A DNA stretch of 59,312 nt, counting the filler, from Sphacelaria rigidula (Eukaryota): assembly GCA_964200075.2 (NCBI GenBank). It is 10 parts of 10 records of this genome, joined end to end, with 100 filler letters (N's around TTAATTAATTAA, not from the genome) between each part and the next. Parts side by side here need not be neighbours in the genome. Positions count along the whole stretch, not along the records: positions 23,767 to 29,607 come from CAXNAA020024042.1; 9 more parts are not named here. The stretch is one strand, 5' to 3'. Position 1 is the first letter of the stretch, and every line of letters starts with the position of its first letter. The notes below the pieces were generated by a model. It ran no database searches. It was not told the origin of the DNA and saw nothing but the letters and a program-made list of their open reading frames with translations. Shown in pieces: positions 1 through 59,312 of this stretch. The translations under genes and the position numbers were made by a program.

Positions 1-71
1 GGGGGAGAGATGGGTTGATCCCTTGAGACCACGGACTCATCCCGAGGAAGGGGAAGGGTTCAAAGTGCGAG

Positions 72-75
<4 letters not shown>
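1..75 (+). mobile_element. 3' end of tRNA-derived SINE family A, followed by (CA)n
   Basis: GGGGGAGAGATGGGTTGATCCCTTGAGACCACGGACTCATCCCGAGGAAGGGG matches the 3' part of the full-length copy (44712-44790) and the reverse copy at 55325-55470. Confidence 0.75.
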
Positions 76-107
<32 letters not shown>

Positions 108-454
108 GGTGTAACTGGAGTATCTATTTCAAGTTGCACTGTACTTACTAGCAGCACTTGTGCGAGTTTCTATGAGCACCGATGCGTGGTGGGGTGGTGC
201 TAGCCAGTGGCGCAATCTCCGTTATGTGCATCTACATCGCAGGGCCCCTCATTCTATCTGCTCCCAAAGGTTGTACGCATTCCCTAGTGGTAAAATTCTC
301 TTTTCTCACTCTCGAAGGAATTTTCGAAATGCTTGCATCGTACTTTTTCTTGTCCTTTTGTCTTCCTTTTTTACTTATTTTTTACTTCTCCTCTTCTTCT
401 TCTTTTCCTAGTCTACTCTGTCTGTTCATTCTACTTCTCCTATCGTTTTTCCTT

Positions 455-590
455 CACTTTTCTCCAGCGAGTGTTTCAGTTTTATTTTTTCTCGGGGACG
501 TCCATCATGTGGATAATGACCACGGCGGGATCTTGACTCCTGGGGGGTCAATTGATGTGCTACAATCAAATGAAAAAACCAATCAAAGTG
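455..590 (+). repeat. Dispersed repeat ending in CAAT-type units (probable retroposon 3' end)
   Basis: CAGCGAGTGTTTCAGTTT...CTCGGG.ACGTCCATC.TGTG...GACCACG...CAATCAA recurs at 57545-57650, 56740-56828 and on the minus strand at about 47150-47270. Confidence 0.6.
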
Positions 591-1619
591 GCACATGATT
601 GGCCGAACGCATGCATGTGACTAGCCGCCGGGAGTACCATTCCATACATACACAGTACACGGGCAATCTGTTTTATCTTCGCACCTGAAATCCAGTCAAG
701 CACTGACAGTACAGTTACTGTGTAACTGATCGCATTTCCAAGTAAACACATATCCTCGAAGGCTGGGCGAAGCCGGAAAAGAGCCTTAATCAAGAATTTA
801 TTTGACTGATGCCAGCAAATGTTTCGTGTGCCGACGGTTGTGAAACAACCAAAACATTGATTGTTCGGCAAACAATGGAATGTCACGCGCAAAAGTGTAT
901 CGATATATCGGAATCGGCGATTTTCACCGAAATACATATAGACGATTGGCGATGCGAAGCCAATACGAACGATTTTCGAACATTCACAGTCAAACGATGC
1001 AAGCGGAAATTCCCTGTGCACGGACTTGGAAAATGACCTGCGTCCCATAGTAAGCTGCACCCTCTAAACTCACCGTAGCAGCAGCAGCAGCAGCAGCAGC
1101 ATCGCCAAATTCCCTTCGAATCGCCCTAATTCTTGCTCGACGTTCTTTCCTGATTTCCTTCTTTTGACCCTTGCCGCTTTTCGCACCAATCCTAGGTGAC
1201 GGACGGAGGAAACATGCAGCAGCTTACGTTCACAATGGAATTTAAATCTTTCCAATCGTCAAGTTCAGACGACACCAACATGTTCCCAACGCAAGACTGG
1301 CCCTCATGCAGCGTAGGCTCGTGGACATCGGGTTAAGCACACATACTGATACTTGTCGGATAGAGTGCTTTCTCAAGGGGATTAGGCCAGCTAGCAAGAT
1401 CAGATGCCAAGACTGTCGGGCCTATATCAGAGGCCCTTAGTGGTCTAATGCTACAAATGAGCTACAAATGAAAATAATCATGAAGTCGGACGAAATGTGG
1501 TTTCGATGCCAGGCGGGTGTGTGTTGCCGTCTCATTTATTTTGGACGCCAGTCTACACCTTTCGGTATATGTGGGCGCATCAAACGGGGTCACACAGCAT
1601 TGATGCCGCGATATCGCCC

Positions 1620-1830
1620 CGCCCCCCCCAGAAACATTGCTGGGTTGGGAAGACAAAAATCTACATGTGAATCAAAATGACAGAAGCCGGGCACACCGAG
1701 GGGCTGCGAGTTCCCACGCTGGGGATCGTTTTCGCCAATGTTGCCGCTTCGAGGCGCGTCATGCAGCCTGAAACCAGCTCAATCATGCGCCATATGATCA
1801 TTTTCTTTGCAACAGTTTTGGGGCTGGTGT
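1620..1830 (+). repeat. Dispersed ~210-bp repeat
   Basis: Aligns by eye along its length with 11465-11670 (e.g. GTGAATCAA.ATGAC; TGAAACCAGCT; ACAGTTTTGGGGCTG). Confidence 0.65.
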
Positions 1831-1844
1831 GAGGGGGGGGGGGG

Positions 1845-2330
1845 TACTCATTTGTTGCTTGACTTAGTCGTTTGACCATTGATTACGCATCCCTTTCGAG
1901 ATGGAGCACCGTTCCTACTCCTATTAGAGACCCCTTCAATATTCCGGCGCTCATTACGCTTCTTCCATACATTACCCAAAACCTTGTACATAACTCATCC
2001 CCGTCCTGTTCCGCCGTCTGTGGCCACCATCCATCTCCTAGAATAACCATCGTTTTCTCGCTACTGTCTAATGCGTCAAACGATTCCATCGCACCTTCGT
2101 TTACGTCCCACATTTTCCCCTTTAGTACGTCTCGTTCCTCCTTATATAGTTTACATTCTGCCACTATACGACTTTTGCTCTCTTTGCTCTGCCACAGGGG
2201 CAACTGTCCATCTACTTTCCTCCTCCTTCCGACGACTGGTATATCTCTTTCTTCTTTCTCGCAGGTTCAGGTCCCCCACCCGAAATCGCAGTTTCAAAAT
2301 TTCGCCGCGTCCATTGGGCCGTGCAAATAT
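1845..2330 (-). mobile_element. 5'-truncated non-LTR retrotransposon (LINE) 3' end, frameshifted
   Basis: Minus-strand pieces read LKLRFRVGDLNLRERRKRYTS..., ESKSRIVAECKLYKEERDVL...LDSSEKTMVILGDGWWPQ. Colinear with the copy at 26037-26452. Flanked by the direct repeats TGTGA-G12 (1828-1844) and TGCGA-G11 (2330-2345). Confidence 0.8.
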
Positions 2331-4907
2331 GCGAGGGGGGGGGGGAGGGACTATCGCGGCATCAATCAGGAGGAAGATCAGCACAGGAGTCTTTTTTTAT
2401 TATTATTTTGTTCAGCACTCCACCGTGCTTCTGCGGTGCTTGCCTTTCCTTTTTATCGCGAGAAAGGTTCGATGGTCCCTTCCCGTCGACCGTGAACGTT
2501 GAAAATTGTGTACACACGACAAAGTCGCTCTTCACCGTTGGCCGTGATGTGAGAAAAAATCCCAGATTCTTCTAAATCACGTTCCATGAGTTTGTGTCTG
2601 AATCAACGCTCGAGGGCCGTAACATGGCCATTAACGCATAGAATGGTCAAACTCCATTGTCCCCGACACTGTCAGGACGTGTTCTTGGAACAGAAAGCCT
2701 TAGACGCTACAAGGATCAAGAGTGAAGAGCAGTGACGCGGTGCGCCGAAGTCTGCAATAATTGGGCAAAGTCGGAGCGGCTGCATGACTTTAGTACCATT
2801 TTAATGTGCTCTCCCCTAAGGATTCACGTTGTTTTCTTGTCCGCCCGCCCGACAGGTTGGAGGGTATCACGGAGGGGGGGGGCGCGTCACAAACGAGTAA
2901 CGACTCAAATGTACTATAATTTCAAATTACTCGATCGGCTAGTCACAATTTCTCCTGCTCGCACCAAACACATACCCCCTTGAGTGATAAATATTTCAAC
3001 TCCTCTAACAGCACCATTGTTGAAGGTGGTGGCGCCATATTTCTCCAGATAAATAGGGCACAAAGATCTGCCACCCAGATGGGGGTGGTTTGTACCGTCA
3101 TCTACTGTACTCCTTTGACTACTTCGCTGAACGCCGTACTCCACGAGTACCTTTGATATGTCGGGATATTTTGCCAAACACCCAGCACCATTAATGCTAG
3201 CGTCGCAGTGGCTGCAAATGGGTGATAAAATCAAAGTTGGCATAAAACTACGGGAGGTATAGATGTGGGCAATCGACCTGAATACAGCAGTACCACCCAG
3301 CTGACATGCACAGACAAGGAACGTTTTCAAAGATACTGTCTACTTGTAACCAGACCCACATCTGCTGAACTGTACCGTACTGTAGTACCCGTACATATCT
3401 CATACCTTGCTGCCTTAGCCTTGTGCTTTGCATCGATAACCTCCGCGCCAGTGTCGGCAGTATGATCACTAGCACCGCTAACACCTCCACCACGCGCACG
3501 CTTGGCTCTAGCGTTTGCCTTTTCCAGCAGTCTGCCTAGTAGCACATCTCTCTGTGTTACCCCGGCACCAGCGGCAGGCTTCCCATCTACCGTACCATCA
3601 TGGTCTGAGTCGCTTTCAGCTGTGAACCGTTGCACCTGAAACATTACTCAAAACGCTACAACTTCCTCCTTTATGCTCTGTGCAGCTTGGTCCTGTACAA
3701 AACACTACTCTACAGCGCTATGTTGTACCACTGTGTTGCGTGCTGTCCGTCGAAATAGGCGCTTTTCGGCTTTACGCCCATAGAACGCACTGAATTAAAT
3801 GATGTAAATAGTGAGTCATGTTCTTCGTTACGAACAGCAAAAAGTCCAAACACGAACAGCTGTGGTTTCGCGCCTATCATATGTGTACATTTCTCTCGAT
3901 ATATCAGGAGTTCAGCAACGATCCATAACTTGAATAAAAGCCCTGAATATGGGCAACAGATTTAAAATGCCTACTATTTCCCACCGTGACGGCATCTGGC
4001 ATACATTCCCTTCTGAAGATGGAGCAAATGCTGTCCGAAAATTTTCCGGTTGGTGGCGAATGGTGTCTTCCCCTGGGCATGTTTTTTTTTTGTTGGGGGG
4101 TAGTTGGTACTGCTGCGACGCGCACACCGCCTTTCGGCCCTGAAGAAACACTCGGTATAGAAGATGTTAAGGTGTCTGTATGTGGATGATGTGCAGCGAA
4201 AACGGGTTGTGACATCGTAGCTCGACCGTTCGAGGGAGTTTTCATCAACAGTATGAGAACAACGTCTCGATATTAGTAAATAACTATGAAGAATAAATGT
4301 TTCGCGATTCAGCGCTGGTTCTCGCCGGAGTACAGGAGTGCAGTATATTGTAGTAGTACGGAGCGTTGGTGCGGATTGTGCCACCTTGGAGAGTCTTCCT
4401 GTACTTTTTTTCGAGAGGATTTCAGCGCCATACCCGACCTTTTTTTCGGGCGCCCACTGACTTTGGGAAGGATTATCGATTCGTCAAACAGCCCATGAAA
4501 AAAATGAAAAAGTTTATGGAAACACACACCGACGGTCTCAGAGAAACACGGTAGTAACACAAATATTTTGAGTTCACCGCCAGGACAGCGGAGTTAACAC
4601 GCAGGGGGGAACAGGTAATGCTGTACCAGCACATCAAGTCCTTGGAGACGGAAGGGAAGAAGGGGTGTGGCTAAATCTACATCAGAAGCGCGTCAGAGCT
4701 GTTGCGGGACAAGCAATGTCCTATAAACGTGGAAAGAGTGCTTCGAGAAGCTTTTAAACGCAATCTCGCCTGCGCTCGACAACTCTGCTATAGAACAGAT
4801 GCAAGAGAATGCGCGCCAACGCGCCAAAGCTCTTGGCGCGTTGTTTCAGGTCACGCAGCGTATGGTTATAATCGGCGAGAAGCAAGGCGGACACGGCGTC
4901 ACCGGCT

Positions 4908-4942
4908 TGTGACGGTTTTAGAGACAACCAACTAGACTACTG
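4908..4942 (+). mobile_element. LTR 5'-terminal fragment (TGTGACGG...)
   Basis: TGTGACGGTTTTAGAGACAACCAACTAGACTACTG matches, with one mismatch, the reverse complement of 41615-41649. It starts with TG and abuts integrase sequence. Confidence 0.55.
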
Positions 4943-5842
4943 TCACTGCTGCCAGCACAGCGGACATTCTTGTCCATGACTACATCAAGCACTATGGCTG
5001 CCCAAAACGGCTCCTCTCCGACAATGGTCAACAATTTTGCTTCGACCTCTCGGATGCTTTGTACAAGCTCCTCGGCATTCGCAAAATTGCCACGAGCGCC
5101 CACCACTGAACGTGTGAACCACACGATGGCTCAAATGCTATCCATGGTCGTCAACGACCGACAAAATGATTGGGACCTTCATCTCTCGCATGTCATGTTG
5201 TCTTACAACAATTCGGTTAACGCGGCTACGGGCCTCTCGCCCAACGAGCTGCACCTTGGACGCTACCCTCGTCTGCCCATCACCGTTTTCGAACGTCATA
5301 CCTTTGATGGTCACCAAGGTCTGGAACAGGATCAGATTTCCTACCACGACCTCGCCAGGGCTCGTCAGCGCAAAGCTTTCACCTTGGTGCGCGAACAACA
5401 CGCTATCAACGTCTCACGCCTTGAAAGATCCAATAGTGCCCTCTACAACTTGATGCACAAACGTCCTACTTGGAAGATCGGCGATTGGGTCTGGATCTAC
5501 AATAGTTTGTCCACCATCCGTCAAGGCGCTGACCGTGCTGCCCAGGCAGCAGTCTTGAAGACGAAATTGTCCCTCAATTGGACGGGTCCGTTCAAGATCC
5601 TCATAGTCGGACCCTCGCCGACATCTCCTGACGGCAAGCCCGTTGGCGACAAACTCCTCTACCTCGAATTACCTCGTGACCTCCAGGGGCACGACGCTAA
5701 ATCTCGCGTCTCTGTGCATCGTTGCAAGCCCTGCACGAACCCGCATGACACCACGGACATGCCTCAATACCTGCCTGCAGGTCTCACCCAATACGTGCTT
5801 AACAGCTATTCCACAAAATCCCCACCGTATCACGTTACCACC
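4942..5842 (+). mobile_element. Ty3/Gypsy integrase core and C-terminal region (disrupted, cut by contig end)
   Basis: VTAASTADILVHDYIKHYGCPKRLLSDNGQQF...LGIRKIATSAHH, then a frameshift/deletion near 5105, then ERVNHTMAQML...QNDWDLHL...YNNSVNAATGLSPNELHLGR...KLSLNWTGPFKI (GPY/F motif). Confidence 0.93.
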
Positions 5843-5942
5843 NNNNNNNNNNNNNNNNNNNNNNNNNNNNNNNNNNNNNNNNNNNNTTAATTAATTAANN
5901 NNNNNNNNNNNNNNNNNNNNNNNNNNNNNNNNNNNNNNNNNN
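5843..5942. other. Artificial contig linker (first of nine)
   Basis: 44 N + TTAATTAATTAA + 44 N. Identical linkers at 11785-11884, 17726-17825, 23667-23766, 29608-29707, 35549-35648, 41490-41589, 47431-47530 and 53372-53471. All segments are 5841-5842 bp. Confidence 0.98.
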
Positions 5943-6375
5943 CCGTATATCTCCAGGTGTTCTTCCTCGTCTACTTTACGTCTGAGCGCTCCATTATCCC
6001 TTATTTCAATCATATCTCTTACTGTTGCCTTGTACCTCGCGTCTTCATCTATGGACAGTATCTCATCTTGGTTTCCTTCTAGCTCCTTCCATATTTTCTC
6101 GACCTCTCTATCTTACCTTACTCCAGCCTGCCCTTTCGTACTTTTCTTCCATACAGCCCTATCAACTATAGCTGGCAATCTCTTTATCTGCATGTTCTTT
6201 ACGCTATATTGCCATCTCAATTTCCTCATGTCTCTGTATTAAGTGAGCACATTCCCAACTCTGCTCTCAAAACTGTATTACTCGTCGTTTTTGAGCATCC
6301 AAATATTTTCTTAGCTGCTGCCATCTTCACTATTTCCGACCTTTCCACCAACTTCGCGTTCCCCTCCCATAAATC
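5943..6375 (-). mobile_element. LINE ORF2 internal fragment, downstream of the RT domain (degenerate)
   Basis: Minus strand reads WEGNAKLVERSEIVKMAAAKKIFGCSKTTSNTVLRAELGM...LKWQYSVKNM..KRLPAIVDRAVW...EEHLEIY. The 'LRAELG' post-RT motif is typical of LINE ORF2. Probably the same family as 1845-2330. Confidence 0.75.
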
Positions 6376-7697
6376 GATTTTACCAAAGTTGGAATATGCA
6401 GGAGGGGGAGGGGGGCGGGGCGTACTCAATTGTTGCTTGTCTTACTCGTTTGACCATTAACCGCGCACCCATTTCGCAGTAGATTTTACCGTCATTGGGC
6501 TACGAATTTCCATGGTTGATATTATTTCATTTGAGTGTGTACAACGAGAATCGGATGTTTAGTAGGGCTGGTATTCCCGGATGCTCCTCGCGTGCGCAGA
6601 ACGCGTTTTCGTCGAAATCGGCGTCACAGGCGCCGATTTAGGGTCTACCAAGGCCACACTTTGGCCAGGGGATCTGTGTACCGCCGTTGATGTTTCCATC
6701 ATGATGCATGCAGATATGAGTCGCCCCACACGCTGGTCCCGTTGCTTGAGACAAAAAAAAGTCCCACCCTTAAGTGTTCGCTCGGGGTTTGAGAGCAAGA
6801 ACTTGAAATTTCGAGACGAGGTGCACGGTAACCGTTCGAAATTCATCACTAGAGCAGTAGAATAGTTGTTTTCCCTTTTGTTTCTTGTTCTTTTGCATAA
6901 TCAAGTTCATTTGAATGGATTTCCGGGAAAAAGATTCGCCGATTTTTTGGAGTTTGGAAGAAAAAAAAATCAGAAAAAAAAAGAGAAATGGTTGTAGTGA
7001 TGACCTCCAAATTATTGTTACGTACGTACCTCTTCTCGAAATTTCATGTCCGAACTCTCAAGCCTCGAGCAAACAAAAAACGTGTAGAGAGTCCCAAGCG
7101 CGTGATAACCCTAAATTTACGCTTTTTTTTTTTGTAGATATTCTCCTCAATATATTTGTTTTGGCCGTAAGGTTCACACGGCGACGAGTGAGAAGCTGAA
7201 ATGGGTACCATTATCACTACCTTGATGTCAGCTACACGCCCACCATTTTTTTTCAGCGCAGTCGGACGGACACGCGTTCGTGTATCTGCTTGATTTTTGT
7301 TTCCAACTCGCCAGCATCAGGTTCCTCCACCAGGCCGTATTTCGGTATCCCATGACAGTGATGAATTATGAAACATGCAAGGTCGTGCTCTGTAGCGTAT
7401 ATCGGCTGAAAAATTGAGTATTTACAAAAGTATGAATGGAGGGATTGATTCCATCGGCAATTAAATGCCCTTCCGAACCACACCGGATATATCCGGAACA
7501 AGACTGGATACCCTGCTGGACCATACCGCAACGTTCCAGACCTTGGACAATATATGATCAGAAATGTGCAGCAATAGACAAGACATGTACTACGTAAAGT
7601 GTGGGCATATTGTGATTGTTGTCAGCGATAGAACAGTCGCAATAGGCTTATACTTTACGCCGTACATTTCTTGTCTATTGCAACTATTGACCATATA

Positions 7698-8306
7698 CTT
7701 CCTCTGTGCCATAAGTAAAGGTCCTTATAATTGCACGGACCCTTGGCGATGTGATATTTGATTTTCGATCTTTTTATTGCATTCTTCGGCGTTTTTTTAG
7801 CTAAAACCAACATTCTTTCTACAACGTGGGTGCTTGGCCTATGCAGCCGCGCGGCCGAGAAAAAGTAGGCCGGTCCAAAAATATCCATTATCCGCTCATT
7901 TTCCCAGGAAAGCATGAGAGACCCGAGAACACGAAAAATCGCGCAAAATGGACCAGAAAATGTGAAAATCGTGAACCCACCATGGACTCCGGACATGTTC
8001 GTGATTTTAACCTACGCACGCGCCATCCAACATTTTGTTAGCATGTAATTGCTAGTGCTCGACGTGAAAATGTCCAAAATCGGTCAATGATGGGGTGTAG
8101 ACGGATCAAAAAGGGTCAAATTGGGGTATATTTCGACATAATTTTATTGATGAAAACTTACATTTTTCTCGTTTTTTTTTCTTTATCAGCTTCGTCTGCG
8201 CTTCACCTCTCTAACGAACCCAACCATAGGATGATCGTCAACGTTAAAATGCCAAAACGATTAAACAAACGCGCATAAGGACCTTTGCTTAATGGCGCAG
8301 AGGAAA
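7698..8306. mobile_element. Stowaway/mariner-like MITE (609 bp)
   Basis: ~32-bp imperfect TIRs CTTCCTCTGTGCCATAAGTAAAGGTCCTTAT and ATAAGGACCTTTGCTTAATGGCGCAGAGGAAA, with TA on both sides (7696-7697, 8307-8308). Confidence 0.75.
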
Positions 8307-8895
8307 TATTTCTGAAGATGTGGAATTTTCTGCACACATTTCGGTATGGCTTGATTTAGTATGCCAACCGAAAATATGCACACTTTCGGGTATACCCGAT
8401 AACTATACAGGACATCACCTTGGAAAAATGCTTGGATAGCCGATTCGAGCGCGTGGCACACTTCAGGTTGGTGTACCGCTGCAGGGAACCTCCTTGCTGT
8501 GTTACTTTTTGCTACTATTCGTCCTCTTTGTGCCGGATACACTCTTTGCGACTCAGTACCTAGCGGGATCAGCCTGCGTCCGTTCTTCCACAATGTACTT
8601 GTACAACAGTATCTAGATATTATCGCTCTACAAAGTCTGGGTAAGAGTTCTATCGACAGGAGGAGTAAGTTGAGTGCGTGAAAACAGTACAGCACGGCGC
8701 GCAGACGCAATAGACTATGATACATGGCGGCAGCATTTTTCACTTTCCGTCCCAGTAGCGTGCGCAAATTGCCGTAGCCCCGTAAAATACCGAACGCACT
8801 CGTGTCGCACCAGCCCTGAGGTATCTGTGTTCACTGCTTGCGGATGATGTTTACACCGATCGATTGTTTGTTTCCCCCCCGGATGCACTGCGCAG

Positions 8896-10960
8896 CTGCA
8901 GAAAGGGTCTGTCTGGTGTGTGGAGTGGGACCCTCTGTCGCCAAATCGCTTAGCCATCGGACCGAGCAGCAACGTGCCCTTCCACTTGTGGGACGTGGAG
9001 ACAGGGAAGATAACCTCCATCGCTAAGGTGCGCCGTTTTTTTTTCGCGTCGTGGAGAAGAGGGGTCATGAGGGGAGCAGCGTAATGTTTTTATTTCCCAA
9101 AGAGTTCTGAAGCTAGCTAGCTAGCTAGCTAGCTGCTGTTCAAGTGGGTCTACTGTAGTGCATTACACCATACGACGTCGCAGTTTTGTTCCCGGTCTTT
9201 GTGTCTGGCGGGAAGGTACCGGCTGATGGAGTGCGATCGGCGACCTTGTTGATGAGTGTGGGGGCGATGTGATTCCTTTGCTTCTCCGTAATTCGTCAAC
9301 ACTGTTGCCTCCGAAAGGATGCTTTTCCGATTTGTCACCCTCACGGAACAGCACGGCGGTGCACATCCTTAGCAGTAGCAAGATCCTGAGGAAAAAAGAA
9401 ATGAAAAAAATCGAGTGCCATTTTTCCATGTACATTCTCAGACATTGCTCATTGGCCCATGGATTATGTAGTGACTGCTACACACACTGTGCTGTGCTGG
9501 ATGTACTCGCCGCGAAGGTGCTAATGGGTCCTTTGTATCACCTCCCCCTGTTGATAGTGTTGCATGTTATGCTCATATTGTTCGAGGCTACTGTATATGA
9601 ACCTCAAACGTGTCCTCGAGCTCTGGATGCAGTGGAATATGGTACAAGCTATTTCATTTTAATACCTCCCCCCCCCCCCCCCCCCCCCCCCTTCGCCCCG
9701 TCGCCCCGTCGTTCCCTCTATCTCCGCTGCACCACACGCACACGGTCGCTCGTATCTGTTTTGTCTTGTCTGAAAAAGCTCACGAGCGATGTATTTTCTA
9801 TCGCCTATCTGTCTCAAGCCGCTCCCGGCGCGGGCTATACCCTCCTGTGTGGGTTGAGGAACGGGGCGGTCGTGCTCCTCGACTCCCGTATGCCGCAGGC
9901 AAGCCAACCCTTCTCAGGCGATCACTTTAGCGATGCAGCCGGCTCGGGCCACATCAATCCTGCGTCCAGCCTGTGGTCTGGAGCACCGGTCGGCCCGGGC
10001 GGTTGGGCTAGCAGCGCTCCAAACGTCGGCCGTAACAGCAGCCGATCGGGGTTCTCACTCCCAGGCAGCATCTTGGACAGACGCCACGCTAGAAGCGGCA
10101 GAAGCACCGTCGCCGCCATCGGGCAAAACGACTACACCGATGTTATGCCGGTAGCCATCCTCCCGACCTCAGTAGACCACATGCATGTTTTGCGTGACGG
10201 CAGACGTTGCCTCGTCCGGGACAGATCAGGCGGCCTCCAAATGTTCGACTTACGAGGCGGTTCGGGTGGCGGTTCGGGTGACGATGGCTGGGGACAGGCA
10301 CGAGGCAGCAGCGGGATAGCATCCAAATGCGGGATACGCCCACCATGCGGGGCACTCGTGAAGGTCTTCGTGCCGCCGGCCCCACGCAGGTGGGCGGGGA
10401 CTCCAGGAAAATTCGCTCTAGACCCTGGAGAGACGGTAGTCGCATCGCCAATTCCCCCCGCCACGCGCGGCCGCAGCGGCCGCAGCCGACGAGGAGGGTC
10501 AAATACTCCACACGTGCCATCGACAGTTGCGTCCGCGTGGGATCCGTTTGCCGGCCACAGTTCTGACAGCGATGAAATGCCCCTTCTGACGACCCACTAT
10601 GGCGGCGATAGTGATGACGACCGCGGCGGTGCGGCGGGCGGGAGCGGCCGCCGGAGGCCACGTGGTGCCGGGGCTAATTTCTTCTTTCCGCGTGAGGATT
10701 CCGAAGAATCGGGCTGGGACCGGTTGAGGATCTCGAGCGTGAGCTCGGGAGACGTAGTTTCTGACGTGGTCACGCCGTTTAAGAAGCTGTCGCTGGCACG
10801 CGGGACTTTGGGGGTGCGCGGGGCGACGGGGGTCGTCGGACAGAGTGGGTTTTGCCATGGGGATGTGGTGTTTCGAGGGATTGCGACGTGTCCCAGGCGC
10901 GACGCGCGTGTGCTGGTTGAAGCGGCGCTGTGGCCGGAGGAGGAAGAGGAGAAGCAGTGA
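8896..10960 (+). CDS. DCAF4: WD40-repeat protein, DCAF4/WDR21-like; last two exons 8896-9027 and 9779-10960 (5'-partial)
   Basis: Exon 8896-9027 (cag|...AAG|gtgcg) encodes LQKGSVWCVEWDPLSPNRLAIGPSSNVPFHLWDVETGKITSIAK. It joins in phase 0 to LTSDVFSIAY...LLCGLRNGAVVLLDSR...SVDHMHVLRDGRRCLVRDRSGGLQMFDLR, which parallels the DCAF4 SDV...NGCRSG..F.IDLR...SAV....L.D...L...D..G.I..WDLR pattern. Orthology is from recall, not a search. Confidence 0.72.
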
Positions 10961-11464
10961 CTGGCGGTTTTGCGTGGTTTTGCATACTTTTTCTTGTAGA
11001 CACGCTGGGATTGGCAGCTTTGCTTGTGATCGATAGTCAGTTGGAGTCATCGATGGGTTTGTTATGGAGCATAGTGTGAAGAGCTGAGCCGCTTGGCTGG
11101 AGAGGGTAGTCGTACTGTATCACAACTGTAGTGGTTTTTCAATCGAATCTACATATATATATATATATGTATATATGTGCAATAACACGTGAGCTGGGGT
11201 GGATTATCACGGGGTTTTCGCACCACGAAATACGGTAGGAAGCGATGGTTTTTCGTGGACATGGTGATATTCATGTGTACCTGCATACTGCACTGTACTG
11301 TATCTTCACAAGACTTCACGACGGGTGGACCCGGGTACTTTGGTTACGCGCGGCAAATTGACACGTACCGAAAATGGTTTCCCGCCATGAGCTAGCTCAT
11401 CAGCAGGGGGAATGTTTTCCACACCCTGTGGACTGATTCCATCATAGCCCCTCCCCCCCTACCC

Positions 11465-11670
11465 TCCCCCGAGAAAAGTGGCTGGTTTGAGGAGGCAAAA
11501 TGTACAGGTGAATCAAGATGACCAAAGCCGAACATGCCGAGCAGCTGGGAACTCTCACGCTTGGGATTGTGCTCGCCGACATCGCCCATGTGAGGGGTTT
11601 CATGCAGCTCTGAAACCAGCTACCACGCGCGCGATATGGACATTATCTTCGCGACAGTTTTGGGGCTGCT
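11465..11670 (+). repeat. Dispersed ~210-bp repeat, second copy
   Basis: Colinear similarity with 1620-1830. Confidence 0.65.
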
Positions 11671-11714
11671 TCGTGTGGGGAGCTGTCGCTGCATATTAGT
11701 CGTAGATACCTTGC

Positions 11715-11784
11715 CGCCGCGCCCCGGTGGTGTAATGGTCCGACTGTCGCCATTAGGGTGGAGAGAACGGGGGTTCGATTCCCG
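11715..11784 (+). mobile_element. tRNA-like head of SINE family A (cut by contig end)
   Basis: A box TGGTGTAATGG and B box GGTTCGATTCC. Two mismatches to 35481-35548; homologous to 44485-44555. Confidence 0.75.
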
Positions 11785-12014
11785 NNNNNNNNNNNNNNNN
11801 NNNNNNNNNNNNNNNNNNNNNNNNNNNNTTAATTAATTAANNNNNNNNNNNNNNNNNNNNNNNNNNNNNNNNNNNNNNNNNNNNGTGTGGGTGGGGGGGG
11901 GGGGGCGCGGGGGTACTCATAGGTTGCTTGCCTTAGTCGTTCGACCATTGACCACGCATCCCTTTCGAGACGGAGCAGCTTTTCTTCTGGGAGGGAGGGG
12001 AGGCAGGGGGACAT

Positions 12015-12200
12015 ATTTTTTCAACTCCTCCCCTTCCTCTGGATGGGTCCGTGGTGTCTGTGGATCAACCAACGACGCCATCTGTACGCGGTCTGCAATT
12101 TGGTGTCGCGGGTTGGATCAGCACGCCAGCACCGCGTCGAACATTGTCATACTCTTTTTGCTGCTCAAATCCTCTCGCTCTCAACGACGCAAATCAGATT
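12015..12200 (-). mobile_element. Diverged SINE family A body
   Basis: Reverse complement reads GACGCGGTGC...TGCTGATCCAACCCGCGACACCAAA...GTTGATCCACAGACACCACGGACCCATCCAGAGGAAGGGG, matching 44650-44770. Confidence 0.65.
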
Positions 12201-12701
12201 TTTTTTTAAACAACCCGAGCACATCCATCTATCTCACGGGAATCGAACGCCCATTATTTTTGTCTAATGGCTTCACTCTTTCGGAACTCGCGAAAAACAG
12301 TACAGATTCCCATATGCGAGCTTTCGTCACCCGGGAAAACGTCAGTTCGAGTTCGTTGCAGGAATATGTCACATTATTATATCTTGAACTTGTAAAGCAG
12401 TGGTGCACCGTTTTGGTGGGCTGCGTCCATTAACGGTTGCAGAAAAAATAACTATATCTTGGGCAAGAAAACGTCAGTTGTAATTCGTCATTTTTCCATA
12501 AACGGTTCCGAAAGGCTTCATCAATAGTCGTACCATCAGACCACCGGGGTACGGTGGCCTGGGTGAAGATTTCTGATGTTTTTCGGTCGTAAAACAGCGT
12601 ATCATGTCGCTGTCCTGCTCCACTTTGCTTTGCTTTTCTCTGTTCTGCCCTGCTCGATGTTTGACATCGTTTTGCTTCGTCTTCCATTTTATTCTGCACA
12701 G

Positions 12702-15700
12702 GCGGTAACGCCACCAGATGCCACTCTGCAGCCGTCGAGCGACGAGGCCTTTTGGGCCGCAGTAGCTGCGCAGCACGTAGCTGAGGGCTCCAACACCTCC
12801 TCGTGGAAACAGACGGAAGGGTCGAAATCCGCAGCATCGGGAGGAGGAAAGCGGGGTGGTGGGAAAGGGGCGGGTAGTGTCAACGACCACTGTGCTCTGT
12901 GCACGGACAAGAGCCCCGGGCGGTGGATAACTCGCTGTAAAGGCCCGGGCGGAGGGACGCGGCAGCAACCGTGTTCGGTGTGGGTGCACCCGGCGTGCGC
13001 TTGGCAGGTGTGATTTTTCAGGAGAGGGGGTTGGGGGGGGTTCCACAAGGACCAGGGATTTTTTGCACAGAAAGTACGCTTTTGGTAAAGCTTAGTAGAG
13101 TGCATGACATGCCTGGAGGAAAGTGATCGTAGCTCTTGAGAAAAAATATTGCAAGCATCATTGCGGTATGCTAAGGTGTCAACAATGACTTCACGTCTCT
13201 GGGCGACTGACAACAACCAAGCTATATCGATGAGGGCGGGGGCGTGCTCTTGCCTGTCATTTGATCATTGAGCGCTTATCCCTTTCAAGACGGAGTCGGG
13301 GGGGGGGGGCAGGTTCGAGTGGATCTATTCTGTTGTTTGCAACCAACATGCTCGGGTGCGTGCTGAGTCAAAAAGTATGTATATATAAACGCATTCTAAG
13401 GCATCGCCGTACGCCTGCCCGGTCCAATGTTTGTTGCGAGAGTTGGGCTTGTGAATAATTCATCGTGGTATACGTGCCTTGGTGGCAGGCGTTGTGTGTT
13501 GGAGGTGAGACGATGCGGGGCGTGTGTGTGTGTGTATGTGTGTGCTTTTTTTTTTTTTTTGAGAAAAGTAGCTGTGCGTAATACTCGTGCACACAGCGCG
13601 AACCGACTGCTCTGGAAACTCTCGGTGGTATTTCGTGTGTGTGTGTGTGTGGTAGACGATACAGCACTTTGGGCTCCCAGCAGTATTGCTGGCCCATGCA
13701 GAGTACGTGGTCATACCGTTCGGCCAGAACTGCACGCCAGTTGTGTATTTGTGGCGATTATACTCGTACATACCCCAGCCGGTGCTCCGTCTCGAAAGGG
13801 ATGCGTGGTCAATGGTCAAATAACTAAGGCAAGCAACAAATGAGTACGCCCCCCCCCCCATGTTTTTACCCATGTGCGCATAGAATGAAGAGTTCGCCAT
13901 GCGGTCCATCGCGGGATCGGCGGCTACGTCGGACAGCGGGTTTCGCCTACCCATGGTGTTTTTTGCCTGCCCGCAGCACGATAAGCCTGCCACGTACTGC
14001 TCCTGCAAGCGTGAGGAGAGGGAAGACGAGGAAGGACAGTGAGTGATGCTATTTCCCCCCGTGTTAATTGTTGTTATTTCTTTGTACCCGTCGCCAACTG
14101 GAGCTGCTCAGTCGGCGAGGATTGACGGAGGGCAGATTTTGAACGTGACTTCAATAACAGCTTGCGCCTGAGAGACTTTACCCTAGCTCTGAACTTCAGG
14201 GACTTACCCGCAATTAAACCTATATCTTGAAACGAGCGGCGGGGGGTGAGTTGAATTGGCAACTCTGTTTCCGAATGTTTATTTTTAGCAAAATCAGTAC
14301 GAGACTGCATGGAGCAAGGTCCACCGTGACTTCATCAACTCCCTCCCTCCCCGACGAGACTGTCACTTGGATCATGACCTTGGTTCGTTTCACAGTCAGT
14401 GAGACCCCCGCCAACCATAGAGGAGAGGACCAGCCAGAATGCAGTGAAAATTGCTTGTTGTCATAGCATGTCCATTCCACTGTACCGCTTAGTAGTCGTT
14501 GTCTCTTGCTTTAGACTCCGGGGTCGTCCCGAGGAAGAAGGCGGCGGGTTACAGCACGACGAAAAAAACTTTGCTGACAGTGCAGGTTCCCACAATAGTG
14601 CGGTCATGCGGGCGTCGCAAGGGCACCTCACCATGGATTATGACAATATATTACGCTGTCGAAAGTCTACTGCGTACAGTATGGAATCCATTGTATATTG
14701 TACAATAGACACAATAGCCGACACTGAACGCGGTACACTTTTTGACGATGTAATCTCTTGTCATCATCCAGGGTGTGAAATGCGCCCTCCCCACTTTTGT
14801 TGCGGCACTACTGCTGCACCATGCTTCCGTGAACCAAATGCTTTTTCATAGACTGTGATAAAAATAATCGCAACGCATTCACACGCGCGAACAGATCATG
14901 ATCCGTCTAAAAAATATTTTTTCTCAGTGTACTGATCAGGATCATTTGGCCCCTCTTTTGCATGTTTGCTCCTTACACCGCCGGACGCCGAGCACGCCGC
15001 GTATCGCAAAGGTTGCGTTTCGACTTATCTGAATCTGTGTTCACATATTTTGTGTTTTTGAACCAACGTCTACTTTGATTAGTTGTTTCAGACAGATGAT
15101 GATCTGTCCGACGTGTGAAAACACTTGTCAGTTGAGTATGACACGCTCTGAAATGCGACACACGGGAGTACGGTACACGGGACTTACAAGCGTATGTGTA
15201 TTAACAGGGAGAACTATATCGAGTGCGACAGCTGCAACGAGTGGTATCACTTCTCGTGCGAGGGCCTGGATGAGGCGGATGCGCCAGATAGCTACAGTTG
15301 CAAGCGCTGCCGAAAGCTGGCGGCCAAGGGACAGAAGGTTTCGGCCGGCGAGCGGCGCAGGAACAAGGCAAAGACGAACGAGTATATGAGTGAAATAGTG
15401 AGTTCGTGTGTTTTTTTACTTTTTATTTTATTTTATGCACAACTTGGGTACTGTTGTTGATGATAAAATCTCGGAATAAAAGAAAATTATGGAGAAGGTT
15501 GCGATCAGTCTCTCACTCGCAACGGGAGGGAGGAGCGGGGGCGGGGGCGGGGGGGGTAAGCATAGACTCGTCATTTTCCATTCTACACATTTTCCATGCT
15601 GAACATATGGGTATTATCAAGCGGAATATTTATTCTTGTTCACAAGAAGGGCATGTAACATGGAGACGTCTAGATATCATTCGTCATCTCCACGGAAACG

Positions 15701-16381
15701 TTCAGAATGATTTCCATCATCATGGTGTGCCGTCGATCTGCACTTGCGATCGTTAGATTCGTCACCTGTCTGTCTTTCTGTCCCTCTCGTTGACTTACAT
15801 AATTGCATATTTGGTTATCCCCCCCACCTGAGCCATGCCCATTCTATAGCAACACGACCACCGCAGATGAAAATAAATAAATAACGGCGATTACTAAACG
15901 TGATGTATATATACATAACCAGATGGCCAACAAGGTGATGCAAATCCAGCAGTGGGTCGCCGAGGTGAAGAACCTGGAGATGATGGAGGATGACAGTACT
16001 CCCAACATGTCCAGCAACAACACGAGATCGGCAGCGGCGGCGGCGGCGGCCACCGCGGCTGCTTCCACCGCTGCTATTGCCGCCGGCGAAGCCCGCTACG
16101 CTATCATGAAGGAACTCCTCAGCCGGAAAGAGGAGCTCGAGGCGCCCCTGGAGGATGACGATGATGCGGATGAGGAGCAAGTGGCGTCAGGCTCGGGCAA
16201 GAAGAAGGGGGGGGGGAAGGCGGGTAAGGGGGGAGGCGCCGGGGACGAGGGAGTGGATAAGAGCTTCTGCTGTCCGGGGATGGAAAGTGTGTACGAGGAG
16301 GCGGTTGAGATGTTGTCTGTGCTGGAAAACGAGGCGGAGGCTGTGGAGATGATGGTGGATACCTGGTTTGATGATCATGTG
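12702..16381 (+). CDS. Chromatin-reader protein with an extended-PHD-like finger and a canonical PHD finger; internal exons 12702-13007, 13884-14038, 15208-15397, 15923-16381 (partial at both ends)
   Basis: All four exons have AG/GT borders and compatible phases (0, 2, 0). Spliced product contains CALC...TRC...PCSVWVHPACAW...FACPQH, then YCSCK...ENYIECDSCNEWYHFSCEGL...YSCKRC (C4HC3 PHD). Confidence 0.88.
14640..14780 (+). repeat. Dispersed repeat (uninterrupted copy)
   Basis: TACTGCGTACAGTATGGAATC...TGTCATCATCCAGGGTGTG matches the reverse complement of about 56320-56660 once the MITE at 56434-56638 is removed. Confidence 0.7.
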
Positions 16382-17204
16382 GTGAGCCTGAGGATGGGGC
16401 GGGAGAAAATGCGACCTGCTGGATTCATTTCTCTATCTTCATCTATTTTTATTTTATTTTATTTTATCTTTTTTTTCGTCCTATTTATTTTAACTGTTTT
16501 TTCTACAACTTTTCCTTCCATGCGTATTTTTTTTCTCTTCCCTTTCCTTCCCTTCCCCTGTGTCACTCTCCAAGCTGATCCCTTAATTTCTTCATCGTTG
16601 GAGGTTCTTCTCTCGATCCATTTTCTTTGTTCTCTACCCCGAAAGGTTTTGGAGTTGATTATTATGATTTGAGAATATAGGATGAGTTGATACCGGTGAT
16701 ATGATCGGCCGTGTGACGTATACCAATCTGTGTGTACCGGTTCCAGCTCATGTATTCTGAGATGGGGGGTAAAAAAAGACGTGACGAATGTAGCGGAAAG
16801 CTGGATGTCGGAACAGTTTCCTACTTCATATGGTACTGGTTGTGTAGTTGATTTGATGATCGCACTTTTTTTTTTCCTCTTCATTTTTATTATTATTATT
16901 ATTTTATTCGTTTGTTTTTTTGTATCGCGTCTGTGTGAATTATTTTGGGTCCGATTTTATTTTTTATTTCATTTTGCCCTATTTGAGGGGTAGTTAGCCT
17001 TTGACCACGGAAGGCATCCGCATCAGATGCTCAGTACAGAGTACTGCGCAGATATCGCAACCGTTGATAATGTGAAGATAACGACAACAATGACAACAAT
17101 TACGCCGCTGCGGAGTCATGATCCACCGGCGAGAATGACGTACACCAAGACAATTAAACGACAATAATTACTGAATACAAAGTCAAAATGAGGGTTGTAT
17201 ATAA

Positions 17205-17545
17205 TATGTGTGTTGTCATCCTATCTATTCTGAACGTCAATCTACCCCTTTCGGTGTATGTGGGCGTATCCACTGGGGTAACACAAGAGGAAGGTCAAGT
17301 CAACACGGGAGTATTTCACCTTCATTCTGCGGTATTTGCCTTCTTTTTTTTCTATCGCGAGAAGAGTTCGGCAGTCCCTTTCCCTCGTCGACCGTGAAGT
17401 CGAAGTTTGTGTACCGACGGTATCGTTGCTCTCCACTGTTGAGCAGGATGTGAAGGACAAAAATCCCAGATCGCGTGACTTCGCCGAGATTCGAATCCAT
17501 GTTCCAACCGTCAGAATGTTTCGAGGATACCAACTGAGCCGCCGG
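17205..17545 (-). mobile_element. Near full-length tRNA-derived SINE family B (~340 bp)
   Basis: Minus strand CCGGCGGCTCAGTTGGTA (A box)...GGATTCGAATCTC (B box), then body, then a CA-rich tail. Other copies at 57119-57345 (+), 17900-18145 (+), 2350-2575 (-), 1517-1598 (-) and 23767-23834 (-). Confidence 0.8.
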
Positions 17546-17899
17546 CGTCATGAACAAAGGAGGGAGAAAACTCGTTACTAAGCAAGAGTAAACGTTGACA
17601 AAAATAAAGTAGAGGAGACCAAAGGAAGGAAGGAGAGAAAACAGACAGAAAAAGGCAGGCGAAAATCCAGTACCGATCCGTAACCTCCCCCCCCCCCCCC
17701 CCCCCCCCCCCACAACAAAAGCTGCNNNNNNNNNNNNNNNNNNNNNNNNNNNNNNNNNNNNNNNNNNNNTTAATTAATTAANNNNNNNNNNNNNNNNNNN
17801 NNNNNNNNNNNNNNNNNNNNNNNNNAGGGATGCGAGGTCAATGGTCTTATGACTATGGCATGCATGATCATGAGTACACCCCCCCTATCGCAGCATGAC

Positions 17900-18145
17900 T
17901 CGGTACACAAAGTTGGACTTAACGGTCGACGAGGGGAAGAGACCGCTGAACCCTTCTCGTGATAAAAGGTAAGGCAAGCATCGCAGAAGGGAGGTGGGGT
18001 ACTGGAACACGATAAGTAATACATAATAAATGTGCGTTGACCTTTCTCCTGTGTGACCCCGGCTGATGCGCCCATGTATATATATATATATATATATCGA
18101 AACGTGTAGACTGGCGTCCAGATAGATGGGATGGCAAAACACAGT
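17900..18145 (+). mobile_element. SINE family B, 3' two-thirds
   Basis: CGGTACACAAAGTTGGACTTAACGGTCGACGAGGGGAAG...GACTGGCGTCCAGATAGATGGGATGGCAAAACAC, colinear with the 17205-17545 copy. Confidence 0.72.
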
Positions 18146-18345
18146 CCGATTAAGTAGCACATGCAACCGCGACTTTTAAAAGGTTCGAGTGCCCATCAAT
18201 ACTCAGCAGTAGATTCGCGGTGCTAGACGAGCCAGGCCTTGCAGTTGTTGTAATATATTGTTTGTTACACTGTGTGCTTGTTGAGCAGGTGGATCTGTAC
18301 GGCAGGCGTGATCTTTTGGATGGCGCAGTCGTCGGATATTTTAGC

Positions 18346-18580
18346 GATGCCTCAAAGGTGGCAGACACACTAGCCGAGGACATACTCTTCGACAAGTGAG
18401 TGAAAAATCATTTTGGAACAAAAAATTGAAAAACACTCGACTCACGAGCAAACAGATGATTGATGCATCAAAGGTGACAGACACACTAGCCGAGGACATA
18501 CTCTTCGACACGTAAATGAAAAATCATTTCGGAACAAAAAAATTGAAAAACACTCAACTCACGAGCAAACAGATGCTTGG
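18346..18580 (+). repeat. Tandem duplication, 2 x ~116 bp
   Basis: Units start at 18346 and 18462 (GATGC.TCAAAGGTG.CAGACACACTAGCCGAGGACATACTCTTCGACA...CTCACGAGCAAACAGATG). Confidence 0.92.
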
Positions 18581-18978
18581 TGACTAAAATTACGAAATTT
18601 ATCAAAATCATGCATTTTGAACCTTGGAACATGTTATTGGGAAATCGTGCAATCGGCATATTTGGGTACGAAAATGTTCTTGAAGATACAACTGCACCCG
18701 TAGCGCGTATGTACGTTTTGCCTCGTACTTGAAATTATGAGAAACAACAGTAGAAATGGTGAAATATATTCGAATCTCTTCATTCCTGCACGTACGTTTA
18801 CCTGCAATGTGTGCAGCCCAGCCCTTAGTGTGCTTGCGATAATAGCACATCACCGAGAATATTATCTCGCAGGAATTCGCGGTCTAAGAGCTTGAATATG
18901 GACTATAGAGTCGAGACTGGTACCTGCGATGTTTCCAATAACAGTCACACGTTTGGCGCCGGTTGAAGCACATGAGTA

Positions 18979-19239
18979 GAGTCATGCTACGATGGGGGGA
19001 GGCGGGGAGATTTCAGGCTTTTCTTCCACGAAATTCACTTCAATCGCCGTCAAACGCAGCCAACAGTTGTTCGAACGCGCTTGCTCCCGATGAATAGTAC
19101 TCATTCATACTGCTTTGCACAGCTTTTACCCAAATTCGAGCGCACCGCGAGTGTTTTAGGCCGTTTGAGGCATGTTTGAGCACATTTTTTCGTGGAATCA
19201 AACACCCCCCCCCCCCACCCCCCCTATCGAGCATGGCTC
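18979..19239. mobile_element. MITE with GAG...CTC termini (Sola2-like), 261 bp
   Basis: Left end GAGTCATGCTACGATGGGGGG, right end CCCCCCTATCGAGCATGGCTC; flanks AGTA/ATTA. The same terminus occurs at 41452-41489, 47571-47607, 17881-17901 and about 50810-50828. Confidence 0.62.
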
Positions 19240-21396
19240 ATTATTGTTGACTGTTCTCGTCATATTGATGTTGGCTATGCTTGATAACTCATGACAGAGC
19301 AATGAGAGTACTTATTTGGAGCTCACATCCCCAGTCGTTTGTTCTGCTGGGAACCGCTTTCGAACGCAGAAATATCAAGAAATCGTAATGATTCTTCTCA
19401 CTTTCTAAAAAGATCGGCGCGATCGAATACACCCATCTTTTGGACTCAGTACAGTTCTCCGGTCCACAACAACTACACGTACCCGGTTAGGATCTGTTTA
19501 GAACCACTTTTGAACATGATACGAAGCAGCGTAATAGCCACTGGAGAAAAAAAAAAAAGGCAGATAGCTCGGCAGGGTTTGAAGAATAAAGGATTTCCGA
19601 TCAATAAATCCTTCGTTGACATCGAAACCATGAAATAACCGCCGTTTGTATTCTCTGCAAGCTTACGATCACATTTCGTCTTCCCACATCTATCTAATCC
19701 GTGGTTCATTATTATGATGTTGCAAAGGTTCAACGCGAATTCGACGCTCAACCACTCTTCGGAGGAGGCCGTATCCACCTTGGGTCCGAGAGGACAGTGG
19801 GCGGGGGAAGGGCACTACGGCCTAAAGCTCGTGGGAACGGCTCAGGCAAAAAGACGGGCACACATACGCGTCGTGTATATATATATATATATATAAGCAT
19901 GAGCATATGCTTTTGTTGAGTAGGAGAAGATAACATTTTGTCGTGAAAGAGGTGATTTCGGTGCGACGTTGTCTTTGTATTTATTTCACGCAGTGCGTCC
20001 GGACCGAACCAGTATCCCTTACTGTCATGACTACGCATTGAAAAAACACCGCAATCTGGCACCCACGTCTATTGGACAACACGAGCAGATGAGATCCGCC
20101 TCTGCATGCTACTTCACTTGTGCGTGATAACACGCGTGGCTGTTGCTAACTTGCTCCCGTTCTGCCCGGCGGTAGGGTGAACGGAGGTGTAGTGAGTGTC
20201 CCCGGTTTTGCATGGTATGCCATCCCTTCGGTCAATTTTCTGCATCCGAATATACCTCTGCATATGACTAAGGTGTTGAGGCTTGATACCGATTCTCGGT
20301 GATGTAAGTAGTGACGAGAGGAAAAACGACGCGATAGCGCTTCCGTTCTCCCAGATTCCCGCCGGCAAATTCGTGCCAAACCCGTGGAAATACCATGAAG
20401 GAAAAAGTACGTACCGCACTCTATATAGCTTGGGCTGTCACTCAGTGTAAAAAAATCGCGGTTCGTGCCCCCTTTTGCTTCCACTCCTTCCCAGCCTTCC
20501 TCCTGAAGGAGAAACCCCTATCGTCGTTCAGCTTTGCCATCGGGTGACATCGAGACGGGCCAATCCGTCATGGATCACTGTTCATATGCTCTTAACATCC
20601 GACCGTTTCAGGTCGTCATCACATGCGTTTTTCTACTCTTCATTCTCGCCGTTTTTATTTCTCTTTGACCAGGTCGAAAACTGTAACCGGTCCGCGTCCT
20701 GCTGCGATGTCTACGACGAATCGGCCGCATCGTGTGCAGAACAGCAAAACGACGGCGAGTTGTTGTACTCTTGCTCGGCCGGAGCTACCGCCCGACAGGT
20801 GCACGATCTCCGAAAAAACCACGTCCTGCAAAGGGTAGCTTGTTTATACGTGGTGTTGGATGCAGCAACTAGCTCGGTTTAAGGCATATGCTCTTGCGAG
20901 TCTTGACAGGATCTGCGTCTCAAAGTGGGGGTTCCCGGCATTCAGATTCCAAAGACAAAGAGTCCGAGTTGAATAGAGGAAATTGGCGTGTTCCCAAATC
21001 GGAAGCGCGCCCCACCAAGTGAGCGTGAGTTCATTTAACTCGTTTATACGTGTGTTGTCATACTCTTAGTGACCGATCAGTCAAGTGCGGAGCGGTGTTT
21101 GCGCCAGATTCCGGCATATGTCTAGACCATACTTGTACATAAAAGTCCTCCCTTAGTCCTTCCCTTAGTGCAAACGCACGCGCGGTGTTGGAACTTTGGC
21201 GAAACCATGTGAATAGCCTTCCAGTAGGTGTTTTTCCACACGCCGATTTGCTCTCGCCCTGCTTCACCCTCATCCGTCGAAATTCCGGCCGTCGCCATCA
21301 CACTTTTTCAAACGCCTGGGACACCTTCGTTGTGGCCCGTACGTACTTGTCGCCATTTCCCCACTGATGCCTCCCCAACGCTTCAGCGACAGAACG

Positions 21397-21397
<1 letters not shown>

Positions 21398-21437
<40 letters not shown>

Positions 21438-21471
21438 GGTGGTGGTAGGAGTAGTAGTAGTAGTGGTGGTA
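21398..21471 (+). repeat. Compound (AGT)n/(GGT)n microsatellite
   Basis: Directly visible. Confidence 0.9.
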
Positions 21472-23766
21472 GGAATCCTTTCAGTGTACATTTGTGCGAA
21501 AGCGAACGCTCTCGGCTCATGTCTCCCGTAGGCGAACGCTCTTACAATCCACGAGTGAACATTTGCAATCCCCACTTGATCACCAAGGCTGCTATCGAGA
21601 AATAAAATCACTCGTGATCTCCGTGCCTCTCCGTCTCGAATAACCTTGACAGATGCGTGCCTTCAACACGGAGAAAACCTCCTCGCCTGTCTCTTCAGGA
21701 GCTGTCACGCCCTACATATATGCCGTCGAGGCTGGTTGGGGAGGAGACATATCTCACGCTTGCGGGCCGGCCTTACGACTCACCGCAAGCTATCCGGCTT
21801 CTGCCGGTGCGGCTTGGTACCCACGGGACGTGACCATCAGTGAGGTGAAAACTCACATGCAGTGTAGAGACCATTCTTCGACCCTTTTGCAAAGAGTAGT
21901 GCCACGGTAGGGGTGCCCTTTTCAATCTAAAAGTTTTCTGAGGCTGCACACTCAGGGCCATATATTTGTCATCGAGAGGCTCCTAGCTACAGCACAGAGC
22001 CCCAGAAAACAATTGTGCAGCCCTGCGGTGGTATTGCTCCGAAGTGGACAAAAGATCGGGATCTCACTAACATGAAGATCTTGATGTTTGGACTCATTAG
22101 CCTGAATGTTCAACCGTTCGTTTTTACTGAAATCAAGGACAAGAGGAGAAAAACATGAAAGCCGAATATACAGGTGTCGAGGCCAGTGGTTCCTTTTGGT
22201 AAATGACGACCAAGGTCCTCGTACAAAACTCGAGCCCCACATGACGATATCCTAAGATGGGCAAATCGACGGTAAGGTCGACGACCCGCCTTGTAAGGCC
22301 GGTAGAGTGCTCGCAAACATACCCGGTACTTAAAAGGGTCTCGCGGCTCCATCAAAAGCTTCTTGCAAGATTAACGTGAGGGGGACAATAGGAAGCGGCG
22401 GAGGAGCAAGTGGCATAACTGTAGAGACGAGTCGTCGAAACATTTTTTTCACATGTTTAAAGTGTCATTGCCGTATGCCCAGGCGTCAACTAACCGTCCA
22501 TTCATGGGTGAATGATAAACAAAAACAAACCGTTTTGCTGTTAAAAGGGCGAGAGCAGATGGCAGTACATTCCGCAGGCACAGGGAGTGTCCCTTCGAAA
22601 GGGGTTCGTAAACGTTGCAGCCGTTGGACAGACGAGATTCATTTTACCGCCTTTCATTGACTAAAAAACTGTGACAACGGACCACTGTACTTCACCAGTG
22701 AAAGACGATCGAACGGACAAAAAGAAAGCAAACACTATCAGTAGCGGTACATTTATTCGCCTATTTTCATGATATCATGCCCACAGCCACGGTTTGTCAC
22801 GCGTCGATTTCCTTCGCGGAGCAAAAGCCTCCCCGCCCCAGCCCTTCCCAAACTTGAGTATCCTCTATCTTCAGCAGTACCACTAACAAGTGCAGTGCAA
22901 CTCCACTCTTCCCCTCATCGTTTATGTAGCACCGAATCCTCCTCTCTTGTCAGTGATATCCTGTATCTCAGCAGTGTGCGTGAGACCTGCCCGCTATCAC
23001 GGATGTAGAGCAAAGTTTCATCGTTCTTCTTCAAGGGGCTCTTCACGACTTGGGGACAAACAGTATTTTTCCGCATCACGTGTGAATTTTATGAACACAC
23101 ACAATACATAGTACCATTCGGTCGTCGTCTGAGACCACAGAACCAGAATTGTCCATCCGGTATTACACACAAACGTGGCTCACCAAGGGTAAGCTGTTGG
23201 CGCTCACCTCTTTCTTGCCCAGATCTTCGTGCAATAACAACATAATACTAAAGCATGGGATCCTTCCCTTCGTGGGGTAACTAGTGACACCCACAGCTGC
23301 ATCCATTCCGTCTCCGACGGAGTCCTTCGGCCGGGAGTATGAAGCTTCAGGTGTATCTGATGGCACGGTTTACACTACACAACTACCTCATATTACACGA
23401 GTAGCAGCCAAAAACATACTTGCAGATCAAACCAATGGCTGCAGAGACGTCAAGCACGAAAATAGAAACGCACACAATTATTTCTCCATGTCCGTGTTTC
23501 AAACATACAAACCCTGATGTCGCCGCTTTACCCTTTTCACCTCACCCTGGAAGTCGCACACCGAGGACCTCCGCCCCCCCCCCCCCCCCCCCCGCGCCCC
23601 CCCCCCCCCCCCCCCCCCACCCCCCCCCCCCCCTCCCTCTACGCCCCCCACCCCCGCCCTCCCCCCNNNNNNNNNNNNNNNNNNNNNNNNNNNNNNNNNN
23701 NNNNNNNNNNTTAATTAATTAANNNNNNNNNNNNNNNNNNNNNNNNNNNNNNNNNNNNNNNNNNNN

Positions 23767-23834
23767 AATCGAACCCCCCAACTCAACCATCAGAAGGTTA
23801 CGAGGTTACCAACTGAGCCACCGGGGCGACCGGC
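23767..23834 (-). mobile_element. tRNA-like head of SINE family B (cut by contig end)
   Basis: Reverse complement GCCGGTCGCCCCGGTGGCTCAGTTGGTAACCTCGTAACCTTCTGATGGTTGAGTTGGGGGGTTCGATT, matching 57120-57185. Confidence 0.75.
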
Positions 23835-23976
23835 AAGCCTGTACACTTGATTTCGAAAGTTCTATTTCGGTATGGAAAATCCCAAAAGAGGGAGGGGTAC
23901 GTGAGGAGCGAACCATATCGTGCCCTTTCCTGATCGCTTGATCGTGCAATTATGTTTTAATTCTCCGATGAAACAG

Positions 23977-26900
23977 CGGTGCCGACCAATAGCCATGTCC
24001 GAAGTCGAGAAGCAATTGGTTGCTATAGAAATGGTGAGAGCATCCAAGACTGCACCCGTGGCTGCTTCCACTGCCACTCCTGCTGCCCAGCGCACGGGTG
24101 CGGCCGTGCCACCAGCCGATGCCCTAGCACCTGCTGTTGTACGGGCTGACGCTTCCAACAGGTACGCCGTAGGGCTGTCTGTAGACTGTAGACCCCGATG
24201 TAAAGGATAAATCTACTGTCTATATTCCGAGCATGAGCATACGTTGAAATTCATGTGTGATGTACATGCATACGTGAGTGCAACCGGTATACCCGAGTGG
24301 CTTGATCCGAACCCTGTGTTCTTGTTCCCGAAGTATGCACCTTTACGAACGGTGTTGATATCGTAGTTTCAGATCGAAGCAATTGCTCTTCGCGCCGGAG
24401 AGACTTGGCGGAACGAAGCCTCCATGCTTAGTAGCGATAGCCAAAATCCAGGCATCCCTTCCATCACATTCCCCTCCTCGACATCATGATTCGTACTTGG
24501 GAGTGCGCCACTTGAGTTCTTGCTTTTGATACCGGCACGGATTCTGCCCAGCAATATTCCTACCTGCATTTGCAACTGTTCTCTCTCGAAGTTTGGTTGT
24601 CACAGAACCTCCGAGCAGAACAGGTTATGTTCTGTGTACTGGTTGATGTATGGGGAGACACACATTCTCCCGTTTCTGCCCGGGGGTACTATCGTAGCAC
24701 GAACGTTTGTAACCCACAATTGCGTTTTCTACCACTGTGGGTCTGAACATCTGTTCATGTTCAGCAGAACGCCACGGGAAGCTTCTGTTTTTCACCGATC
24801 TCACTGGTGAGCGGTGAAGCAATTACCTTCTATATTCTCCCTTTTGTGCTTCAGTACTATCTATCCCTGTGCACGCGCAATTGGCCCTATATTCTGTGAC
24901 ACTAGTTCACTGGGCGGCGAAGGCTTGTTTTCCGAGCGCGAGAGGGACACGATGCGCGGCTGTTTGATAGTGTTGTACGAAGCGGACGACGAACACGTGT
25001 TCTGGAGAACAATGCTTTCTGGTCAGTTCAACGGTATCAATGTCGACGCCGTTCCGGCCGGGGTGCCGCGTGACTTGGGACTGGTGTGGAAACGCCTGGG
25101 GCTACGATGGTACAGGTGCGTAGCATTGCGTGATTATCATCGTGAATTCAATGGACCAGGGGCAGGTTTGGGTCCCGTGTTCGAGCCAAGGTTGACATAG
25201 AATATGTGCTAGGACTGCATTAGGGTTTCCCCTCAGAGTGGCGTAGAGGTACAGGGCTGGGTTGAGGGCTTACACTAGGGCTAGCGTTAGGGTTTTTGCG
25301 GCTCGACTCTTGGAGCATCCATTCCTCACCGGAAGCTTTACAGGTCAAAGGTATATTGGCTTCATCGTGTCTGCTTCCAACTGAAGAAATCGTACAAAGG
25401 ATGCTGTGGTTCAACCTTATCGCACGTATGTTCGAAGAAACGTTTCGGAGTTCATGCCTGCGACCACGTACGTGCTGCAGCATGTGCACTTTGTACCGCA
25501 GCCACTCTCCAGTAATGTACAGGCTCTGAATTGGCCCTGAAAGCGAGTGGTCCAAGCAAGCAGGTATGCTCGAAGCGTGGCCTTGCGAAATTTTGAAGCA
25601 GCATTCCACTTCCATTGGTTCGGGTCTGACTTTCCTCAGGACCGTTCGAGAGTGCGTCGGCGATGTAAGGTGGGTGCTCGCCATAGCTAGAAGCCGCGAT
25701 AGCACGAATATCTGCAGCAACGCTCCAACCCTCGCCTACAAGCTGTCTAACCTCTTCGAGGCCACATTGAGCTCCCGCTATCTCCTTTTCGGGTGAGTAA
25801 TATTGACGGGACCCAGGGTACCTCCCGCTCGATCTACTCATTTTTGTTTTTGTTTTCTCGTAGAAAAGTGTACGTGTAGCCGTTTCGACCGTCCTCCCTC
25901 TAAAGGAGCATCAAATACGCCCGATCTTAGAAAACATCCACATGACCGAAGCCAGTTCGAAGGGTACAGAATGCATAATTACGTTACAATCCGTCCCCGT
26001 CGGCGCGTCCCCCTTCCCTCCCCCCTCCTAGCTGTTCAAGAGATTTACAAGTAGTCGTGTAGAGGAGGAAATGGATGCACAGAACTGCCACTGTGGCAAA
26101 GCAATAGAGAGCAGAAGTCATATAGTTGCGGGATGTGAACTATACAAGGAGGAACGGGATGTGCTAGAGGGGGACATGCGGGATGTGAACGATTGTGGCA
26201 TGGAATCGTTTGATGCATTATACAGTAGCGAGAGAACAATGGTTATACTCGGAGATAGATGGTGGCCAGAGACGGCGAAACAGGACGGAAATAAGACGGG
26301 TAAAACGTTTTGTGCAATGTATGGCAGAAAGGTAATGAGCGCCGGGATGTTGGAGGTGTCTCTGTCAGGAGTAGGAACGGTGCTCCGTCTCGAAAGAGGT
26401 GCGTGGTCAATGGCCAAACGACTAAGGCAAGCAACAAATGAGTACGCCCTCCCCCCCCTCCTAGCTGTTATTAAAAGTCGCTGCTTCGACGCTCGTTTTG
26501 CTTGACTCCACCACCGCCGCCACTCATACTGTCAGCATCGTACCCGAGGCACCGGTGGCTCCAGCAAAACGGAGGGTGAGAATCCGCACGGAAGCCGAAC
26601 TCGACCATGAGGCTAAGGCAAAGAAACCGACTATTAGTACTTGCGATGACGTGTTGGCGATGAGGGAGGACGTGCCGGAAGCCACGAGTGCAGCTGCCTC
26701 CTCCTCAAAAGCCGGCGGAAGCGACAGAAACAACATCGACCGGGTGCAGGTGGCCAGTGACCCTGCACGGCAGGTACCACTGGAGCCGCTGTCACTGCTG
26801 CAACTGCCGGAAGAGGATCGTGAAATGCAATGGTACCAAGATCTGGAGCAGCAGCAGTTGTTTGAATATCTGCATCGGGAGCAGCAGGAGCGGCAGCGGA

Positions 26901-29438
26901 AGCAGCAGCAAAAGCTGGGGCGGCCTAGCTGTACCCTTGACGAACAGTGCGCGAAGACACCGAAATCTGAGGGTAATAATGTAGATCGTGGCCTCGAAAA
27001 TGGTGCTGGTAATGCTGCTTCTGCTGCTTCTCCCGATCCCGCTCCGTCTAAAATTGAGAATCGGGGGAAAGCTGAAACAGGAAAGGTGGGCGAGGTCACG
27101 CCTCCGCTCTTGCCGCCGACACTTCCACCGAGATTCGCCGTCGGTCGAGACGACTCGCGGTGCTCTTGTGATACTCATCAAGCGCCTCTCGACACCAAAC
27201 CAATTTTTTCGAGCAGAAACCTCAGCACTGTTCATGGTCTTTGGGATCGTGGTGGTCGCGGTGGACGTGGTGGTGCTCATGACGGTGTCGATCGTGGTGT
27301 CAGTGCTGACCGTGCTACAACCGGCAGCTTCGTGTTTGGCTCTGCCTCTGATGTGGGTGACATTTGTTTTCTCTCTTTCATGACAGCCCCCCTTCCCCCG
27401 CCCGCTTCATTTCTTCTTCGTAGCTTCTCCTTTGCGTATGCTACGTATGGGAGTGAAAACCGCTCGGCGTCATGAATCCATCCCATCTGTTTCTCCGTGT
27501 GTCGGAAATCGTGCACACCCGCTTCCTTGCATATTCCTTTTAAGCAGGCCGCAAATATTTGCATACGTAGAATATGGATAATGCAGCCAAGAGAGAGGTG
27601 CACTTTCAGATGCCTGCGGCAAAATAGAGGGGAAGCGATTGCTGTCGCTTATCTTTCTGACGGAGACAACCTTTCTCCCTCTCGAGAACGCGTGGTCAAT
27701 GACCCAAGGGCTGCGACTATTAAAATTACAGCAAAGTATGAAAACTACCCCATGACACGCTGCATTGCATGCGTCAGACGATAGTTAACTCAAAACCATA
27801 CCAACATTCCCCACTCATGTCCTCTCAAGCAGAGAAACTGCGTCCCTCCAACGTCGGACGCGTGTTTAGCCAAAGAACCGGTCTCGCCGTCAACGGTTAA
27901 AAGTGGCGTGAGTGCAACAAGGGACAACAACACCGACGCCACCGACACCCAGGACAGTGGCAAAACTAAGAACAGCAAGAACTTCACATTTTCGTTTGAC
28001 AACATGGGTACTCCCGCCGGGAAAGCCGCGTGTGACTCCACTGCTGACAAGCTCCATCTCTCCGAGGAGCCATCGGCGATATTTGGTAAGATGAGAAACC
28101 AAACAGCAGTAGCCGCTCCCACGGATGGTGCGGCTGCCTCGCTCAAAGGCGACGGCAACAACAACAACAAAGACAACAATTGTAGCAGCAACAACAGCCA
28201 AATTAAACCAGGGATTACGTTCAACGCTAGCGCGACCACGCGGCAACCGACGGTAGTAGCCGCAAACGGATCGCTTCCCCTCGGGTTATCGCGCGGTGAA
28301 CGCCGGGCGATCCTCCGGGAAAAAAGGGCGGAGTTAGCAAAGGTCTACAAGACGGAGCGCATTAAAAAGCACATGCTCCAGAAGGACCCAAACAACCTCA
28401 TGGGTCGGTTGATGGCTAAAGACGCAAAAACTTGCAACGTCATTAAGTCACCATCGCCGTCCGATGGACCCGCAGGTCCTTGCGACGACTTCAGTGGCCT
28501 CGTCTGGATGTGGGGGTTGCCTCCACGAGAATGCGCGTGGGAGCTCCACCTCAAAATTGCACGCCTCAACGCGACCGGCCTGACTCCAGGGCTGTTCCGC
28601 AGGTTCGTCAATTTGATACGCGGCGGCGGCGACAGTGGCGTGTTGGCGGGAGCTCTGCCCAACGTTGAAGGTGGGGTCTCAGCCGCCGTGGTTGAAGAGA
28701 GAAGGCTGTTGTGGATACGTCCTTCCCAGGACTCGCATGGTGTTCTTTGGCAGCTTCCAGGTCCTCCCGGGGTGACACGTTCGGATGGGGAGATACAGCA
28801 GAAGGACGGGATTTGGGGTGGGGATAGTGCAAACGAGGCTCTGGTTATGAAAATCAAAGCTCGTCTGTGGGCTAAGGAGATCGCAACGGCCATGCTCAGG
28901 TGCGGATATGCCTAGTGAGGCGGGGTGGGTACAGCGAGGGGAGGAGAGGGGGAAAGGGGAGTCTTCCCGTGGATCACTCAACTATGCTTCAGACTATATT
29001 TCACAACTGTTCGAAACATGCAAAGAGCATGACGTTTGTCTTTCGCGCTTGTTGGTTGCTCGTGTTCGAGGGTGGTACTGGTTTGCTCTGATGTTGCTCG
29101 CGATGTACTTCAAAGATTAATTTTGCAGGAGACGCATGCAGTTGTTGCGCAACGAACACATCCTTTCCGAATGTGGCGTGCCACCAATGCTTCATGCTCC
29201 CCGCTACGTTTTGCGAATAGCACAAGCGGTCCCCGCTCCAGTATTTCACGGCAGCCCTGCTTTCTCACCGTCGAGTACGATGTTCACTTTTCGTTTGTAG
29301 TTCTGGTTGAGCCCCCGCCTCGTTCCCCTCCCCGCCGTGTGTCTTTCTCAAACCATCCCTTTGCTTGGAAGGTACGCCGAGAAAGATCATGAGCGCCGTA
29401 CGCAGCTCAGCCAGGAGCATGCTGCGAACTACAAATGA
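23977..29438 (+). CDS. Hypothetical low-complexity protein; exons 23977-24161, 26536-27352, 27830(or 27833)-28899, 29372-29438 (5'-partial, stop at 29436-29438)
   Basis: Long open GC-rich exons with AG/GT borders and matching phases (2, 0, 2). The C-terminus splices to ...AKEIATAMLR-YAEKDHERRTQLSQEHAANYK*. No family recognised. The first exon is the least certain. Confidence 0.68.
26037..26452 (+). mobile_element. 5'-truncated LINE 3' end with CCHC-like knuckle, intronic, with TSD
   Basis: DAQNCHCGKAIESRSHIVAGCELYKEERDVL...ILGDRWWP..., ending ACTAAGGCAAGCAACAAATGAGTACG plus a C-run. Direct repeat CCCCCCTCCTAGCTGTT at 26020-26036 and 26453-26469. Confidence 0.85.
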
Positions 29439-29806
29439 GGCGTTCTTCTTTTCCACACGGACCCGTCGAGTACGAGACGACGAAGCGTTGCATGGGCTCG
29501 GAGAGAGAGACAGAGAGACAGAGGGGGGGGCAGGGGAGGAGGGGGGGGGGGGGTACTTGTTGATCATGACAGTGTATCCGCGGAGAAAAGTGGGGAGTTT
29601 TTTTTCTNNNNNNNNNNNNNNNNNNNNNNNNNNNNNNNNNNNNNNNNNNNNTTAATTAATTAANNNNNNNNNNNNNNNNNNNNNNNNNNNNNNNNNNNNN
29701 NNNNNNNGGGATGCGTGGTCGACGGTCAAACCGCCATGGCAAGAAACAAATGAGTACACCCCCTGCCCCCCCCCCCACCCCGGTGGCCTCCACTAACCAA
29801 CCATAC

Positions 29807-32800
29807 CTTCTGGAGATCCTGCAGCGTCTCTATCGGCAGTTCCTCCCAGCGGGCACTTCCAGCTCCCTCCCCCGCATTCCCCGCCCTCCCATCGTCATCC
29901 TCCGTCTCTTCTCCCTCATTTTCGTCGTCCTCTTCACCACCTCTTTCTCCGCCGCCGCACAAAAACGCCACGGTGGACTCGACCACGCCAAGACTAACCG
30001 GCAGCATGCGTAGCAACCTCGCAACACGCTCATCCTTGATGGCTTTCAGCTCCCGGGAAGATAGAGGCTTGTGCGGCGGCAGCGGTGCCCCTTTCTCCCG
30101 CTTCAAGACCTCATCCTCGGTCTCTCCGTTTTTTTTCTCCTCCACGCCACCCCCACCGCCGCTGCTCCCCTCAGTATCCCCACGTCCGACTGTTGCTGCC
30201 TTCACTGCAGCCATTTCTGCAGCGACGCCTATTGAAGGATCAATGCCCGCGGGCGCCATCGGACCCCTCGCCTTCTCCCGGGCCCCGGGTTCGGGTTCGG
30301 AGGGTGATCCTGAAGGATGTCCCCCGGCTGCGGCTGCCGCCGTCGCTGTGGCCGACGAAGACTTGGGCAACAGCAGCGATAAGCTTTCGTCCAAAAGAAT
30401 GCGGGCTTCGCCGGCGGCGCATCTCACCGCGAACGCCACGAACGTCCCTTTTTTTCTTTTGCTATTTCTCGGCCGTGTACGATCCGCACCCGTCCCACCC
30501 GCTTTCATGATGTCATTTTCTCCAGACTGCGCCCTCCCGTCCTCCTCCACGGCCCACTCTTGCCCCACAGCGCGCAGAAGCAACGCTAGGAGCGCGAGCG
30601 CCGAATCTCGGCGTTCATCGCCGGCCGCGCCATGCATCGCTTGCAGTAATCCTTCGCGCAGCGCCGCCGGAAATGCCCCCCGTTTGGTCCACGACCCCAG
30701 CGGCGGCGACAACGTCATCTGCTGCCCCACACCGCTTGCTCCGCCGCTCCAGCTACCCGACGAAGCGTTATCACTACCGCGATTTGCGTCGTCTGATGCC
30801 GCCACAGCAGTTCTGTCTTGTAACAGTGCTAACGATGTCCCGTCTCCATCCTGCAGGGCCGCCCACCGCAGCACCATGTCCATGAACGCAAACTTGGCCG
30901 GTGTAGGGTCATCCCGGAAGGCCTCCGCAACCGCTGTCAGCTGCCGCTGTCCGAGGCACTGCCCATTCGAGGCCTCCAGCGCTCGCCCGACAAACGCGAA
31001 AGCTAGAGTGTCCACGCGCTCTGCTAGTTGTGCTGTTGTCGCACCCTCAGGTTCTGTTGTCCCCGTGGCCGCCGCTACACTTGCCCCCCCTGCCGCTGCT
31101 GTACCCATCCCGTTTGCTTGAGCCCCTTTCTCCTCACCAGTGTCTTGCTTCTTACCGGTGTCAGGGCTGCTGCTGCGGTGGTCGCCGCCGTTCGGAAGGA
31201 CACGTGCCGTCGCCGTCACCGCCGCCGCCGCAAGATTTCTCTCTCTGCTGGAGGCCACAAGGCGGCTGACGACCGCTGGGGCGGCACCGGCCCTCAGCAG
31301 GCGCTCCATGCCACCCGGCGTGCCTGCGAGGGCTTGAGTGCACGCGAGGGCGTCGCACAGCGCTTGCGTGTCTGTTACGGTAGACGATGCCGCGCGGAGA
31401 GTGCGGACGAGAGCTGGCGCGACTGACACAAATCGCGGAACCTGTTTTGAGGGGTTGTCGTTGTTGCTGATGTTGGTGGTGATAGTTTGATATATGTGTT
31501 TTGATGCGAACGCACCAACTCAGCAACAAAAGGTCCGCAAAGCGATTGTGTAAAGGGTGAATTGATGGGTTTCGAGCTGCATCTATCGAAACAGCAACTA
31601 AGAAACGGCAGAGTGTCTGTTCCCAATCGAATTGCGAAGTCAGGGAAGTGTTCACAGCTCTTTCTCTACACAACACGAACGTGAAGGCTCTACTCCACAA
31701 CCTGATGTACCCTAGTTCCGCATTTCGTTCCAGCTGGGGAAAGTGCATTACAGCAGGATTTTTCTTTTGAGACGCCTGCCGTCCGTAGCTGACACGGGGA
31801 TCGTCTGCGGCAACCGAGACTTTCTGGACAAGCGACAACTGGCTCACAAGGTAGACCACCTCAACCCCACTTCAAAATAAGCTCGCTACGTATACATCAC
31901 AGCCAATTGCGCGGTATTTCGCAGTACACTTTCTACACCCTCACTCCTTGTTTGGAAATATAGAACAACAGCTACGGGCGTGCCATTCCAGATGATTTGT
32001 GTGGAGGCACTCTATATTCAGTAGAACCTGTCCGGTAACCCGGGACGAAGTCATTAGTATGGTTCCACAACGCTGTGGGTAATCGTGTCATTGCATCATG
32101 TTAATGCCTTCACCTGCCCCTGTGCACCAATCTACCACCTAAATACATACGCATTACACAGGTGAGACGAAGGCTGCGTCAATTTTTGTATTTGTTTGCC
32201 TACAAGAAAACAACGTATCTACTACCGCACACCATGTTATGGGGCACAGCAGATATCGGAGTTTGCTGCGCTCTCCCTTCACTGCATACAAACGAGTGTA
32301 CGAGTAAAGTTCATCGTTATGCACGCCAGCGAAACTATCGTTCCCACGGGGGGTTTGAGTGCCCGGCACGAGTGAGCGCTTCATGCGGTGTCGTGTGCTT
32401 CGTGTTCGTGTTCTGGTTGGGAGGCAAAACTGCCACAAATGCCGCACTGGATCATGGCGTGGCAGTAGAAATGCCCATCCGAAAACAGATTTTTTTCATC
32501 TATCGGCACAAACAAAGCTACAGCATCACCCCACATGAGAGCACCACTGATCACCATCGTTAGCCACCGGGGCTCGGCAATTCTTCGTTCATACTGAGAG
32601 GTACGACACACACCACGGTCTGTTTGTCCGTTACATCAACATCCCGCAACCCCGCGCACCCCCAACCCTCTAACTTCGCACCGCCCGACCGCAACACATT
32701 CAATTACCAATCGCAGATACCGGGTATTTACGGCCAAGGTATAGCAGACGTAGATTACGCGATTTCCTTACCAGAGTCTCGTCCTGAAAAAATGCAGCTA

Positions 32801-33224
32801 GAACACCCAGCGCAATGTGCTGATACACAGACAGCCCCTCCATCCCGGCGCCCCCTTCGAGAGTCTTCCCGCTGGTGCTATCACCTGCAGTCTTCAAGAG
32901 CCGGTGTACGAACGCCGTGCCAACGGCGTCGCAAATTCGTCGCACTTGTGATTCTCTCGCTGTGTTACCGGTAGGTGGCATCACCGTTGAAGTACTTGAG
33001 GCGGTGAGGGCGGGGACGTGCTTGGTGACCATGACTAGTCCGGCGAACTTGTGCTCGTCCGAGCCACCCTTGAGGAGGGTGAGGCACTGCGCAAGAATTT
33101 TGTTGCTGTTGTTATTCCTGTCGGCGTTGCTACTGTCGTCCGACGAGACAGCAGAAGCGATATGATCGGGAAGAGGGGGGGAAGGCTTCATTGATTCTGT
33201 CGTTGTGGCAGTGGCAGTGGCCAT
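29807..33224 (-). CDS. NCDN: Neurochondrin-family protein; exon 1 33224-32772, exon 2 31441-29807 (3'-partial)
   Basis: LAQCLTLLKGGSDEHKFAGLVMVTK...ICDAVGTAFVHRLLKT...IALGVLAAFFQDETL is the neurochondrin N-terminal signature. Phase-0 splice (|gtaag...acag|) to VPRFVSVAPALV...; later RDSALALLALLLRAVGQEW and FAVRCAAGEARILLDE. Exon 2 ends AAG|gtatgg. Confidence 0.88.
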
Positions 33225-33579
33225 CAGGCCTTAGTGTGCTAGCAATGAGTTGTACCATCTGTGCGGGCAGTCCACCCGTAGTGCTGTAGATTTCGTATTT
33301 TTCAGACCCGCGGTTCGAGGCTTCACTCCATATTGTTCGAGGCTGGAAAATGACCACGCTTGGATGCCAAAGCGGACGGCATCAGAGTGCACACAGCCTG
33401 GATCAAACCGCGGATCGTTGCCCACGTTGAGTCTTCAAAACTCCTCCCTCACTGCAGAGACTTGACGCTGTTGTGTGTGGCCTGGGCAAACGAACAGAAG
33501 TAAGTAAAGGTAGAGTAAAGTACCATAAAGTTGCATAGCTGATAGCGAGCGCAGCGCAGCCAACACTGAAAGTACCGAC

Positions 33580-33774
33580 ATGTCTCTCTCGGGTGCAAGC
33601 ACAGCAGCTGCGAAGTCCGTAGATGATGGCGATGCTACTGCTGCGGAGGAAGGTTTGGCCGAGGAGAGCGGGAGCGCGATTGCACATGGAATTCGAAGGG
33701 ACGTGCGACCTTGGCTCAATCTTGTGGATGACCTGTCCAACCTTACTAGGGATGCAGAGATCAGCGTGCCTCAG
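33580..33774 (+). CDS. First exon of an Mx/dynamin-related GTPase (3'-partial)
   Basis: RRDVRPWLNLVDDLSNLTRDAEISVPQ|gtatgc matches the helix plus LP(Q/A) segment that precedes the IAV.GDQSSGKSS P-loop in dynamin/Mx proteins (Mx: VRPCIDLIDSLR...LALPAI). The P-loop exon was not found in this contig. Confidence 0.7.
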
Positions 33775-35480
33775 GTATGCGTGATGATCCTGCGCGTGTC
33801 TAAATGGTGCTAGTTTCTCACGGTGCAAGTCTTGGCCGCTGTACTGTGTACTTGTTGTACGGTACTACATTACTGTACTGTTACTGTTCCGTATCTCCTC
33901 GGCGAAGAGTACCGTGACGTCGAACACAGTCGACTTTCGTCTACCTGGAGTTTCGCGATCACCTTGGCAGTAGCAGGCAGAAACCTAGCAACTGAGGATT
34001 TCCCAGTAGCAGAGGCGAGGTGCATTTGTTCGCGTGTTAACTCCACTGCTTGGAGCTGTTGCCCTGCTCTCTGTTCACATGGTCTGCCGATCTCCAGCAG
34101 GCTAAAACACAACAACTGTTGTGGGGCAGCATAGCAGAAAGTTGGTGCAGCATAGCAGAACATCATCAGAATACGGTGTATATCACCCTCTAAGTAACAC
34201 TGCCGGATAAAAGCCTTAAGAGTCCCATACGTATTGTTCGCCATCCGAGGATCTTGTTCACGGTACAGTACAACAACTACGGTACAGCACGCTGCAACAG
34301 GATGCTTGGCAATCTGCCTGCTAAGGGGTCCACTGCTTCAATGACTACGGTATCGTTCTAGTGCTGCATGCTGTAATGCACAGCCGTACTCGTGGCGAGC
34401 GTACAGTCGTCGAGGAGGACGGAATGATCCGATCCTCGAGTAAAGCGAACCACACACGGCACAGCAGCAGAACAAATTATCAAGGAGAGCAGCGTACACC
34501 CTCCCTCCCCCACCTTGGCAAAAAGCTGATTGAACTACGCCTATCGGCTAACAGCTTCACCCGTAAATCGTCCATTCTGTATTTGTTCGGAGATCTCCCC
34601 CCCTGAAAGTCTCACGATCTCCGGAAGATAGTTTTTGTGAGCGTAGATAAATGCTACATAGACAAGGGGCGAGTAGCACGAGTAGCGCAAAACTTGAAGA
34701 ATTATGATAATTAGGCCGTTTCTTACAGTCAGAAACCGGACTCTCTGAGAACTGCCCTTTTTTAGCCTTTCATCGCGGATTATTGGGCGGAATATGGGGG
34801 CGCGACCTATTCGCAGGTGGGGTATGCAAATAAGAACGAGCAGGTCGCGAACGCCTCCAGAGCCAAATCCGCGAGAAACTCAATTTCCAGTCGAAATGCT
34901 GCACACACGAAATAACGGTCGGTCGCACTCCACAGCAGCTCACAGCAGGGCAGTAACACCGAACAGATTTTTCTTGTAGCAGGACAGGATACCGCAAACG
35001 TGGGCGTTGATGAGTTCTCTGCTTGACATCACCGGCAAAAATACAGTGAATCGTTTTTTCTGGAGGCACCTCTATGAGGCAATTTCTCAAAGAACAAAAC
35101 TATTGTTCATGCTGCGGCGTGATGGACAACAGGTCACCAGCTGAGTGTTCAAACGTCATCTTGTCATGTGTGTGTGATTACATAGCCACAACTGACAGTA
35201 GTAGTATTATACTGTACAGGGCTTGTTGTGCTCTGTAAAGTTGACAAGTGGTACGATACAGGAACACTCCTACTACTCGTGCCGCCACCTCGATAGCCTG
35301 CGTAGTACACAACAGTGTGTACAGACAGCGTGCTGTCTTGATAGCAGCAGTGCAACAGGCGGTATTCTCGATAGTGAGCAGCTGACGCGTATGCAGTGGG
35401 TGTGTTCAGAGCATCTGTTCAATCGAGCATGCGCGGTGCTTGGTTGACCAAGAACCCAATACGACTGTTGGCTTGTCAGG

Positions 35481-35548
35481 CGCCGCGCCCCGGTGGTGTA
35501 ATGGTCCGACTGTCGCCATTAGGGTGGACAGAACGGGGGTTCGACTCC
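35481..35548 (+). mobile_element. tRNA-like head of SINE family A (cut by contig end)
   Basis: Near-identical to 11715-11784. Confidence 0.75.
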
Positions 35549-35879
35549 NNNNNNNNNNNNNNNNNNNNNNNNNNNNNNNNNNNNNNNNNNNNTTAATTAA
35601 TTAANNNNNNNNNNNNNNNNNNNNNNNNNNNNNNNNNNNNNNNNNNNNTGGACACAATCCCGGGGAGCGGTTGATTCTCATTTCAAAATACGTTCTCATT
35701 TTTCTGGCAACCCTGTTCTATTCCGTGTGACGGGCCCCCGCATAAATGATGCAGCCGCACCGGAGCTCACCACCCCCCCCATTTGTTTTCATTGTACAAG
35801 TACATGATCTCAATTCTAGTAGAACGAGAGTAAACGAAAATAAATATTATGTTTTGTTTTTCCCGCCAAGAGAAGGTGC

Positions 35880-37983
35880 GAGAATAATTAGCCGAGCCTA
35901 CGTGCCGCGCAATAATACTTCACCTGTTCCAAAATTGCCGACTTCCATTCCCTTGCGAATGTCCTCGAACCCGTCGGACGGCGCCGGGCACCCATACAGG
36001 ATGAAGTTGTTGAGCTGGTCGCACAAGCAAACTGCACATGGATGTTGACGGCATTGTACTTTTCACCTGCGAACCCACGCACACACCTCAGTCAGACCGT
36101 CCTACCGGTAGATATGTTCGACCACTCGGTCCAGAACCTCTTTGCACGTACGTGCCAATGCTGCTGCTGCGACCATGAGTCCTGCACGAGTTCAATTCCA
36201 ACATTTCGACCGATATGGTAACAACACGGACGACCTAGTTCATCGAGCGATTCTACTGGTGGGTAGGTATCGACCAAAGTGTCCGTTGGTGGGTACGTTG
36301 TTGTTTGATTTGTCAGGCGCGCAAGACGTCTCCCTAGACTGTGCGTTGACGAATCATGTCCATGCCGCTCCACAATGGGCTCGGTGAAGTTATATCTTGG
36401 GACTATTTTGGACCGTTGCCGCTCATGGAGAGTAGCAACAAGTACATTTTGTTCATGAGTGATCGATTCAGTTGTCATTCCGTCATGCATGCCGGAACCC
36501 CGGAAGTTATTGTCGGTCAATGGCGAATATGTTTCCGGCAAAATTTCTACTGCGGTCAGTACACCACTCGGTTCCCATCGCATCTTTGTAAGTCCGTACC
36601 ATCCCCAAACGAACGGTGGAACGGAACGTGTCAACCATACGATGGCGCAACTGCTGCCAGCCGTCACAAACGAACGGCAAACAGATTGGGACCTGCATCT
36701 GCCCTTATTTCAACTGAACTACAACAACTCGGTCCACACCGCCACCGGCCTTGCACCAAATGAAATCCACATTGGTCGCATGCCGCGGCCGCCTTTGACC
36801 ATATTCGAGCACCGCAACGTGGGCGATCATCACAGTTTGAACCGGGACATCAGGGAGTATCATGACCTTTTGAGTCATTGTCTGCGGTTGGCATATGATT
36901 TGGTGCGTGAGCAAAACCAAATCAATTTGACAAAAGCGATCAGTGCAAATACCACGTTGGATGCGGTGGTGCATCAGCGCCCAGTGTGGAAGGTGGGTGC
37001 ATGGGCGTGGGTGTACAACGATGTACAGACAATTCGCCAAGGAGCCAGCGCGAGTACAGATTCGCCGGATAAGGTGTTGAAGGCCAAGCTGTCTCTCAAT
37101 TGGACCGAGCCGTGAAAAATGTTGGGCGTTGTGCCAAGTGCTACAGCACCGGATGATCGACCCATCGGGAAAAGCCTCTTGTACCTCGATTTCCCCACGG
37201 CTGAGGCTGGGCCTCCGCAGAAAAACCGCGTGTCTTTCTAGCGCTGTAAACCTTGCCCCGCCCCGCACGACACCACTAATTTGCCCAAACAATTGCCGTT
37301 GGGACTCAGCCAGTAGGGTTTGACGAGGCACACCACCAAGTCGCCGTCTTTGCATGTCACGGCTGAAGATGCTCACGCCCCCGTGGAACGCGTGGTAGTC
37401 GATCATATCAGCGGACACCAACTGGTCCGCGGTCGTGGTGGTAAAATAGCAGTGATGTATCAGACGCAGTGGAAAGGATCAATGCGGGTCACATGGGAAC
37501 GGGAAGTCGACTTGCGGCATTTCCGTAGACAAATCTTGTTGTACTGGGTAGGCGATGTTGCGCAACACCGTCCGTTGAACCGAAGATACAGGTCTATGCG
37601 GAAGGGCGCGTCGGCACGGGAACTGGCCCGGGAGCATTCGGCCCGGTTCGTCATGGCTGACTATAGCTTTTTTTCGCGTGCGCAATACTTGCTTTCTTTC
37701 CGCAGGAAACGTCTACCGAAGGGCGCGTACTTCTGGTACAAGGCGCAGGACTCTCTGGTGACTGGGCAAGATTCACTCACCAGCACCCGACTCCGACAAC
37801 TCCTACTACATCCGCTTCCTAGATGACCCCGGCCCCCTGAAGCTCAATTTAGACTACGCCTACTACACTGAAGCGTCGCCCGCTCGCCGCGGGTCCTGGT
37901 GTCTCCAGCGTCATGACGACGGCAACATCGACGACGCTATTCTCCGGAATACCGACAATTCATGGGAGGAAGCCGAGTCTTGA
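35880..37983 (+). mobile_element. Degenerate Ty3/Gypsy pol 3' half: integrase zinc-binding region, core, GPY/F, chromodomain and an extra C-terminal domain
   Basis: ERFYWWVGIDQSVRWWVRCCLICQARKT; WDYFGPLP; SPYHPQTNGGTERVNHTMAQLL; KLSLNWTEP; VDHISGHQLVRGRGGKIAVMYQTQWKGSMRVTWERE. Several stops and frameshifts; terminal TGA at 37981-37983. Confidence 0.92.
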
Positions 37984-38067
37984 TGCATTCTGTCCTACTG
38001 TCCCCGTTGTGTCGCCTAGCTGCTTCGACGCCATGGCCGCAACCCCCCCCCCTTCTTTTTGCTGCTG

Positions 38068-38190
38068 GGTGTATGTGTGTGTATGTGCGTGTATGTGTGT
38101 GGGTGTGTGTATGCGCATGTGTATGTGGGTGTATGTATGCGCATACGTGTGTATGCGTGTGCGTGTATGCTTATGTGTGTACGTGTATGT
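38068..38190 (+). repeat. Degenerate (TG)n/(TGTA)n microsatellite
   Basis: Directly visible. Confidence 0.85.
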
Positions 38191-38639
38191 TCGCGTTTCC
38201 ATGTTGTTTTGGAGGCGTCGCATATGGTAGGTCGGGTTGATCTGGTTCTGGAACTGTGGTTCCCTTGTTCGAACACATTTGTGTCCCCAGACAAGGTGAT
38301 CCAAGCGCATTGGCACGAGCATTTTTTTTCCCGTTTCGACAGTTGGCTCGACCCACTGTCATAGCCCGCCGTACGGTATTTGTGAAGACCCCACATTGAG
38401 GTTTTACATCCATCAACCCACCTGAAATTGGTGACCGGGTGAAGTACTTGAGGACGTGTGTGTGTTCATCGTATTGAGCTGTGGGTTGCGAATATCCCAC
38501 AACTTGATCCTTCCTTCCTCGTTTGGCTCGACATTTCTGGAGAACTGAGACCACGTTGTAGTCTTTCCCTCCACTGTCATCCATTCTGTGCTGAGATACT
38601 CACTGCACTTGCTCCTTGCTAGCTTTGAGGGTTTTAGCC

Positions 38640-39255
38640 ACCTTCTCTTGTTCATTGTTTTGGTTTTTCTTGTTTTCGTTCCTGCGTCTTTCCGACCTTC
38701 ACGGAAGCCACCACCACAGGCGGTTCTAGTGGCCTGTCGGACCCGAGACGACCCGTCCCTTCTTTCCAGCTCAACATTTGCAAAAACGGATGACCGATAC
38801 CCTAAGGACGTCCTCAGTAAAAAATGTTACTCACGTAACCGACTGTGTGTTCGACATTTGTGCCAACGGATGACCGATACCCCCAGGGCTTCCTCAGCAA
38901 ATTGTCATGTGTCGGTGTCCATTACACTTTTTTCTTCTCGTGTCCTTTTTTGTTCTCGTTTTTGTTCCTGCGTCTCCACGACCTTCACTCCCTCGTGAAT
39001 CGTTGGATCCGAGACACCCCGTCTCTTCTCCTCAACCTGGATATTTGCGAAAACGGATGACCGATTCCCCAAGGGCTTCCTCAGTGAGTGTTCCTTCATA
39101 TAACCGGCTGGGTGTTTGACATTTGTGCCAACGGATGACCGATACCCCAAGGGCTTCCTCAGCAAACTGTCACGTGTTTCTGGGTATGACAACTGTGGAT
39201 TTTGTTTGTGGGCGTGTGTGAAAACGGATGACCGATTCCGCGGGCTTCCTCGATA
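38640..39255 (+). repeat. Nested tandem repeat: ~266-bp unit twice, each holding two copies of a ~33-bp motif, plus a fifth motif copy
   Basis: AACGGATGACCGAT(A/T)CCCCAAGGGCTTCCTCAG-like motif at about 38785, 38865, 39052, 39130 and 39223. Confidence 0.85.
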
Positions 39256-41451
39256 CGCGCCGCGCGGCGATTGTCGCTGCACGATCCTGGAGCTTCAATC
39301 CGCCACTGCTGCCGTTCCTAGATCCTACACCGTGAGCTCTCTCGTTGGTCTTCCCACCAGTATGAGTTTTTGCATGCACTACCTCAATGTTGAAAGTGAT
39401 GGCTTCTAGTTCGTTCTGCCTTGGCTGGCTCCTTGAAAGCGATTAACGTGATATCCTACTGCGATTGTTGCGCTCCCCCCTTGATGTCGTTCGACCGTGG
39501 GTACTACAGCTTCCGTCGACTAAGGAATAGCCTGGTTTGTATGAGTTTCCAGAGTGTTTGATCGTGAAACCATCCGGGTAACGCGCTGATTTTATCAGCG
39601 GCGCGTAGCTTGTTTGTATTTCATGTTGGTGGATTGAATTTGACCATCCGGGTGACATGCGTATATTGTAGGTCGTGGTTAGCAGGCCAGGCGTCTCCTT
39701 CGTGTGTCCCAGAGACTGGCTGATCGCGCAACCGCACGGATCCTGCGCCTAAGCTGGAACTCCGTTGTTTGCCCCTTGTTTTATTTTATCTACCCCTTTT
39801 TGTGGTGTGGGAGATGATGGTGAAACGTGAGCCTTCGAGGCTCTTCGAGCGTCTTCATGCTCACGCTTCAGAGTGGGCTATTGTCATGGTATTTGAGGGG
39901 ACTAGCGTCGATAAGGTACAGCAACGTTTTGGACATAAATATCTCGGAGTAAATCAACGTTTGGATATTAATCTTGATTAGTCGTCGAGAGATGTCAGCT
40001 TGTTGGAAGATCCAATTTGATGTTCTGGATAGTCGATATGAGATGCAAGTTGCATGGTTGATTTCTTGCCTGCTGCACATTGAATGTCCATGTGCACAAC
40101 AAATAGCGTGCCCGGAACGTTCCTTGGACTGAAGGGACGATACGATAAAGGTAGTATTAGCCGGTTCGGACGAACTGTTGGCCAGCAACGTCCCGAGTAC
40201 CTACCATTGGCTTTTAATTGTACTATGACTATGTGTGTATATAATTTTGGTGTAGGATATTGAGTGCGGTGGTACGCGCCATCAAAGCCCACCGAGCTCA
40301 CTCTATTTCAGGCCCAGGACATCATCAGCTTGGCCACCGTTGCTCTGAGTTCCAAGTGAGTCCTTACTAGTGAGCTTTATAGTCGTGGGGAAACTATTGA
40401 CTCTGGTTCGCATTGTAAACTATAAGGAGATGACCTAATTTCTGTGAACATCTGGATTTGAACTGCTGTTGTTGTTGGATCTGGGTTGGATGTTGCTGCA
40501 TAGTTGTGCATTGCAATCTGGTACATACGGCTTAAAGCTCTGTTCGTGAGAACATATCAGGGCAAAGGTGTGCTGAGGCTGCCTTCTCGAGGGCAACTAG
40601 ACCAAACTTCATTACAGACAATCGAGGAACTTTACTCGTGGTTAGAAATTGCTAATGGACAGGACCTGGGTCTTGTTCTCGGTAGAACAAAAAGGACTGT
40701 TGGGTTCGCGTAACTGGGACCCACATTACGCAGATTTGACGGTGTCAGAGGCTTCACGTCAAAACTGAATAAAGAAGGATATTAGATGATTCGACTTGTG
40801 TTTGCTGCTGAGTACGGCCAAGGCAATGTTCAATTGCTTCCAACTGCTTTGCTCTCATGTTCTTGTGACATTCGCTGGGTATCCGCTGTCTTCGTGCTCC
40901 TAAACCAACGTGAACGCGAAGAAAATAACGGTAAAAAATATCCCGCCTAAATATCTCCTATTCGAACGATGATATTCAACAGGCTTTTGTGGTTCAGGTT
41001 GCTGCTTGAAGTTTTCCATTATCTTGAAAAGGCTTTTGTGGTTCGGGATCGACACCCCCAGAAAAAGAGTCAGTTTGAGCAACTTTCGGTGGCCGAAACA
41101 CGCGCCACAGGTATCAGTTGACACCCAAACCTGAACAGTAATGAACCGCTGTGCCTTCGTCGTGCGCTGCAGAAGAAAGCGCGAGATGATATGCCTTCCT
41201 GCCAGAGAACACTCGGCACCAGTGTGATAAAAAATGTGAAGTGATACATGTACACATACATAAATATATGAAGGAGCAGATGCAAATATATACCCCGCAA
41301 AGCCGAACAGAAATTTCGGATCTTGTCGATGTTCATTGATCAATTCCTTGCAACAAACGTAACGGAATTTTTTTTAAAAAATCAGGATAATTTTCGAAAA
41401 AGTGCCCTCCGGCATCTGAGGTCATCAGGACAGAGCCGGCAAGGAGCACAA

Positions 41452-41489
41452 GAGTCATCCTACGATAGGGGGGGGGGTATTTGGTTGCA
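41452..41489 (+). mobile_element. GAG-type MITE terminus at contig end
   Basis: GAGTCATCCTACGATAGGGGGGGGGGTATTTGGTTGCA is the reverse complement of 47571-47607 apart from G-run length. Confidence 0.7.
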
Positions 41490-41589
41490 NNNNNNNNNNN
41501 NNNNNNNNNNNNNNNNNNNNNNNNNNNNNNNNNTTAATTAATTAANNNNNNNNNNNNNNNNNNNNNNNNNNNNNNNNNNNNNNNNNNNN

Positions 41590-41649
41590 ACTGACCAAGT
41601 CAGCGCTGACTTGTCAGTAGTCTAGTTGGTTGTCTCTTAAACCGTCACA
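41590..41649 (-). mobile_element. LTR 5' end containing an 18-bp palindrome (cut by contig end)
   Basis: Minus strand TGTGACGGTTTAAGAGACAACCAACTAGACTACTGACAAGTCAGCGCTGACTTGG. The first 35 nt are shared with 4908-4942. Confidence 0.55.
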
Positions 41650-42942
41650 ACCCAGGAAAACTCACACAGACGCGATACAGAGGAGAAACATAAGATCAAC
41701 ACGTAAAAAAACAAAATACACTAACCTCATAATTTCCGGTGCCGTAGGCGACCATTCGGGCTACTGGAGGCAGGGCCTAATGGTCAACTCAACACGCGAG
41801 GCCAAACAGGAATGTCGCCAAACTCAGGAACCAGGGTCACCAACCATAGCGATGAAAGTCGCAGGGCTATATCCCTGTACCTCGAGAGGGACAGCCATAT
41901 GTACGAATATAACAGACATCACAAGAAAAGCACCACATAACAGCAATACACCACCTCGGGAGAGGAGAACAGGAAAAGCAGCGATTAGTGGGGAAAAGGA
42001 AGACATGGGGAGATGATGGGGAGCCCTACCACCCCCGCCATGTTCAGTGCGGGACAAGCTGGCTACACGTTTTTTCATCTCCTTCTTGCTCTCCTCTGCA
42101 CTGGTTTTGTTGGTCCCGTTCAACCGCACGTATTCGATTGGCCTCCTCGTCATTTTGTGCCGAGATGTCATGAATTTCTCCGCTCTCTGCAGCACCCCCG
42201 CGTGCCATGGTATCTCCTCTCCCTTCTTCGCTGCTGACGGCCAGAGAAAAATTTCAACTTCGAACGTCTGTCGGCTGTCGTCCGTGGAGCCGTTCGTGGC
42301 TCTGAAAGCTTCAAGATTGTTCCTGGGCATCAACATTATTTCATCAACCTTGAATAGTAAGAATCTGGAAGAAACAGATGAGGAAAACTGCACAAAAAGG
42401 GGAGTGGTATACTCTACATTCGGTCGCACCACATAATCGGTTAAGGATACCGTGCAACTGTACGAGTATAGTTGCAGGGTTTTCCGCGGAGTTTGGAAAG
42501 ATTTTATTCGGCGAGGGATTCCAAAACGGTATGCTGTACGTAATCTCAACCTAGCTCGCAATTTGACAAAGAGAGGTTCATACGATGGACGCTTTTGTTT
42601 GAAGCGTCATCGCGGACAGGTCGTCAATATATTATACAAAACCGCTTTTCATTATGGGAGAATCCTTTCCCCCCCTCGCGGTCTATACGTTTTGATGCCG
42701 AATGATAACACACGGGTTTCCAAGTACCGCATCAGGTGAGCATAAGAAGAGTCACTGGCCCAAGTGACAGTTAGTACAGATTGACGCCTCCACTCTTTCG
42801 ACATAACATATACCTTGATTTCAGGGCCACATGGGTACTGACGCGGCCAGCCAGTACATTATATACGGTACTGGATCCTGTCAGTACCCAGGGTCCGCGA
42901 CGAAGCCCCACTGCAGGCGCATGTCCACGCAATTTGGCTTTA

Positions 42943-43275
42943 GGCGGTGTTTTAACGAAACAAGGGAATGATAATCATGTCGTGATAGTGATAGTGAAGT
43001 GACGGTTCACAACTTCATGATCACGAGAAACCACGCGCTGTTCTAATCGAGCATGCTAGGGTGGCAAACAACTGATACAGAGACGGTAAAACAGCACGCG
43101 AACAGACTGGTGACTTCAAGAAGGGCGGCAATCACGCGCAAAGGGGTATGGGTATTGTCGCAGGTCGAAACGCGGACCGCCTTCCGCACAAGAAGCAACA
43201 GCAGCATAATCAGCAGCATCCTTATTGCCAGTAGATGTACGCGGCTGGGGGTGGGACTAAATCAGCCGGTGCCGA

Positions 43276-43320
<45 letters not shown>

Positions 43321-44337
43321 TGCCGTTGTTACTCATGAGAGAGACGGTCCGCGTTGCGACCGTGCTACAACGCCCACGCACCTTGCACGTGATAGCCACC
43401 GTGCTGGAAAGCGCTGGTCCGTACTACCCGCCGATGGGTCTATACTTCCTCACTAGGCTGAGTGCTGGGAGATATAGCTGCGCGCATTTCTCTGTGCGAG
43501 CTGTGCACGTCGGGCGTGTCTCGCACGCGCGGCCGCTGCTGGTGATGGGAATGAAGCCAGCGTTCCATACAGGGGAAAACAAGTGACATGTACTCGTACT
43601 GAAAATCCTACTGTATGGGGGGTAACAACACGCAAACAGATCATAGTCGGTTTTAAATAGGAGGGGGCAATAACGCGCCAGGTGCATGGGTATTGTCGCA
43701 CGTCGAGACGCGGACCGCCTCCCGCACGAGAAGCAGCAGCAGCAGCTGCATCTTTATTGCCACTAAATGTGAACGGCTGGGGGTGGGTCTGAATCACCTT
43801 CTACTGCTGCTGCTGCTGCTTCTCTTGATCGTAGATGGTCCGTGCTTCGACCGGGCGACAACACCCACGCATCTTGCGAGTGACAGCCACCGTGCTGGAC
43901 AGCGCTGGTACGTACTACCCGCCGACGGGCTCATGCTTGCTCACTCGGCGAAGTTCTGAGAGATATTGCTGTGCGCATCTCTGTGTGGGAGCTGTGCACG
44001 TGGAGTGTGTCTCCCACGCGTGGCTACTGCTGGTGATGGGCTTGAAGCCAGCATGACTACTGCTTGTGACGGGAAGCCAACCGTCTGTCCCATGAAGAGT
44101 CCAACAGCCCACGCCTTGCAACCATGTGACGTTGCTTTTCGCATTATCACGCAAATGCCCATCCACTCTCACGAAAATTAATTCCAGAAAGATTCATTTT
44201 CGTGAGAGTGATTTTGGGGGAGGTGAGAATGTGGCGTCTAATCGCAACCAATCGGAATCGTGAAAAACGAAATCCAATCACTGTCACTATCACTATCACG
44301 CCGCGTTCCGACATTTTTGAACTCGGTAACACGGGCC
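42943..44337. mobile_element. Probable non-autonomous TIR element (Harbinger-like ends) with an internal ~539-bp tandem duplication
   Basis: Perfect 17-bp inverted repeat CGTGATAGTGATAGTGA (42981-42997) / TCACTATCACTATCACG (44284-44300) inside looser TIRs starting GGC; flanks TTA/TTC. Internal units begin at about 43128 and 43667, both with (CAG)/(CTG) tracts. Confidence 0.55.
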
Positions 44338-44484
44338 TTCTCTGAAGCAGAAAAATGCGATTCGGCTTCACTTGCAGCGCACTTCGATGAAATTGAATAA
44401 TGAGGCGTTTTAGCGGGATATAGGTAAACGAGAAAGCACTGGTAGTACTAGCTGCTCTTTTTCCATCACAAGTGTGCGCGTTAC

Positions 44485-44795
44485 ACCACGCCTCGGTGGT
44501 GTAATGGTCAGCCTGTCGCCATCAGGGTGGAGAGAGCGTGGATTCGATTCCTGATGTGTTGCGTTTTTTGTTTAAAGTTTCTGGTTTCCACCGTCGAAAG
44601 CGTGAGAACGTGAGCAAACAAAACGCGGTAGGCTAAATGTGTTATACGATTTGACGCGGTGCGCGAGTGCTGACCCAATCCGCGAGACCAAAAGCAAGGC
44701 GTGTGCTGTACCGGGGGAGAGATGAGTTGATCCATTGACACTACGGACTCGTCCCGAGGAAGGGGAGGGTTTCAAGGTGTGACAAAAAATAAAAA
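44485..44795 (+). mobile_element. Full-length tRNA-derived SINE family A (~310 bp)
   Basis: tRNA-like head with A and B boxes, body shared with 12015-12200, 55325-55470 and 1-75, and an A-rich tail. Confidence 0.82.
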
Positions 44796-46845
44796 GGTAC
44801 GCCGCCAGTACCGGTAGAACTGCCAGTTTGTAGTGGTCCAGTACCCAGCCCGAGTTACTCTGCTTTGTGCATCGCTGTTCGCCTCGTCTTCCTGGCGTGC
44901 TTTTTTCATCTACTCGAGATAGGGAAAACATCGTTTGTGAACGTGTTCCAAAGCAAACACTTGGTCCGGGTATGCGTTTCATCCATCTGTTTATTGTTAT
45001 CTAGGTACCTTTTTGTTTCATCGTCGTCGTCGCGCAAGAACAAAAATGTTTTCGTTTTTTTTTTCTCCCTCTCTCAAGATGAGAATTATCGTTTGTTTAT
45101 ATGTGTGTGTTGTTCCCCTATGTTTTTCCTTTGCTAATGAAAACAGTTGTTCCAGTCACGGTAGATGCAGCGTTTGTAGGGACCCGCCATCAGGGGCCAC
45201 GGAACCATGGTGCCGGAGATTGCAGAAGATGAGGTTTTTGTTCGCGTTTTGTGCGTATTAATTGGGTGTATGCTTGCTTGCGTGCAGTATCGCTGCCTCT
45301 GGCGTCGAAAGAGGAATTCAGAAACAAATTCCCATGATGATGTAGCGGTGATTGATCGCTTTTTTCAGGCACTTGTGCGCACAAGGCGTGTTTGGTATTT
45401 GATGGGATGATACTGCAGTCATGGGGTGAGATATAGACGGACAAAGAGCCGGAACGGGTCCATCCTCGGGATGGGAGGGGAAGGGTGGGGGACCGGGTAC
45501 CTTCCGGATACCCTTGCGTGTGTAGGCTCCAGCCTGCGACAATGCACTCCCCCCCGCCACCCTCCCCGCCACCACGTCTGAGGGCTGGCGTCGGTTGGCA
45601 ACGACGCTCTACAACACGCCACCCACTGCGTGAGCTAGGCAATCGGGTTACCGATTTATTTTTCGCTTGCGTTTTTTGTGCGGCAACCGTGATGGTGACC
45701 GAGCTAGATCATATTGTGCGGGGTGGAGAACCCGAACTCCGCGCCATGGGGGTGATCGTACTACGTACCGTTTATGTAGTGAAACAACCATGAGGCAGTG
45801 TGCATCCCGTGGCTGTCTCTGGAAGTGGCGATACCAAGAAGTGAAGCAGTTCACTGTAGGCTGTCACCCATATACAAGATAATCAGTATGCTTCGGGCCG
45901 GACAATCTTAGCGGGATGCAGCTCACCCTTCGTGCGACTCGCCGAATACATGACGGCCCTTCGCGCTTGGTGTTTGATTGTGAGCCTAGTCCAGCAAAAC
46001 CCCGACGGGATGCGAGGCCAATTGTGTCATGACTACGGCATACAAGATCATGAGTGGACCCCCCCCCGCGCGCGCGTGTCCTTCTCTTGCGATGGTCGAG
46101 TCATGATCACCGACAAATGCATGAAAATGAGTGACTCGTGAGCGTTTATACATTCGGCAAGTCATGATATACGTCAAGACTGGTTGGAGACGTGATGTCT
46201 CAAGGTGTCGGTCTCTGCATATGTACGATCCAGCTTGGTCTGCCTCAAGATGTCAAGAACGTACTCCAAGATGTGCTGTACTGACATGTCCCTTCTGCTG
46301 GAGAGGGGTCTCGCAAGGTTGTTGTTCAAAAGCTGAAGCTGACAACGATTATCTTGGGGTCTCGGTTGATATGGTGTAGAAGATAGCGGTATTGTTGGTT
46401 CCCGTCAGTCGATCGTCATTCATGCGTTGACATGGTCAGTCAATCGTTCTCTTCATCCTGAACCGAAAGTCGGTGATCCCTGACCACCTATTCCGCACTT
46501 CATGGTATGTGACACTTTGGGGAAATTTCATGTTCGAGCTATTCCCCCCCGCCCCTTGCCTTCCCCCCTGCCCCCTCGCCCAGCGATGAAAACGATGGGT
46601 TCCGTTGATTGTTCATCGTCCAGAGGGGCTAAAATTATGTATGGTACCTGATCATATATTTGCAGCAATAATACTTGAAATTTATGATGTCATTCTTTGC
46701 CTCCACGGGCACTGTTTTTCCCGCCGCGTTTGTCGTCCACCGTTGTTCGTGTTGTTGCTTGTCTTGCGCTGCTCGTGCGGTTCTAATTCCCGCTTGGTGT
46801 GATTTTGTTGTTCTGGTTCTGGGCCTACGGTATATTTCCCTCTCT

Positions 46846-47048
46846 CTGTGTGTGTCTGCCTATCTATCTGTATGTGTGTCTGTCTGTGTGTCTGTCTGTC
46901 TGTGTGTTTGTCTGCCTGTCTACCTGTCTGTGTGTGTGTGTGTCTGTCTGCCTGTCTGTGTGTCTGTGTGTCTGCCTGTCTGTGTGTCTGTGTGTCTGTC
47001 TACGTGTCTATGTGTGTGTCTGTGTGTCTGTCTATCTGCCTGTCTGTT
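46846..47048 (+). repeat. Compound (TG)/(TGTC)n microsatellite
   Basis: Directly visible. Confidence 0.9.
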
Positions 47049-47607
47049 CGCATGTTAGTGCCGGAGGTAGTGACGATTTGTTCCTGGGGACGCATACCGC
47101 GACAGCTGGCACAACCGCCACTGCTGCCCTGGATGCCCGTTCAGGTATACTCTTTGGTTGGTTGATCGGTTGGTTGATTGATTGTCGCATATCAACTGAT
47201 TACCTAGGGATCTACCTGTAGTCACCATACAGACGTGCCCAATGTAGATGAAACGCGAACAATTGCGACAGGAAGCTCGAGAAAACCTCAAATTGTAAAT
47301 AACGCAGCTGGGGGAGGGGAGGGGAGGGGAGGGGAGGGGAGGGGGGGGGGGGTGTACTTTTTTGTTGTTTTTCTTGGTCATTTTATCCTTGTCTATGCAT
47401 TCCTGTCGAGACGGGGCTGGGGGGGGGGGGNNNNNNNNNNNNNNNNNNNNNNNNNNNNNNNNNNNNNNNNNNNNTTAATTAATTAANNNNNNNNNNNNNN
47501 NNNNNNNNNNNNNNNNNNNNNNNNNNNNNNGTGGAAGGATGTCTGACAAACCTATGAGCCTCGTTTTTCGTGCAACCAAATACCCCCCCCCTATCGTAGG
47601 ATGACTC

Positions 47608-48160
47608 ACGAAGGAGACCAAACTCGACAATCTTTGATGAAGTCAGGGGTCGCCCCCGAGTAGGATACGCGTTGTGTTGCTGCGGTACATGCCAACGTTA
47701 CCTAATCTATCGATGAATCATCTCTCCCTATGAAGAGATAGGCCCACGCCCACATCTTTTCATCGCGTTCTACAAGGCACGCAACGGATAACAAAATATA
47801 ACAACCTCGAAGGGAGTCTCATTCGTATATGAGGCTTGCCTTCGCCAATCGCCGGCAAAGCAGCAAGCATAGTATTTATACTCTTGGATGGGCCTCGTGA
47901 GAGCCTCATACACGAAGCAGATCCAAGCGTGGCAATCTTTGATCAAGTCAGAGGCCGCCCCCGAATAGGAAATGCGTTGTTGCTACGGTACACGCCAATA
48001 CAACCTAACCTATAGATGAATCACCTTGCCCTACGGAGAAATAAGCCGACATATTTTCATCGCCTTCTGCAAGGCACGCAACGGATATCAAAATATAAAG
48101 ACCTCGAAGGGAGTCCCCTTCGTATATGAGGCTCGCCATCGCCAGTCGCCGGCGAGGCAA
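47608..48160 (+). repeat. Diverged tandem duplication, period ~304 bp
   Basis: Units start at about 47608 and 47912 (ACGAAG.AGA...CAATCTTTGAT.AAGTCAG...CAAGGCACGCAACGGATA.CAAAATATA...CCTCGAAGGGAGTC...TTCGTATATGAGGCT). Confidence 0.88.
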
Positions 48161-48385
48161 GGGCGTTCCAAATTCGAATTATAGATTAGGCGCCGACAAG
48201 GTATGGCTCGCTGAAACATATGTTCGCATGGCCGAACTATGGTAAAGCTAAAGGATGTCACACCTCAATACGTATTTGATATCACCCAGAACTGTGGGGC
48301 GCGACCGACCTCAAGTAATGGGGAGGACGTCAGCATGGAACCTCAAAACTCACTGTAAAAAGCCGCAGACGTATGTCTCAATGCT

Positions 48386-51240
48386 GTGGAGTCAGAGGAA
48401 GAGCAGAAGTGGCTGAATACAGAGGCGACATGCGACGAAAAAAGGGAGCTCACGAGGCCTCTCCTCCAGAAACACCCGCGGTTTGTAAACCTGATTGATC
48501 CCAACTTGGCGATTGACAGAAAGAGGAGGAACGGTGATAGCGCGATATGCGACAGCACCAGTGAACTTTGGGCAAAACTGTCCGAGCCAGATATCGTCGC
48601 CTCTGAGGGAGGAATGCAGACCCGCAGCTTCGTTTTAGGCGCTATGTGCGGGGAATCCACAACATATGCAGATGCCAAAGATATCATTGGAGGGCTCCTG
48701 AGCCGAGAAGCGTTTTATGGCGCGAAGAGGAGGCGAGAGGACGCCATGGAAAACGGAGAGCCGCACCGCATGTGAGTCACGACGACAGAGGTGGATGAGG
48801 TGGATGTCGACGATGCGTATACGAACAGCATTCCCCCCCACAAGTGCCACGGACAGACACACCCATCACAACATCCACCAATCTGAAGACGGAATACTTT
48901 CATCAACGCTCAGTCGCGATGATGGGTCGACTGCCGAGTATCCCGTGTGTATGAAAATGGAGTCTGACGCGTATCTACCCCCCTCGCGTATTCGGCATCC
49001 ACCTATACCATGCTGCCGTCTCCCAGCGTGTCCGACAGGAAGCCGCGATCAGATCGACAGGAGGTCAAGTGTGCCAACGCACTGGCCTGGATTCAAGAAG
49101 GGGTCACATTTCACACCCAGCCGTCTCCAGGTGAGGTGAAATGGGAGCACGACTATTCACCCGGCAACCACAAACGGTCAGACGCAGACCACTCGCTGGT
49201 GTGCGTTAAACCCGAGCTATGCTCTCGTATGCCTGTTCGGTACTTGATGGGCACGAATCTGAAGCTCTACGACGACATCATGACAGAGATGGAAGAGGCG
49301 GTGAGACAACATGTGCCACACAGGCGTCGCATAGGAGTTTATGCTTAACCATGGCAATTGCTCGACAATATAGACGATCGCATCGTTGTTCATACTAGAC
49401 TCGGGAAAACATTTTCTCTACCCCATCCATGGCTGCGGGACGCTCACACCTCCCACAATGGGCAGGCGATGACATCTCGCTCTAGTGAATGTTTCCATAT
49501 GTGAATCGCGTCCTAACCGTCGATCTCCTGCCCGTCATACACGTAGGAGGTCCCCAGCGAACCCAGATGTGCAGCTAATGTCATGTGCAGTATTGGTGTA
49601 AGAGTATCGACATATGAATACACGCTTGCTTATCCCCTTTCGGAACAACAGGGAGGGAGCGTGAAGTTGGAAGGAGGGAAGATTAGTCTACTTCTGATTT
49701 GTCACCAAACACGGACGTTTTTTCTTCTGCATTGGTGCATCCTCGCTCAGTTTCAAACGGGTGCAGTGGAGGTGGAGAACATCAGCCGAAGAGCCTTCGA
49801 CGACTTGATTCCCTTCTACGTTATCGAGCAGTCCAATCGATCGTGCCTGTGCGCCACCTGCTACAAGGCGAAGCTCATTACCATCGCCCTGTACGACCTG
49901 TGGCATAGGTTTCATCAAGGACTCACCCCCGATTCCGCTTGCACGTGCGAATGCAACCTCTGCAAGGACGGCGGGTGTGTGGATTACCTCCCATACACCT
50001 CACGTAAATCCATCCACGGCATGACAAACTTCAGCGAGAAGCACATGTGCAGTAAGGAGTATCTGTACACCTCGCGTGACGGAATGCGAGTCGAAGCACA
50101 TAAGTCCACGTGCGTAGGCGGTAGCTGCGTCGAATGCACTCGGATGTAAAATGTGTTCTTCGGGTGCCCACGACACAAGGGCGGGACATCGGGAGAGGCT
50201 TTGAAGCAGAACCTCTTTACAAGGGGGGAATCCGCCGGTACCCAGTACGACCCAAGCTTTTCAACATCGGAACAGAAGTCGAAAATATGTTCACGGGACC
50301 GTATTCGTCCCAGGGTGCGGAACTATGGAGGGCCAAGAAAACGTTCAGAGCCAGTGTCACCTCGGTTCAAATAGACCGCAGATCGAGACATCACAGATAC
50401 AAACTGCATTGGGAGGGGAAATTAAGCATTTTCTTGGCTACGGAGGTCGAGTGGATAGTAGACGAAGGATACGTGGAGAAATACAAGGTCAAAACCAGGC
50501 AGTCGGCGTCGGCGAGTCTCCGCGGTGCTGATAACGATTCGAAGTCCGGTGTGTGGAGTAGGATGTGTGTCAAGGAGTTGGTGGTGCGTGGAGTAGGATC
50601 ATCGCTTGATTAATACACGTAAAATTCTACAAAAACGGAAATCATTACCTTCACCGAGGGTGAAGTTCCCCAGAAATGCCAACGAAACACAAGTCGTGCT
50701 TACCGGGAGCCCATCGCCTTGCAAGCAGACCTCCCCAAACGAGCTCACCCTCCTCGCCTGCAACCTTGATTTTGGCTACTAGGTGAACATTTTAGCCGAA
50801 AAAGTGCAACCCTATCGTAGCACGACTCGTGATATGTTGGAGTGCGACCAGCATAATCAAGGGCCCATGCACCCGTGACGAGGTTGATCTATTTCCTGCC
50901 ATGCGTTCCTCCCATACTATCGCCCATCGTAGGGCTGGTGGTGTGTCGAGTGGTCCATTGCAGCGGTATGTATGCTCGAACCTGGCAAAATCCGCACGGA
51001 TATTAGATATCATTGACTTCTCTAGAACGCGTTGTCACAATATTCCATGATATCCCATTTTTATATCCTGATTTGGTATGTGCTCGTCCCCGGGATAGTG
51101 AAAAGCTACTTCTCTCCTCATGCCCGTCAGTGACGATCAGCTTGACGCCATATATTTTCTGCTGGACACGGGCTCGAGGCACCACAGTGAGAACATCATG
51201 GACAATCAATCGCTCTTTTATGGACAAATTGTTGACATAG
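48386..51240 (+). mobile_element. Decayed intron-containing DNA transposase, Sola2-like
   Basis: Ordered motifs RKPRSD...F..QPSPG...RYLM....KLY, phase-0 intron 49301-49750, ISRRAFDDLIPFYV....NRSCLCATC, Cys-rich region, IAHR...Q...CSNL...ILDIIDFS(EN) with a 1-nt deletion near 51023. In-frame TAA at 50147-50149. Motif order fits Sola2 transposases as recalled; the later catalytic residues are not visible. Confidence 0.65.
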
Positions 51241-51956
51241 TTCCCGCCTTTTCTTCTGACCATGGTGAAGTTTGACGCCGTCCGTCGCCCGCAGCTAACC
51301 AGGGATGGGCGGCATGTGCAACCGCGGACGCACTTCCTACTCCTCCCCAAAATTACACATCAGCAGCATCGTGCGGTACTCTTGGGGGCTTTTTGATATC
51401 CAACGGCTAGGGTCTTATAACCTCATTTCATTTATGAACCTCATTTTGTAGAATCCCCTGTTATATGTTGTTGCTTCAATATCTCCGAGGACATCTCAAC
51501 ACAATATATAGTGAAAGAACAATATTTGCGCTGGCTCCAATACAAAGTATTGATATCATATTGGAACATATTATGTTGTCCAGGGTATCAGCAACACAGC
51601 CCCGGTGACCACAGGGGTACCAAAAGGCGCACATCGACCCGCGTTTTCTGTCGTCGTGATGTTTAGCCAAGATATTTCTATTACTTGCTGGAAACAGGAT
51701 GGACGGCCCCGCACCGGTGACCAGATAGGTATGAGGAGGAACATATACCGGATCGCCTCTTTTGTCACCATATTTTCCAACCAGTATACATATATATATA
51801 TATATATATATGTACAGATCAAACGCATTCGACAACTTTCCGCAGTAATGCACGCGAAATTCTGCGGCTCCCTTTAAAGCCTTTTCCAATCTGCACGGGC
51901 TCCGGCATCCATCGCGTCTGGATCCCTCCTAGAGCGTACACGATACTTATACTATC

Positions 51957-52279
51957 TAATATGTATTGACCGGCCAATAAATTGTCACCCACGCAGACCC
52001 AATATGTATTGACCGGTCAATATGTTTTCATTAATGCAACCCTAATATATATATTGGTCGTGCAATATGTTGTCGCCCACGATGCCTCAATATATATTGA
52101 CGGGACAATATATGTTCAACCCAATAGTACCAATATATATTGGGCGGGCAATATGTATGCAGTCCCACGACATCAATATATATTGGGCGCACAATACATG
52201 TGCAGTCTAAGGGTACCAATATATATTACACCGGCAATATATCGCAAAATTCCAATATGATCGACTAATATATATATTG
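51957..52279 (+). repeat. Phased 43-bp array: CAATATATATTG-N6-CAATAT-N19
   Basis: Unit starts at 51957, 52000, 52043, 52088, 52131, 52174 and 52217, with a last palindrome at 52266. Confidence 0.9.
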
Positions 52280-53510
52280 GAAACATAATGTATTGTCCAG
52301 GGTGTACAATTTTCGAAAAATTGGCGTCCGGGAGGGACGGGGAAGGGGGGGGGGCTCTGTGTCCGAATTCTTTCTCTCGACAGGCCCTTGATAAACCCTG
52401 AACTTTCAAGCATTATTTGCCAGTACAATACGCAGTACATGTTTTTACAATGGAAACTATTGTCCAGAATGTGGATTGCTGGCCCAGCACGTACCTGTTT
52501 TCCAAATTACCCGTCTTGTGGTTGCTAATGGGGAAGAATTCGCTGTCCCGCGCAGAGGATGTATTCTCTCGTCTCAGCGAAGGCTCTCTCTCTCGAGTGG
52601 CCACTTGTATGAGGTGGGGTGACGGTAAGTCAGCTGTGTTTCATTCGTCGCGTATTTCGTAGACGATGTACCTGACCTCGAACAACGTCTTTTCCCCTCG
52701 ATCCTTTCCTCCTCTTGCGCTGTGTTCAACCACATTTCTCCTGTAAACAGTGGCGCTAAATCGTTTTCGGACGGGGCACACGGAGCGGACCGAGCCTGGC
52801 GCGTGGTGTTGCTATACATCTGTTTTGAGATATATTTTCGAAATTGACATTTGTCAAGTAGTGGTTGAGCAGCATAAATATTCATCGTGCTGCCGTCCCG
52901 CGGGTTCGATTCATGCATGTCATCTGCCCGGGATGTAGTGGGGCAAGGGGACCGACGCGTGACACACCTGGTATTGCACAGATTGTACCTCAATTTCGTA
53001 GCCCTCCGGCTTTCGTGGGTTGACGGCGAGGGGGGGTGGTTGTGTTGTGTATTCCTCTTCGATATCAAGATGCATGGGAGGGACTTTAACACTCCTTGTT
53101 TTTTTTTCCTGTCGAAGATCAAGATGGGGTGGGGGGTGTAGAACTCATGGTTGATGGCCACGCTATTTAGTACGTATATATATATATATATATATGGCAG
53201 AGGCGTCGCACACCACGGTTCTCAACGGTTTCAATGGGTCTACGGGATGGTCTTCGTACGGGTTGCGAATTGTTGGCAGTATTATTCATAGTATCGTACT
53301 GAGGCCGGCGCTTAGTCCTTTTCTTTGAGGGGGGGGGGGGGGGCGTCCTCTTTTGTTGCTTGCCTTAGTCANNNNNNNNNNNNNNNNNNNNNNNNNNNNN
53401 NNNNNNNNNNNNNNNTTAATTAATTAANNNNNNNNNNNNNNNNNNNNNNNNNNNNNNNNNNNNNNNNNNNNGAGAGAGGGGGGTTGAGGAGCCGACGGGG
53501 GGGGTGGGGG

Positions 53511-53563
<53 letters not shown>

Positions 53564-54096
53564 TGGAGGTACTCATTTGTTGCTTGTCTTGAGTCATTTG
53601 GCCAATGCGTGTGGGAAGGTAGGGGAGGAGAGGGGCTGCGCAATCAAAGGAGCGAGCGGGCGAATGAGAGAGGGGGGGAGAAACCCGTGGATACGACCAT
53701 ACACGCACGAAGACCTTAACTTAAGCGTCTACTGACCGGGCAAAGAATGGTGCGCTCCATCAGTCCGATATTGCAACACACACACACATACACCGCCAGT
53801 CTTCCTCCCGACAATGCCCTCCCTGTGCCCTCCCCTCCCCCCTTACCTCCCCAAAATACGGACTGGATGCAGAAACTACGTCGCCAGCACCTGATGGATG
53901 ATGACAAACTACAGACCAACCAGACTACAGCGCAAAAAGGAAGAGCAGTAATACGCAACACACAACACACAACCACCATGCTGGCGTCGTGGCGTGTTCC
54001 ATTACGCATATACAGCACTCGAACGACCCGAGCGTACGGCAAACACATGCAGAAACAAATTAAACAATGCACAACGACGCAAAAAAAAAAACATAC

Positions 54097-57000
54097 CCGC
54101 CGAGGGTGCTTGAACACGTCCGGATTCTTCACCACGAACACCACCCCATGGGACATCTTCATCTCCATGCGGTACACGCCTCCCGGCACCGCTCGCAGCC
54201 CCAGCTTGTTCATCGCCTGGCGGCTCTTCCTCTCCGCCCGATTCGGCGTAGGATGCACCGGGATCTCGTCGTAGTACTCTTCCTCTTCCTCAGCCTCCCG
54301 ATTCCCCCGGCCCCCAACCGCGCTCTCCGGACTGCCGTCAAGACGTCCGTCACCAAGGGAATACACGTCTTCAACGGCGTAGCGCTTATCAACGTGAAGC
54401 CTTCCAGCAGACGGAGTGACACGTTCAGCAGGAAAACTGCCGTTTTTCTCCCCGGCACCCACAGGACCACTTCGACCTTCAAGCATTTCGGTGAAACTGT
54501 CATCCTTACGGTGACGCTCGGCGTCGACATCATCTGCAGTACAGGGCTCAGCAGCAGCAGCAATAGCAGTAGCTGGAGCCGCCAAACTCGCCCTCGCATC
54601 CTCCTTCTCAGCCCCGTCGCCCACGCAAACTGACGCTAGCCGGACGGTATCAGTCACACCCGGTGAAGATGACACGTCGCCGCCAGGGGCATCATCCATC
54701 GGCACATCATCATCACCATCACGTTTTTTGCCTGACGACCTCGGCACGGTGGACGTCGGAGCTGCTCCTGATGCCGCCGACGCTGCGGTTGTTGGTGCTG
54801 GTATTGCTGTCGCTTCTGCTGGCCTTCCGACCAAAAACGGGGCCGTTTTCGCGGTAGTTGTGTTCAACGGCGGGGACAGCGATTGCTCATCGGGCGAGCA
54901 CGGTTCCGTGGAAACTTCCTCGGAATGTTCTGATTCTTGCACGGGCATATTTCCAGCCGGCATCGGCGTAGTCGTTACCTGTGCAGCGCTCTACGAAAAA
55001 AGGCGGAGACGGAAAGTGTTCGAAAATCGATGCGAACGGGAGGCAACGGGGGCATCGGTGACCAGATGGTGCAAAAAAAGGGGGGGGGGGGGGGCAGAGA
55101 CGTTCATAATTTTTCCTTTAATCTGCTCCCACATTCAGCGCCGCAGGGGTCAGCGGGTCCCAGCTTCATCGAGATGGCAGCAGCCGCACAACGGAGACAT
55201 GAAAAGAGTCGCACGGACGTACGGTGTGTATGTACGGTAAAAAGTAGTGACCTCGCTCATACACCATCGTGTTGCAGATCAAGAGGGAGCGATTTTTTTT
55301 ATTATTATACATAAATATATTTTTTACTTGTCGCACTCTAAACCCCCACCCTTCCTCGGGATGAGTCCGTGGTCTCAAGGGATCAATCAACCCATCTCTC
55401 CCCCGGTACACGCCTTGCATTTTGGTCTCGCGGATTGGATCATGACTAACACTCCCGCACCGCGTCAACTTTCATCGAACAAACTCAGACCACTGCTCTA
55501 GCGACCTACCGAAGGTCTTCGCTCTCGAACACGACCATACGCAGCAGACATTTTTTCGGGCATCAACAGCAAAGCACGACAGGCTTTCCCAAACACTGAT
55601 CCGGGCCTCCAACCAAGCGCAAACACACAGACAACTGCTCACCGTTTTCATTGGCGTGCTCTTTCCGGGATCGGCGCGGAGAGGTTTGTTGCTGGTAGGC
55701 GAAGAAGGAGCAAGGGCACCGGCCTTCGACGGGGGGTCCTCTCGCACGCGTTGTGCAGGGAGAGCATTATCGGCCAGAGGGTCCCCGAAGTGCCGCTAAA
55801 TTGTATGCGAAAACAGATGAAAGATCACGTATTTAATGCGGCGGGAGGGGGAAGGAGTATTGATTTTTATTGTACTTTTCAATCTATTTCTTCCTTACTT
55901 CAGCCGCGGTCGACCAGACAGTCTTCCGGAATCATACAGCAACCCAATATCAAGAGTTGAGCAAAAGGGGGCGCGTCGTCTGTGTTTGCATCGAAGAACA
56001 GGACCCCAAAAGGATTTACATTCCATCGACCTCTCATTCCCCCGTATAGGTGCACACAACAGTGAGCTCGCTCACGCGTCCGATCCGGAACCCAGCATAC
56101 CTGTACACCGATATCTCCTAATACAGGACTCTCAAAGGATCGTAGAGCTTTGATGCATACCCAAAGGGTCCGAGCCAGACTCGTGGGGACTCGGGTTTCG
56201 GTTGAGGCAACGAACCATCATTTCTCTCGAGTGACCCCTCGGAAAGCGTTTCAGTGGGAGTCATGACTCATTGCATATCTGACCAAGATACATCCGAGTT
56301 CTTGTATGAGAAAAATCCCACACCCTGGATAATGACAGTAGAATACGCAGTCAAGAAGTGCACAATGTACCGTATCAACCACTACTCCTATTGCAGCAGA
56401 CAATGATTCCATACTGTACGCAGTACATTTTTTCAAGGGTAGGTCGAGTAGAGTATACTCAATTGCGGGGTATTTTGAAAGACGTACTTGTGGTACGCAA
56501 ATTAGGGTAGAGTGTTGGGAGTCGTACCTGAAATATAACTGGAAAGCGATTCCTAAAACCCTACTCCCAATTTATGTACTTCACGTACGACTTTCAAAAT
56601 ACCCCGCAATTGAGTATACTCTACTCGACCTACCCTTGCATTTTCTACAGTAGAACATTTTCTCCAGCGTGTGAAAAAAATCGTTTCTGACGTACACTGG
56701 GGTATTATTCCCTCTTCATGTTTGAACCCGCACAACCGTTCATCTTCTCATCATGTGGAGAATGACCACGACTAGACCATGACTCCTGGGGGATCAGATA
56801 GAGTATCGCAATCAATCAATCGAATCAACTACATGTACACATTCTTTTTTCCTCCTTGTGTTGAATTTACTGGCAGATCTGGATACGTTTTTTTTTCAAC
56901 TCATGCTGATCAACTCGGGGACAGACTTTCCTCCTCTGTTTCCTCAACGTCTCTCTTTCTCTTGTTTATTTTGTGTCATTTCGTCTGTTTTCGGAGTCCT

Positions 57001-58525
57001 AGAAAAAGCATCGAGAGCAAAAACGAGCCGACGCCTGTGACCGCGGGTTGGAGAGGTCGGGCTAACGTGCGGAAATGATAATCGCAATTACCCGAAAAAT
57101 TTGAAGTATACAGCGGTAGGCCGGTCGCCCCGGTGGCTCAGTTGGTATCCTCGAAACCTTCTGACGGTTGGGTCGTGGGTACGCGTCTCGGTGAAAGTCA
57201 CACGATCTGGCATCTTTTTCTCACATCATGTCCAACAGTGGAGAGCGACTACCGGAATATGTCGTGGGTACACCAAACTCGACTCCACGGCCGACGATGG
57301 AAAGGAACCGCTGGGCCTTTCTAGCGCCAAAAAAAATGAAAAGCATCGCAATAAGGAGATGGAGTACAAGAACAATACGAAAGACTCCTAAATGGATTAT
57401 CCTTTGGGACCCGGGCTGATGTGCTCACATATGCCGAAAAGGAAGGTTAGGCTGGCCATTTCCCTTCTCTTCTTTTCTTTTCTTTATTCCTTTTTCTGTC
57501 TCAAGTCTACTCTGTTGTTCTGTTCTACGATTTTTGCTGCCTCTTTCTTCTTCAGCGAGTGTTTCAGTTTTGACCCTGTCTCGGGTACGTCCATCGTGTG
57601 ACCACGCCTGGATCCATGGTGGGTCAGTTAAAGTGCGACAATCAATCAGTAAAAAAAATCAAGGTGTGGACTGGCGTCCAGGATACACAGGATGACAAGA
57701 TGATACAGAGTACGCCACGGCCCTCTGGGTATCAATTATACATTCAGGGTACCCGGGGGGTATACCCTACTCTACCCCGGGGGTATACCCCACCCTAACT
57801 AACCACTCTAGCAACACGTCGAGGGTCGGAAAAATCATCGTTGGTTCGATTCACCTGATTTACGATTTCTTAGCCCTGGTTGCTCGAAAAAGAAAAGAAA
57901 AACGTTGATCGCAGGTCGAAAAAACAATCTCAACGCCATTCCTGCGCTAGTCGACATTGTTGACTGCGGTGCGTGTACCTGGCGTGCAGTGCAAACGCTG
58001 AAAGACAAAGCTCGAGGATTGATTGTTGTACGATATGAAACAATTACATCAAACAGCACCTGATTTTGCAGATAAATTATACTGTTCGTTCGACCCTTGT
58101 AACACTTCAAGGGCGTGACGGGTAGCGTATACCCGATATTGTTGATGTTTTGAAAGTGGAGGCCTGACCCATGCCCACAGCAACAGCAGCCAGCCCAGTG
58201 ATGTTGTTCTTCTTTCCAAAGCCAATACAAGTCATTGTGACTGACTCAAGCCGGTGATTCGCGACTTTCAAAATACCAAAATATCGGGCATACCCGATAT
58301 TGCCCGACCTGTCCTTGCATCACTTACCCCGCCGCCGCGAGGAGTGCCGGTTCTCCTTCCTCCTTCGTGGTGGGTATCGTCGTCCTCTTCTTCCACCTTA
58401 CTCATCATCGCATCCCGTGGAGGGAAGCGGTTACCGGCCGCATAGTGTCTGTCCGCCGACATGAACGCCTCCTCCTCATCCGTCTCCTCCCTGCCGCCGT
58501 CCATCAGCTCGTCCAAGAACGAGCG
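54097..58525 (-). CDS. NAC-domain (alpha-NAC-like) protein with a long acidic low-complexity N-terminal region; exons 58525-58328, 55795-55643, 54978-54097 (partial at both ends)
   Basis: NRAERKSRQAMNKLGLRAVPGGVYRMEMKMSHGVVFVVKNPDVFKHP matches the alpha-NAC domain (SRSEKKARKAMSKLGL..V.GV.RV.....NILFVI.KPDVYKSP). All three exons have canonical AG/GT borders and phase 0. Confidence 0.82.
55325..55470 (-). mobile_element. SINE family A 3' half, intronic
   Basis: Reverse complement matches 44650-44790 and 1-70. Confidence 0.75.
56434..56638. mobile_element. 205-bp fold-back MITE with hAT-like ends
   Basis: Perfect 48-bp TIR CAAGGGTAGGTCGAGTAGAGTATACTCAATTGCGGGGTATTTTGAAAG with further imperfect pairing inward. 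8-bp flanks CATTTTTT / CATTTTCT. Confidence 0.88.
57119..57345 (+). mobile_element. SINE family B, 5' two-thirds
   Basis: GCCGGTCGCCCCGGTGGCTCAGTTGGTATCCTCGAAACCTTCTGACGGTTGG..., colinear with the reverse complement of 17300-17545. Confidence 0.75.
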
Positions 58526-58634
58526 CTGGACAAACGAACGAGAAGCGAACACAAGGATAGCAACAACAATGATATCAAACAAAAATTATACCCACGGTAC
58601 AAAACTTACACAGCGGTATGATGGTATATATGAA

Positions 58635-58671
<37 letters not shown>

Positions 58672-58688
58672 GTATATGAGTGTATGTA

Positions 58689-59242
58689 ACAGTCTGGGCC
58701 GAAATAAAAGCAGGATTTAGACATGCGGAGGAATAACTTTGGCAGTTGCAACCTTTTGGTCGATCGGTTTTTTTCACCGTTTCTCCTGGCGTTCTCACGG
58801 GACTGTCAAATCCGTTGCTTTTTCAAAACAGCACAGTCCTGCACGCGACAACAGCACCCGAAGCAGGGGTAGGCAGAACTCTCGTGCGGCAATCACCGTA
58901 AAAACGCCTTCCGGCCTGCTTATGGACGTGTCCGTTGCTAGAGGCACAGCTGAGAGGGTGTTTAGAAAGAATCTCAATGAAAATGAGAGACGCGCGTTGA
59001 TCGAGGAGCTCCTCAAGGGCGGCAACAGAGGGTGAAAAATGCACGCCTAACAGCAAAAATGATATCTGCGTATAAACCCTAGGGGTTTTTCCCTCCGACC
59101 CCTGTGCTCCGAGGGTCACTTGCATAACTTCTACGCTTGTAGAACTGCTCTATAGTCATTTATTTTATCGTAGGGCGGTCCATCCATATCATGTTTTTAT
59201 ATCAGTTTTTCCAAATCCTGCTTATATTTCGGCCAAGAATGG
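58689..59242 (+). mobile_element. Internally deleted Tc1/mariner element (plant-mariner/DD39D-like), 554 bp
   Basis: 30-bp TIRs ACAGTCTGGGCCGAAATAAAAGCAGGATTT and (reverse complement) CCATTCTTGGCCGAAATATAAGCAGGATTT, with TA on both sides. Internal RKNLNENERRALIEELLKGGNRG resembles the N-terminus of plant/oomycete mariner transposases. Sits between (TGTATG)n and (TATG)n tracts. Confidence 0.78.
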
Positions 59243-59312
59243 TATGTATGTATGTATGTATGTATGTATGTATGTATGTATGTATGTATGTATGTATGTA
59301 TGTATGTATGTA

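Follow-up and report, generated by a model that had tools for sequence, protein, structure and literature searches.

A family of LINEs in the brown alga Sphacelaria rigidula ends in a run of C's that begins five bases after its stop codon, and its copies stand in sites whose 5' flanks are themselves rich in C. One short, 5'-truncated copy within the 59,312 bases of DNA analyzed here (the window) is the starting point of this study. Taken as a whole, the best explanation of the family, and one that we consider probable, is a C-ended, C-run-targeting, RTE-X-like LINE whose reverse transcription would be primed by pairing between a target G-tract and a C-tract in the RNA. A wider proposal holds that the C-run acts both as priming tail and as preferred landing site, in a self-seeding G:C form of target-primed reverse transcription that has been kept across distant brown algae and drives non-autonomous partners; we place this slightly below an even chance.

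Results

The window consists of ten pieces, each about 5,842 bases long, with linkers of the form N44-TTAATTAATTAA-N44 between them. The copy of interest lies in the fifth piece, at positions 26037 to 26446 of the plus strand, as supported by tblastn with the full-length relative P0153 and by other relatives. These 410 bp represent a dead copy, truncated at its 5' end, of a brown-algal LINE that is abundant. On each side of the copy stands an exact 17-bp direct repeat, CCCCCCTCCTAGCTGTT (26020 to 26036 and 26453 to 26469, plus strand), just where a previous, sequence-only reading of this DNA had placed it; by simple arithmetic, chance alone would give about 2e-5 such pairs in 900 bp. The 5' copy of this target site duplication (TSD) adjoins the first base with LINE homology, starts with C6, and has CCCT just before it. 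At the other end, a C-rich tail, CCCTCC (26447 to 26452, plus strand), lies outside the 17-bp repeat, and its GCCCTCCCC form was found again in other copies. With a length difference of two C's allowed, CCCT-C6/8-TCCTAGCTGTT becomes a possible longer form of the repeat, which leaves 4 to 6 bases that could belong to either the tail or the TSD.

The same reading had described a 3' end that passes from a stop codon almost directly into C's, with no poly(A) and next to no 3' untranslated region (UTR), and this description held in the sequence, in protein alignment, and in other copies. The element ends with ...AGCAACAAA, then TGA, then GTACG, and runs on into CCCTCCCCCCCC; poly(A) is absent. Residues 1228 to 1360 of P0153 match positions 26041 to 26438 in two frames, and because this tblastn match ends on the AAA codon at 26436 to 26438, the TGA at 26439 to 26441 (plus strand) is the genuine stop, with a 3' UTR of five bases after it. 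The full-length proteins P0153, P0154, P0155, and P0156 all end in ...KASNK, and the intact copies L001 and L007 have the same AAA-TGA-GTACG-Cn arrangement in their DNA. Between 26307 and 26364 the window copy carries a frameshift, detected by tblastn with P0153, because of which its longest open frame runs into the C's (...QATNEYALPP). We rejected ...QATNEY as the genuine C-terminal frame, as full-length proteins end in ...KASNK and a stop. What the copy retains is the C-terminal part of a single open reading frame (ORF), including a CCHC knuckle (CHCGKAIESRSHIVAGC; translation P0001), that is, only the portion downstream of the reverse transcriptase (RT). With the copy at 1844 to 2249 on the minus strand it shares 82% identity.

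Searches with the window copy returned 1,107 protein relatives at E values of 0.001 or less, and full-length relatives allow the family to be classified. P0153 (1,360 amino acids) and P0155 (1,328 amino acids) carry Exo_endo_phos, RVT_1, and the CCHC knuckle, in that order, in one ORF, with RVT_1 found in both proteins (E value of 9.8e-31 in P0153) and the endonuclease (EN) domain N terminal to it (residues 170 to 392 of P0153 and 142 to 383 of P0155). All window copies are short, and no RT or EN domain occurs among the window's ORFs of 150 or more amino acids, of which there are 51. With an RT, an upstream AP-endonuclease, 5' truncation, variable TSDs, and no long terminal repeats, the family is an APE-type non-LTR retrotransposon; the poly(A) tail and polyadenylation signal of an L1-like, poly(A)-dependent LINE are both missing from it. 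The best match of the RT domain among solved structures was human ORF2p (E value of 6.6e-21), with R2 at a similar E value, and an Atlas search placed the family among unnamed EN-RT clusters. Its closest named protein relatives are Ectocarpus proteins, and the C terminus of the window copy is 46% identical to Ectocarpus P0156. The family matches the traits of curated brown-algal RTE-X elements, so that its probable assignment follows their published description. Viral contigs gave no match to the feature.

A C homopolymer end with almost no 3' UTR is family-wide. The sequence-only reading had proposed this and had suggested tabulating what follows a particular 25-mer; within the window, that 25-mer has six matches with three or fewer mismatches (0.00 expected), an unbiased subset found without reference to C-runs, and all six continue into a C-run. 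A profile representing the terminal 50 nt of the element located 12 LINE 3' ends in the window, 11 of which had served to build the profile, and at least five C's fall within the next 12 bases after each of the 12, compared with a background of 1.2% across window positions. No LINE 3' end without C's was found in the window by this profile search. Tails range in length from 7 to about 65, the extremes being C7 and CTCCAT-C49-T-C7-A-C8. Exact-pattern scans outside the window gave seven loci, two of which (L004 and L005) were chance matches and were excluded; all five true copies, on other public contigs, end in GAGTAC(G) followed by C8, C10, CCTC8, C9TC9, or C13. Altogether, none of the 17 DNA copies (12 in the window and 5 elsewhere) has A's after its 3' end, and all have C's. 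Database proteins carry the same mark: among ORF fragments that read through ...QATNEY, 14 of 17 give at least two consecutive prolines within six residues, as CCN codons would.

Contigs from four public sequencing runs (X1, X4, X5, and X6, from three studies) were placed on positions 25600 to 26900; all of these are assembled contigs, those of X6 perhaps from RNA, and the ends of transcripts are beyond their reach. Those matching as far as 26449 or 26458 numbered 139 and 384, respectively, in X1, 167 and 362 in X4, and 22 and 29 in X6, with 87 at 26458 only in X5. In their consensus, 13 to 27 C's come next and are followed by diverging letters, with an agreement of 0.40 to 0.50. Depth over the unique flank was 68, 31, 5, and about 2 in the four runs, and summed depth over the LINE climbs toward the 3' end, reaching 15.5 million in X1 (52,492 contigs). 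Shared sequence beyond the C's, whether a common 3' UTR or poly(A), had been named by the sequence-only reading as evidence that would speak against a C-ended family, and none was found across the window copies, the outside copies, or the contigs of the four runs.

Several piece ends in the window lie in C/G-runs or at LINE ends, so runs do disturb assembly, and one might ask whether the C's are themselves products of poly-G sequencing noise or assembly errors. We regard such an artifact as exceedingly improbable. The C-runs are internal, and past them lie unique sequence and TSDs that match. They turn up again in contigs of all four sequencing runs, which come from three studies, and in five contigs of other assemblies. 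C-runs have also been recorded in a curated library based on long reads (PMC12477816).

Copies in the window that have the 3' end in common are 66 to 485 bp long. A second, longer member of the same family, at 1844 to 2328 (minus strand), has a 13-bp TSD, CCCCCCCCCCCTC, with C11 as the 5' run and C12 as the 3' run. Short copies lie at 13780 to 13859 (plus strand; about 69 bp, ending in GAGTACG and C11), at 11893 to 11990 (minus strand; ending in GAGTAC and CCCCGCGC13, with a C-rich 5' flank and a 3' flank cut by the piece end), and at 53497 to 53612 (minus strand), where the tail is the longest, CTCCAT C49 T C7 A C8. From a related family comes a 3' fragment of 66 bp, at 47341 to 47430 (minus strand), with C12 on either side, and a further copy at 13233 to 13297 (minus strand) has C12 immediately at its 5' end. 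The window as a whole contains 47 C/G homopolymers at least 7 bases long. It also contains a repeated motif, a C-run followed by TATCG(Y)AG(S)ATGACTC, a conjectural candidate for an inverted terminal repeat or for the head of a SINE, and a neurochondrin-like gene with a long exon at 29729 to 31519 (minus strand). This exon is 46 to 48% identical to named Ectocarpus proteins, 37% identical to those of Discosporangium and Choristocarpus, and 56% identical at best elsewhere.

When 11 window copies belonging to different families were aligned, they delimited a 3'-terminal module of about 70 nt, at 26376 to 26446 (plus strand), that takes in the end of the ORF and is common to several LINE or LINE-dependent families. 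Summed contig depth rises 8- to 16-fold at this module, which we regard as a putative recognition site for the RT. Prediction gives it one weak hairpin of 6 bp, capped by a GAAA loop and holding a single compensatory pair, and single-sequence folding gave z-scores of -1.06, +1.02, -2.17, and +0.06; neither folding of the module nor covariation in the aligned copies revealed a well-supported RNA structure.

That TSDs begin in a C-run, as had been read from the single window copy, was borne out by other insertions. Three copies have definable TSDs: one of 17 bp (C6TCCTAGCTGTT), one of 13 bp (C11TC), and a C12 that a piece end cuts short. The 20 bases 5' of nine window copies contain a mean of 10.8 C's, compared with 5.1 for the window, a value reached by 0 of 20,000 resamples; this set is biased, as some of its copies were located via their C-runs, and in the five copies whose discovery did not depend on C-runs, the counts are 11, 15, 8, 10, and 5 C's per 20 bases. 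A clear run stands on both sides in four of the nine copies, the 5' flank is C-rich but interrupted in two, and the run is weak or absent in three. No TSD was definable for five of the nine (copies 13848, 11913, 13233, 46058, and 53569), and the flanks of copy 6422 have only a displaced 9-mer in common. Beyond the window, copy L006 lacks a C-rich 5' flank. In both clean cases CCCT immediately precedes the C-run, and sites of the form CCCT|Cn would place the bottom-strand nick at Gn/AGGG, although two such sites amount to no more than a hint.

Numerous contig joints connect a point between 26447 and 26458 with one between 26376 and 26382, that is, the 3' end and a few C's with the start of another copy, and these are nested or tandem insertions. 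The joint of the empty site (26036 to 26470) was in no contig of the four runs, a result that weighs neither way.

Discussion

The C tail is not made by polyadenylation, so it comes either with the template or from the target. Under the second of these explanations the RNA would bring no C-tract with it, C/G homopolymers would be chosen by the endonuclease or by a DNA-binding activity, and the 3' C's would be duplicated target; the family would then be a homopolymer-specific LINE akin to those that insert into microsatellites. Much of the flank evidence suits this. The 3' run surpasses its 5' counterpart by 2, 1, and 0 C's in the three measurable copies, so there is little net tail, as a target-derived C-run would give; the 5' flanks are C-rich; and RTEX-2_Ec32 of Ectocarpus is entered with "(C)n termini/TSD" in the supplementary table of PMC12477816. 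We nonetheless judge supply by the target alone to be unlikely, on the evidence of the tails. The interrupted tail of the window copy, GCCCTCCCC, recurs in independent copies, as ...NEYALPPP in P0004, P0097, and P0122, and L003 has GCCTC8. Tails of C11, C9, or C9TC9 follow copies whose upstream sequence offers CCCC, CCC, or no C-run (13848, 46058, and L006), and one tail is as long as C49TC7AC8. In addition, a transcript ending exactly at GUACG would presumably need downstream sequence, which would bring read-through C's into the RNA. Recurrent interruptions and long tails with little upstream C would thus argue, from sequence comparison, that part of the tail is carried by the RNA.

The wide spread of tail lengths could also arise if the RT added G's to the nicked DNA end before engaging the RNA, making the C-run anew at each insertion, although the other models fit that spread too. 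Untemplated addition of this kind appears decidedly improbable to us, as it would leave unexplained the C-runs in 5' TSD copies, the C-rich 5' flanks, and the recurrence of interruptions at fixed places.

The likeliest mechanism, we infer, is pairing of a target G-tract with a C-tract in the RNA. In such a scheme, the endonuclease would nick the bottom strand within or at the edge of a G-tract, for which it may have a preference. The nicked G-tract would pair with the RNA C-tract lying 3' of ...UGAGUAC(G), a tract inherited from the source copy, probably through read-through transcription, and the paired G-tract would then be the primer for reverse transcription. The last ~70 nt would give specific recognition, and non-autonomous elements with the module could be copied as well. 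This combination of tail pairing and 3' recognition would follow the pattern of stringent-type, repeat-tailed LINEs, to judge from the available part of PMC3747384, and is favored on that analogy. A top-strand cut 13 to 17 bp downstream would produce a TSD beginning with the C-run. Every insertion would leave a C-run on either side, and as both runs would become new targets, nested and tandem copies would be accounted for.

Most LINEs end in poly(A) or in short A-rich repeats. A C-tailed family is a clean natural test of how pairing between the RNA end and nicked DNA contributes to the choice of insertion site, and if the self-seeding reading is true, then tail-to-target pairing, not poly(A) as such, sets the insertion site for LINEs of this type. 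At a practical level, a C-ended family explains the abundance of C/G homopolymers in these genomes and the breaks that short-read assemblies suffer at such runs.

Mammalian L1 has a poly(A) tail, a nick at TTTT/AA, and TSDs that start with A. The sequence-only reading had drawn a G/C mirror of this signature, and as a matter of anatomy the mirror stands in the C end, the C-started TSDs, and the C-rich 5' flanks. Like L1, the window family shows 5' truncation, variable TSDs beginning with the tail base, and insertion into older tails; it probably mobilizes short partners, and its RT domain is homologous. Unlike L1, it has a C homopolymer instead of A, a 3' UTR of five bases with no AATAAA, and one ORF instead of two, and its conserved 3' module suggests specific, not relaxed, template recognition.

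Waldo, Mino, Kibi, Koshi, and Dong are microsatellite-specific LINEs. As in some copies of the window family, the same simple repeat flanks these elements on both sides and the target resembles the 3' end; by contrast, the target of the window family is a genome-wide homopolymer, to which the family itself has apparently contributed a large share. The two also differ in what we take to be their clade membership. Microsatellite-specific LINEs were reportedly treated by Kojima and Fujiwara in 2004.

Among stringent-type LINEs with repeat tails, the available part of PMC3747384 describes the I factor, with (TAA)n, and the eel element UnaL2, with (TGTAA)n. The window family resembles these in having a non-A 3' repeat, probably templated, and a conserved 3' module in common with SINE-like partners, and it differs in that its repeat unit is a single C. 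Its TSDs start in the tail repeat, which the same portion of that source does not report for the I factor or UnaL2.

The closest comparisons are with other brown algae, where the available portion of a 2025 Genome Biology paper (PMC12477816) assigns the LINEs of Ectocarpus to the CRE, RTE, and RTE-X clades. In its supplementary table, RTE-1/2_Ec32 end in (CAA)n and CRE-1_Ec32 ends in (CA)n. These are brown-algal LINEs that end in non-A repeats, as the window family does, but their repeats differ, they have no C-rich TSD noted, and the domain order of CRE is RT-EN. Among the manually curated Ectocarpus LINE rows of that table, (C)n ends belong to RTE-X only.

The sequence-only reading had supposed that a poly(C)-ended LINE might be new, and here it was mistaken: a C-ended, C-run-landing LINE is already recorded for Ectocarpus RTE-X, a kind of record that the reading itself had named as bearing on novelty alone. 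The supplementary table of PMC12477816 lists RTEX-1a_Ec32 as "single EN-RT ORF; (C)n 3'," and its TSD column reads "C-rich" for every RTE-X family. The non-autonomous families RTEX-N1/N2_Ec32 have their last 60 to 100 bp in common and "can be present in tandem" (PMC12477816), and the table annotates non-autonomous families with "60 bp 3' end 83% RTEX-1/RTEX-2." In the main text, the words "C-rich" and "homopolymer" are absent and the trait goes undiscussed. Our search, whose reach excluded the bracketed term "poly(C)," subscription journals, and Repbase reports, found no paper analyzing C-tailed LINEs; the available parts of PMC5381506 and PMC9942856 mention no C-tailed LINE, that of the Saccharina paper says nothing about LINE tails, and the literature on RTE-X found in the search is silent about tails.

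The window family therefore finds its nearest counterparts in RTEX-1/2_Ec32 and RTEX-N1/N2_Ec32, with which it has in common a single EN-RT ORF, a (C)n 3' end, C-rich TSDs, a 3' module of 60 to 100 bp held jointly with non-autonomous families, and tandem occurrence. It differs from them in its host, whose gene in the window is only 46 to 48% identical to its Ectocarpus homologues. To the Ectocarpus record, the copies described here add the presence of the trait in a distant brown alga, a stop codon five bases from the C's, a module that overlaps the coding end, and the first evidence bearing on whether the C-run originates in the tail or in the target. Its presence in a brown alga so distant from Ectocarpus suggests that the trait is old and stable in the lineage.

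Sequence context of C-runs

The motif TATCG(Y)AG(S)ATGACTC lies immediately after a C-run at four sites in the window (17879-17901, 19205-19240 and 47583-47607 on the plus strand, and 41452-41477 on the minus strand), at one of which it directly follows a LINE end. The same combination was present outside the window, both in L002, a true copy of the LINE on another public contig, and in one contig assembled from public sequencing run X4, where the C-run is followed by a variant of the motif, CTATCGTAGGAT, that leads directly into TTAGGG-like repeats. The motif may be a favored target, or another element may begin with it as a fixed 5' end.

Long C-runs also occurred with no recognizable LINE 3' end preceding them: C24 at 9668-9691 and C25 at 17687-17711 (both plus strand), the interrupted run C20GCGC22AC14 within 23574-23666 (plus strand), and C15 at 55080-55094 (minus strand). 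Across the window, C/G runs of at least 7 are similar in number to A/T runs (47 and 46, respectively).

At the old LINE copy at 6422-6490 (minus strand), the 9-mer GGTAAAATC lies at the 5' border and appears again 37 nt past GAGTAC, beyond the C-rich stretch. The pair may be a target-site duplication in an insertion that also carried a short stretch of 3' transduced sequence; alternatively, it may have arisen by chance, for which our own arithmetic gives about 0.015.

Other repeats and host genes

A tRNA-like sequence with a D-arm (GGTGTAATGGT) and a T-arm (GGGGGTTCGATTCC) is truncated at three piece ends, at 11720-11784 and 35484-35548 on the plus strand and at 23767-23830 on the minus strand, and two of the three copies are nearly identical over ~70 nt. 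ARAGORN did not call a tRNA at any of these copies, each of which is cut by a piece end. This sequence could belong to a repeated tRNA gene or form the head of a tRNA-derived SINE. Two tandem units of ~250 bp, 81% identical, occupy 47607-47862 and 47911-48159 (plus strand), just downstream of a C9 run. Host genes in the window include a neurochondrin-like gene of at least two exons (29729-33230) and an open reading frame with a NAC domain (53719-54990), both on the minus strand.

Piece ends and database records

Ten pieces of equal length, about 5,842 bp each, compose the window, joined by nine linkers of the form N44-TTAATTAATTAA-N44 (the first two at 5843-5942 and 11785-11884). Several piece ends coincide with LINE 3' ends or C/G-runs, including those at 11885, 17826, 29708, 47430, and 53371, as if the assembly had broken at such sequences.

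Among the protein matches, P0002 (340 aa) ends in residues typical of a translated sequencing adapter, and P0156 (Ectocarpus sp., 1,927 aa), a full-length relative of the LINE protein, is a chimeric gene model in which the LINE C terminus is fused to a Gypsy-type pol that carries a PF08719 domain. Two contigs carrying the brown-algal LINE (loci L006 and L007) are assigned to metagenome-assembled genomes of bacteria, one of them under the title Sulfitobacter sp., and are likely mis-binned host DNA.
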